Source: Yuukianura sp. NJ FZ-2021 (Eukaryota). Taken from it: 64,000 bases of DNA. The notes beneath the pieces are model-generated. The model ran no database searches and was not told the DNA's origin. It worked only from the letters and a program-made list of their open reading frames with translations. The stretch covers positions 7,440,001 to 7,504,000 of the forward strand of contig CM102284.1 in NCBI GenBank assembly GCA_046563655.1, written 5' to 3'. Positions 1 through 64,000 of this stretch are shown piece by piece. Within the stretch, counting starts at the first letter, position 1; each line of letters opens with the position of its first letter. The translations under genes were made by a program, and so were the position numbers.

Positions 1-1328
1 TTTCATAATTTTGGATTTGTCAAATTGAAATCACATCTTCAGCGCCGTTGCCGTTTGTTTAGAAAAGTTACCACTAGGGAACATTTAGAGCAAAAAAAGT
101 TCGGTTCGGTGAGCGTTGAAGTCTGGCAAAGATTTCAAATTGCAATTTTTTTTTTACTGTTTTTCAATGTTTTAAAAAATTTGTTGATTTTTTTAAATTC
201 TTACTCTACGTCTAAAGTTCAGTATTGACTAATTGAATTTGATTTTTTTTTGATGAGCTACTTGCACACCCTGAATCTGAATTGGCAAATTCCTTTGCCT
301 CATCATCATCTCACTGGCGTATTTAAGTTCAGGATTAGAAAATTGGGAAAAATTAGGAGAGCATGGGCAAGGTTCAGCCAAGAGTGAAATTGAAATTGAA
401 TTCTGCTCTACTTTTACAACCGCAAATCATAAAACATTCCATTCAACACAATTTAAATTAACTTCAAACCAATTTTGAAGGAAAAACGTAGAGTAATTTT
501 AGACTTAGAAATCGTATCACCTAACGATTCAAAACATTTAGCAAAAGCTTAAATGTTTTGAAAAAGAAAGTTTTCAAGATTTATCAAACTGGTTTGATTT
601 GCCTACATTTGTAAATTGCGACAATGGAAAGCACAAAAACGAAAACTGGTTTTTAACAAAATTGAGTAAAAACTGGTCCTTACCAAAAGTTGTGCTACCA
701 AAAGTGTAAAATCTGGAATCAAATTGTGTGAAATAAATGTTAAATGAAACAAGTTTCAATCTCGACTGAATGAAAAGGAAATTGACCCACCTTGTCCCAC
801 CCCCAAGGGGAAACTAAACAGAAGTTTAGCGACCCACACTTAACGTAACAATGACAAAATTAGAGAAACTGTAGAGTTAATTGTTCAAGTTAATTAACTT
901 TAACTTTGGGAAATTAATCCTAAATGACTTAATTTCCCACGCTTTCGGAAATGTCATAACTTTTTAGTTTTCTCAAACTCTCTAAAAGGTGAGAAAATAT
1001 TTATTGAAAGTCTGCTAACTAATCGGGAAAACGACATTTTTAACACTAAAATTCATACAACTTCGATTTGAGTTTAAAAAAGTTCAAAATACTAAGGCTA
1101 ACAATCTAAATAGTAGTTGAATAGATTGTTTACGGAAATGCTGTTTCAAAAACTTCTCCTGTTTAGAAAAGATTTCGGAAACTTGAATTTGAAAATTATT
1201 ATACTTAATTTTAACACTTTAGTACTCCGTAAACAGGTTTACAACAAGAAAGTTCCTTTGCGTTTTAGTTTCACATGAAGTTTCTAGCTTTCTTTTTTAG
1301 AAAACAGTTTTTCAACGCGTTAGGTGCC

Positions 1329-2417
1329 CTACGAGTACTTGTACTTGTTAGCGATTTCTGGAAAATCTGTTTTAAATGACAAAACGAAAATGTATAAACT
1401 GTAGGTAAAAATGTACAGGAGTTCCATATAGAGAAGCAGAGCAAATGGCAGGGACAGATCGGACAGCGAAACGACATTGAAAATCCACGGAAAAAGTACG
1501 AGCCGAAATATGATGCAGGTCACTGAAAACAGAAACAACCAGTTAGGTTCAAATGTTGATGAAAACTGTCAAAATTCAAAACTTCTAGTTTCAGTTTTAC
1601 CTAAGTTTGCAACTCCAAGTGAATTTTTCAACTTCCGTTCCTCTTCATATCCGTAGAAGTTTACAACAATTCTGGAGTGCAGAAACATGTTGTGGAATTC
1701 AGTCATTAGGCCTAGAAGAGTATACAGAGAAATTGAAAATTCAGTCATGATTTTGAAAATTGACCAACAGTTGTTCTAAAAGTTAGAACAGCGTTAGTTG
1801 GGTACTTGTGCTTACCTGTAATTGCTATTGAGGTAAATCGTCCTGTCAAGACGCATGGTCCAAGAATTGAGAGAACTAGGACATGATGTACAACGTACTG
1901 TGAAATGCTAGTTTCATGTCTGTGAGCAATTTCATCCCAAAGATCATAAACAAAGTAACCTAAAAAGTTTAAAACAAATAGAACGTGCAATTAAGATGAA
2001 ATCAAAAGCATCTTCAAAGGTAACAGGTTTATTGTTCAATTAATTTACCTGCGGAGAGGCAGATGACCAAATAGGCAGGTTCGTAGTACGAATCAATTTC
2101 GTAAATTAAACTCCTATTACACAGTACGCTGAAAAATAAAAATTCAAAAGTTAGAGGACAAAGTTCAAGTACTTTGCAGCATTTGATGGATTTTCTTACC
2201 ATAAAAGTGCTAGTGCACCGACTACGGCAGCATGAAGAAACGAAATGATGTAGCTGCTCCAGTACCAAGTATCGTAGTAAGTCTTGGATGCTTTTTCAGG
2301 AACGGAAGTGCCATACTTGAGGCTTTGGCTGAACGCATACAGACCGGCAGTTGTAAGCAAGCTGACCCACACTCCGTAGAAGATGCCAAATGGATTTAGC
2401 ACTGCTAGGATTGACAT
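1329..2417 (-). CDS. TLC (TRAM/LAG1/CLN8) domain membrane protein, TLCD1/2-like, ~5 coding exons
   Basis: Spliced ORF pieces give ISFLHAAVVG, GYFVYDLWD, YVVHHVLV and an IIFRL segment typical of TLC domains; GT-AG junctions link the pieces; ATG 2417, TAG 1329-1331. Confidence 0.75.
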
Positions 2418-4304
2418 CGTAGGAGATCTGTGTTGTTCCAGGACCACGACTCGAGTGATGATGCTGCCTCACCAGCACAATTTAACAGAACTCCTGTAAA
2501 TATAAAAAGCAGTCATTCCGTTAGGTTGAAATCAGTGAGGAACTAGGTACTAGATACAGATTAAAACCACGGTCACACAAGAGGCATGATACACGGAACT
2601 CAATAGATTATGAAGAGGGATCATCCTCTATAAATATCACTGCTTTTAGTAGTACATCCTGGGTACAATTATAGACTAAACGCTGAGGCCATTTCCCTGA
2701 GATCACGCCACTTCTGTCCAAGTACACTGTACAGTTTGTCCACATCTTTTTAGAACAGCATTCCTCGTTCCAAATGTGTCACCATCCGCTCAGGCATGAA
2801 AAATCTGGATAAATTGTACACAAGGACAGGAACAGATTACAAATACGATTTTTAGTGAAATCGCAAAAGCCCCATAGCCATTCATTAACTTGACATGTAA
2901 CAAAAACATTTAAATCGTGCACGAGCACACTTTACGAAATCCAAAACCAAGCAGTGTACACTGGACAGACTAGAGTCATCCTCAAGCGATAACGACTAGG
3001 GTTTACCACTTCCGTGACCTTTGCCATTCCAAAAAGATAAAAGGAACACTCAAAATGAGTCCAAGGGATATCAAGATTCAATCTTTTAAGAAATGTTTGC
3101 TACTTAATTTTTAACCCAAGGACTCATCTTTGAATATTAAAAAGTATACTTTGACCTGATCTTTTCAACGAGTTTAGAATCTGGAAACAAATGGAAGATT
3201 ATTATGTAAAACCGCAAAACCGGTAAATCAAAGTCAAGATGTTTCCTTACTTACAGTGTACGGATCGCCAAGTGCGTCGAATCAATCGAATTTAAAGTTG
3301 AATTTGGATTTCGGATGTTTACTGAATCGTAAATACTAAACTACTGAGGTGACTGATCCAATGTTGCTGGACGAGATGAGCTGAGGTCGAAGAACTCTCT
3401 CAAAGTGACAACATAACAAAAGAAGGGAGATGCCGAAAACAGCACTTTAGTGCTGTAATGTACTCATCTTGTCCCTCGCCTCTCAAATTTTCACACCCCG
3501 CCTCCCTGCTATTCAATTTCAAGGACAATTTGGCGCTAATGGAAGACGCCAACTATTTAATCTCACAACAACACATACAGATTAATCTTAACAATTACTT
3601 GAATTTTAGTTAATTTTTCTGTTAAAACCAAAATTTACAAGAGGTTAAATTACTAAATGTCATTCGTGTTGTAATGGTTTCGTTAGGAAAGTAATCCAGT
3701 AATCCGAACATTTGAAACTGCGATGTCCGATGAGTGAGGCCAACATTGACGTAGATTGTCAAAGTTTAGTAGCGCAGTTACATATGCCAAATTTTGGCAA
3801 ATGCGCCATAATCACACAATTTACATCCCCTGCAATCCCCTATGTGTGCCAAAATTTCCCTCGTGTCGAGCTATTAACTATTAGTATGTGATGACGCAAA
3901 TTATACCCACCGCGTGCTAATAGTTATAAAACATCTACTGATTCAGAAATGACTAACAAAAAGTTTAATTACATCGCAGCATAGCACTAGAAAATAGCCA
4001 TGTTCATATCATGCCAACTTTAAGTGGCAAGTGCCAATTTTCGCTTATCGAGAATTCGGGGTCAAAAATATTTCGTATATCTAAATATGCCTATGTAGGC
4101 ATAGGTTTTCGCATAGTAATCGTTTAAATTAGAATTAAACCACAAGTGGTTCCTTGTTGGTCTAATCCATAGCGAGATTACAGAATTAGGTCATGCCACA
4201 CGTTTGCAAATTGCAAACAATAGTCGTCCAGCATCTAGTTTTTTTCTGATTCTAGACTAGAATCTGCACGTATTGTTTCAATTTGATAGCAATAGCTGCA
4301 CTGA

Positions 4305-5181
4305 TTAACCCAATTGGTGTATTCGATGGCGAAAGAACGGCGAATCTCCAGTACTCCCAAACACTGAATAGAATTGTTGATTAAATCGATGCACGGAGAA
4401 CTTGCACGAAGAATAACTTGAATCGCAAATGTCATCTTTTAGTTCTTCCGTTATATTTGAACTTCGACCGAATCCATTTCTTCGCTGCCCTTGGCGAGCA
4501 GCATTTCGGTACTCGGAGATGTACGGAACAGTGTCGAAAGCATCAAAAAATCTAACAAAAATTAAAAATAGTTAGAAAAGTTCAATATTTTTAAAATAGA
4601 AACATTTTTTAAAAAGTTACAAAAGAAAGTTGGAGATGCGTTCCGTAGCTTTCCCAACGTCGCCTTCCGTCTCTTGGAGTTCACAGATTATCTTGCTCTG
4701 GCAAGTCACATCAGCTAGGTCAAGGGTCGTGTAAGTTGTGTAGGCAAAGTAGATAAGGTGCAGAACGCGTTCAAAATTCCAATCTTGTAACTGTGATGAA
4801 AAATGTTCAGAAATTCTAAAAAGTCCAAGCAAAAAAGACATCAACAACCTGTCATTTACAAAACATATTTCTAAAAAGAAACTTTCTTTTAATGCATTGA
4901 CATTTACCTTCGTTGTTGTGTTGGTTCTGTTACTACAACTGGAAAATCAAAAATCAATTAAACTTCAAAGTTCTTTTAGTCAAAGATGTCGATTAATTTG
5001 TTCAATTACCAAGGACGTAGTAAGCTGCAGTGAGAATACATGCAATGAGGAACGTAAATCCGAAGAGACCGGTTGACAGAGTCAAATTGGCATAGGTGAA
5101 CCAATTTCCAATGAAAGAAAACGTCCCGTCAGGATTTTGTGTTGTAAAGATTTTACCCGTTTCGGCTAAAACCTTGTCCAT
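4305..5181 (-). CDS. DM4/DM12-like single-TM protein, 4 exons
   Basis: MDKVLAETG, then a TM (LFGFTFLIACILTAAYYVL), then CQSKIICEL...EYRNAARQG...C...YSSC, the Cys/Tyr pattern of arthropod DM4/DM12 proteins; paralog at 10736-11779. Confidence 0.6.
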
Positions 5182-5696
5182 AATTTCTGAAATTTAACAA
5201 AAAATCACAGATGAATTACTAAAAAATCCAAAATTCTAAACAACGATTCACTTGTATGAGCACAGGAGGAAGTTGAGCTACACACTGAAACCGAATTTAG
5301 GTTTGTAGAGCTAACGGCACTTTTCTTAAGATATTCAATACTAAACTTAAAATTCAATACGACTAATTTTTAAGTACCCAATTGACAGTCAAACAAAAGT
5401 GGAAACAAAATAGCCAATCACCTAAGCATAAAAACTGCCTCCGATTGACAAATATGAGCACAATTTTAGCCAGAGTTAAAAAACGCTGCACAGAACCGAT
5501 CGTTTTTCTAAAACTCAAAATCGTTTTCAAAAAATTTCCTTACCAACGTTCAAAATGTTGATTTTGGACTTTGAGACGTCAATAACTTGCGATGTCCGCG
5601 CTCGGCATGCTTCAGTCAGTCGCTGCGCTGGTGCTGACGAAGCGACGACGCGGTCGTATACTGTAACACTGTCATAAATCGCTGAATCGCTGAAAC

Positions 5697-7960
5697 ATGG
5701 TGGACTACACCCAGAAGCGTCTCATTACTTTTAAAGAATCCGACATTCCAAAGGTCGATGTCTTCCAAGCCCATGGGACGCACTTTATCATTCCTGGAGC
5801 CAATATCGACGGAATCCCATTTCGTCAAAAAGTCAAAAAAGCCAATCTGAAAAACGATTTTAAATGGAACTCGATCAAAACGAATTTCAAACAGTTTTGG
5901 TCAAAATTTGGTACCCGCGTTTGGTTCATGTTCGTCGAAGCCCTTTGGATTCCATCTTACCGTCCAGAATGGGGCAAGTACAAAACTTGGAAGTACACTT
6001 ACGGTACTCGACAGAGAGAAAAACAGAAGAAACCATCTTTGATGGAAGAGGAGGTTGTGATGATCACAAGTGAAATGTCCAGTCGAGCTTCTACCGATAG
6101 TGAAAATCCAGACAGTGAAGCTTTCAAATTGAAACTGTCTAAAAGAAAGGAACAGCGACGTTTTACGATCGATTCAATCCTGGAGCGCAGAGTTATAAAA
6201 CAAGCGTCCAAAGACAAAGGAGTCGTTCCGCATGACTTCAAAGGATGCGAAATCGTACGGTTCAATATCGCTGGAAAGATTTACGAAACGCAACGAAGGA
6301 CGCTCAGCGAATTCCCGAATACCCTGCTCGGTAAACAAAATTTCCAAAATTAACAATTTTACTAAAAAGAAGTTAATTGAAGTTAATCAGTCTTACTAAT
6401 TAATTGATTACAGGGAATCCGGAGAGGTTGCAACGATACTGGGATCCAACTCGGCAAGAATACTTCTTCGATCGACATCGACGCTGCTTCGAATCCATTC
6501 TTTACTATTTCCAGTCCGGTGGAAACCTTGTTCGCCCTCCACAAATCAGTTTTGCTGTGTTCGAAGATGAAATTCGGTTTTACGACCTTGGATCAGACGT
6601 GATTAATCGATTCTTCATCAACGAGGGAATCATGAGCAACGATGATTTAGCAAAGCCGCTGCCTCACAATCTACTTCTGCGCAAACTCTGGTTTTTCATT
6701 GAGTATCCAGAAAGTTCGACACAAGCAAAACTGGCAGCCATCTTCTCAGTCTTTGTCGTCATCTTCTCAACGATTCTGTTCTGCGTTGACACTTTGCCTA
6801 CGTTTAGTAAAGTCAATGACATCAAAATGACGAAATCCAAGGATCCATTTTTCCTTTGTGAAAGTGTTTGTGTCATTTGGTTTACCTTTGAACTGCTCCT
6901 GCGCCTGTTGGCATGCCCGAACAAAACGGCGTTCCTTATGGGGGCAATGAACATTGTGGACGTGCTCAGCATCATTCCGTACTTTGTGACGGTTATCACA
7001 CCTCTGGTTTCCCCATCTACAGCTCCTGGACAGAATTCAAGACAACACCGTAAGTGAATTCAAAATTTTGAAAATTTTAAAAATTTTTGATTTTTTTAAA
7101 ACTCACCTCTTGTTACCAGGCGCCGCTGCGACGACGTTAGTAACGCTGAGGATGTTCAAGCTCTTCAGAGTGTTTCGGATTTTCAAGCTCTCACGGTTAG
7201 TAACTGCTTCAGGTACTTGCTAACAAGTACTTCTCCAGCACATTTGTACTTGAGCAGTTGTTTTCAACAGGCACTCCGCTGGACTCCAAATACTTGCCAA
7301 GACGCTGCGAGCTTCGCTGAAGGAACTCGGTCTGCTGCTGTTTTTCCTCTTCGTCTGCATCATAATTTTCTCTTCACTGGTGTATTTTGCCGAAGTTGCG
7401 GCCGAGTCGAGAGAATTCTCGTCAATTCCAGATACGTTTTGGTGGGGTGTTGTTACGATGACTTCCCTTGGATATGGTGACAAAGTTCCAAAAAGTATTG
7501 GAGGACGCCTGATCTGCACAGTATGTGCTGTCGCAGCAGTCTTGACACTGGCCCTTCCCATTCCAATATTTGTGTCCAACTTCAACTACTTTTACCAACG
7601 AGAGACCCAGGAAGAAACTCGACGAGAAATGCGTAAAGTGATCATCCTTCGTCCTAATACATGAAATAGAAATCGAAATATTAACGTTTTGTTGTAAATT
7701 TAGAAAGTTCCTCTCATGTGCAAGGGTGTCCATACCTTCCAGAGTGTCCAATGCTCATGTCCAATGGTGAAGGTGGGAGTAGTCCAAAGGTTAAACGGTC
7801 TCAGTTAACGGTAAACCACAAGAAGAAATCTTCACGTCTGTCTGCCCCGCTTGGAAAACAGGCAAAACACTCCAGGCGATTTTCCGGAAGTGAAAAGGTC
7901 AACGCTGAACGTCAAAAGATTGCCGATAGTGCTGCACCACCAGCTACGAAACCGCTCTAA
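5697..7960 (+). CDS. Voltage-gated K+ channel, Shaker/Kv1-like but divergent; exons 5697-6330, 6414-7049, 7120-7195, 7271-7632, 7704-7960
   Basis: T1 domain ([11 protein letters not shown]...EYFFDRHR...ILYYFQSGG), S1-S6, S4 [19 protein letters not shown], pore [16 protein letters not shown]6 [19 protein letters not shown], and a Kv1-type tail [15 protein letters not shown]. All junctions are in frame. Confidence 0.92.
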
Positions 7961-8241
7961 CTCTAACAATCAAAAGCCTTCTAGCATGTGAAGTTAGGGA
8001 AATAAAACGAAAAATCTTTACTGCAATAAACAAAAATTGAATTTCGATGAATAAAATTAAGAAATCAGCGTCAATAAAAGTAAAACCGAAATAAAATTGA
8101 AAAGAAAATTGAAAATTGAAAAGAAGCACTAAAATGAAAATGAAAATGTCAAAACTAATGAAAACTTATCCTCTCGAGAAACGTTAAGATCGGCCAACGT
8201 TGAATTGTCATTCGGAGATGGAAGCGTAAAACACTGCTTAC

Positions 8242-9890
8242 TTAGAAGAAGGATCCTCCAGGAGTACCAGCGAAGTTGAACTCCGCCATACAATCGTCGA
8301 CGCCTCCAAATGAAATGGGACTCAATGATGTTTGGGTCAATGCTTTTTCCGGGAGCACCGTGTTGTCATCAAAGAATGGCTTGTCGTTCAAGGTGACGGC
8401 AGTGACTTTGGCCTTTGGTTTTGAAAACGTGAATTTCTTTGGTGCTGGAGGAGTTGGTCGTTTGAAGCACACCTCGTCATTCTCGTCATTGTATGGAACA
8501 TCTTGTTCGACTGGAGTACTTGGTGTGGATTGAGATTGAGACGTCATTGTCCAGTCGTCAGTGACAGAAACGGACTTCTCTTTGTCACGCGGAAAGGAAG
8601 CCTGGTTGGCCAGCTCCAAACGTTCAAGACGTTCCTTCAGAGTCTTGTTTTCTTCAGCCAGTTCAGCAAATTTTGCCAAGACCTCTGTCAGAACAAATAA
8701 CCAAAGTGTGAAAACTTAAAACAAGAAATGTAATAATTTGAGTTATTTTAGTGACTTACCTTGAATTCCTCTGATTTCTGGAGAAACGACAGTTCCAGAA
8801 GACTCCAATTGGATAACATCAGTCAACGAAGGCTGAGACAGGGATCTCTTCTGACTATTAGGCAAAAAGTCTTTGTCGTTCTGGCTGACGACGTTGGAAT
8901 CGTTCTCAATCGTGACGTCAGTTTGTTCCTCTTGTTCCTGACTTGCTGGCAGCGGCAGTGGACCATACTTAGCCTTGAGTTGATCCAGTTTCTCCGTAAG
9001 CGTCTCAGCTGTTTTAGCGAGGCCGGAACAGCGTTCGCTTGCTTGGATGAAGGCATTCCCACGAGCAAATTTCATGTATGCAGCCTGGATGGAAGCGTTC
9101 ATTGTTGATAATGTTCAGTTGCAGTAAGTAGCCTTGCTGATTACTAAAAGCGCGACTGATTACCTTTTGTTTCGTTTCCAGTTCAAGAAGTCGCTGCTGT
9201 TTCACGGCAAAGAGGTCAGAGAGTTCTTGTGACTCCGTTTGTTTCTTCGGAATCTGCTGCTCGATACTTTCCGTTTCTTTTTTCATTGCTTCAATCTTGC
9301 ACACAAGACTGGAAAGAAATCACCGATTAAATAATGCAATGAGCTCGATCAACATATGTAGTAACCTACCTTTCTTTTTTCAAAACTCCCACTTGGTTAT
9401 TGCTTTCAGCCAACTTAGCCTCCATTTCCAGCTGAGCCAACGTCAACTTGAGCTTCGTTTTCTTTTCTTCTTGTACGCGAATATTCCCTTTCAGGGCTAA
9501 CGATTTATAACAAACAAAGTTAAGTCATAACGTTCGCCAATACGATCAGCTAATGCTTACCATTTATTATCTTTACCTTTCAACATATCTTCCTGTTGTT
9601 GAATCTTCAACGACATTTGAGCAACCTCTTGCTTGACATCCTTGAGCACTACGTAGACGAAGTCCTTTTTGGACATAGGCTTATCAGTGACATTGGGGTT
9701 GACAGCAGAATTTTTGTCCAGTGGAGTCTCTTTCTCCCAGACCCGTCCTGGTCGCACTTGTCCAGTATTCATATCCAGTTCCGGTCCCACAGCTGTAGTA
9801 GCTGCCAAGCATATAAACAGCAGACATTAAATTACTGGGCAATTATTGGGCAATAGTACAAAGTCTGACGGTAACTTAACTTACCTTCCA
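8242..9890 (-). CDS. Uncharacterised coiled-coil protein, ~5 exons
   Basis: Consecutive minus-strand ORFs (9557-9808, 9014-9304, 8743-9102, 8242-8679) with heptad-like E/K/Q-rich stretches and GT-AG boundaries. Start codon uncertain; no family recognised. Confidence 0.55.
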
Positions 9891-10735
9891 TTTGTATTGT
9901 TCCAATATACCAATCCCAGGCGATAGGAAGATAGGATACGACGATGACCGATCGATTGCTGACTCCTTGAATTCCTGGACAACGTTTATGATGGCTGAAG
10001 CCGATGACGGATGATATAAACAAAAAATGGCGACCCCGAATGACAATGTCTCTCCTTTGTCCTTTGTTGTCAACTCGACGTTCAAATTCCCGCTATCTCT
10101 GCAACCACAAGCTAAAAAAACTGCCGAGAGATGGCAGAGAGGTGCACGAAAAAAAACGTTGACAAAACGAAACTCCTCCTCTTTTTCACAGGTCTGAAGT
10201 GAAAGTTCGCTTTCACTTTTTCAACAAGTTTCTATAAACGTTTATTGTTAAAACTTTACACGTCAATTGCTGTCATTTTAATTAATTTAACTAATTACAG
10301 AGCCATCTTCGTAACTGTTGTATCAAATCATAAACAGTCCAGTCAGTCTTTCACTCTTTGTCTTCATAAATTACAATTTTGAAACTTATTCAGATTTTAG
10401 CAAAAATCTAAACAAAAACAAAGAAAAAGCAATTAATACTGTGTGTAGCAGTGAATGTACTTTTTTAAACTTAAGTTCCTGCTTAATTATGTTCTTAAAA
10501 AATGTAAAATTTTCTGCTTTTCTAAACAATTTTTCTAAACATAGAATAAAAAGCAAATCCCTTCACCAATTTGTTAAAAACTAAAAAATGTCCCTCATAT
10601 TTTAGCAGTAGCTTCATTTTTACAAAATACCTAAAGCGCTACTTATAAAATCCAGTATTTTTGTCTTTGTGTCGTCATTTCCATAGATTTGTCATTTTCA
10701 ATTTGCCGTTGGACTTTTCAAAATTTGGAAACAAT

Positions 10736-11779
10736 TCAAAATTTGTCAGCATCTGCCTTCTTCTTGTATTTGGCTACAATGTCCTTTAGAGAAAAGCCAC
10801 AACTTGAGTAAATTTCAGAACAGGGTTTGAAGTTGTTTTTTCCATCATTGATTGCTGATCGATACTCTCTCAAGTAGTTCTGGATGATTGTCGGCATCGG
10901 GAGACCTTCTACAGCATCCAAGAACCTGAAAAACAACAAAATACAAAATTTTGAAAAATTTCAAATTTTCAAATTGAAAAGAATGACCGAAAGTGTTCTT
11001 ACGAAAATGAATTCGAAATTTTGCGTCCAGTTTCCCCGAATTCTTCCTGCTTTGAAGACAGTTCGCAGAGAGCCTTCTTCTGACAGTCCATTGTTCGAAA
11101 ATCAAATTTTTCATAAGCCTCTTGCGCCAAACTGATCATATACAAAACCTGGTTCCAGTTGACGTTCCAGCCACTCGGCATTGAAGTGTCCAGGGATCTG
11201 GAAAACAAAATTTCAAAAAAAGAGTTAGTAAAAAGTCCAAATTTTTTGAAATTTCAATTAGTCATTTCAATCCCATCGTGACCGTGATTCAGACTCGTAG
11301 CTTGGAAATCCTCACTTTTTTTTTTTAAAATCAAATTCAAATTTTTTTTTGGAGTTTTAGTTGGATGCTGCCAGTATCTACCTTCCAATGCTTGTGGAGT
11401 AGTACTGATTAGGGTAACCAGGAACCTGGCCCTGCGCAGTGTAGTCCCTGTAAGGGATTCCAGAGTAAGGGTCCAAGGGCTCACTGCGTCCACTCTGATT
11501 GGTGCTGATGTTGCCTTGGTAATATGTACTGTAGAAGTAGTATCCAGCGAATCCTAGACCACCAGCAATCAGTACTGCTCCAGCCAACCCTACAAGTATT
11601 GGAACCGAATATGTCGCCAGCCATGTCTCCCAGCTCTGGTCAGCCACGACAACGCCCGAACTTTGACCCGAATTATCCGATTTGTCGGTGGCCACTGGAG
11701 CATCGCCACCCTCTTGCGGAGCAGCGATCGCCAGCGCCAGAAGCGACGCCAACAAAAAAATTAGCCGAAAAGTACCCAT
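10736..11779 (-). CDS. DM4/DM12-like protein with signal peptide and TM; exons 11779-11382, 11197-11003, 10925-10736
   Basis: Signal peptide MGTFRLIFLLASLLALAIAA, TM ILVGLAGAVLIAGGLGFAGYYF, then DCQKKALCEL...EYRSAINDG...CSEIYSSC. Confidence 0.7.
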
Positions 11780-12866
11780 GTCTGAGGACACTCAAATTAA
11801 GAAAGATCTGATGATTTTTTACACTTTTGATTCAACTGTTGACCCTACGGAGACTGAAGGGCCAAAATCTACGTGTAGGGATATTTATACCTTCATCTTC
11901 TGGAAGGACAAGGTGAGGTAACAAGGGGGCCCTTAAATATCATACCTTGCATCTTCCACCTTTCAGATGCAAGAGCCCTTGAGTTACAGTCGAGGTCACT
12001 TGAACAACCTTCCCTACAATCATTACAGGATATTTCCACATTTTGAAAAATTTCAAAATCTGACCCTGAAAGGGATCTGAAAAGGCATTGACTCCCTTCA
12101 GGGTCACGTTTTCGTGCCCCTAACGAAACAAATCTCATTTTAACACACTGAGAAAAACATTCAACTTTCTTCAACTTCTGCTTTTAAAAAAGTGAAAATA
12201 AAAGTATTTGAAAGGAGCTTCAAAATTCAACTTTTGAATTTCGGAAATTTGTTAAAAGCTAAAATATTTGAAATATCTATTTCATTTAAAAAATTAGTTC
12301 CTTATGTTCAAAAATTTCGAATTTGTTTTAAAATTAGTTTAAATTGAAAGCAGAGATGAGGTGTTTTTGAAGAAGGGAGGCTTTTGAGTTCAAGGATACC
12401 TTGAAGGACAAAATGGAAAAAAAACTATAGTCCCGTTAGCATTCCTTCGAGATCTGATCCTGAGATGAAGCCCTTATGCAGGAATCCTTGTTCCCTTAAG
12501 GGCTCTCAACACGGTCAAGGCTGTCTGGTTTTGGCCTTCCCTTGGCCAAGGAACAACCGGACATGAAAAGTAATTGACAAACGTTGTTCCTGGAAGGGCC
12601 CCTTTTCTTTACACTTTTTTATGCCTAAGGTTAAAGGGACTTTGAACAGAGGAGATCAAAATCTATTTTTAAAACGAAAGGAAAATCCGTTTGAACAAAG
12701 TGGAAAACCTGTTTTAACTTTTTTTAACAAAAAATGACCTAAAAATTACCCGTTTTCTTTTTGTTTAAATAAAAAATTGTAAAAAATTCATGTTTTGAAT
12801 AAATAAGTCTTACACTAAACATAATTAAATTAGTTTACAATTAATTTAAAACTGTAGTTAAGTTAG

Positions 12867-14241
12867 TTACCTTGTGTGAATGATGTGAGAATGTGGTTGA
12901 CTTTGACCAGAACTGCCATCACTTGTATCCTGTTTTCCATGCGCATCTTCAACACTAATGCCCGGTCCGGGTGGAATTGGTCCGCCGTACTTATGAATCC
13001 GTCCATGAGGACCCCATAGGTTATAGTAAGTCGTAAAAGCAACAATCCAGAAGATCCAAGTTACTAAAAATTCAAAATTTGCATTTTCAAAATGTAAGGT
13101 CAAAGGTCAATTGAATGCGAGACTCAACTAGAATAGGATTTTACCTATCATTGCAACGTAGACAAGAGTTTTGTCCAGTGGCATGAGGGAAGTACCGTGA
13201 GGATGATCATGTCTTGGAAAAAGAAAAGAAAATCTCAAAAATTTTTGAAATTTTGAAATTCTATTTTTTTGAAAAACGGTTTTACTTGCTAGCTGTATGA
13301 TGGTGGTGATAGGCTTGTTGTTGAAGGTGAAGCGGATTATGTGGTGGCTGGTTCAGGCTGTTCTGAACCACAGGATGATACGGGTCAATGAACCCATCAT
13401 GTTGTTGGGGTAATGGTAAATAATGTTGGTGGTGACCTTGACCTTGGAAATGTTGCTGATGTTGAAAATTTTGTTGCGGTTCGCCTTGTCTGCGCATGAA
13501 CCCTCTGCCTACTTCGGCATTAAGTTCGCCAGGAGCAAGAAATGGCGCTTTGACTTCAATTGGTTGACCTTTAACCGCAACAGGTTGACCCATAACTGTG
13601 ACATTCTTGACATCGACTTTCCTTCTGTGCCGCTCAATTTGAACATACTGTTTGACTGTAGGTGCTGGTGGGGCCAAGGTTGACACTGGAGCATGTGTAG
13701 TCCAAGTCACTGGCGCTACTGGCGAGGTCGAGGTTAAAATCGCTGATTTTTCTGAAGTTGAAATCGCTGGAGCGATTGGAATTCCAAGGTCATCGTTCCC
13801 CACTCTCTTGATTCTCCCTACGACTGGCGTAGAAATCACAGTTTTCTTCGGGTGATTCTCTATTTTGGGTTGTGATTCTTGTGGAACTGAAAAATCGACC
13901 AATGACGGAGCAGGATTCACGGTGACAGGCGCATGCGTAGTAGATTCTTTGACGACGGCCTTCCAGTCCTCAGTTCCATTGTCATCACTTCTAGATCTCC
14001 AGCGATTTCCCAAACTGTTCAAAGAAACTCTCCAGCCAGAAGAACTGGACAGCGATCTTCCTGACCCTGCAGAAGACAGAGGTGCCAGTATTCCAGCGCC
14101 AGTCCGCGGAACGCTGTTTCGACGAAGAACTCGGATTCGACGTTCCGGAACTTCTCCGGTTCCGAAAGTAAACGGAACAAGAAAAATTACCATCAAAAAC
14201 GTTTTTGAGACGGAGAACTTAAAAATTTCACTGTACTTCAT
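12867..14241 (-). CDS. Orphan protein with signal peptide, Ser/Thr/Pro/His/Gln-rich ectodomain and C-terminal TM, 3 exons
   Basis: 319-aa ORF with a hydrophobic N-terminus, spliced to HDHPHGTSLMPLDKTLVYVAMI and VTWIFWIVAFTTYY. Confidence 0.6.
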
Positions 14242-14757
14242 TGTTTTGGCTCTTCAAATACTTTCAGGAATAAACTTCAAACTATTTATTCGTATTAAAC
14301 TTAGTATTGACTTTATGTTTAAGATGTAATCATCTCACAATTTTCTAACTTTATGTTCTATACCTTGCTTAAGTTCTGTTGACTAAACCAAGAACAGGAA
14401 ATGAATTGACTTTATATAGAAAATTGACTCTATAAAAATGGTTTTGTTTAATACAAAATGGAATTGAGATCATGAACTTCCGGACCGAATGTGCTGACCG
14501 GGTTGAGCTAGACGGTCCAATTTCCCACGGTGCGAAAAAGTGCTCTACAAAACATACATAACGTTAAGGTGTTCATAGTGTTATAAACATACAAATTTTA
14601 CAATTCCAAAATTTTTATGAAAAATTTTCCACAAAACTTCTAATTTTCTTAGTTATATTTTAGTTATTTCTATTAGTTAGTTATTTTCTAATAATAGATA
14701 ATATTTCGTTATTCTATTTCTATTATTTATCTTATTTTTTTGTTGAAACTTCGACGA

Positions 14758-15683
14758 TTAGTAGTAAATCCTGTCCGTGGGCATTAAAACACTCCGAGTA
14801 TTAGTAGTAACCTTCTCAGTTTCCATCACGAAACTCTGAGGATTGGTGGTAACCTGGTAACTTTTATTCAGCGTCTCCCTTGCTTTGAGTTCGCCACCTT
14901 TCTTCAACTCGTCTATGAAGTCTCCCCAGGAATTGCAAGTTGATGACATTGAGTCCGACGTTGACATTGCCTCCAACTTTGACCCCCATACAAATGACCT
15001 CAAGATGCAGTAGTTACAGACGCAGACTGCAAACTGCTGGTACAGAAATCCAAGTGCAACAGAATTAAAATCACGAGCGTCGAAGGAGTACATTGATATA
15101 GCTGCCAGAGACACCATGTCAAAGCTCAAAAGCCCAAGAACTGACCAAAACCATTCCTTCAAATACGTAACGTTTTCCTGAAAATAGTCAATTTGAAAAA
15201 TTGAACAAAAACTTGAAAATAATTTAAATTGTAATAAAAATGTTGCTAACTAACCCAGTACGTGACGAAGAATAAAGAATTTAAGGTGTACATTCCCTCA
15301 TGCAATGCGAAAATTGCACCGCAAATTCCCGTAATGAAGAAACACAAGCAACTTCCAATTAACGCATTTCTGAACCTAGATTTAAAGAAATAATTATTTA
15401 TAATCTATAGCTATTAATTAATATATAACATATATATATATTTAGAAAATTGTAAATCGACTAACTTTTCAGCAAATCCGGAACAAGTAGTACAGTTCAC
15501 AGCATTCAAAGAATAAGTACTATTAGGTGCAATGAAAGTTTTGTCGTAGCCGATGTCCAGTAATTCTACTATTTCGTGAATCTTGTTAGCATAGACGACT
15601 GTTTTAAAAACAAATTTCAGTATAGCAACAAACACACAACTAAAAATTAATAGTCTCGCGAGATCTATAGATTGACGCGCCAT
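14758..15683 (-). CDS. Orphan multi-pass (~4 TM) membrane protein, 3 exons
   Basis: ORFs 15414-15683 and 14758-15162 joined by a middle exon (FRNALIGSCLCFFITGICGAIFAL...); four hydrophobic segments. Confidence 0.55.
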
Positions 15684-16871
15684 TTTCTTCTGGTTAGGAT
15701 CTAACCTAAATCTAACTTTGACAAATCCTAGTTGTTTTAAGTATGTTGGGTTTGGTTTCTGTTAAATCTTCTATAACTTGTACTCAAAAGTCGAAAAACA
15801 GTAAAAACCAACCCCAATGCCCTATTCGGAAGCAGTAAGTCTACCAAATGCATTTCTGTTTGAAAACAAACGTTCGGCTAGCAGATGCAGCTTGGTTAAA
15901 CAACAAGGGATGAAACTAAGGGGTTGTGGGCAGATCAATATTTCACTAAAAGTACGACGTAGATGTTACTTGTATTGAAATATTGATTTTTGTTTTTCAC
16001 CCTCACATCTTCGTACTACGTAAGTTGAAGGGTGAAAGCGACAATGGATCTCTCGGGGTTGTCTTTGAAAAAAAGAAGTTTTGTTCGAAATTTGTTTTTG
16101 GAACACGCAAAATGGTGTAATGTTAAAAGTTCATGTTATGTCTTCATACACCCAATGTTAAGCTTACTTAACCTTAACAACTCGTCCGCGTAACCCAGAA
16201 TGACTTGGATTGTTTCTAGGAGAGTCCTTGGCCTTGGGAAGTAGGTATACTTTAGATTAGAATTAGGTTAGGTTCTCAATTTTGCATGGGAAATTTGCAA
16301 AGAAGAAGATGAATGTGCAGGTGAAATTTATTAGAGCGGATGGAAAACTGGAAAATCACTTCGAGTTCCCTCGTAAGCATTTTCAGAAACAATTGTTTCC
16401 GTAACACAAAGCGTAAGAACTGACGCTTCCTTTTCTCAATTTTATAAGTGACCAACTTAACTTAAAACCACGCTATACATAACATAAAAACGTAATGTGA
16501 TCTTAATCAAAAGTTAGCATAACTAATCTTATAGTCACCTAACCCAAAACCTCGAGTGAACTAAAAAAAATCACAAGATTTTAGCAAATCGTGCAAAAAT
16601 AAGTGCAGAAATTTTCAAAAGATTTTGGCAAACTGTGCAAAGATTTCACAAAATCTGGAGGAATCCGCTTTCCCTTGAACTGTTTTGAATTCCCATAAAA
16701 ATTGAACACCATTAACATTTTGATTTTGCTTCATTTCACTCATTCTTAAAGTAAAACCAGAGTAACTGACGTGGTAATTAAAGTAATAATTAATTTGTGA
16801 GAAACTTAATTAATTAAGGTTAACTAATAATAATTGTAAGTTTAATATAATAATGAATTTGTTACATTATG

Positions 16872-18809
16872 TTATTCACTAACTTGAAGTTGCAACTTGA
16901 CCCATTCGGTCATTGTCCCATTGGGTCTCTGGACCCCGAAGTAAGGCCGAGCAGGTCCAGAAAATGAACTGGACGAAATTTGGTGGAAAATGGGCGTGGC
17001 CAGCGATGCTGCTTCGTCCAGCGTCTCCTCCAATCGCCCACTGCCACGTCTGATGTCCTTTCTGAAATCATTTGCAGTTGGGTACACCAAATCGGGATTG
17101 TTCGCAAAATTCGGTTGTTCGGTAGTTGATCTCCGAGTAACTTGTTCGGAAACGAATTCTTCAAGGTCATCCTCTCCCGGGGACGTTTTATGTTTTTCAA
17201 GCGTTTCTTTGTGCTTGACCTTGAGATGATCTGGAAGCTCAAAGTGAGTCAAATCTCCGTTAGCCAAATGAGTCAAGTCTTTGTACAGCCCTTTGACCTC
17301 GTTCCAGAAGTCATTGTTTGCTTCAGCTGCCGAAAGCACTTCGTTTTCTTTTCCGGCTGAAGTGGCTGCTGGCATCAGCGATGGAATGACAAATGCTGCT
17401 AGTGCCGATGCTGCCACGATTCCACCAAGTAGGAACAAAGTGGAAGATGACCAGCCGCTGTCTACTTTGTCGCTGGCGGGTGTTAAGTGTTGATAAGCAC
17501 CGTGGTGATGATGGGGCCTTGAAGGATACATGCCAGGGCGATGACCTTGGTTTTTGTGAAGGTGACCTTGACCTTTGTACCTCTTAGGTGGAAAGTAGTT
17601 TGGTAGAATATATTGGTAGTTCATTTTAGTTTCACTGGGAATTGCAATTGCGTGTCCTGTGATAATAGGTGACCCGTGGACGGGAATTCCCATACCTAAA
17701 GACTGACCTTGACCTTGAGCGTTACCATTCTGCGCAGGAATATTTGGATCCCACCGTCCAACTAGAGTTGGATCATATTGCGACATTCGATTTTGCTTTG
17801 TGTTTTGGTAAAAATGTGGTCTTCTAGAATTCTGGGGAGATTGACCTCCAGTATGAAAATTGTACTCTTCGTGACCTTGACCTTGATCTTGCAAAGCAGT
17901 TGGGGGAGGGGGGAAGTGGTCGCGATTTGGAGTAAACATTTGAGAGGGCCCTTGGTTGTCCACTGGACTCGGTCTAAAATGAGACGAAGGTGACGAGGGT
18001 GCCGTTTCAAGCTGACTTGTCATTGCTCCAGTTGCAGTTTCCTCTGACATGCGCAGTGGATCTCCAATGTGTAGCTGGTCATAAGATGTTGTTTCTTCCG
18101 TGACCTTGACTTCTTGGGGTGGTGGTTCCCAGTGACCCGATTTTGTGGCTGGTTCAGCAGGGTCACTGGACAGTGGAATGAGTGCTGGTGGGCCATCACC
18201 AGCTTCGTCCATCATCAGATCCTCATTTCTATCGATTGTCGTGAAATTTTGGTTTCTCCAACCGTACAATTTGTGATTCCGAATGTTCGGATCGATTCGG
18301 TCAAACTGTAACGTTCCGTCCGGATTTTCGTAAATTTCGGTAGCACTGGAAACTGTTGGAACCGGGAGATTCAATGGAGTTGTTCCTCTCCGGCCACTGC
18401 CCGGTCGTCGTCGTTTGAATTTACTTGAGAACTTGGTTTTAGAAGGCTCCAGGGGTACTTCGGAAGGGTACCTTCCAGAACTTTCACTGAGGCTACTTAG
18501 GCTACGCCTCAGAATTTCAAGTAGCCTTGGATCCAGGCGACCTCCGTGTGATGTCGGTACGAGTCGACTCAGAAGGGACTGGATTTGGATCGGATCGGCG
18601 TTTCGGAGGGATTCGGCCGAAGTCGTGAGCCCTTTGGACTCTAAAAACTTTTGAAGCATTTCTGGCGACACGAGCGTTTTTAGTTTTTCGAGGGGCAATG
18701 TAGGTCCTTTGGAAATTAGAGTAGCCAGGTCAAAGGTCAAACACATTTGGACAATTAACAAAAGTATGAAAGAGTTTACACTTGGTGAAAAGAGAATTTT
18801 CAGATTCAT
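16872..18809 (-). CDS. Orphan 645-aa single-exon protein: signal peptide, low-complexity Pro/Gln/His region, one TM
   Basis: Uninterrupted 645-codon ORF; hydrophobic N-terminus; TM TLFLLGGIVAASALAAFVIPSLM. Confidence 0.75.
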   Translation of the reverse strand: MNLKILFSPSVNSFILLLIVQMCLTFDLATLISKGPTLPLEKLKTLVSPEMLQKFLESKGLTTSAESLRNADPIQIQSLLSRLVPTSHGGRLDPRLLEILRRSLSSLSESSGRYPSEVPLEPSKTKFSSKFKRRRPGSGRRGTTPLNLPVPTVSSATEIYENPDGTLQFDRIDPNIRNHKLYGWRNQNFTTIDRNEDLMMDEAGDGPPALIPLSSDPAEPATKSGHWEPPPQEVKVTEETTSYDQLHIGDPLRMSEETATGAMTSQLETAPSSPSSHFRPSPVDNQGPSQMFTPNRDHFPPPPTALQDQGQGHEEYNFHTGGQSPQNSRRPHFYQNTKQNRMSQYDPTLVGRWDPNIPAQNGNAQGQGQSLGMGIPVHGSPIITGHAIAIPSETKMNYQYILPNYFPPKRYKGQGHLHKNQGHRPGMYPSRPHHHHGAYQHLTPASDKVDSGWSSSTLFLLGGIVAASALAAFVIPSLMPAATSAGKENEVLSAAEANNDFWNEVKGLYKDLTHLANGDLTHFELPDHLKVKHKETLEKHKTSPGEDDLEEFVSEQVTRRSTTEQPNFANNPDLVYPTANDFRKDIRRGSGRLEETLDEAASLATPIFHQISSSSFSGPARPYFGVQRPNGTMTEWVKLQLQVSE

Positions 18810-20772
18810 TTTAATTTTTACACTTCAGACACAAAAAAAATCTCTCGAAGAATTCGCACTTTTTTTCACACCCACAATAATTTGCACAACTTTCACTTTG
18901 AAAAAAAAAACGTTCAATGTCATCTGTAAGCTTAAGTACTAGTTCATTTTCAAACTTTTGAAATTTTCACAACAACAACATTTCGAAAACTTCGAAAAGT
19001 TTAAAAAAAAAGAAAACTCCTTCAGTCGTAGTACAAAGCTAACTAAAGAGAATGTTACAACCGTTTTTCTCAAAGTTTAAAATTTCCGTGGAAAGGTTTC
19101 AAGTTTGAGTTAAAAATTCGCTTGTGATGGAACTCAATTTGCAAAAATTGTAGCCTTTCGAATTTGCAACTTTGAAATTTTGCGAATGATCCTCTGCTTC
19201 TGGTTCCCAAGCTCAGGAAAATCTTTGAGTGATTAAATTTTCGCACACGCAAAACCGTCTCGGGGTGTCTCTTCGTCTTCTATTTTTGTTTCGATTGAGA
19301 GCTCATGCGAACCCAGAAGTCCCCAGTCACCGCTCCCCTTGCGAAAATCCTGCACTGCAATTCGCAATTCTAAAAATTTGCAATAAGAGACTTCTGGCTA
19401 CACATCCGTCATCCATCTTCCGAAACCTCAAAAACGTAACAAAATTACCGTAATTCTTTAATCCACTAGTAAACAGGACAGAGACCTTTATTACCTGTGG
19501 ACACTACTCCAAAAATAACAATTTCAACTTCTCAATCATCTTTTCAAACAGGAAACAGGACACTTGTGCTCGGAAATTTCTGAACTACTTCACCATAACA
19601 TAACATTACTTCCCGGATCTAACCAAACCGAAACTTAATTTGTCCAAATTTGCCGTCAAGATTGCTCCGCTTCATAAATTTTAAGCTTCTCCGTCCATAA
19701 AAATCCGTCCATGAGTGTTCTGTTCCTTTCCTTCCGTATAGTTACTCCCTCCACTACTATTTATAAAGCATTTCGTTCTTGCACTACTATAAAAGAAATT
19801 CATGACTCGAAGATTAGTTGTTTATTGGAGGTAATGCGTGTGGATTAGTACATATGTCAAGTCCATTTCCACTGTGATGTGAACACCGCGCAACGGGAAT
19901 CGCATCTTCATTTGATCTTCTGCGCAGGATCATCTTTGACACAACCCATAATTCATGCACAGTTGCCCAATTTGCACAAACATTTTGCAAAAAGTGGGCT
20001 TGACGTGTGTGTGGACTTAATGTTAGAAGGGGTACGTGACATGGCTGCAGGGGCAGGAGATTACTTGACCTAAAGATGAATTCTAAAAATAGACAATTAG
20101 CATCATTCCTCATCTCTTGAAACAAAAATTGCAATGTAATACTTTTATAATTGTCTAAATTGTAACCTAATTCGTTACGTTTCCAAATTCGGAACGTGAA
20201 TCTGAACTTTGCTTTGAAGTTTTTATGAGTTCGTTCCCTCTTGAGTTCTTTTTTTGTGTAGCAATTGATTCTGTTTGAAATGGAAAATTTAATTATTCAA
20301 AAGCGGAACTAATTTAAATTGACGAAAATTATTGGGCAGAACGGTCGTAAAATAAAATTTGCAGAATTACTTTTCTGATTTCACACGCATGGACTGTGAC
20401 CAAACGAAGGATAAAGCAGAGCTCAAATTGAAACAAAAACCAATTTCAATTGCAATTGTATAATTTTTAGTGATTTAAATAAAAAGTTTTTTCGAATTTG
20501 ATGTTTTTGTATGTTTGACATGCTACTTGAAACGCAATTTGTGAATATAAATTGAAAATATTGAACTCGAGAATTCTGAAATTGAAAACTTTGAAGCTGA
20601 TTTAAACCCCACAAGAAAAAAAAATTGAATTTTGTGTAGCAAACATCAGAAAAAGTGGCAATATTCTTCTGGATGGCGTCTAACCCAAACAAAGTTTCGA
20701 AATTTTGAGCGCAACTTGCATAATTTTCAAAATTTTGGTGCATCAGCACTTTGAATTTTGTTTGAACAGAAA

Positions 20773-22883
20773 ATGTTGAACTTTGTTGTACTTCGTTTTG
20801 TTGTTGTGTTAAGTTTGAATTTGAGTGGAATACAGAAGTGTAGCGGCCAACTTCGAGAGGTTGGCGATTTTGACAAATTTTTGGGAAATTTTTGGCATTC
20901 GAATACAAATTTTTCTTGCGTTTACGTTTTTATTGGAGATTTGAGAAATTCCCATTTAGAAAATTTCCAAAATTTGAAATTCGAAAAACTTGATTCAACA
21001 CGTATGGCTTTCTCACCTGGATTCAACAGTTCGCTGGACGCTTTCCCAACCACATTTCGTTTCAGCGCCTCTTGTCACTTGGTCATCAGTGGTTCTTTTG
21101 ACATCATCAACACCATGACCTTTGACCTTATTTCAAACACCACACTCTGGAACAAACTCAGTGACTACAAAACTATGTTTTCAACCTACTTTCTATTTCT
21201 TCAAAAAAACCGAAATTTTGAAAATTTGGAACATTTTTTCCAAAACTTTCTCTTCTCTCATCCATTCAAAGCCGTCGTCCACTGGCACCCTGACATTCGA
21301 AAATTTGCAGTTACAAATTTACAACCGCAAATTCGCGAGCAAGATGGAAACTCAAACTCAACAACCGATATTCAAACAGTATCGACTAGAATTTTTGATT
21401 TTCAAAATTTTGAAAACTTCAAAATGCACAAAATATTTCCAGATTTCACTTCCAGTGTACTTGGTCGGTCCTTGTCGGTCTATTCCTTCTCGTCAGATTC
21501 AAATTGCGAAAATTTGCGAATTCAACTGAAAAATTTTGCACATTCCCAATTTGTTTATTCTTACCTGTACACAGTAGATGCTTTAAAAAGCAAATTCAAC
21601 TTCAGTTGTCAAATTAAAAAAGGGAACCTCACTCAATGGAAGATGTTCGACATTTTCCAGCGCATTCCGACTATTCACCACTTCTACTTACTAGTGGAAC
21701 CCAGTCCTGCTTTAGGTAAACCCAAAATTCAAATTTTTGCAAATTCAAAAATTCAAAATTCAAAAAATTGACATTTTTTTTCAATTTCATTTTGTAGCCT
21801 ATGAACGTCTGAGTTTCTGCTACATCAAAAGCAACCTCAAAACTTTCTCTTGGAAAAGCATTTTATACCCGTTCGAGGCCACTGTCTGGACGCTTCTTGT
21901 CACTTCCTGGACATTAGTGGCTATTCTCTTCTGGGTTACAGTGGGTACCCCGTTGACCTTCTGGATCTGGGTCACCTATAATTCACTTCTGCCGCAACCT
22001 TTGACCTCAAAGGTCATGAAGGTCATGACCTCTAATGCAAATTCAAAGTTCAGAGTCATTCTGACGTTTGGCCTTGGCGCTTGGATTCTGTTTACTTCTC
22101 TAATGACTGCAGCGTACTGCTCAAAACTCAGCAGTTTGTTGACAATGCCCAGAGAAAGTGGGGTGGCTGCACAGACGTTTCAGGATTTGGTGGATCTGAA
22201 GTGGGAGGTGGGTACGCCCCACCCTGGAGTTGTTGGTGGGGCGGCAGGAGGTGGGACTTCCGCTTCCTTGAACGTTTTAAAACGCAGCTTGAGCCACCAA
22301 TTTGCAAGTGCTCAGGAATGTATGCGTTATGCAGCGGAGCATTCCAATTTTGCTTGTGTCGGTCTCGTAGAGACGATGGCGCAGGAAGTTCTACGCAATT
22401 CGACCAAAAGGGAGAGCCGCATAAAAACGTCGGGAGACAAAACTTTTGGAGAATTTGGTAAATCAGTAATTGATTTTTAATTGAGTAAGTTATGTTTGTT
22501 ATGTTAATTAGTCATAGTTTCACCAGATTTTCGGTTTTTTAGGACTCGGACTTGGCTGGAAATGGTGGTTTCCTTACAGGAAGCGATTCGCAGAAGCGAT
22601 CAATCATTTGAAATCTGGCGGGCTTCCGGAATTGTGGTATCAGCGATCAATGAGCAACAATCACAAGAAGCGCTTCGGTGGTAAGAAAAATGGCGGGAAA
22701 AAGAACAAGGCAAAAACGAAGAGTGGAAAGGTCATGACCTTAAGTCACCTCAAAGGAGCTTTCTACTTGTACTGCTTCGGCGTAACTCTATCGATACTTC
22801 TACATGTAACTGAATTCGTAACGTTGAAATTTCGAAAATTTTGGCAAAGAATTTCCAAAAGGAAAACGAAATTTTTGCCATGA
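20773..22883 (+). CDS. Divergent ionotropic receptor (IR, variant iGluR chemoreceptor), at least 3 exons
   Basis: M1 SILYPFEATVW, M2 GAWILFTSLMTAAYCSKLSSLLTMP, S2 QTFQDL and FPYRKRFAEAINHLKSGGLPELW, M3 TLSHLKGAFYLYCFG; signal-peptide-like N-terminus. Confidence 0.85.
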
Positions 22884-23097
22884 GCGTGGTTTCTTTGAGA
22901 CTAAAAAAGTTGTGTGACTATATTCATCGCTTATCCAACTAACGATGACTCTTAAGTTTAAAAATATGTGAAGAACATTTGCTAAACTAATAGAAGTGCG
23001 AGATACTTTGATAAAAATATGTTAAGTTAAGTTAGTTTGAAATGTGCATAATTTTAACTTTTTGTTTTGTTTAAAAAACTAAGATGTGACTAAAATT

Positions 23098-26000
23098 TTA
23101 GAGCGGAGAGATGTCCGTAGGTTTCCTCTGGGATAAATTCATTAAATTTGACTTTCTAGTAAATTCTGGTGTTTCTTCGTCCAGTGGAACGTCTGCAAAA
23201 TTTACTTCACAAGGTCCAACGTAATAGTCTCCGTCGACATGAGGAATTTCACTTTCTTTTCGCTTGTGACGATCCCCTGGAAGGCTATGGACATTCGAAG
23301 CTTTTCTGAGATGCTTTCTCTTTTCAATATAAGTCAAATTGATTATGAAGTACAAGATGCATCCACCGAGTGCCATGCCTGAAAAGATTTTAAACGTATT
23401 TCTAGATCCAACCCATCGCATCAAGTATCCGCCTATCAGACTTCCAGCACCACGACCTACAATGAGAAAAATTCATCAAAATTCTGAAAATATTTTTCCA
23501 AATTTTTCCAAAAAATTTCAATTTTTTGAAAATTTATACCAAATCCAAAGTAAAGTCCACCCCAAATGCCTTGAATAGACGCAATAGTCTCAGGGTTAGA
23601 AAGAGCTGCTGCGTAGGTTGCAGCAGAAGTGATTGCCAGCGATGCTGTTATGCTCTCCATCGCTTCAAAAGGAAGACACAGCCAGGGATCCACAATGAAG
23701 GAGTAACCTGTAAAAATTTTTCAAAATTTTTTAATTCAAAATTCGAAATTTTGAATAATTTTTTTTAAACATTAAATAGTTTACTATATAAGGTTATTAG
23801 CAGTTAAATCAACTTGGTTTTTAGTATCGGTGGCACGCGGATGAAACTGCATATTAAAAGATTTTGAGCAAATGATTGTTTACCGATTAGTCGAACGGAG
23901 TAAAAGAACAATCCGACGCACATAATGTTGACATGTCCACATTTCTTGATGATTGACCTGCTAAAAATTAGAATTGGAATGCCAAAGACTCCGCCAATCG
24001 AAACTGTTAAGCCCATCAGCACATTGCTAGCTCCAAGATCTTCTAGATACCAAAACAGGAAGCTCTCCATGTAGCCCCAGGCGGTTCCTAAAATTTAAAC
24101 GCAAAAAATCGCTGAAAATTGAAAAAGTTTTGAGAAATTTGAAAAGTTAACAAAGTTGGAACAAAATTTAAAATTTACCGGTGAGCAGCATGGCGGCAAA
24201 GAAAATGAGCAGCTCCACTTGCGTCAGTACTTCTTTGATGCGTCCGACGATCTTTTCTGTGGGTTGCTTGAAGCGCAGATCAATCGTAAGCGTTATGCAA
24301 GCGCTGACTACTTGAAGAGTAGCGTAAAGGTAGAAGGCTGGATAGAAGTCACCAAAAATCTGAATCAGCGTTCCCGACAGCGGTGCGAAGAAAATCGCTG
24401 CAAGTGTAGCAGAAACTCGTTGAAGACCGTAGTCACCACCATGTTGCTAAGAAACACACGAATAAAATCAATTAACGAAAGTTAATTAAGAGATTAACTA
24501 ATTAACAACTAATTAACACGATTCTAGCCAACAGAAGAAGTCAATGTCTTGTGACCTTTGACCTCCGTACCTTTATAATAGCCAGTACAGCACCCTCGAA
24601 CATAATGAAACTCGTGGCACTGGAAATGTTTAGAAACACAAAGAATTCCAATTTAAAACATTTTCTTTTCAAAAAAAACTTCAAAATTTTGAAATTCTAA
24701 AATTTTGAAATTCGAAATTTTCAAATTTCAAAAAATGGCAGCGGCATGTTCAAATGTACCTAATGACTCCAAGGAAAATCCTGATTGCCGTGTACATTCC
24801 AAAAGTTAGGGCGACGTCGTACACCTATACGACAAAAAATCCAAAATTATGAAACTTTAGAAAATTCAAAATTTTGAAAATTTTGCAAAATTTTTCAAAA
24901 ATACCCTTTGTTCTTGCTTGTTTGAGCAAATCAGAGTTCGATTAATTTGGGCCAAGCACTCCGTTCGGCAGTTCTTCATAGTCGGTTTTTGGTCAAACGG
25001 GCGACACGTCGCTTTTTCATTCCCCGAAAACTTTGTGTCGCCAATTTCAAATCCTTTGAGTCCAATTCCAAATTTTGGATTTGTAACATTTCCAGGCGGG
25101 ACATCCAGAAGTTGTAAAGTGTCAATGGCCAAGTGGGTTCCTGCTTTACTCGGGTCAGGGGTCACGCCAATTGCACAGTTTCCGTTAGAAGTGCATCTCA
25201 AATTGACTGTTTTGTTGGCAGAAGGTGTGAAAACTAAAGATTCGTTTGAAAGACGGTACGATTGGGTCATATTAGCATCCGGTCCGTACGGAAGTAACTT
25301 GAGAGCAAGTTCCGGATCTTCGCAGACTGTTCCACATTGAAGAGTAGTTGACTGGAGTGAGGTCAAATCCAAAAGTCCATTTTCGGGGTCAACTTGGCAT
25401 GTACTGGAGTCAATCGTGTTGAGGACAAATGGAAAAGCAATGGCAGATGAAGGGACGTGGTTGCAGGAAAATGTCAAGGTCAGTGACCCTGGTAAGGTCA
25501 CGATTTCACGAGCAGTTGGAACGAGAAGTAGAGCAAGAGCGAGTGGAGCGTTGACGAGTGTCATACAGGACAGAAAAACCTGTACAAAGGAATAAGTTTT
25601 TCATAAAAATTTAATTTTGTGACTCATTTTGTGATTATGACGCATAAAAACAAATTTTGAATTTCAAATTTTTGAATTTTGGATTCTGTACCTTGAAGTT
25701 TCCAATTTTGTCGGCAATTATTCCCGAAAATGCTGGCGCAAGAATGACGAAAATGGGAATAATTCCACCTGTTGAAAAACAGAATTTCCAAATTTTCAAA
25801 CTTTTCAGAAATCAGAGCTGCCAAAAATATTTTTTATGAATTTTGTTTTCTTACTGTTGATTCCAGCTTCAGTTGAAGTTAAACCTAATTCTTTTAACTG
25901 GAGCGGCAAATACGGATATAAAACGTAGAGGGCTGTAAACAAAATGCAAATTTTTAGAAAATGGTGTTTTTTATTTCGGAATTTTTTTCAAAAACGGTAC

Positions 26001-26362
26001 TTACTCGCATATTTGAAGAAGAACAGGATTTTTAACGGCAGTAAGTTTTTGTTCATAAAATCGGCTTTCACAGCAGCAAAGTACTTGAGCTTAGCCGGTT
26101 GACCTTTGACCCCATTTTCTTGATCTAAATTCAACTCATTCGTTGGTTGAACTTCTTCGGATAAAGTCAAAAGTGCCGGTTTTCCATTGGATTCGGCCTT
26201 TTCAACTCCGGTTCGAAACATTTTGAAGTTATTTTTCAAGTGAGAATCTCCGTCTCCATTTGTTTTAACTTCTGAGTCTGCGTCGTGACCTTCCTTAGCT
26301 TCATCTTGACCTTCGGGGTCACTCGGGGTGGTTTCAATCTTCCTATCCGAGTCTGGACTCAT
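23098..26362 (-). CDS. MFSD6-like major facilitator superfamily transporter, multi-exon
   Basis: LLPLKILFFF, YVLYPYLPLQLKELGLT, a large Cys-containing loop, MESFLFWYLEDLGAS, LPFEAMESIT, SIQGIWGGLYFGFG. Confidence 0.85.
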
Positions 26363-28976
26363 TGTTTGTAGAAACTAGTTTTGACTTAGAGCGAAAGCAG
26401 TAAGTTTTTCGAAAATCCAAATGTTAGGCGTCCTCCTAGGTCAGTTGCATGATTCACGATATTTGTGTGCTTTAGAAAATTTCAAATGCAAAATTTTGAT
26501 TTGTTATTCCTGAATGATGGTCCTTGAAATGTTCTTGTTTAAACGAAACCTGGAAATGAAATAAAAAATTACAAAGGTTGTTAAACCCCAATGTCAAATT
26601 GGTTAAATGTCTTAATCAGGTCAAATCTCAAAGTTAATTAGCTTCTAAATTGGAGACAACAGTAACATTTACTCCATCATTACATTAATATGCATAGTTT
26701 AACAAAAAGTTAATACACTAAAACAACGCATTATCAAATACTTGAACATGACAAATCAAAACAAATCCAAAAACAAAGCTTATTCACCTCAAAATCAAAG
26801 TTTACACTCACAAATTTTTTAACGCACCGACCAGAAGCAGACAGACGAAAAACTTTTCTTGAATTTGCTTCGTTTTTCCCTGTTTTGACACTAGTCAAAT
26901 CATAAAATTTTGTGGAAAAATTAAATATTTTTTCAAAAACTAAATATTTGTGGTGCGTCTAATTTTGAAGTTGAAGTTTAAGCGTTTGTGTCGTAACTGA
27001 AAGTTCAACCAAAACTAAAAGTGAAAAAGGTTTGGAATTGGATTGGTTTGGATTTTGAATACCGTTGGAAATTCCAACTTGTAACAGAAGTCGGAAACGA
27101 TAATTTTGAACAGTTATTGTCCTGGATTTGGTTTTCTTTGAAATTGGAAAGAGAACAATGGCATGGATGTTTGTTTGGTAAGGGAAAATGACAATAGAGA
27201 AACATGCTTTTGGAAATTGTTGAAACTGGGATGATGATGATGATGATGATGAGCATCATCACGACGAAGTGAACAAATGACTGTACAGAATCATAGAGTG
27301 ACAAAGGAATTTGGCAACTTTACCTTCAACTGCTTTCACTTCCACAGTGATGATTGGTCAACTCGGATGTGGAAGTTGTGAGTCCAAGAATAGAGAGGCC
27401 TTCAAATGTCACGACACGACTGAGGAACTGACCAAAATGGCAGCCAACCTATATAAGGCGTTGCTGGACAAAAGCGTAGTCACTGGACGCGTAGTGCAAG
27501 TCCAAGGCTAAACAATTTAATACTGATTTAAAATCAGGCATAAGTCCACATCATTTCACTTGAATTTGTTCAATTGTTGTGAAGAGTAAGGAGAACTGAC
27601 GTCCTAAAGATTCGCATAAATTAGCACGTCAGAAGATCACAACTTAACACTTTTGGTATTTGGCTTCTGTTTAAAAACTAAATTTAACACTGCTAATTTC
27701 AACAAAACTTTGGAACTTGACTTTTTTCAACTTTGTAAATCCGGTTGGCCAGATTCAGTAAGATGCGTCAATGAAAATTTTCAGCTTTTTCGAATAGGCA
27801 AGCGTAGCGTAACTTACGTTGCGTAAGGCAAGTCGACGTACGGAGAAATGCGTAGAAGAGCACAACTTTTGCACTATGAAGCAAAAAAATGGAATGCGAA
27901 TGATCGAAATGATTTTTTTTGTGCCAATACTTACCGGCTTGCCAAAATTTCGAAACACGATGTTAAGTACTGGTCCAATGGCGTGCCAAGCTTCTTAGAA
28001 AGTTGAACAAAGCAACATGAAATGAAAATTAAAATAGAATTACTACAATGTAAACCTGTTTTAGATTAGATTTTAGCCAGCACTTACTGCCAGTAGTAAA
28101 GTCGTAAAGCAATTACTTTCCAACAAGTTTTCTTCACATAAAGGTTCCAATTGGACATTAAAAGGGGAATGACTGCAAATATTTTGCAAACCGCAGCAAT
28201 ACTTGCAACAGAAGTTCTGTTATAGGGAGAGAAAAACATGAGTTTCAGTTTAGGACACACAAAAACCCTCACTCATCTTCATCTCACATCTTCAGAAGAT
28301 TCACATTCAAAATTCATGTAAAAACTTCCAAGTACTTGACGAAATGTGCTAAATTAAATCCAATGACTGAAGGAAAAGCCTCAAGCATCGCCGCTTTTTC
28401 TTGGTACTTGACAGATTTCATTTCTTGTGCTTCGCAAGTACGGCCAAGGTACGAAGGATTGAAGAGAATAAGTGTCACTCCCCGCGGCAAGAAATTCGCA
28501 AATCTGCAAACAGTACAAAACAGTAAAAGTAAATAAAATTAGCCAACTTTTGGTAATTTGCGGAAAAAGAAAGTTTGGGTTTACCTTGAGATGAAACATG
28601 ATTTCTCAGAATCACTGGAAATGCAACAAGGTGATGACGCAGGTTGGAAATTTTGTTAAGTACTAAAGCAAACAGTGCGAAAGTTGACGGTACAAGAATT
28701 TTAATTGGTTGAATATTTAGTTTCAACTAAATAATGGACTTAGCAATTCAAAGTAGAAAATTGAGTCCAAAGTCCAATTGCATTCCAGGCTTTGCTGTAT
28801 AAGAAGCTAAATGGTTAGAAATTAACACTCTTCTGTTTAAATTGTAAACGTGTAAGAAAGTATAACAAGTTTTAATGAGTTACCAAAGTTAAGTAACAAA
28901 GGAGTTAGTTACAATTGGACTTTTGAGGAGCCTAATTGGTGATGATGTAAAAACTTGGCCCGATGCAAATATTTGT

Positions 28977-29856
28977 TCAGCTATCATCACCTTCAGCATC
29001 AGCGAATTGATTTGGATGTGTCTCGTATCCATTGCCGTGGTCTCCAGATTCGTCAAGTCCAGGAGCTCGCATACCATCTTCGTCTGAGTCGTAGCCTTCG
29101 TGATCCCCAGTTGCACCGACGTCTTCATCTTCAAGCTCTTCTTCTTCGCCTTCTTCTTCTAATTAACACAATTACACAATGACGGTTAGTGCTAAAAGAC
29201 TACGTTAAATCAGAAATAAGATATGTTTAAATTATGTAGGAATGACCTTCACCTTCGCTCATGTCTGACACTGGATCGGGATTTAGCAGAGAGCACTCCT
29301 GGATGGCATTGTACATACTTGTAACGAGTTCGGGGTCGTCTGGAATCAATTTGACTTCAGTTACTTTCTCTTCAGGATCGTACTCAGGATCAGCGTCGTC
29401 TCCAGACCCGTCGTCACCCTCTCCTTCTTCAGTTGATGGATCGCCTGAAATTATAAATAAGATTAGCATCTTACTAAAAATGGTGGACATTCAACGTCTG
29501 CCATACCTTCACAGATTTTCCCATTTACCATGAGATAGATACAAGGCCTTGGGTGGACACTGGCGTCTCGGCTAATTGCATGAAGACACATACTGGTGTA
29601 CTGCATCTCGAAACCTTCTCCAGAAGCTGCACTTCTCCAGCAGAGCGTACTAGATTCAGCAGAAGAAAAAAAACAAATGAAGAAACAAGAAAAATACAAA
29701 GAAATGACACGGCAGTTGTTCGGATTTTGCTGCCAACCTTTCAGAAACGTAGAGTGTACCCTTGCCAATTTCCGTCGTCTCAATTACGGCATCAATGCTG
29801 GAGTTTTGAAAATGAATTCCTTCCAGTGGAACTGGCAATTCCTTGAGTTGGACCAT
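28977..29856 (-). CDS. CLNS1A: Methylosome subunit pICln
   Basis: IGKGTLYVSE, LCW, GFEMQYTSMCLHAISRD, RPCIYLM, VTEVKLIPDD, MYNAIQECSLLNPDP, and an acidic tail ending QFADA. Confidence 0.9.
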
Positions 29857-30977
29857 CGTCAGTAACTTCCCCTTATCCCCTTCCGTCCAAACCTAGAAAA
29901 ACCAGACTTTAGAACCACGTAGTTAAAACTGAAAACTTAAAACACAAGAGTATGAAACCTACCAACTTTTTGCTTGCGGAGTCTTTGTTGATAGCCTCGG
30001 ATGCACAGATCACTTACTTGTTAGCTTAATTAGCTAAACGTTAATTAGAAAAGAATCAATTAACACCTTCGCTGGACATTTACTGTTGAATATTATTGCA
30101 GAAGAAGTCGTCAAAACAAAAACATTGAATTTTGAATTTGAGATATCCAAAAATTTCCCGCCGTGAAATGAAAATGGGGCACGCTGCGACAACGTCTTAA
30201 CGATACGAAACTTTCTCCTAGTAAAATTCCAGTAAACTTTCTCTTTAAAAAAAATTCAATATTAAAATTAAACTATTTCTCAAAATTTTACATCATTCGC
30301 ACAAATTTTAGTTCATAGGGTCAAATACCAATCAGCTTTATATTCAAATTGAGACTTAAATTAGGCATTTTGATCTCTGATGTGTGAGTGCAAAGCTAAA
30401 AATTAGCACTGGATTTTTTTCTAAAAACAGTTTTTACTTGCTCTTAAAAATTAGTCATCGACTGAATCAATAGTATTTTTTGTTAGCCATTATATTTTCA
30501 ATTGAGGCGTGTAGCTTTAAATCGCATTTGAAATGACGCAACTTGTTGTTCTTGAGCAACTGCAAACTTTTATAGTCTTTTGTAGACATTCTATATGAAC
30601 TTTAGTCCTCGCTTGTCAACTAAACGAAACTGTTGGAGTTATTAAGTTCAAAGTTAGTCGAGTGATAATTAATGACAGATTAGTTAAAAGTTAGGAACAA
30701 CATAAATTCCCAATCCCAAGTACTATCTTTCCTCTTGTGCTTCCTCAACATCTGAGTGCTTCACATTTTCATTTAAACCACTTTCCAAAAAACTGCTTCG
30801 TCAAAACCCGTTTGTTAAAAAAGTTAGTCCTTCAAATTCTAAAGTTAAATTTTGAGACAAAGAATTAAGTACTTAGTTTTTTTTAACTTCTACGATACGT
30901 TGTGAAGAAAACTAAAAAAACTAACTATAATTTTTTATAAAGCTTTTTTAAAAAAAAAGTTTGAATTTTTTTTTGAA

Positions 30978-32827
30978 ATGGCTTCAACGGAGGAATTTAC
31001 GTTTCAAAATTATTTGGAAAAATGGGCAAGGTTGCTTTATATCATTCCACCGTCAACAACTTTCGAAAAAGTCGAGGACATTCCATCACCCGATTTCATA
31101 GAACAAGTGAAAATACATAATTTTTATATAAAATTTAATTAATTATATCATAAATTAATAACTTTTAAATGCCTTTTTTTTGTTGTAGACCATTCCATAC
31201 TTTCTGACGCTGATTGTCCTTGAGTATGTCGTGCAGTGGTGGAAAAATGACGTGCCAAAAACTAGGATTAACGATGGCATTACATCTTTAAGCGCTGGAG
31301 CCTTCATGCTCCTTAAAGAGTAACAATTTTGAACTAAATTTTGATTTTGATTTTGAATTTCGAAATTTCGACACTTTCAAATTTTCAAACTTATTTTATA
31401 CCAGTTTGCTGGTTCGCGGCAGTGCAGGTTGGGCGTACATTTACATTTACGAAAATTTTCGACTGTTTGAGCTGCCCTGGGACTCTCCTTACACTTGGTA
31501 CGCTGCAGCGCTTCTCGGAGATTTGTCTTACTACTGGGCACATCGAGCTGGACACGGTTTGCTCTAAAATACTTTTTCCAAAACAACTTTTTTTTGTTGA
31601 AATTCTTCAAAATTTTGACAGAAATTAACCTGTTTTGGGCTCTGCATCAAGTACATCACTCTGCAGAAGACTACAACTTGACAACAGCCCTGCGCCAGTC
31701 AGGATTCCAGTCTTGGTTTACCTGGATTTTCTACCTTCCAGCAGCATTGTTCCTCCCTCCGCCGTTATTCCTAATCCACCAACAATTCAACACGATTTAC
31801 CAGTTCTGGATTCACACAGAAGTGATTGACAACCTTGGTCCACTGGAGTACATTCTGAATACACCGAAACATCATCGTGTCCATCATGGTTGCAACAGAT
31901 ACTGTCTGGACAAGAACTACGCTGGAGTGCTCATCATCTGGGACAGACTCTTTGGAACATTCCAGGACGAACTTCCTGGACAAACGACTTATGGACTAGT
32001 GGAGGACGTCCATTCCTTCAATCCAATGTATCTCCAGGTCAGTGACCTAACCTGCCTTTGAACTTTTGGCCTTGGAGATGACCTTTGACCTTGGAAATGA
32101 CCTTTGACTTTTGACTTTTTGTTACAGTTTTTCTACTTTGGCAAAATTTGGCAAAAAGCGAAATCCTGTGTGACAATTCCCGACAAATTGTCTGCAGTTT
32201 TCAAAGGACCTGGATGGTTTCCTGGGTTGGACAGACTGGGAGATCCAACTGGAGTGGCAGAAGTAAGCGAAAGTATTCAGCGATTGGCTTGGAGGGAAAA
32301 TTTTTGAAATTTTGAAAGTTTTACATTTTTTCAAATTTCAGTTTCCAAATCGTGCGAGATATGATCCAAAAATCCCAACTTGGCAAAGTGTTTACGCTCT
32401 ACTGCACTTTATACTTGTCACTATCGTGCTTCAAATTTTTACACAGCATGAAGCGGTAACTTTGTGAATTTTTGGTTTCAAATTTTGAGCAAGATTGCAA
32501 ATTTCTGTTTTTTCAAAATTTCAGTCCCTGAAGCAATCGAATGTGATAATCTTCGCAGCAGTGATGTTCTATACGCTTACGAGTATTGGATTTATTCTGG
32601 ATGGGAAAAAAATTGGAATTTTGACTGAAATTGTGCGCTGTTTTGGAGCAGTTTTGTTTTTGACGAAAAGTCGAAATTCCGTTGAAGCAATTCAAGAATA
32701 TGACTCTACGACGCTATTTCTTCTGGTGTTTTTCAGTATCTCTCTATTCAGTTTTTCACTTTTTGAAATTGTAACGCTCACTCGAAAAGTCTCGGCTCAA
32801 AACAAACAAAAAATTCAGCAGGAATAA
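30978..32827 (+). CDS. AGMO: Alkylglycerol monooxygenase (fatty acid hydroxylase family), multi-exon
   Basis: YYWAHR, EINLFWALHQVHHSAEDYNLTTALRQS, YQFWIHTEVI, TPKHHRVHHG, DKNYAGVLIIWDRLFGTF, FKGPGW. Confidence 0.93.
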
Positions 32828-33428
32828 CTTTGTGGTAATAACCAAAAAATTTATATAACTTTTCACTAATTCCTCTACAAACATTAAGTAATCACAATAT
32901 GTTAAATTATTATTATTATATAAAATATTGATTCTAAATAATTTGTTGTACTCCAACGCCATTCGAATAGAAAAGGTATTTTTTAATTTTTTTGAAATAG
33001 AATGTACAAGTTATTTTTTAGATGGCGTTTAGCTGTAGCAAAAAAAAATTCAATTTCATTTTGTTTTTTTCGTTTTAATAAATCCGAATTAATTTGAGTA
33101 ATGCAGAAACTTCCACTTTCACATCAATTGACTTGTAGTTTGAACCACCCTTAATGATAATCGCAACGTTACTAATTAACTAAATTTCAGACTAATTTAT
33201 ACTTTTACGAATAATGTCGAAATGCAATTTCAACACAATTTATCCAGCAGCAGATGCTGGAAGCGATCTGGGTCACCCTGCAATCTAGTTTTTGTTATAA
33301 AAATGACACTTTTGCCACTTTCTAAAAATCTCCATTCACCATTTACAAATCTTAAAATTTTAATTAACAATTGATCAACTTAGGTAATCAACACCTTGTT
33401 TTTTTTCTTTTCAAAAAGAAAACTGAGA

Positions 33429-34555
33429 ATGTCACCTAAACTTGCTTTGCTGTTGATTCTACTCTTTGCAGCGAAGGTAGTTCCTCACTCAAACTACACA
33501 AATTGACATCAAAATTTAATTAACAAAGAGTTTTAGTAACTCCGAATGTTTCATTTTGAAAATAGAGTGGAGTTTATGCCCAAGGTAATGCAGAGGAGCA
33601 GAATAGCGCTGCCTACAACTTACAGAATGACATCAAGGAAGTTGTAGCCACCGTAACTACACAATATAATTAAAACGTTTTAATTAATTATTAAATTAAA
33701 TTAATTATTGTAATTGTTAATTGATTAGTACTTGGTGGAGATGACGAACTACCCTCTTGATGATGACATTGAAGCTGCAGCGCGATACGCCGATTCCGGT
33801 CCAATTCCTTATGGAAAGCACCACCATAATTCGCAAGATCGATATGCCCAACTTTTGCAAAAGTTGCAAGAACAGGAACAGCAACTGCAGCAACTCAAGC
33901 AAACAGGAACTGCACAACAGAATCAACAACAGCAACAGAACCAAGGGTCAACAGGAATTCAGCAGGCAAAACAGGAATCGCTGACGTCATCTCCTGCGTC
34001 AGTTCCAGTCGTCGAAGCAACTGCTGCGTCTGCGCCTGCTGTCGCAGCAACTCCAGCCCCTGCAACTCCTGTCCAGCCACTCCAAGAAGCTGTCACATCA
34101 ATTCCAATTATTTTGTCAACATCAACTGCAGCATCACCAGTAGCAATTCCAGCAGCAAGTGCTCCTGCTGCGACCATTTCAACAACGACGCAACTTCCTG
34201 CGTCAACGAGACCAACAGTTGACCCCGTCCATCACATCAATCAAGTCAACAAAATATTGGGCAACGTGGCCAATGGAAACATTGTTGGTAAGTTTAGAAT
34301 CATGACCAATGTTAAGTACCGATAAAAGTTCAGTTTAGTGTAATTACGAATTACTAATTACGAAATACTCAAAGTAATTACGAATTACTTTTAGGAATCG
34401 TCGATGAGTCACTGGCAATCAGAGCTCCAGCACCAGTTCGAAACTTGGTCACAAATATTATGAAAGTCATTTTTTGCAATCCGATTGATCGCCTGTTCGG
34501 CCGATGTGCTCCGAACCAAGTCGATGCTGCGAACAATTCCGTCAAGGGAAAATGA
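33429..34555 (+). CDS. Orphan secreted Gln/Ala/Pro/Thr-rich protein, 4 exons
   Basis: Signal peptide MSPKLALLLILLFAAK|SGVYA; in-frame GT-AG splicing into the 33732 ORF and a final exon with two Cys. Confidence 0.65.
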
Positions 34556-34635
34556 AATTTCAAAATTTACTTTTTCAAAAAATTAAAAAAAATCTGAGTT
34601 TTCGAAATTGGTTTTTAAAATTCAGAGGCAGAATA

Positions 34636-35340
34636 CTAGATTCGTTGCGACAGTTTCAGAAAGGCAGAAACCTTTAGCAGCAGAATCGCTGCGACGCAGG
34701 CGCCAAGTGTAAGTGATCTGGATACTTCCAGTGCTTGTCCAGCACATGTACTTCCATGCCGTGAAGTGCAAGCGCACCGCTGAGTTTCCCTGTCACAGAA
34801 AGCATCTTGGACACAGCCCGTGTACTGAGAAAAGACAGTACAAAAATCTCCGGGTTTAATTCTGCATCTAATGTTTCCATCACTTCCTGGAGACGCTTCC
34901 TTGGCATACAGTCTAAAGCAAGTACATTTGCCAGTACTAGCACATTCCAGCATCGGTTCATCTTCACATGCTATGCACAAATCTTCAAAGTAATTGTTAG
35001 GTCTGCCAAGGGAGTAGAGATGCTGTTTCTCCAAATGGAAATTGAATCCAGTAGTGTTCAAAATCCAAGCTTCTTGAAGAAACCGTTCACGTAAAGTTTT
35101 CCACTGAGCAAAGTTGCACGGAGAACCAATCCGAGCAGTTTTTCCACCATGCATTGTCTCCTGGTTTTCACGAGCAGGGTCGTCCAGTTGCGGAAGTTGG
35201 CGTTTGCAACTGGCAGCAGTCCGTCCAGAACCTACTGATGGGTCAAAAGTACTGCCAGTATCAGTGCCCACTCCCTCTACGGGTTTGAGCAAGTCAAAGG
35301 TCAGCGACACCAAAAACAACAAAACTGGAAGTGCTAGCAT
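34636..35340 (-). CDS. Secreted or GPI-anchored Cys-rich (EGF/EB-like) protein, single exon
   Basis: 234-aa ORF with signal peptide, Cys-rich region (C..C...GKCTC; CRIKPGDFC...C...C...CAC) and hydrophobic C-terminus. Confidence 0.7.
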   Translation of the reverse strand: MLALPVLLFLVSLTFDLLKPVEGVGTDTGSTFDPSVGSGRTAASCKRQLPQLDDPARENQETMHGGKTARIGSPCNFAQWKTLRERFLQEAWILNTTGFNFHLEKQHLYSLGRPNNYFEDLCIACEDEPMLECASTGKCTCFRLYAKEASPGSDGNIRCRIKPGDFCTVFSQYTGCVQDAFCDRETQRCACTSRHGSTCAGQALEVSRSLTLGACVAAILLLKVSAFLKLSQRI

Positions 35341-37420
35341 GACCTTTGACCTCTCTAAAATGTAACGCTAAAAATTTGTCTCAATTTGACCTCCAAAGTT
35401 CCAAAAATTTGCCAACATGAAAAAGCTACAAAATGAATCACAATCATTTCAAAATCTCCGTGACACTAAATTTAACAATTTTCAAGATTTTTTGAAATAC
35501 AAAATTCTTTTGAGCAAATTCAAAAAAAAAGAAAAAGAAAAAAAGAAAATAGTGCAATTACAACTTTTATTATGTCAAAGCGTCTTATTTTTGTTGATCA
35601 AATTCTGTAAAGGGAAAGTTTTGCGAAATTTCGCTTGCCAAGTTCATATTTTGAAGAAATGTTTTGAAAAAACACGATTTCGAAAAAGTTAACGACCGTT
35701 TTTAGTTTAAAGGTCCATAAAAAGTGTACTTTGAAGTGAAATATTTGAAAGTAGCATTAGAAAAGCTGCGTAATTTTTTAACTACCCACTTTAAAGTTTG
35801 GCTTTTTAGCAAACCATGTTAAGCTGTTTGGATTTTTTTTTAGCAAAGAGGAAGCGAGTTTATGTTATTGTGGTTTTTAGTTTGTAAACAATTTTTTTTA
35901 CAATTCGAATTCACTTTTTAAGCCACTTCTAATCTGGCTTCAGTTTAATCTCTTTTCCTGCAGTTACTAAAAGTAAGTCAGTTCAAGTAGGATGTTCGTA
36001 CCACCACAAAAACTAAAATTACTTTCCACACCATGCACCAGTGGTTTTGTATTTTCAAATATTATGGGGCTTATGGCACGTAAACAGCTAAGCTCCAAAT
36101 CTGCGTCGCAGTTTCCAAACTTTTTTCTTCCTCCTTGGAGAGGTCACCTTCCAGAACTTTCTGCGTAGCAACAACTTTGGCTTAAACTAAAAAAGGACGC
36201 TTCAATTTTGGCTCTGGAGGAGGAAATTACTTTTGGAAGGCTGCTTTCTCCTGGCAACAGACAACGTTCTAGAACCTTCTAGAACATTTTCATTCATTCC
36301 AGCTTTCTCCGTCGCAGATTCTGATTGGTCCAGAACTTTCTCCAGCGTCTCCAGTCTCCTTCCAGTCACCTTCCAGTGGCCTACGTGACTCCGGAAGACC
36401 AAGGGAGCTGCTCAGTGGATCAATAGAGCTAGGAGACACGACGCTAGAAATAGAAAACAGTCTAAAAATATGAAGAAAAAATTTTAAAAAGTTATTTTTT
36501 ACGAGATGAATTCTGGATTCTGAAATTTCATATAAGGATTCCTGCAGGAAATTGAGTGACACTTTCTGCTTTATCTTTTGTAAATGTTAGCTTAGTCCTC
36601 ATAACCAATCTATGAAAAATTTCAATTGTACTTTTGACCATTTTTCAAAATTTGAACCAGTTTTCGAAAGTAAGTAGTAATTTTGGGTCAAAATTCGAGC
36701 AAAATTGTGCATTTATTTTTATTTTTTGCTGAAAATTGTGTCCTATTTTTAGATTTTTAGATTTCACACTCCAAATTCACGAAATTGCGCAACATATACC
36801 CACACCACCACCAATGTTTTTGTGGTTTGTTTTGAAAAAGTGTTTTTAGTGCGTTTTTTGTGGGTGCTTCAAGTGGGCGTTGATTTCAATTGCAGATTAG
36901 GCAGAAGTTCTGGTTTAGAGCAAAAAATTTAATATTGTTGTTATGCAAAAACATTCGCGAAAAAAGTAGGCATGAAGAGGCTACGTGCGGTGCAGAGCAT
37001 TCTTGCAGAAAGAGGACAAAGTTTAGTTATGCCTGAGCAAAAATTGTTATGATTTTGCGAAAAACTGCAAACAATGAAGGGAAGGGGGAAGGATTAGCAA
37101 AAATGAAATTAACAAAAAGCTAACAAGAGAATTAAAATTTTCTTTTTGCAGAAATCTTTTTTGTCCAAATGACCTTCCATTGTCCTCCTTCTGTTCCCCC
37201 TGGCAAAGAAAACCGGGTAACCGGGTGGGAATTGTTCAAAGTCAAAGGAAAGTTACGTCGCAGAAAGGCGTTTTTGCCGTAGTCAAGGAAAACAACATTT
37301 TTTTTTGAAAAGCGGAGAATGGGGGAGCTTGGTGGGGATCGGGCTTACGTGACTGTAAGCACGGTTTGGTTCTTCCTCTCCCCTGAAGCTTCTGGAAGCT
37401 TTCTGTGTTTGGCACAAACC

Positions 37421-37427
37421 TATAAAA
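37421..37427 (+). promoter_or_regulatory. TATA box of the putative 37.5-41.1 kb transcription unit
   Basis: TATAAAA followed ~35 nt later by Inr-like TTAGTC, then a GTGAGT donor at 37718. Confidence 0.45.
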
Positions 37428-38024
37428 GGCACGGCGTCCCTCGTCCAAGGTGCCTTTAGTCTCTAAAAGTTTGGCCAAACCAGTTCGTTTGTTAAGAAGT
37501 CGTCCTAAACTAAAAGAAAAGAAAGCAGACCCAGGAAAGGAAGTTTGAACGATTTGCTGAAATTTTGAACAGAAGAATTTGAACGATTTGCTGAAATTTG
37601 AACAGAATTTTTTGAATTTTGGTGGGCACTTGAAGGGTCACGAAGACTAGGCGACCAGAAGGACTCGAAAGACTAAAATAGTCAAGAGATAAAGGCCTTG
37701 AGTCATTTTTGGAATAAGTGAGTTTAAAAAACTAAAATTTTGAAAGTTAAAAATAGTTTACCAAAAAAGTCATTAGAGTGAAATTTTGAGAGAAAGTACA
37801 ATTGGATTTGGATTTTGTGCCATTTGACCCTTGACCTCTTGACACTTTTACACATTGTACCTGGATTTGAGTTAAATTTTGAAAAAAAAGAAAGCAAAAG
37901 AGAAAGTTTGAGCATCCGACCCACCTCCGCCTGAACTCTCGGTGGCTTCGGCCAGCACAATCCCACCGCCCCACCCTGTCCCACCTCTGCGGAGCCCTTT
38001 GAGGCCCAAGGTCAAGGGTCGTGA

Positions 38025-38885
38025 ATGAAACCCGGGCAACTCCTTTCCCCAGCATCAAGTCCCCCCGGGGGCAGACAACGCAGTGACAGTGAGTCGTCCA
38101 CTCCAGAAGACAGTAGTGCCAATCAGAACAGTCCGTGCTCCTACCACCTCCAACTTTCACCACACCAAAGCCTCTTTCCATTCTTCTGCTTCCTGCAACA
38201 AGGTCAACATCAAAGGAGAAGAAAGAGTGAGTCCTTACACCTCAACCATTGACAGAAGCTGACCTCAGGTCAACATTTGACCTCAGAAGAGTCAGAGGTC
38301 AACATTTGACCTCAGAAAAGCCAAAGGTCAACTGGAACTGACCCCTTCGGCACTGGTCCAACGGTAGAAGAGTTTGAATGTCAGAGGAAAGCGGGGGAGA
38401 GAACGAAACGTGTGGGCCAATCCCATGCCGAAGTACGACTGAAACGATAGACTAAGATTTTAGCGGTATTTCTCAAAAACCTAAGGTAAACTTAATTAAA
38501 TTAACTTACTAATTAAGAAAAATCAAAATTTTCAAATTGCATTCAGAATTTAGAAAGATTTTTTGAAACTTAGAATTTTTTTAAAATTTTGTTTTTAGAA
38601 AACAGGATCCTGAAGTTACGAATTCACCATCGAATTGCCAGACGTGGCAAAAGTCCTAACAATTCCTATGCCAATATTGACCAGTTGAGCGAGTCTAGAC
38701 TACGAGCGGTACTTGAAAATTTCAAAATTTTGAAAAAACTGAAATCCAAATTTCAACTTTTTTTGAAATTCGATTGTTTTTTAAACTAGAATCCATCACA
38801 ACCCTCATCCGTGTCAACGCCAAATTTCCGACTTGCGGTGGACGATAATAATTTGAACCGTGCGACTGCGCGTGCGTGTGAATGA
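38025..38885 (+). CDS. Putative 140-aa Ser/Pro-rich basic protein; exons 38025-38226, 38464-38485, 38606-38708, 38790-38885
   Basis: Three GT-AG introns join into one open frame including a 22-nt exon; upstream TATA; AATAAA at 41103. Confidence 0.45.
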
Positions 38886-40046
38886 TCGTTTTCCGTCGAG
38901 CTTTCTAGATTTTACGGAACCAGTCAAAAGTCCTTAACTAAAAGTCATAAGTCACAGCATCATCAGCCTTAGAGCGAAAGCTTGAAAGGTCAAAGGTCAC
39001 CATCCGAAGGTCAAAGGTCATCAGCGACTTCCGCGGATTCGTCAGTGCCGTTCCCACGTCCCAATCGTATCTAGATCAAAAGGAATTCCACGAACGGGAC
39101 GACCCACTGACATCACCACCAGCTAAACGGCCAGCCGACAACCAACAGGAAGTTCAAACAACCTTTTTCAAAAAACCGCTTTTCTGAAAAACGTTTTTTC
39201 AAAAAGGCTGATGTGATATTTTTGTACAAAGTCAAAGTTTTCCTTCCTCTGCTTAAGCAAACTTGTACAGTCATCTTCTAGGTTAGAATCTTAGGGTTTC
39301 CGGGTATCTTGCATTGGGAGGCTAATTTTACAAATTTTAGGGTTAACACACTTCTAAAAAGTGTTTTTTTGGGACAAATTTTGAGATTTTGAAAAAGCGT
39401 TGCTGGGAATCAATAACGGTGCGCGTCGTTATCAATACAATTAGGTTAAGTTAGACTTACACTTAATTTTAAGTTTTCTGCTTATTTGAACCAAAAAGTG
39501 CAATACTAGCTGTAATCTTGAATCGACTGAGTTCCTCTGTTAGGCTTAAGGCTAGGTTAGGTTCAAATTAGACTTAATTTCTTGAATTGAGTTCAAACAA
39601 AAGAGGAATAAGGTCAGGTCAGTCTTAAGGTCACCGAGACTTCGGTCCCCATCCTCCCCCTTCCCCCCTTGATTTAAGCGCACACAAATTACCTTATAGG
39701 GTTTTACAGACTACGCACAAAAATTTGAACGTAACCAGGAGAGGGCGACTTGTTTTTTAAGAGCAGGCTTTGACAAGACTTAATTTTAATTAACTTAGTT
39801 AATTAAAACTAGGCTTAATTTTTAGTTAGCAGCTAGGGAATCGGGAAAGTACAAACTCCAAAGGGGGAGGATTAGGCTAAGATTGTTAAAAAGTTAAGCT
39901 AAACTTAAGTTTTCGGCTTCGGAGGCATTGAAAAGCTAAACGAATTGTTTTTGGAAAGGAAAAGTTTTGTGGAATTTTTAAGAATTGTAGGAATTTTGTG
40001 GATTTGCAAAAATTTAAGGAATTTAAGTTTTTTCGGGAGTTTGAAT

Positions 40047-40121
40047 TTGTCAGATTTGTATTTGGTAGGATTTGGATTGTCAGATTTGTATTTGGTAGGA
40101 TTTGGATTGTCGGGTTTGGAA
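40047..40121. repeat. Short tandem repeat, 30-bp unit, ~2.5 copies
   Basis: ttgtcagatttgtatttggtaggatttgga repeated. Confidence 0.7.
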
Positions 40122-41179
40122 TAAGTATACTGTATATTCATATCAATAATTGTTAGTGTTAAGAGGTTAAGTGACATTTCCTTAAGTTAATTAAGATTAA
40201 CTTTAATTAGGATCAGGATCAGGATTAAGAGTGACTTCAGTAATCAGGATTAAGAGTGGATTAGGACTAAGTTTGGATTTGGATTAATCTCGGGTTTGGA
40301 TTCACTAGTGAATTTAGCTGCTAAGTTTGTTAGTTTAAGTTAGGTTAATTTGCGCAAAATTTGTTAAGGCAAAGGAGGCCTTAGCAAATCGTAAGAGAAT
40401 CATTTGTTCAAAGGCCTAGGGTTTTACGAGGGTAATTTATTCAATTTTCTCAAATTTTTGAAATTTCGAAATTTCAAATTTTTTCTTTTTCGTAAGACTT
40501 TTTGAAAAAGAGACTTTCCAAAACAAAACAAAAGTTTTAGCTCGTAACTTTTGTTTTAAATTGTAAAAGTTTCTTTTTTTAACTTAAGCTTTGTACCCCC
40601 TTACAACCTTGGTTGCAATTTCTCTAATTTTTAAGGCTTTTTGTAAAAATCAAAATTTCGAACACAAAATTTCACCAATTTTAAAACAACTCAAATTGTT
40701 TAGAAAAATGGTGGTAGGAGCTGCTCAGGTTCGTCTTGCGACTGTGTACGTGGCACAGGTCGCAGCAATTTACTATGTATTAAAATACAAAGTTTGATCT
40801 GTCTCATCTTTTCGTTCTTTTTTTTTCTTTCTTCTCAAAATTTTGGATTTCGTTTTTTAGTTTGTTTTTTAAACATTTTCAAAATAGTTTGAGATTTTAA
40901 GACTATCTGACTATGACTATGCTTTAGCCATTGTATAGAATAGCAGTAACCAGTAACACAAAGTATTCACGATTATCAACAATTTGTCAACGTTCAAATA
41001 ATTTTCGAAAATATTTTCCAAAATTTCCAAAAAAAAAAGTTTGAGTTTTCGATGTTGGAATGTATTTAGCTACCAAGCGTCATAATCTCGAGAATGAGCT
41101 GAAATAAAATTGTTGTCCATTTGCGAAGTTATTCCCGTTTCTGTGCTCGTGAAATTTTGATTTGTGAATGTAACTAAAC

Positions 41180-41411
41180 TATTTATTTATGATATAATAT
41201 CATAATTTAAATATAGTTAACTATTTCCATAACCTTACTGACTTGCACTGTTGAATTTTCAGTGGATTTTGTTCATGCAGTATTTGCCGGACTTCTGTTG
41301 AATTGAGAAAGTTACGCAATTTTCTAATTCCACAAAATCAAATTTTATTGCATATTTCAATACATATTAGCGTGGAGGATACATCACCTCTAGTTAAAAA
41401 TTAAGTAATCA
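41180..41411 (-). pseudogene. Decayed partial duplicate of the 3' part of the 44209-47358 gene
   Basis: 41259-41335 matches 44248-44321 (terminal exon); 41371-41411 matches 45172-45215 (internal exon acceptor). Confidence 0.6.
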
Positions 41412-41595
41412 AGTTTGTTAATTTCATAATATTCTTTCATTCATTGGATATCCAACTGGTTAGAAGTAACTTTTAGCTGGTTTGATTTATTGCGGGTACT
41501 TGGATTCTTCACTATGAATTTAGAAATGCTTTGGCTATGTTTTTTGTAGATGTGGCGTTGAGTACTTCAGTCTTCATCGTCTAATATTTGACTTG

Positions 41596-43757
41596 TTAGC
41601 AGCACGACGGTCCGGGGCAGCACTTCGGTGGACAAGGAGTAACGGACACGAAGCAACTATTCTCTTGCTTGGGCTATAAAATAATGTAGAGCCAATTAGT
41701 AATTAAGAAATCCTTGAATGAATTGAGTAGTTCGGAGGTCATTTACCGGGCAGCATGGCTTCGGAATGCAGCACATCGGAGGCTGCGGAGGAGGGCAACA
41801 TGGAGATGGACAACAGCTTGTGGGGGCTTTTATGTTGACGCAGATTGGTTTCTACAAATAAATAAAAATATGACGATCAGTCAGTGAATCATGGAACTAC
41901 CAGAAATGGGAAGAGAAATGTAATTGATTCGTTACAGGGCATGCGCCAGCTCCACAGCAAGATGGTCTGCATCCACACGGGTCCGGGCATGACAATGGTG
42001 GCGGCTGTCAAACGACAAAGCTTATTTCTTTTGCTTAAATTAGAGAAAATGCTATATATTTTTAATTGCTTACCGGACAGCAGACATCGCTTCCTTCACA
42101 ACGGGGATTGCATGGCTTCACAATGATGCAGGCAGGCGGCAAGGGGTTGCAGCAAGGAATTGGCTAAATTAAAATAAATCAAGCATTAGTTACCTTCATT
42201 TACTAATTAGATGTATTATGTTATCCTGATTAATTCCGGTTAAGCTCCACTTAAGCTCAAAACTTACACAGCAATTCCTTCCAGTTCTTGGCGGCGGAGG
42301 ACAGCAGCTGTGACGAATCGGTCGCACGATCATGGCTGGCGGTGCTGTAAGTTCGAAAAAATCGGAATAAAAGCCTTAAGAATTCAATTCCACTGCTGCC
42401 ATTAAACTTACGACAGCAAGGATCCATGCAACAGCTCATTGTTCGGCGGCGACAAGCTGAAATACAAAGAAATATGTAACAGTGTTTTTGACGTGTAAAT
42501 CTTAAAGTTAAGCTTACGATCAGGGCAACATGGAACTGGATCTGGTCGTGGACAGCAGGCTACGGAAATACGCGAAAACTTTTAGTAACGACGCAAATCT
42601 CAAGTCAAAGTCACACTAACTTTATGTTCAAGTGAAGTACTTACGATCCAGGGCTGGCCCACACGGAGGACAACAAGGAACTGAAGAATGAGAAAGGATT
42701 CAAGTTAACAGCGTGATTTGCAAATTGCCAAAATGTCATCCCAATAAGTTTAAATTGAGAAACATACTTGGACAGCATCTTGGCGGACAAATCGGTGGAG
42801 ACACGACTGAAAACATTAAAACAAAACTTGGGTCAAACTTTAAAAAATACAGTCAACGAAACGATCTACATAAACTGATGAAGTCACTCACCCAGGCACA
42901 TCTTCTTGCAGCATGGAGGTGGACTTTAACAAATTAAAGAAAGTTAGGATTCACAACCAAATCTGATAAATGACATGAACAGTGGATGGCGATATGCCAT
43001 TTTCCAAGAACTTGCAATAATACGTTACCAGCAAGGTGGAGGAATGAAGCATTTTCGTCCAGGACGAATGCACGGATCCGGCTAAAGTACAAAAAAACGC
43101 GAAGTCAAATGCATAGCTAACCGCAATAAATACTTTCAACAATCGAATCTCCTCATCAAGTACTCCAACACCAGCGAAAGTTGGATGTGTGGTCTTACAC
43201 AGCACTAGAATTTAGAAAGGCATTGATTAATAATTACACTTTAGACATAAAAGATTTGTTTGGAATGTCACGTCTAACGTAAAACGTGCACTTACCGGTG
43301 GAGGGCAGCAAACTTTCGGGAAGACGGGCATCCTCGGACAACATTGTGGCGCTGGGGGCTACAAAATGAGGCAGAAATTAAATTGTATCAATTACAAGTT
43401 AAGTTAGAACACAAAATACCAAGAATTCTACTTGAAGTTACTTACACAGCATGGTCTGCAGCAGGGTCGACAAGGATCGGGACAGCACAAAGTCAACCTG
43501 GGAGCTGGGCAGCAAGGTGGAGGCTAAAACACAAAAATCGTTACTTTGGGTAATGGATGATCTCGCGAGATGACTGAATTAAAATGTTACACAACAAGGA
43601 TTGCGTTGTGGACAGCCACCACAACCAGCCCCGCCTCCGAAAACCTACAAACAGAAACCGTTATGCAATTCCTTTGATTCCCTCCTGCGGTTCAGGTTGA
43701 TGTTTCCAGTAAATCAGTTGTCAAAGGTCAACTTACACGTCCGCCTCCGCAACTCAT
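41596..43757 (-). CDS. 16-exon Cys/Pro-rich protein (~295 aa), keratin-associated/sperm-tail Cys-rich-like composition
   Basis: Exons 43757-43737, 43644-43591, 43523-43446, 43358-43296, 43204-43199, 43081-43029, 42923-42892, 42806-42768, 42680-42645, 42559-42518, 42456-42412, 42344-42268, 42163-42074, 42004-41936, 41851-41747, 41673-41596. All are GT-AG and total 888 nt in frame (MSCGGGR...KCCPGPSCC*). Confidence 0.85.
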
Positions 43758-43997
43758 GTTGAATTTGGATGGCTATTCCAAGATTAGTCCGAGAAACTGA
43801 TGAAATGAGTGATGAGATGAAGTACTTTTAGTTTTAGAATTTAAAAAAACAGCGAATTTGGAGATTGAAGAGAGCGGTGGTGGGCGACTGTCTTCGCCGA
43901 GAGACTGGAATGAACTGAAGTTCTTCCTTGACCCTTGACCCCTGCAAAGAAAAGTTTGAGGTTTTGTTTTCCATTGCTATTCGCGTGCTCGAACGAC

Positions 43998-44011
43998 GTC
44001 GCCATGACAAC
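43998..44011. promoter_or_regulatory. Candidate RFX X-box upstream of the Cys/Pro gene
   Basis: GTCGCC-AT-GACAAC fits GYYNYY-N1-3-RRNRAC, ~240 bp upstream of the ATG at 43757. Confidence 0.5.
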
Positions 44012-44208
44012 CTAGTAATGTCATACGTAAGGCATCTTGATGAAAACGGGGACGTTTTTTTTCTTGCAAAAATTTCAGCAGAAATTTTGAGTATTAGTTT
44101 TGAGCAGAAGTATTTTGGGGGAGTTTGGAACTGTCAGATTTGTATACGGTAGGATTTATAATTAAACTATTTATTTAAATAATATAAATAATTAAATGTT
44201 TCTATACT

Positions 44209-47200
44209 TTACTGGTTGCTAAACTTCCTAGAGCACTGCTGAATCTTCAGTGGATTTTGCTCATGAAGTATTTTCCGCACTTCAGTTGAATTGAGAAAGT
44301 GTCGCAATTCCCTAATCACACAAATTGAAAATTGAATTTTAGACCAAATTTCAAAAACAAAGTTTCAAAATTTTTCGAAAAACGTTACCTCACGGGTTCT
44401 GGATCGCTCAAAGACGTTTTGAAATTTTCTTTTTGACGAAAATCGCTTTCAGATTTCTTTTCAATTCGAATCCAAACAGTAACTTGAGGTTGGTGAACAC
44501 AACGGACAGATTTGACCGTATAAAAATTCAATCGAAACAGACTTCCTTCGAAAGCCAGTGGTTTTGGTAGGACAGTCACAATCTAACAAATCATAACAAA
44601 AGACAAGGTCACACAAAGGTCACAATCTTAATTCAAAAGGTCACACGAAAGTTACAATTTTCATTCAAAAGGTCACAGAGGTCACGTACATATTTGAAGT
44701 AAAAGTACTCTTTCACTCCCAGACGCATGAAATCTTGAAGTGCGCTTGAAATTATCAGATTCTTGTCCAATTTCGGCCACCAATTCAACTGGCCAGATTG
44801 ATTTGATGCCGATTTGAATTCAACGGTGAAATTGAGCGCTGAATTTTCCGGAGTGTAGAAAATTTTCGGTTTTTGGCTCAGCGCTGAATCGATGATGATA
44901 CTGGACGTCTGTTGTGGTAAAAATTCAAAACAAGCGATTGAGCAACTCAGGTCAAAGGTCAGTGACCTTGACCTGCATTGAGACATTGTATTTGATGATA
45001 CTAACTTGACATTTTTTGAGTCCAAACTTGTCCTTGAAGCGTTTCGGAATATTTTCTTCGTAAAATGGCGGCATGAAATCAGATGGAAAAACGGAGCGTG
45101 GGAATAGGCGCATGCCGAGTCGTTTTTTGTAATTCTGGTCTTTGTAGGCTTCATCTTCAGAGTAGAGATAACGTGGAGGATACATCAACTCTAGTTAAAA
45201 ATTAAGTGCCAAGTTAGTTAAAGTTAAAGTAATTAGTTCAAATTCAAAGTTAATTATGATTATGATTACTTGGTCGATTGTTGAAATCAAATGCTGGAAC
45301 AATGGAGTGGATTTTGGAAGGCAAAAGCAGCGTCATGTCCACATTTGAACCAATCAGAGGAAACGATGGCGTCTTTGTATCAATTCCATAGAAAAAGTTA
45401 TTGTGCGAATCCAAAATGGCCAATTTTCCAGCCACGGGATCTGAAGCATCAAAATCATGTGTGATCAAAATTTCAAAAGTTTTTCAAAATTTTCAAAATA
45501 CACACCGTAGGCAACTGTCGAATCGCTGCCAAGATGACAGTATTTCCTTGAAATCCTGTGCTTTGACGAGTTGGATTTGTCATTTCCTGGAAGACTTTTC
45601 TGGATATCGTTGTGGACATAGAACAGAGCTTTCGAAAAATTCAAACCTATGGAACCAAAATTAAAAAAATCAGTAAAACAAATTTTTTTGATCATTTGGA
45701 AGTTGAATTTTTGAAAAAAGTGGTCACCAGTATTGTAGGAGTACCAAACTGAGCAATTGTCCCAAACAACAATAGAATCCTCTTCACCAAGTTGCTTGAC
45801 CTGAACATTTCCGGTGACCTTGAGAGTTGAATTCTTGCTTCTCAAAAGCCTTCCAGTGTCCAACGAGTAGTGACTGATGTTGATCTGTTCAAAAAATTGA
45901 ACAAAAAGTACTTCCAGCATCAAAGTTTAGAGTTGACCTTTGACCTACGAGGTCACGGCTTCCGTGCAACGCCAGAATCGTTTCTTGTCTTGGAAAAACG
46001 AGAGCTGAGTGCAGCAAGGTTGAAGTGAAAGGGCGGAGTTCAATTTTCTTGAAAGAAGTTCCAGTGTCAGTTGAAATGAAAACACTGAAATATAGAAAAA
46101 AAAAATTTTTTTTACAAAAAGAAATTTTGAAAAATATGTAGGTTAAATTTTCCCCGAAGCGTCGGAATCATTAATAATTTTTGTTCAAAAAGTATTGATT
46201 TACTCATGTGTGGCTGATCGCTGATTGATGGCCATGACGAGGTCACCGTAAAGACATGTCTGGGTCATTCTATTCTTGCAGCAGTTCTGGGTGACCAATT
46301 TTGTCACAGGGGAGGTCAATCCTAAAAGAATTCAATTTTTTGAAATTTCGAAATTCGAAATCTTGAAATCAAGAAAATTTCAAAATTTTAGTTTGCATTT
46401 CTCTAAAAGTGAACTCCTTACCCCTTGCCAAAGTGTATGAAAGAATGTTTGGATTGAGAATGGGCGATTTGCCTTCGTTGCGATGTGACCTCTCGAGGTC
46501 ACCAACTCTAATGATGAATTGAGATTCGACGATAATCAGAAGCGAGTCAGAAGCGAATTCAAAATCTGTAGCAGAAATCTTTGTAGAATCGTTTCCGGAT
46601 GGCAGAAGTTGACCTTCGAATGTCGTCCGAGGGAGTTTGAAAGGCGGGCAGTATGAAGAGGTCATTCGAAAAGATCCCCAGGTCAAATGAACATACTTGC
46701 TGTAATTGAAACAAAAGTAGATTAGATTTTTAAGAATTATAGTTAAAAAGTAAAATTTAAGAGAACTTTACAATGCGTAAGCTTTGAAGTCCATTCCTAG
46801 TGGAACGTTACATGGTGAAGAAACTAACTTGGCTCGCTTTCCCCATTGAAGCTGAACAGAAAGCACAAAATCCAAACATGAAACTGAAATTTTGAATTTT
46901 TGAATTTAGAAAGTTGATTTGAATGTCCTCACCAGCGGGTAGTCGACTTCGAGCGTCGTGATATTTCCTAAACAAAGTATCAAAAAATGACAAAAAGAAA
47001 TTACTTTTCAAAATAATTTTGAAAAACAAAGGTTCCCTTACCAGGCCATTCTATGAAATTGATATCCATTTGTTTCCAGTAGTCGTAGGCTTTGCTTGTA
47101 TTTCTTTCAGCATGTTCCATTCGATACTTCGGAAGAAAAACAGGATTTACAGGAACATTTCGAACATTGAATTCAATATCTCCGCTAAATGTGCTTGGAT

Positions 47201-47358
47201 TGCTGCAAAATAATAAAAATTATAATTAGTCAACGTCACATCAAAGTAAAGGTCAAAGGTCAAATTTTCTGGTGCTGGATTCATTACCTCTTCACAACTT
47301 CACACACTTTTGAACCCAGAATACCAAAAATAAGTAAAAACGTCACAATTTTCAACAT
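44209..47358 (-). CDS. Large secreted Asp-box/beta-propeller-like protein, possibly CatSper delta/epsilon-related, ~14 exons
   Basis: Signal peptide MLKIVTFLLIFGILGS; Asp-box-like VFISTDTGTSF and WYSYNTGLNF; spliceable to a stop at 44209-44211. The gene is well supported but the family call is tentative. Confidence 0.55.
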
Positions 47359-47509
47359 TTTGAAAAATCGTCCTAAATTCACTGAAAATCTGTAAACGCT
47401 TTTCAAGATTTCAGAGACAGAGGACACACTTTTTGAAATTCAAAAAGTTTCTCTTTCAATTTGAAAATAAAACAAGGCATTCTTGAAATCGCAGCGTTTA
47501 GAGATTGGC

Positions 47510-47524
47510 GTTGCCATGGGCAAC
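47510..47524. promoter_or_regulatory. Palindromic RFX X-box in a bidirectional promoter
   Basis: GTTGCC-ATG-GGCAAC lies midway between divergent ATGs at 47358 and 47665 (CEP19, a ciliary gene). Confidence 0.75.
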
Positions 47525-47664
47525 CAGCTGAATTAAGAAAATCACAACAAATTCCTAATTATTAGCTCGCATTGATACTACAAAACATGTTCGGAATCTT
47601 TTAGTCAATGAAAAGTTCCATCTATTTTGCAAATTTTTTTGTGAATGGTTGTAAAATCTGACAA

Positions 47665-48664
47665 ATGATGTCCGCTGAATCAGCGTCTGAATCAATCTTA
47701 CCTTTGACCTTGGGCATGATCTCTGACCCTCCAAAACTGATTTTAGTGTACAAACTGCATCTTCCCGGGAATGAGCCAAATGAGGGGAAACGTCGCCGAA
47801 GGACAATGCCTTTACGAGACTTCACGGACAAATCGGACATCAAAAAGTTCATCTTCAGTCTTCAGCAGCGACATTCCAAGTTCCTGTCAACAGTTCCACA
47901 AGTGTCACTGGAAAAAACATTACGCATAATTCAATTAGTCCAAGGAGGATTAACTGTTGGTAGTTGTCACTAACCAATTAATAATTGAACTTATAAAACT
48001 TAGGAAACTACTTTTGCTTTCTTACTTTTTAGCTCATGCTGTAAAGTGCGTGGATTCGGAGTTTGGCGTCAGTGGAGACGAAGACTTGAACAAGATTAGT
48101 CCAGAGGAGCTCAAGCGCAAGAAAGACATGATGAGCGAATCTTTTACGAAGCATCTTCTGCGACCTGGTGACCCTGGATATGTTTATGACAAAGAAGTGA
48201 CCTTTGACCCCCGTCCAGGAGCTAAAAGTACATGGGACGAAGAGGAGAGCTCAAAAACCGCTTCCATCAAGTTGTCCAACAATCTAAATACTTCCGCTGC
48301 TGGTGCTGAAACATCCAAATCGAAGAATTCTGAACTTCCAGCGCTCGGAACGACAATTTCTAATAAAAACGAGCCGGAGGAGGTCACAGATGAGAATTCA
48401 GCGAAGGATAAAAAGTCAGACCGGCAGACTTTGGATCCGGCGAATCCGAAATCCCCGAATCATGGTTCGGATCTGGATCCGGTTTCGGATCACGAGACAA
48501 TCGGCAGCGATGACTTTGAATCTGAAGAAGAAGAGGTTCCATTTTCAGGGAAAGAGTTATGCAAGGAATATGACTTCAAAAGAGTCGACACGGCTCCAGC
48601 CGATGACGATGGTGACGACAACAAGGAAAATGACGAAGATGACGACGATTTCTGGAAATTCTAA
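47665..48664 (+). CDS. CEP19: Centrosomal protein 19 with acidic C-terminal extension; exons 47665-47959, 48033-48664
   Basis: PPKLILVY, GKRRRRTMPLRDF, DEDLNKISPEELKRKKDMMSESF, RPGDPGYVYDKEVTF, STWD. Confidence 0.88.
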
Positions 48665-49028
48665 GTACACGAAATGAAAATTGAAACACGCATGAAGGTA
48701 AACCAACTTTATAAACATTCACATTTGTAAAAATCTACTAAAAATTGGTACTTACTAAAAGTTTATAGTAATTACTTTACTAAAGGTAGTATAAGGTCAT
48801 CTGATTAGTCACAGTTGAAGAATCCACTTGTTGAGCAGGTTGAGCTTGAGCAGGTCTGCAGATTGTCACAACTTAAAAGTACTAAAAATTTTTAGTCTTA
48901 ATCTATCGCTTTAAAAAGTTTTACGGTTAAAAGATTCAAGAATGTTTAAAATGGACGGTTCACGATTGGACGGTTGGGCAGTATGGTGCTTTCAATCGCT
49001 GATTGTCCCATGTTATGGCACTTAAAAA

Positions 49029-50713
49029 TCATTGAGCACTGGAAAGTCTTACAATTCCAAGAAAAGTTTTTCCTTGACGATCCGCTTCAATCATTGGAAA
49101 GGAATTGGCAAAGTGTTGCAAGTAGATTTGGTCACCTTCTTCCACATACCTGTAAAAATTAGTATGAAAACGTTTAGTTTGAAACTAATCGACTACTATA
49201 CAATAATTAAGTTTATTTCGACGTTTAATAGTTGATTTTTACTCACCAAGCAACTTGTGTGAAGCAGGTTTGGTAAAAAGTGCTTGGATAAGATGGGACA
49301 CATTCGGCAATTGGAATTGGTCTGCGGATTAAGCCTCCCTTGGCAGGATTCTTCTTGATGTAGATTCGAAAACCCATGGGTGCTGGTCTCTCGTCGACTC
49401 CGAGCGAGAGATGATAGTAAACCTAGAGTAAAAGTTAACATGAACAGTATTGTAAAAATTTCAATGTATTGCCAATATTTTTCAAAATTTTAAGTAAATG
49501 CAGTACCTGAGCGTAGATGAGATGGAGTCCACTTTCTTTGAAAATGACCGAAGTCCGGTTTGCATCCAGAGAGACGTCACGGTACCAGAGATCGTTGAAC
49601 CCAAAGTCCATCCCATCTCCGATATACCAAGGCCCGATTAACTCTACTAGAGAAAGTAATTGATTAACTGTTTCATAAGAAGGTAAATAAAGCTGAGAAT
49701 TAGCTGAGGAGAATACGTACGCTCGGGTTTGTTGATGTCAACGTTGGGTGCCATCGGAATCATGTAGACTGCTCTCGTCTCTAAAAGTTAAAACGAAGTA
49801 CAATCGTCGGTAATTGTTTGAAAAAAAAACGTTGAAAAGTGAAAAGAAGCGTTGTGCTAAAAAGTGGAAACTAAAAGCAGTTAGGAAGAAGTTGTAGTGT
49901 TGCGGACAGAGTAGACGAGGGCTGAAAACGGACAAGTACCGGAAACGTTTGCGTAGGAAGAACAAGAGGAGATAAGTTTGGCTTTAGTAACTCGGCGACG
50001 TGAATTGGCAAGCTTCAACTTAAGGCGAAGACTTTTGACAAGGTCCTTGGATTTTTGAAGCTTAGTTAATTGATCATGTTTACCACGGTCACTACCCTGT
50101 CGGTTCTTCACTCTTCGCCCAAATCGATTTTTCGAGTTCAAGCTTCCATCCGACGATTTCTGAACGTCTCCGCCTTTGCCGGGTGGCAGCGTATTGTTTT
50201 CGGCAGCATCTCTTCGAACTCGGTCTTTTCCAGGAAATGCATCCAATGCTTGGCCAGCCTCGACCGAGTTTACTATGATATTAGGAACTTCGTTGTTGCG
50301 ATCAGGTACGACGACGATAGGAACTTGATTCAAAATTTGAGTAAGCGTAGATTGGTATCCTTGAAGTTGTACTTGCATAATTTCATTCTTCATCTCCAGT
50401 ATCCACAATCTTCGAATCACAATGACAGCAAAGACGCAGAACACAACTGTCATGCCACAAAGGACTTTGAACGTATCATTTGCTGTTGCGTTGACCAGTA
50501 TTCCAGCACTGAAGTTGAGTCTCCGAGTTTCTGTAAAAATTCCAATGTTAAAGCTTAGACCCTGACCGACGTTGTTTAAATCTAGTAATGTCTAAAAATT
50601 CGTCTTTTACTTGAACTCGCAGTGTTTTGTTTCACATTTTGCGTTGTATTCTTTTTATCACAAGGTTCCAGCGGAATCCGTAGAGCACGATTACCGTTCC
50701 CCTCCGTGGCCAT
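49029..50713 (-). CDS. Divergent TNF-superfamily ligand (type II membrane, Eiger-like paralog), multi-exon
   Basis: N-terminal TM (VVFCVFAVIVI), furin-like RVRR, and THD motifs from spliced small exons: IFKESGLHLIYAQVYY, YQTCFTQVAWYVEEGDQIYL, KTFLGIVRL. Confidence 0.75.
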
Positions 50714-51171
50714 GTTGCGTGTCAAGTCCGATGACCTCTGCTCTCAATCCTACAATTCAGTACAATGTCCATGAAATGAAAAAGTAACTTCCAGTGCCAG
50801 TTATTACTTACAATATAAGTGCTGAATACCGTCAATACCGATACAAAAAATAAGTTTTCAATCATGACCCATGACGTACCTTTACAAACTTAAACGTTAC
50901 AGACTGTAACCCCTCCAAATGGATTTCACCAAGTAGTTAATTGAATTGACTAAACTAATTGTAGTTAACTAACTAAACCATAACAAATTAAATTTACAAA
51001 CAAAAGAATCCACAAGTGTTTGTTTTGTTCTTTTGTTTACGCGTTGGTTCTGCGTGAAAAGTGCATGGTGCAGGTGCAATGCAAATTGCAGTGCATGCAC
51101 TCCAAAATGAGTTGAGACGCGACTTTCTCACAAGCGCGGTAAACTGGATGAAATTAGTGTTTGAATAATTT

Positions 51172-51266
51172 ATGTGGTTGGTGTAGGAGTTACTGGCACA
51201 ACCCTTGTCACCCTCTGAATTTGTGTGGTTGGAGTAGCAGTTACTGCACACCACCCTTGTCACCCA
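51172..51266. repeat. Imperfect direct duplication (~45 bp x2)
   Basis: tgtggttggtgtaggagttactggcacaacccttgtcaccc and tgtggttggagtagcagttactgcacaccacccttgtcaccc. Confidence 0.6.
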
Positions 51267-51784
51267 CTCTCATTTTGAACTGAAGTTTAACATTGGGGGA
51301 TAGGCAGAAGACAGGAAAAGTTGACAGGATATTATGCGGTCCAAGAAGGCTCCTCTCCATTTTTCCCGGTTTTTATCTTCCCCTACAAAAAACACACTAG
51401 AGCAAAACCCATATCTGCCTCTTCGCTTCGTATAACCTCCATAGTATAATCTCCGATCTATTTAGTACTTTTCTGCTCTCCCGTCCATCTCCAATGTAAA
51501 AGACTCTTCAAAAATCTTCAACTTTATGCAAACAATTTGGAATTTTAGTTGAAACAATTACTACAAAAGTGACAAATTAAATTAAATGAGATTCAAAATA
51601 GAAACAATTGACTCAAAAATACTGTCAATGCACCATGATTTATTCCTTTGATAATAAAGTTACAATAGCTTTACATTACAATCATGCTTTACTTCTAAAA
51701 ACATTTGAACTGTGGGTTAGTGGCCTTGTCTTATGTTGAGATTCATCGTCAAAGGTCATGCAGAAGACACTGGAATTAGGCAGT

Positions 51785-54700
51785 TTACTCCATCTGAGTC
51801 GAAGAAGTCGTTCGGAGCGATCTAGTTGACGAGATCACCGTAGCTTCATTCTCTGAATTTAGCAGGAGTTCGTAGAAGCTGTTATGATCATGGTACTCCA
51901 GGAACGAGTCAATTTTTCTGTACGTTTCCTTTCCAGCGGCCTTGTACAGTGCTAAAACCATAAAAAATGAAGTTTTTAAGCCATTTCGTAGTAAAATGGC
52001 TCAGGTTGGTAAAAGAAACTCTCTTTGGACTTACTGGATAGGAACATTTTGTGGAATTGCCAAGTGGCAGCATGCTTCTTCCTGAGCAGTAGGAATTCAC
52101 TGTCCTTGACCTCTGACCCGCTGTCCCAACTGAACCCTTCATCTCTACAAGCTCTCATCAGTTGTGAACAAAAAGAGTCCACTATTGCGAGATGCCTCAA
52201 AATTAATTTCAGCACTCCTGCTCCTTTGGTTGAAACACTCACGAAGCAGCTGAAACATGAAATCATACCATCAATTCAGAATTTCATTAATTAAAAGTGA
52301 ATTATGGTTACCTCGAAGCGAGATCGCGCACATAGCGGACAATGGCATCATAAATACTTTGCAAAGTGTCAAGTGATTCCAGCGATGAACAGAATTCGAC
52401 CCAACTGGAGTGGACAATCTCCATGTTCATGTAAACTCTCAACGTTCGAACAAAGTGGAGCAGCTTGTGACGATATATTTGTAGCTTCATCAGTTGACCT
52501 GACCTTGACCCTATGTAAAATACATAACATAAATTAAAACATTTTAAATTTCCAAAATTTTTAAAACTGGTTTGACGAATGCCAATCCAAGATTGCAAAA
52601 ACCTACGTTTTGACTTGAGTAAAATGAAAATTTCGTTGAGAAGTTGTTCGGAACGGGAGAGTTGCATGAAAATTCCAAAGAGACATTCATAGTGGTGGAT
52701 CATATCCTCCGTCAAGATGATATTCAACGGCCAGTCAACAACATAAGTCAGTCTGACAGCATTCAAAAACTGAAATTCTGAAATATGGAAATACACTTTT
52801 CGTTAATTTTCAAAAAAAAAAGCTACTCATATTTTGAAAAATGAAAACTTACCGGAAGAGATACTGCTGCTGCTCTTTCCACTTTCGATTTCCTTCAACT
52901 CCTTCATCATAGTGTCATTGTCATGGGTGAGTACAAATGACAAGTTCTCTGTCAAGGGATCCAAGTCTTGATGGAAAAAGGCTATCGATAAGGCATCGTT
53001 CAAAACGAGTTGAAGTGTTCCAGTCTTCTTGACGAATTCGTGCAATGATTTCACCGGAGATTTTCTCATCTGAAAGTTAAGATTCCATGTGAAATGGCCA
53101 AAACAATTTGGCCAAAAGTGAAATGATCAGAGGTGAAAAGGCCAGAAGTGAAATGGCCAAAAAGTGAAAATATCAGAATTGAAATGGCCAAAAAGTGAAA
53201 AGGCCAAAATCTAAAAACGCCAAAAAGAAAATGGCCAAAAAGTGAAATGACCAAAAAGTGAAAACGTCAAAAAGTGAAAAGGCCAAAATATGAAAAGGCC
53301 AGAAAGTGAAAAGACCGGAATTAGAAAAAAAATACTTTCAGTGGGTAACTCGGTTTTCTACATTTTTTTTTAAAACAGATATAACCCCCTGCCATGAAAA
53401 TATATTCTTTTGCCATCCGCTTAAAATATTTCGAATTTTTAGAAGATGTAGAAAATGGGAAAAATACTCCATGTTAACTTTTTCTAAACAAACAAATCCC
53501 ATTTTTTGAAAGTTATAACCTATAACTTTCCTATAACCTAACCTATAACAAAATTGTTTAAGCAGTTAAAGACGTAACCTAACTTAACAAAATATAAGCT
53601 AAGACATATTTTGAGAAAAAATTAACGTGTGACCTTATAGCAAAATTGCATTTTTCATAATTTTCTGAAAATTCGAAGTTTTTGAGAGCGGGCCAAAAAA
53701 TATTTTTTTTCATGGTCAGGAGTTCATATTTGCAATTAAAAATAGAAAATAAACAAAATGCGAGTTATCCACTGAAAGTAATTCTTTTCCTAATTCTGGT
53801 CTTTTCACTTTTTGGCGTTTTCATATTTTGGCCTTTTCACTTTTTGGCGTTTTCACTTTTTGGTCATTTCACTTTTTGGCCATTTTCTTTTTGGCGTTTT
53901 TAGATTTTGGCCTTTTCACTTTTTGGCCATTTCAATTTTGATATTTTCACTTTTTGGCGATTTCACTTCTGGCCTTTTCACCTCTGATCATTTCACTTTT
54001 GGCCAAATTGTTTTGACCATTTCACCTGCTACGGAAAGTTAATTCCAATTACGAAGTGCAAATTTTGATTCAAAATCGATTTGATCTTGACTTACTTCAT
54101 CAATTAAAACCGCCGTCAAGGAATGCCCAAACACTCCATTTTGAAGTAACAGAAACTCATTCATGGCGGCCAAATGATGAAACAGTTGTTTTTCCTTTAC
54201 GAAGTAATACAACAATGCTGTGTTGACCATCTTGTGTCTACATTAGAACAAAAGCAGAGGTTATCATTATCATAATCGTTAAAATTCAAATTGGCAATAC
54301 ATTTTTTTTTCAAAATGTGATTTTCAACATTTCAAGGAAGGAAACTTACTGCGCTTGCAATGGAATCGAAATGCTTTGAGTAAAAAGCAAGTTGAGGAAT
54401 GAGGCATCTACTGGAGCCGATTTTGAAACAGTGTCCGGGTCAGTTTTGGAGCAAATCGACGCATCAGCATTTGGTTTTTCTGAAAATCAGACACAAAAAA
54501 AATTGTAGATTGATTCAAACTAATTGGTTTTCAATTTAATTTTCAGAGTTTGAATTACCATAAAATATTTTTGGATCAAAATCTGGAAGTGGGATGGGTT
54601 CGGTAAGAATGAATTTTTCTGGATCCAACTTTTCTTCTCCATCTTCAAGCAGGATTTGAGAAGATGCTGGCGTAGCACTAGATGCTGGCAGATGCTGCTT

Positions 54701-56805
54701 GAAAGCAAGTATTTCCTCGATTGTTTTGGCAGTCTTTTTGTTGTAATTCCTTTTCCGAGTTCTTACTCTTGATTGTTTCTTTGAACTGTTTTTAGACGAA
54801 TCTACTTCATCTAAATCTTGGGTAACTTTTTGTACCAAAGCGACCTTTGAACCTTCAGTTTTCTTATTATCTTCAAGAATTTGTGCTTGATCCAGCACTG
54901 GAACAGATACAAATACCGAAGTATCTTCGTCGATTGCAGTCTCTGTATTGATTGGCGTAATTTCTACACCTAGTGCTTCTAAGTCCAGCGATCTATGCTT
55001 TCTTCCAGTCCCGTCTGGCTCTGTACTTGGAAAATACTTTTTCCGAAATCTGACTTTCTCAGCGTCGTGTTCCTTTTCCTTCCGTTCGTTGTACTCTGCA
55101 TTGGATTTCGTCTCTGAATCGTCTCTTTCCTTTTCAGATGCTTTGAGAATCTTGGCTTCTTCGACTTGTTCTTGAAGTGATAGTCGAAATCTTCTTTGTT
55201 GGGATCGCTTACGAGATAAACTTTGGAGTTTTGATTCCGCTGATTTAACAAAATAGGCTTCACGAATTGAATTTACAGTATTGAAATCCAGTTGAACTTC
55301 CTTGAACGCCTTGGAGAGGACATTGGCAATTGATTCCTTGATTCCATTTGTTAGATGCTCATTTTGTGATAAGAATTGGCTAAGTTTTGAGTCCCATTCA
55401 ACTGTAAGCTGAGGTAAGTCGTCAAACGATTCACACTGTTTCAGAACTTGATTTGTATCGTAAGAAAACAGTGGTGAAATTGATTCAGAGTAATCAATCT
55501 GAAACAAAAAAGTAACAATTTCAATTAAATTGGAATGAAGAGAGACATTCCAGTGGAAGTCTCCATTTTCACTTACATTTTTGATGAGATTGAATAAATG
55601 GATTGCTTTTCCTGTTTCAAAAATCAGATCTGCAGAGTCTTCTATGAAAAGCGGCACGGTGTCGAATTGTACAAATTGTCTCGTCCAAAATCGTCTGTCT
55701 CTGGCAGTTGATTCTGTTTGTGACTTGATATGAAAATCCAAAGGAGAAGCCAGTTCACCACGAAAAATCCAGTCCGAAATGTATCTAAAGGTAACTTAAA
55801 CGTCAGCCAGCTAAATATTGTTCCAACTAAAGTAAAAAGTTATGCCAAGCAGGTTTACTTCGAACTTCATTCGTTCTAAATCGAAAAACGTTGGGTTACC
55901 TCATATAGGTTGAAGCGATTAGCACAAAAAAGCTTCTTAGTAAGTCTTGAACATAGGGTGTTTCTTGTGCGAAAATCATACGATTCAGTTCAGACATCAG
56001 CGTAACCGGGCTCTTATGCATAGCAACTTCGGCTATGTGCTCCAGGACTTGAAACTGTACGTGGTACGCCTAAACCAAAGTAATTTTTAGTAATCAAGAA
56101 GAGATTGCTAAAGTTGAGCTTAAAAAGTCATACTTGGATAAAATTGTGAAGTTTGGTGAACGTTGTGATCGATTTTGAATTGATCATGAGAACGATTTGG
56201 TAGATCTTCAAGTAATCTCCTAAAGCCGTTTGAAATGTAGCGAATATGGTACTTCTGCTTCCTTCTCCATCGGCCAGGAACTGCCCGCTTGCCAACATCA
56301 TGAGTTTCCTGAATCGGCCACCACATTCAATGAATTTTTTGGAGTAGTTGTCCAGAGTACTGGGAGAGAGTCCTTGGACAAGTATGAAGGGATTCCGTTT
56401 GAAGAAGTGGACTTCCTCGGAGCAGAAAGTGAATGACAGTGATTCTCGTCCATTTAGTAGATGAAATAAGTGGGAGATAAATTCCGCCATCGGAATGTAC
56501 TCTGGTTCTCGTGTGGACGATTTCAGCGATGCCATGCTTCCTTCTCCATCGTGAGCAGAGATGACCGCAGCTCGCCAAATGGAATCCACAAAACCAACCC
56601 CATTATTGGCTGTCAAAAACGTTTTATGAGCGTGAGCGACATTCGGATCTCGGTGAGTTCGGATTTCATCCCAACGTTGAATGTATCGGTCATAGTAGGG
56701 AGTTTTAGGATCGTTACTGTCACTGTCTATACTTTCACTTTCCGAATCAATATCGTTGTAACTTCCTAGCTCTTCTGCCGGCGACGTGTAGCCCTCATCT
56801 TCCAT
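51785..56805 (-). CDS. TUBGCP6: Gamma-tubulin complex component 6, multi-exon
   Basis: GRIP motifs RRFWTRQF..VPLFI...IFETGKAIHL, a charged insertion, HLAAMNEFLLLQNGVFGHSL, LTYVVDWPLNIIL, LQIYRHKLLHFV, IVHSSWVEF. Confidence 0.82.
53081..54033. mobile_element. Foldback/MULE-like non-autonomous element in a TUBGCP6 intron
   Basis: Inverted arms of ~400 bp whose outer parts consist of ggccaaaaagtgaaa subrepeats, central AACCT motifs, and a 9-bp direct repeat gaaagttaa at 53072-53080 and 54034-54042. Confidence 0.85.
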
Positions 56806-57030
56806 TGTTCTGTTTGGGACAATACACAATATGTAAATTAGTTGCAGCAAACAACTGGTTTAGTTCTTTTCTTTTCAATCAACTTTCAAATCGACAATTT
56901 CAATCCACAACTCGCTTTATTCCAACTTTACCTGCTCAAGATGTAAACGCCTTGCTGTTAATTGGCTTGATCCTCTTCCTAATTAGTAATTAAGTTAATT
57001 AACACCTTGTTAAGCTAAAATTAACTTTAA

Positions 57031-57393
57031 CCGTATGGGTGCCACTGGTGTCACAATTTGTGACACACGTCGGAGTAGTGCCAAATTTTTGAAAGAAATT
57101 GTGACGTAGAAGGTGGGGGATTTTATATGTCACGGGAAATATTTTTGGCTGCACAAACGGACCCCAAACAACACCCTACACGCCTCCATATGCAGAGGCG
57201 GATTTTTTAAAATAAAAGCGTCAAAATTTTGCCATACATTCCCCCGTGTCACAATTTGTGACACCCATGGTCAACACGCGTTGTCAGCTGTGTCACAATT
57301 TGTGACAACTTTTTCTATGAAGACTAGCCTATGGTACTTTTTGTGCCTCGACTAGTAGCACCGACCGTGACAAAACCGATGGTAGCCGTACGG
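57031..57393. mobile_element. MITE flanked by TTAA (piggyBac-like)
   Basis: ttaa|ccgtatgggtgcca...tggtagccgtacgg|ttaa, with three internal gtgtcacaatttgtgaca palindromes. Confidence 0.7.
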
Positions 57394-57644
57394 TTAATTG
57401 ATTGAAAAACAAAAAATAAACAAACACTTTTTGCTTGTTTTCTTTTTGTAATATGAAATTCGCGGGTTCAAATTCAAAATATGCCGAATTTGAAGGGAGA
57501 CAAACACGAGGATTTTTTTTTTACCATTTCTTGCGTCAAACTCAAATTAATTTTAAACTTTTCTGTTGCTGATTATGATTTTTTGAAATTAGCTTTCGAC
57601 TTGTCATTCGAATTATCTGACGTCAAGTTACCATTACAAAACAG

Positions 57645-57960
57645 GGTTGAAGTAAACTTTGAGGCAGTCCGTTGTACCCCCCAAATTGCATTGTATTGTA
57701 CCCCCCCATTATAATCCGTGGCGGCAATTTCAAAAAAGCAACAAATCGCCCCCTCTATTGTTGGTTAGGTTAGGTTAGGTTAACATAACCTAACTAAGGA
57801 CGGGGGGTACAGTTCATAAATCTATGCGCAACTGAACAAATCAACAGTAGAGGGGGCGATTTGTTGTTTTTTTGAATTTGCCGCCACGGATTATAATGGG
57901 GGGGTACAATACAATGCAATTTGGGGGGTACAACGGACTGCCTCAAAGTTTACTTCGACC
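57645..57960. mobile_element. MITE with ~110-bp TIRs and 8-bp TSD (GG..CC ends, Merlin- or MULE-like)
   Basis: Near-perfect TIRs ggttgaagtaaactttgaggcagtccg...; TSD caaaacag at 57637-57644 and 57961-57968; central ggttaggttaggttagg. Confidence 0.88.
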
Positions 57961-58278
57961 CAAAACAGACTTTCATTACAAATTGACTGACAGAGTAATT
58001 AATTGCCGTTTGTATCAGACGTTTGTATCAGGCGTGTTGTAAAGACTACCGGAGGTCAAAGGTCAGGAGAGTCTCCTGAGGAAACTAGTCGACATCTTCC
58101 CTTTTGCGCTGGCTGTAGTCGCTCTTGTTACGTTTTAAAAGGTACATAATAAGTACATATGTAAAGTAAATGTGCTTATTATGATTGATTTATTAGTGTC
58201 AGTGTTTCACTGCTTCAGTTTACGACTTTTGGTGTATTTACAGTTAACAGTGCGGAAACCGGAAGCTAAAGAGCTAAA

Positions 58279-59834
58279 ATGAATCATGCTCATGAGCACG
58301 ACTCGGACTCCGATTTGCTGAATCGTATCAAGGAGGGAGAACGACGGCGACATTTGAGTCCTCAGGAAGAACTGATTCATAAGAAACACATGGAATACCA
58401 TGAGAAACATAAGGGACATGAACAGGTTCGCTTAACAGAAACAATTAGTTTTAACTTGATCAAGTATTGCCTAACATGTCCTTGTTTTTCAAAAACAGAT
58501 GCATTTGGAGATGTTCTTGATCCTGATCATTACGCTTCTCATTGCTCAAGTTATTTTAGTGGAATGGAAAAAGCGGCATTACCGGTAAGCGATATGGGAT
58601 GATTCACGCTGTATAAAATTAGACTTGGGAATTCGCCCTATACAGTACTAGTATTTTGTATTCTCTGTTTATTGCAGATCCTACATGATTACAACACTCA
58701 CGTGCATGTGGATGGTTCCCATAAGTTTTAGCATTTACAACTACTGGCTCCGTTTTATCATTTCTTGGATAATTTTTACCGCTATGTCTGGTTTCATCTT
58801 TTCCAAAGTTCTGGAGAAACCACTGAACCCAACGACACCTCGTTTAGTTTACGTAAGTGCTCAGGTCAAGGAATACTTGAGAATGTAAATGAACTTGACA
58901 AGCACATTTGTAAAAACTACATTAATTATTTTTTTTGTTTTGTTTCTCAGAAATGGTTGTATTTAGTCCACAAAGTTTCGTATGGCATGGGAATCGTGGG
59001 GTACATCGTCATGATGTTCACCATCCTCGGGCTCAACTTTGTCTTCAATGCAGATCCACACACTTGGATGGATTTTGCAGTAATGATGCTTTTCTATGGC
59101 ATTTACTACGGTGTGCTCGGGAGAGATCTGGCCGAGATCTGTTCAGATAAAATGGCCATGAAAATCGGTAAACACAAACCAATTACATACGGTCTTTTAC
59201 AAACAAAAAAGGCTTTGCTAATCAAAAAATTGTTCCAGGGTACATTGCTAATGGCGGCTTCCCATCAAAGACACCCGACGAGAAGATTTGTGCTATTTGT
59301 GGAAACCAACTTCTAGTCACCGTGGAAGAGGAAGGTGTGCTGGAAAACACTTTTAAGCTCCCCTGCGGTCACGTCTTTCACGAATTTTGTATTCGGGGGT
59401 GGTGCATCGTTGGAAAGAAGCAGACATGTCCATTTTGTAATGAAAAAGTCGACTTGAAGCGAATTGTCAATAATTTCTGGTACTTGAATTTACTACTCAA
59501 ACTCACGCCTCACTCGTCCTCGTAAAACTTTTGTAAGCTGATTGAGTTGACAGCATTTAATCAGTATATTTTGTGTGTGACGTTTAGGGAGAAACCTCAT
59601 CTACTTTATGGTCAACTCCTCGACTGGGTGCGATGGCTCGTCGCTTGGCAGCCAGGTATGACATATCACTCACTCGGAGTCAAAATTTTTGACTTGGAGT
59701 CAAAATCTTTTGCATTGCGGGATAAAAATTTTTGACTTGAGGTCAAAATGTCGGATCATAATATCTCATTTTTCTTTGTTTCAGCTATTTATTTCTTCGT
59801 CCAAGGAATCAACTGGTCTCTTGGACTTCACTAA
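58279..59834 (+). CDS. RNF121: RING finger protein 121/175-type membrane E3 ligase, multi-exon
   Basis: HEKHKGHEQMHLEM, TTPRLVYKW, FYGIYYGVLGRD, CAICG...LPCGHVFHEFCIRGWCIVGKKQTCPFCNEKVDL, YGQLLDWVRWLVAWQP. Confidence 0.93.
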
Positions 59835-60467
59835 AACTTACCATTACTCCGATCCTAAGCGATTGACATCATACTCGTTAGTTTAATGATTAATCGACGA
59901 TGCAAATTCCAGTTAGTCTATTTTGTTTTGCTTAGTCATTCATAATATTTAGCACATTCCCAACTGATCCATCGCAAAACCAAAGTTTTTGAATCATTTT
60001 CAAGTGCTATAAGTAGTATAACTTAGTTACTAATTGACTTAAAGACTATAAGCATTTAGAAATGATCCAAAAACATCCTTTGTTTTTGTTTTTCCTAAAC
60101 TTTCGTTTTGGAAAGTTACACTGCAGGGATCATTGTCTGATTAATTAGCAATTTGGAACTTGTTTTTCAAAGTTTCAGCTCTCGTGAGCCCCATGTGGCG
60201 TAAAACATGTCAAATTGACGTTTGACTTTTATAAGTATAAATGCGTTTATTATTGTATTATTGGTCCTAAATTATGCAAAGCGTCATAAAATTAAATACT
60301 AATTGTTATTGTTAATTTATGTAATTAAAAGTTATTGTTTCAGGTTAATATTCTAGAATATCAAAATCAGGAACATTCATGGATTTGTCCCTGTTCGTTA
60401 TGTTGTCAATGTCGTCCTCATGAGGTCATGACCTTTGACCTCTCGACCTTTGACCCCCTGAGCTAAG

Positions 60468-63400
60468 TTACCTCCGATGGATATCTCCTATGCGCATTAA
60501 TCCAAAAAACGATTTTTCTGGTCTGATTATAGAGTATCGATTGGTTTCAATGTCCCGGATGAGTATGCGGTCATTTTCCTTGAAGTAGTTGATTCCAGCG
60601 GTGAAGCAAGAGTTGGACTTGGGCGTTGTTCCTGGAGCAGTTTCAGTCATGCGCGTACATGTCAGAAATGGATCAGAGTTGACTTGGATAACGAATCCAT
60701 TGATGTCATGGGAATCCAGATAGTGGACTTGGGCGTAGATCCAGTACAGACCTTCCTTCTTGATCGTGACGACTCCAGTGGGACTCAGTGGCAAGTCTTT
60801 AGATACTGAATCAGTTCCGGCAGTCATCCAGTGTGAAGGTTTCCATGAAGAAAAGACGCCGTCGGCATTCCGCAGTCTGCCGTTCCCTTCGTAGTGACGA
60901 TGAGAGAGGCTGTAGTTGGAAGAATCAGCGACGTAGTGAGCAGCGATCGTTTTTGGACCTCCGGCCCATGCCTCGGCTTGGACAATGTTCAGCTCCTCAG
61001 CGTCAGGATGTAGGAGATGACCCTGAAAATGACAAAGAAGAGCCAGTTTTAGTGAAAAATTGAAGAGTGACAGAAATTTTGAGGTCAAGGTCATGGTCCA
61101 GGTCAAGGTCACGTCTATGTTCGCGGAAACTTTCTAGGTTTTGCCAGAAATGCTGACGTAAGTTATGTTTTACCTAAAGTTTTCTACTACAAACTAACAT
61201 TTTTACTAAAACTAATTCAATTTCTACTTTCCAATAATATATTTAAGTTGTTAATTTTAATTAATGTAATTACTGTAATTAATCGAAAAGTAATTAATTT
61301 TAATTATTTAATTCCATTTATTGTAGACAGTAAACCGATCATTAACGTTTCGTCGAGACTGGATTCCAGCATTTTCTGGAAATCTCTGCTGCTGAATCAT
61401 TTTCAAATACTGACTGTCAATTTGCGGAGCCAAAGTGTCTGGACCGTGACCATTTTTGGACATTTCGACAACTGGAAGATGTCCGTGACCTTTGACCTTT
61501 TTTGACCTTTGACCTTGACGTCGCCGTTTAAGCACTTGTTGACCTCGAAGTCGAGCAGAGTCATTTACTTTTCGAAACGGCCGCTGTCTTCTGGAGTCCC
61601 GCTCGGACGGTTTTGATTGGCCCCCGGTTCCAGGAAACGTCCTTGACACAGCGAAGGCCGAAGATTCTCCATGGTCTGCTCCAGCCACGGCTTCATCTGG
61701 ATCAGCCTCTTCCTCCGAATCTTGGCGTTCCTGATGTACTCGAGCGATGACCTGAATGGTAACAATTGAATTACTACACTGAAAAATTCTGAACCAAGGT
61801 TGATTCGAACTGGTGACCACTCCGTACCTGGCCGTCACCTTGTCCAATTTTCCTGAGCGGTGGGTACGGATAGTTAGAGCGATGCTGAGTTCTAGGATGG
61901 ACCGAAACTCTATCGCCTGTTGCCGGTACTCTTGAATTCCGTACAATCATGTTTGGATTTTGGATTTGTTGTTCTGTAGAGTCATGTCCATGGACAGATC
62001 TTCTGGAAGCGATTGATCCAGCATAGTGCTGAGAATAAGGTGAAGTTGTCCTGATATAGAACGGATTGTCGCCAATTCTTGTACTTCCTTGTGTCATGTC
62101 GCCAGATTTGACCTGAAGTCGTCTCGGTCGGCCAGAAATTGTTGTCGGATCTTCTTCCGAGTCAACCCAAGCTGCTGATGTGCGATGATACGCCTGGACA
62201 TTGGATCCCTCCGATTCTGCAAATTCCGGAGCTTTCGGTTCTCCGTGGCCTCCTACTCGGAAAGCACAGGTATGTTAGAAAAATTGACCTTTGACCTTTG
62301 ACTTTTTGACCTTTGACATTTGACCTTACCTGTTGTGATGAGTGACTCGTAGAGCCGTAGACCTTCACTTTCGGTTGCTGTGACTGCGCCGACTCCTCCA
62401 GGACTGTAAGCACCTTCGACAATCGCCACGGTGTCTTTCGCGGTTCGTTCCGTTCCGGATCCAAGGTTATCAGGAGTCACTTGTCGCTTAGTTCGACTGG
62501 CAGCGTTTAGTTTCTGTTTCCAAAAAAACACAATTTTGAAATGTAAATTTTTTTTTTCAATTTTAGATTTTCTTTTTTGATTTTTCAGATTTTCCTGGGG
62601 AACACATTTTGGAAGAGTCAAATACGGAGAAATCCCAGAAGGCAGAAATTGCAATTTGAAATTGCACATCTTCTGTTCTTTTTTTTCTTGTTTGGATGAA
62701 CTTGACATTGGAGTCAATTTTAGCCAAAGTTCAAGATAAAGTTGACCTTGGCATTCAATGTACATAGCAGAGGAAGTCTCTGGGCAAATCCATTTTAATT
62801 TACGTCAGAACACAACAGAAAACAGAAACGCTTGTTCAAAAGAAAAAAAAGAAGCTTCAAATTTTGAATTTTTGATACTTTGTTTTCGTTTTTAAGCCTT
62901 TAAGCATTTGTCTTGCTTAAGATTTCTGTTTTAAATCACTTTTCTCAAGGGACGTAGATTTAGAAGTGTCTAGAAAAGATTTACTTTTGCCAAAAAATGA
63001 AACAGATGAAAGATTTTTTTAGACGTTGGGTCACATAGGTCAACTTCGGATTCGGAAGCTGAGCCAAAACTTTGTACAAGGACAATTTTTAGCACGTTTT
63101 ATGCCAAATCACGTCCTTCGTTAGAAAGGGCATGGGCTTTCCAGTATAAATTACAATTGCAAATTGCCAAAAATTTAACCAGACCAACTTTTCTCAAAAT
63201 TTTGAACCATGTTCATGAATGGATTTTTTGAAAAATGTCACAATTTTACCCCAAAACAATTTCCTTTTCCCAAAATTTTGAACCATTCGACGAAATTATG
63301 GATGAATTTTTAGGAAAATGCCGGAATTTTACCCCAAAAACGGTTTCTTCCATTTCCTTTTCTCAAAATTTTGAACCATGACTAAATTTGTTTTTGAAAA

Positions 63401-63945
63401 ATGTCAAATTTTACCCCAAAGACAATTTCTTCCATTTCCTTTTCGTCATCTTCTTCCTCCAGGTCAATTCCTTCATCACTTTCGTCACTTACGAGAAGAG
63501 GTACGCCCATGTCATCTTCTTCTTCGTAACTTTCTTCATCATCTTCTGTGTCCTGATGTCCATTCGGCTGAGTCAGTCGAATTGGCACAACAAATGCTTG
63601 GGTCATGACCCCTCCGCGGTCATTGCTCAATCTTTCTGCCTCGACTTGTTCCAATTGACGCAGGAAATGAGCCAGGTCAGTTTCGAGTGCCGTGATTCTG
63701 GTTTCGTAATTTCCAAATTTCGTTTCATAGTGACTCAACAGACCCACTCCAAGGCCAAGACCAACAAAAAGTAACAGGAGACACGCAAAGAGAAGTGGAC
63801 AGGAACGAGGCAGTGTCCGGTTCCGGAAGGAAACTGTGGACGATACACCGACTTCCGGTGGCGGTTGACCTGGAACGAATCCCGGGTATTTCGATTTTAC
63901 TTTTCCGTCACTCCCAATCAGAACTTCGGTCAATTCTGGCTTCAT
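60468..63945 (-). CDS. egr: TNF-superfamily ligand, Eiger/EDA-like, long stalk, ~5 exons
   Basis: N-terminal TM (LLFACLLLLFVGLGLGVGLL), coiled coil, RTKR furin site, THD IAAHY...TIKKEGLYWIYAQVHY...NSCFTAG...KSFFGLMRI. Confidence 0.85.
63190..63445. repeat. Degenerate ~85-bp tandem repeat (3 copies) spanning the eiger exon 1 donor
   Basis: caaaattttgaaccat...ttttgaaaaatgtca...ttttaccccaaaa...tttcc repeated three times. Confidence 0.65.
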
Positions 63946-64000
63946 TTTGGGCAATTTTTCAAAAAAATTTGCGAAATTTCGAAATTTTTGATCTCTTGGA

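Follow-up and report, generated by a model that had tools for sequence, protein, structure and literature searches.

Disulfide-locked matrices are formed by the mammalian keratin-associated proteins, by the mammalian sperm mitochondria-associated cysteine-rich protein (SMCP) in the sperm mitochondrial capsule and, in the sperm tail of Drosophila, by the Mst(3)CGP proteins. Keratin-associated proteins carry a pentad repeat with proline in the fourth place and their genes are intronless, and SMCP is an intracellular, Cys/Pro-rich protein with PCCP/CCP units and no signal peptide, shorter than the protein described here and with a coding region that is not divided into many exons. The Mst(3)CGP genes have few introns. 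Metallothioneins are small, contain few hydrophobic residues and hold their cysteines mainly in C-x-C and C-x-x-C arrays. In gene structure, the micro-exon genes (MEGs) of schistosomes are comparable; they have exons of 3-81 bp and long introns that reach 5 kb, and their products are secreted (PMC10526429).

The gene predicted here lies at 41596-43757 on the minus strand of the window, by which we mean the whole 64,000-nt stretch of DNA analysed. Its product would be a basic protein of 295 aa (~31 kDa, pI ~8.5; 29 K+R vs. 10 D+E), in which 74 Cys (25.1%) and 87 Pro (29.5%) make up 54% of the residues, so that the approximate counts of an earlier note on this DNA (~74 and ~87) proved exact. The protein is built on 27 Cys-Cys doublets with prolines on their flanks (PCC, CCP, PPPCC). 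These doublets hold 54 of the 74 cysteines, and Pro comes directly after CC in 20 of the 26 doublets with a next residue (CCP 20, PCC 14 and PPPCC 4 occurrences); there is one C-x-C and there are four C-x-x-C spacings, and 41 of the 295 residues are V, I, L, M or F. No hydrophobic segment was found at the N-terminus, where the highest Kyte-Doolittle mean (11 residues, first 40 aa) is only 1.04; with no signal-like segment predicted, the earlier claim that the protein lacks a signal peptide appears sound.

The predicted protein resembles SMCP by motif only, in its CCP and PCC units and an N-terminus that is not hydrophobic, but it is longer and is encoded by 16 exons. CC doublets near Pro are also common to the mammalian high- and ultra-high-sulfur keratin-associated proteins, whose role in a cross-linked matrix is the one proposed here; however, in the predicted protein Pro stands straight after CC and not fourth in a pentad, and its gene has 15 introns instead of none. 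Seven short exon peptides (21-35 aa) matched neither of the Pfam families Keratin_B2 and Keratin_B2_2. Mst(3)CGP proteins (Mst84D, Mst87F, Mst98C) are Cys-rich structural proteins that work inside male germ-line cells, a role tentatively proposed here too. Cys-Gly-Pro is repeated in the fly proteins but CGP occurs once in the 295 aa of this one, the 15 introns differ from the few of the fly genes, and the DNA probably does not come from a drosophilid. With schistosome MEGs the locus shares many very short, mostly symmetric exons (14 of 16 are no longer than 81 nt, the others being 90 and 105 nt), but its introns are 61-117 nt long and the N-terminus is not signal-like. A high Cys content is shared with metallothioneins, from which the predicted protein differs in Cys spacing, Pro, size and hydrophobic content.

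Structure of the predicted gene

The minus-strand model was rebuilt from the window sequence and comprises 16 exons (6-105 nt) separated by 15 introns, all with GT...AG ends; the joined exons form a single frame of 888 nt, coding for 295 aa and ending in TAA. In this respect, the earlier description (16 exons of 6-105 nt, all GT-AG, one 888-nt frame) was reproduced exactly. The coding part of exon 1 (43737-43757, 21 nt) opens with the ATG and is followed by exons 2 (43591-43644, 54 nt), 3 (43446-43523, 78 nt) and 4 (43296-43358, 63 nt). Exon 5 (43199-43204) has only 6 nt, is in phase 0-0 and codes for Cys-Cys. The middle of the gene consists of exons 6 (43029-43081, 53 nt), 7 (42892-42923, 32 nt), 8 (42768-42806, 39 nt), 9 (42645-42680, 36 nt), 10 (42518-42559, 42 nt) and 11 (42412-42456, 45 nt), and the 3′ part of exons 12 (42268-42344, 77 nt), 13 (42074-42163, 90 nt), 14 (41936-42004, 69 nt), 15 (41747-41851, 105 nt, the longest) and 16 (41596-41673, 78 nt including the TAA stop). 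There is thus one intron per 59 coding bases, 11 of the 14 internal exons are divisible by 3 nt, and exon borders are often directly beside a Cys-Cys doublet. As no more than 4 of the 16 exons have a length of 36 nt or less, the label "micro-exon gene" given to the locus before is a loose term.

Since exon 5 is in phase 0-0, its skipping would leave the frame intact. Across both strands of the window (128,000 positions), the pattern AG-TGYTGY-GTRAG, which describes this exon with its splice sites, has a single match, at exon 5 itself. The introns beside it are 91 and 117 nt long, and without exon 5 they would be replaced by a single intron of 214 nt, beyond the 61-117 nt range of the gene.

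The 16-exon chain is not a chance product, and a real spliced protein-coding gene at this position is very probable. The exons have a GC content of 0.582 compared to 0.327 in the introns. Of the 15 donors, 13 start with GTAA and 10 match GTRAG, against a GTAAG frequency of 0.0009 per position in the whole window, and the acceptors (9 TAG, 5 CAG, 1 AAG) are each preceded by a tract with 67-93% pyrimidine. In the joined sequence, the coding frame contains the terminal stop only, compared to 6 and 4 stops in the other two frames, and the retention of any of 13 of the 15 introns would stop the frame. The third-position GC of 0.47 falls inside the range (0.31-0.53) of seven coding stretches elsewhere in the window, and a neighbouring gene, whose exons were delimited by conservation with a related contig (L001), has introns that measure 66-117 nt and carry similar splice signals.

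Several other origins of such a sequence were rejected. A satellite or tandem-repeat artefact is excluded by TRF, which reported no tandem array over the exons, and by a self-BLAST of the locus, which yielded a single 14-nt match only. A recent internal duplication of exon-intron units is ruled out, as the likeness between introns is no greater than that of shuffled sequences (best pair score 15, shuffle maximum 21). Hence, with neither DNA repeats nor intron-intron similarity inside the gene, the locus is not a satellite, yet none of its 30 splice sites is damaged and its frame is unbroken. A plus-strand coding frame is ruled out because the splice signals suit the minus strand only. All Cys/Pro-rich coding segments on the minus strand between 41.6 and 43.6 kb are part of the predicted gene, and the only other match in the window, at 33922 on the minus strand, is not a second gene of this kind but lies antisense to a Gln-rich exon of the plus strand. 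No Rfam match was found in the whole window and no tRNA gene in a scan of 39-48 kb. The listing of stop-to-stop ORFs gives only fragments of 36-100 aa over the coding exons; as these frames are short and partly intron, the ORF track misses the gene, just as the earlier note had observed.

Candidate gene ends and leader, and the possibility of secretion

An Inr-like TCAGTT (43795-43800, minus strand) offers a candidate transcription start at its A (43798); this hexamer shows no enrichment across the window (57 matches, 61 expected). The leader would then be 41 nt long and free of ATG, and the start codon stands in the context CAACATG. Downstream, a candidate AATAAA polyadenylation signal (41486-41491, minus strand) lies 105 nt past the stop codon. 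The gene would accordingly extend from ~43798 to 41491-41486 on the minus strand.

The putative leader contains, at 43761-43772, a motif like the Drosophila TCE, followed by CAAC and the ATG. It matches the consensus ACATCNAAATTT at 10 of 12 positions and begins at +27 from the Inr-like A, the start site being itself inferred. In the Drosophila Mst(3)CGP genes, the 12-nt TCE (ACATCNAAATTT) is placed at +28 of the leader, and, having been defined in Drosophila melanogaster, shows a conservation that drops to ~25% beyond the melanogaster subgroup (PMC3439415). The 10-mer core of the motif has 4 matches in the window on both strands against 1.78 expected, and its chance occurrence in a 41-nt leader is ~5 in 10,000 by a post-hoc estimate. 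Two positions of the motif deviate from the consensus, the match was noticed after the fact, and a Drosophila consensus is applied here to an organism that is probably outside the drosophilids. In summary, the TCE-like motif may be a weak pointer to testis expression.

Arthropods commonly make Cys- and Pro-rich secreted structural proteins. We therefore weighed whether the product could instead be an extracellular, disulfide-cross-linked structural protein (of eggshell, cuticle, silk or cement), with a signal peptide encoded by an unrecognised upstream exon or with some other route of export. An AG 16 nt upstream of the ATG, from which the frame is open into the ATG, could serve as the acceptor for such an exon. 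However, the N-terminus that begins at the first ATG lacks a hydrophobic core, there is an in-frame TAG 6 codons upstream of this ATG, and the minus-strand frames of 43773-45184 show no Met followed by a hydrophobic stretch. Moreover, the Inr-like site and the short ATG-free leader fit a start at exon 1. Taken together, secretion appears unlikely.

A repeat-flanked block and the search for relatives

The gene is contained in a 6.9-kb block (40798-47655) that was delimited by comparison with L001, the collinear contig of a related organism. There, the anchors that span the block in the window are separated by only ~490 nt. A direct-repeat copy is found just past the 3′ end of the gene (41171-41345, plus strand), with its partner at 44159-44333 (78% over 180 columns), and two further collinear repeat pairs were observed, 40025-40103 with 44108-44157 and 41368-41421 with 45169-45221. 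No transposon domain was detected by Pfam in the long frames of the block. Because the matching site in the related contig is without the gene, the suggestion that the protein is lineage-specific gains some support; for the same reason, conservation cannot vouch for its function. The predicted gene may be young or dispensable.

A conserved 29-codon ORF has no match in PDB sequences or Pfam. The window does not resemble drosophilid DNA: for its Shaker-type channel exon, no database protein exceeds 50% identity, and its TNF exon matches an insect Eiger-like chain at no better than E 6.6e-25.

Homologues were sought with single-exon peptides only. The seven exon peptides of 21-35 aa matched no Pfam family at E <=10, and phmmer with exon 15 gave no match at E <=0.001 among 1.84 billion representatives. 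The exon-15 frame, a query of 35 real and 16 intron-encoded residues, yielded no candidate in a word-indexed search of the longer proteins of a 5.8-billion-protein set, and in a metagenome scan none of its 590 pattern matches was confirmed. In a language-model atlas, the cluster nearest to exon 15 was 'keratin-associated protein 5-8-like' at 0.82, the threshold for a lead being 0.9. Since the queries were short and compositionally biased, these blanks are weak evidence. Among the matches listed in a full-text literature search, no arthropod CC-Pro protein of comparable kind was found, and the name SMCP appeared in mammalian reports only.

These features would also suit a locus that does not work, either an unexpressed or decaying copy within a repeat-flanked insertion or a young locus whose function is not established: the block is missing from the relative's collinear contig, collinear direct repeats bracket it, and the single-exon peptide queries found no relative. 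However, decay should have destroyed at least part of the gene structure, whereas here the start and stop codons, each of the 30 splice sites and the frame of 295 codons are preserved, and the introns are so diverged that they no longer resemble one another. We consider a non-working locus improbable.

A cross-linked matrix protein as the proposed product

The earlier note had left open whether the protein was structural or metal-binding, and its Cys pattern favours the first: 27 CC doublets with a single C-x-C, a Pro content of 29% and the 41 V/I/L/M/F residues would suit a protein of a cross-linked matrix more than they would a metallothionein. A metallothionein-like or cadmium-responsive binder that gained one binding unit per exon, for which a protein of 25% Cys and the modular Cys-rich metal-response genes of other invertebrates, with one repeat per exon, could be cited, is quite unlikely, as the doublets far outnumber the C-x-C (1) and C-x-x-C (4) spacings and metal-thiolate cluster proteins are unlike this one in Cys spacing, Pro and hydrophobic content.

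By analogy with the proteins described at the outset, the odds that the product is a disulfide-cross-linked structural protein are about even. Function read from composition is a weak guide in general, and like compositions arose independently for different uses. Overall, the best explanation, to which we assign a probability of about 0.5, is an intracellular, disulfide-hardened matrix protein encoded by a 16-exon gene, with the male germ line as its most likely site. According to this proposal, a proline-stiffened, unfolded chain would be produced in the reducing cytoplasm and would then be locked by many inter-chain disulfides into an insoluble matrix, most likely in the sperm tail or the mitochondrial sheath. 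That the product acts in sperm is a tentative part of this proposal, drawn from analogy and somewhat doubtful; the sperm or flagellar site put forward earlier is weakly suggested, by analogy and by the weak leader motif only.

We can also imagine, as a long shot, that an arthropod lineage has independently re-invented the CC-Pro matrix protein of the SMCP/keratin-associated type, in a gene that sits in a repeat-flanked 6.9-kb block absent from a related species and that is built from mostly symmetric mini-exons (11 of 14 internal), including the 6-nt Cys-Cys exon. If exons were spliced in or out as cassettes, each molecule could receive a different number of cross-linking units, which, if true, would be an intracellular counterpart of the variation by splicing of schistosome MEGs.

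On present evidence, the predicted gene is not a new kind of system. It is likely a variant within the ultra-high-sulfur structural-protein kind. Genes built from so many small exons are wholly missed by ORF-based scans. If expressed, this gene would show that invertebrates, too, have an intracellular matrix protein of the ultra-high-sulfur type, and its structure, with an intron for every 59 coding bases and an exon of 6 nt, is unlike that of its mammalian and fly analogues. It would also be a natural case for the exon-by-exon growth of repeat proteins and for the recognition by the spliceosome of a 6-nt exon between introns of 91 and 117 nt. Should its expression prove specific to the testis, the disulfide hardening of sperm structures would have one more convergent example.

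Structure of the predicted Cys/Pro gene

We read the minus strand at 43757-41596 and spliced the Cys/Pro gene, predicted from sequence, by script, which reproduced exactly the model of the earlier note: 16 exons (21, 54, 78, 63, 6, 53, 32, 39, 36, 42, 45, 77, 90, 69, 105 and 78 nt), 15 of 15 introns with GT-AG borders and a single 888-nt frame. This frame encodes 295 amino acids followed by a TAA stop, and 11 of the 14 internal exons have a length divisible by three. The ORF track is indeed blind to the gene, as had been stated, its stop-to-stop ORFs being fragments of 36-100 amino acids, each partly intron.

With such short exons, the choice of GT and AG is free enough to dodge stop codons, and so an open frame alone is little proof of a gene. 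The GC content is 58.2% in the exons compared to 32.7% in the introns. The donors start with GTAA in 13 of the 15 introns and read GTRAG in 10, the frequency of GTAAG across the window being about 0.0009 per position; the acceptors are TAG (nine), CAG (five) and AAG (one), preceded by tracts of 67-93% pyrimidine. Intron lengths are confined to a narrow band (61-117 nt) and 13 of the 15 introns contain an in-frame stop, hence the frame requires splicing. The other two frames of the joined sequence contain six and four stops, and its third-position GC is 0.47, with seven other coding stretches in the window spanning 0.31-0.53. As a yardstick for introns, we used a plus-strand gene at 58.3-59.8 kb, whose exons were delimited independently by conservation with L001, a collinear metagenome contig of a related organism; its gaps (66-117 nt), GTAAG-type donors and T-rich YAG acceptors are as in the Cys/Pro gene.

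A DNA-repeat origin of the locus was rejected, as there was no TRF array over the exons and self-BLAST gave a single match, of 14 nt. Among pairs of introns, the highest score was 15, compared to a 95th percentile of 13 and a maximum of 21 in shuffles. The absence of a DNA repeat, together with an intron similarity below the shuffle maximum, argues that the exon-intron units are old.

Exon 5 (43204-43199, minus strand) is only 6 nt long, encodes Cys-Cys and lies between ...TTCTAG and GTAAGA... in phase 0-0. Across the window (128,000 strand positions), AG-TGYTGY-GTRAG is matched a single time, by this exon, and AG-N6-GTRAG with any content 10 times. When exon 5 is included, it separates introns of 91 and 117 nt, and when it is omitted these become one 214-nt intron, exceeding all others. 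These sequence features suggest that exon 5 is probably real; as skipping it leaves the frame intact, its constant use is decidable from transcripts only.

At the 5′ end, a candidate transcription start (Inr-like A at 43798) lies within the hexamer TCAGTT (43800-43795, minus strand), which may act as an initiator and is not enriched in the window (57 matches compared to 61 expected). Counted from this A, the leader would be 41 nt long, free of ATG and ending at CAACATG, and there is an in-frame TAG six codons upstream of the ATG. At the 3′ end, AATAAA (41491-41486, minus strand) lies 105 nt past the stop codon. These putative gene ends would agree with transcription of a compact unit, about 2.3 kb long.

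Neighbouring genes and comparison with a related contig

The Cys/Pro gene has ordinary animal genes as neighbours. On the plus strand, these are a Shaker-type K channel with BTB_2 and Ion_trans (5694-7057) and a CEP19-like gene (47.95-48.66 kb), and on the minus strand a divergent gamma-tubulin-complex gene (52.3-56.9 kb, with GCP_C at 52311-52802 and GCP_N at 54536-55795) and a TNF-family (Eiger-like) exon (60468-61133); a fatty-acid hydroxylase exon lies at 31.5-32.1 kb. The multi-exon yardstick gene (58270-59834, plus strand) has a RING-type zinc-finger stretch. The best PDB match of the TNF frame is the chain SFRICE_029225, an insect Eiger-like protein (6i50, E 6.6e-25), with Drosophila Eiger second (1.2e-17); we take the SFRICE tag to denote a moth. 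The 217-aa exon of the Shaker-type channel has at most 50% identity to any protein among the matches listed, the best non-vertebrate one of these being from a millipede, and either the channel is a diverged paralogue or its lineage has been poorly sampled. For the gamma-tubulin-complex frame, the nearest clusters in a protein language-model atlas are labelled Arthropoda or Rotifera (scores 0.84-0.86). The source is probably an arthropod, not a drosophilid, that is thinly represented in databases.

We reached the 8,585-nt contig L001 through the CEP19 frame, which had a single relative in the database (66% identity). Four stretches of L001 match the window in order: 357-684 to 40360-40797 (87% over 79 nt), 1171-4254 to 47655-50484 (CEP19 and the next gene), 6096-7616 to 58270-59834 (amino-acid identity up to 93%) and 8262-8582 to 60468-60788 (TNF exon, 81% amino-acid identity). 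The first two anchors are about 490 nt apart in L001 compared to 6.86 kb in the window, and the Cys/Pro gene lies within these 6.86 kb. No C/P-rich coding segment was found in any frame of L001, and tblastn of the joined Cys/Pro protein against it gave only noise (best E 0.53), indicating that the gene is missing at the matching site. With a single contig to judge from, the gene may have been gained in the window lineage or lost in the relative, or may lie elsewhere in the genome of the relative.

The 6.86-kb block is bracketed by collinear direct repeats of 78-89% identity (40025-40103, 41171-41345 and 41368-41421 against 44108-44157, 44159-44333 and 45169-45221), found nowhere else in the window, which could be what is left of a local duplication, or else a dispersed element present twice. 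A second block is also longer in the window (50484-58270, 7.8 kb, compared to 1.8 kb at 4254-6096 in L001), and a counterpart of its gamma-tubulin-complex gene was looked for on L001 and none was detected. Separately, a 29-codon ORF (40708-40797, plus strand; 606-684 in L001) is hydrophobic and tail-anchor-like, its DNA sharing 87% identity with L001 along 79 nt, with unconserved flanks. It had no match in PDB sequences or Pfam, and could represent either a small-peptide gene or the final exon of a larger gene.

Composition, possible function and relation to known families

The composition reported in the earlier note was borne out, with 74 Cys (25.1%), 87 Pro (29.5%) and the units CCP, PCC and PPPCC occurring 20, 14 and 4 times. 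As many as 54 of the cysteines lie in 27 CC doublets, CCC being absent; of the 26 doublets with a residue after them, 20 continue with Pro, which also stands directly before 14 doublets, and the doublets often directly adjoin exon borders. The protein (about 30.8 kDa, pI about 8.5) has 29 K+R compared to 10 D+E, four aromatic residues and a sum of 41 for V, I, L, M and F.

Ultra-high-sulfur keratin-associated proteins, the mammalian sperm mitochondria-associated cysteine-rich protein (SMCP) and fly sperm-tail proteins are understood to work by disulfide cross-linking. The gene anatomy and composition, which are seen directly, suggest a mechanism in which a basic, unfolded, proline-stiffened chain would be synthesized in the cytoplasm, and its 27 paired thiols would later be oxidized to inter-chain disulfides, forming an insoluble matrix. 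A metal-binding protein with metal-thiolate clusters is argued against by the cysteine spacing (C-x-C 1, C-x-x-C 4, C-x3-C 20). A secreted structural protein would need an additional exon, which was looked for in the minus-strand frames between 43773 and 45184 and not found, and the protein as modelled has no signal-like core, in agreement with the earlier note: within its first 40 residues, hydropathy over 11 residues peaks at 1.04. A dead or functionless locus is difficult to reconcile with a frame and 30 splice sites that are all intact although the introns have fully diverged.

For a protein forming a disulfide matrix, sperm is our guess as to the tissue, since it is, to our knowledge, the sole arthropod site of such an intracellular matrix. 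Just 5′ of the ATG, at 43772-43761, 10 of 12 leader positions agree with ACATCNAAATTT, described as the translational control element (TCE) of the seven genes for Mst(3)CGP sperm-tail proteins in Drosophila (PMC3439415). In those genes, the TCE is reported to lie invariantly at +28, to repress early translation and to boost testis transcription (PMC3439415); the motif here begins at +27 from the Inr-like A, a putative start site. Over both strands of the window, the 10-mer TCE core has 4 matches, compared to 1.78 expected. The chance of finding it within the 41-nt leader is about 5 in 10,000, for a match spotted post hoc, and that of TCAGTT lying at most one base off the right spacing about 1 in 1,000, by its rate in the window. 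TCE conservation is described as falling to about 25% beyond the melanogaster subgroup (PMC3439415). With two mismatches to a Drosophila consensus, and a source that is probably no fly of that subgroup, the match is a weak pointer, hinting at testis.

An exact core also lies at 33507-33516 (plus strand), about 225 nt 5′ of the apparent start codon of a Gln-rich plus-strand gene exon (33.74-34.3 kb). Two of the four core matches in the window were examined, and both are followed, after a short distance on their own strand, by an apparent start.

Protein searches with single-exon peptides (at most 35 real residues) returned no relatives of the Cys/Pro protein, which says little given such short, biased queries; the database does include animal proteomes, as hundreds of vertebrate channels were returned for the Shaker-type query. 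SMCP is nearest by motif, having Pro directly after CC as in the Cys/Pro protein. The Mst(3)CGP genes are nearest by possible regulation, through the candidate TCE in the leader, but CGP, their defining repeat, occurs once in the Cys/Pro protein. Schistosome micro-exon genes have exons of similar size; however, their introns are described as long and their products as secreted (PMC10526429), unlike those predicted here. By the features compared, the Cys/Pro gene model could be assigned to none of these three. The kind of protein is already known, and what is unusual is the structure of its gene, in which an intron interrupts the coding sequence every 59 bases on average and a 6-nt exon encodes Cys-Cys.
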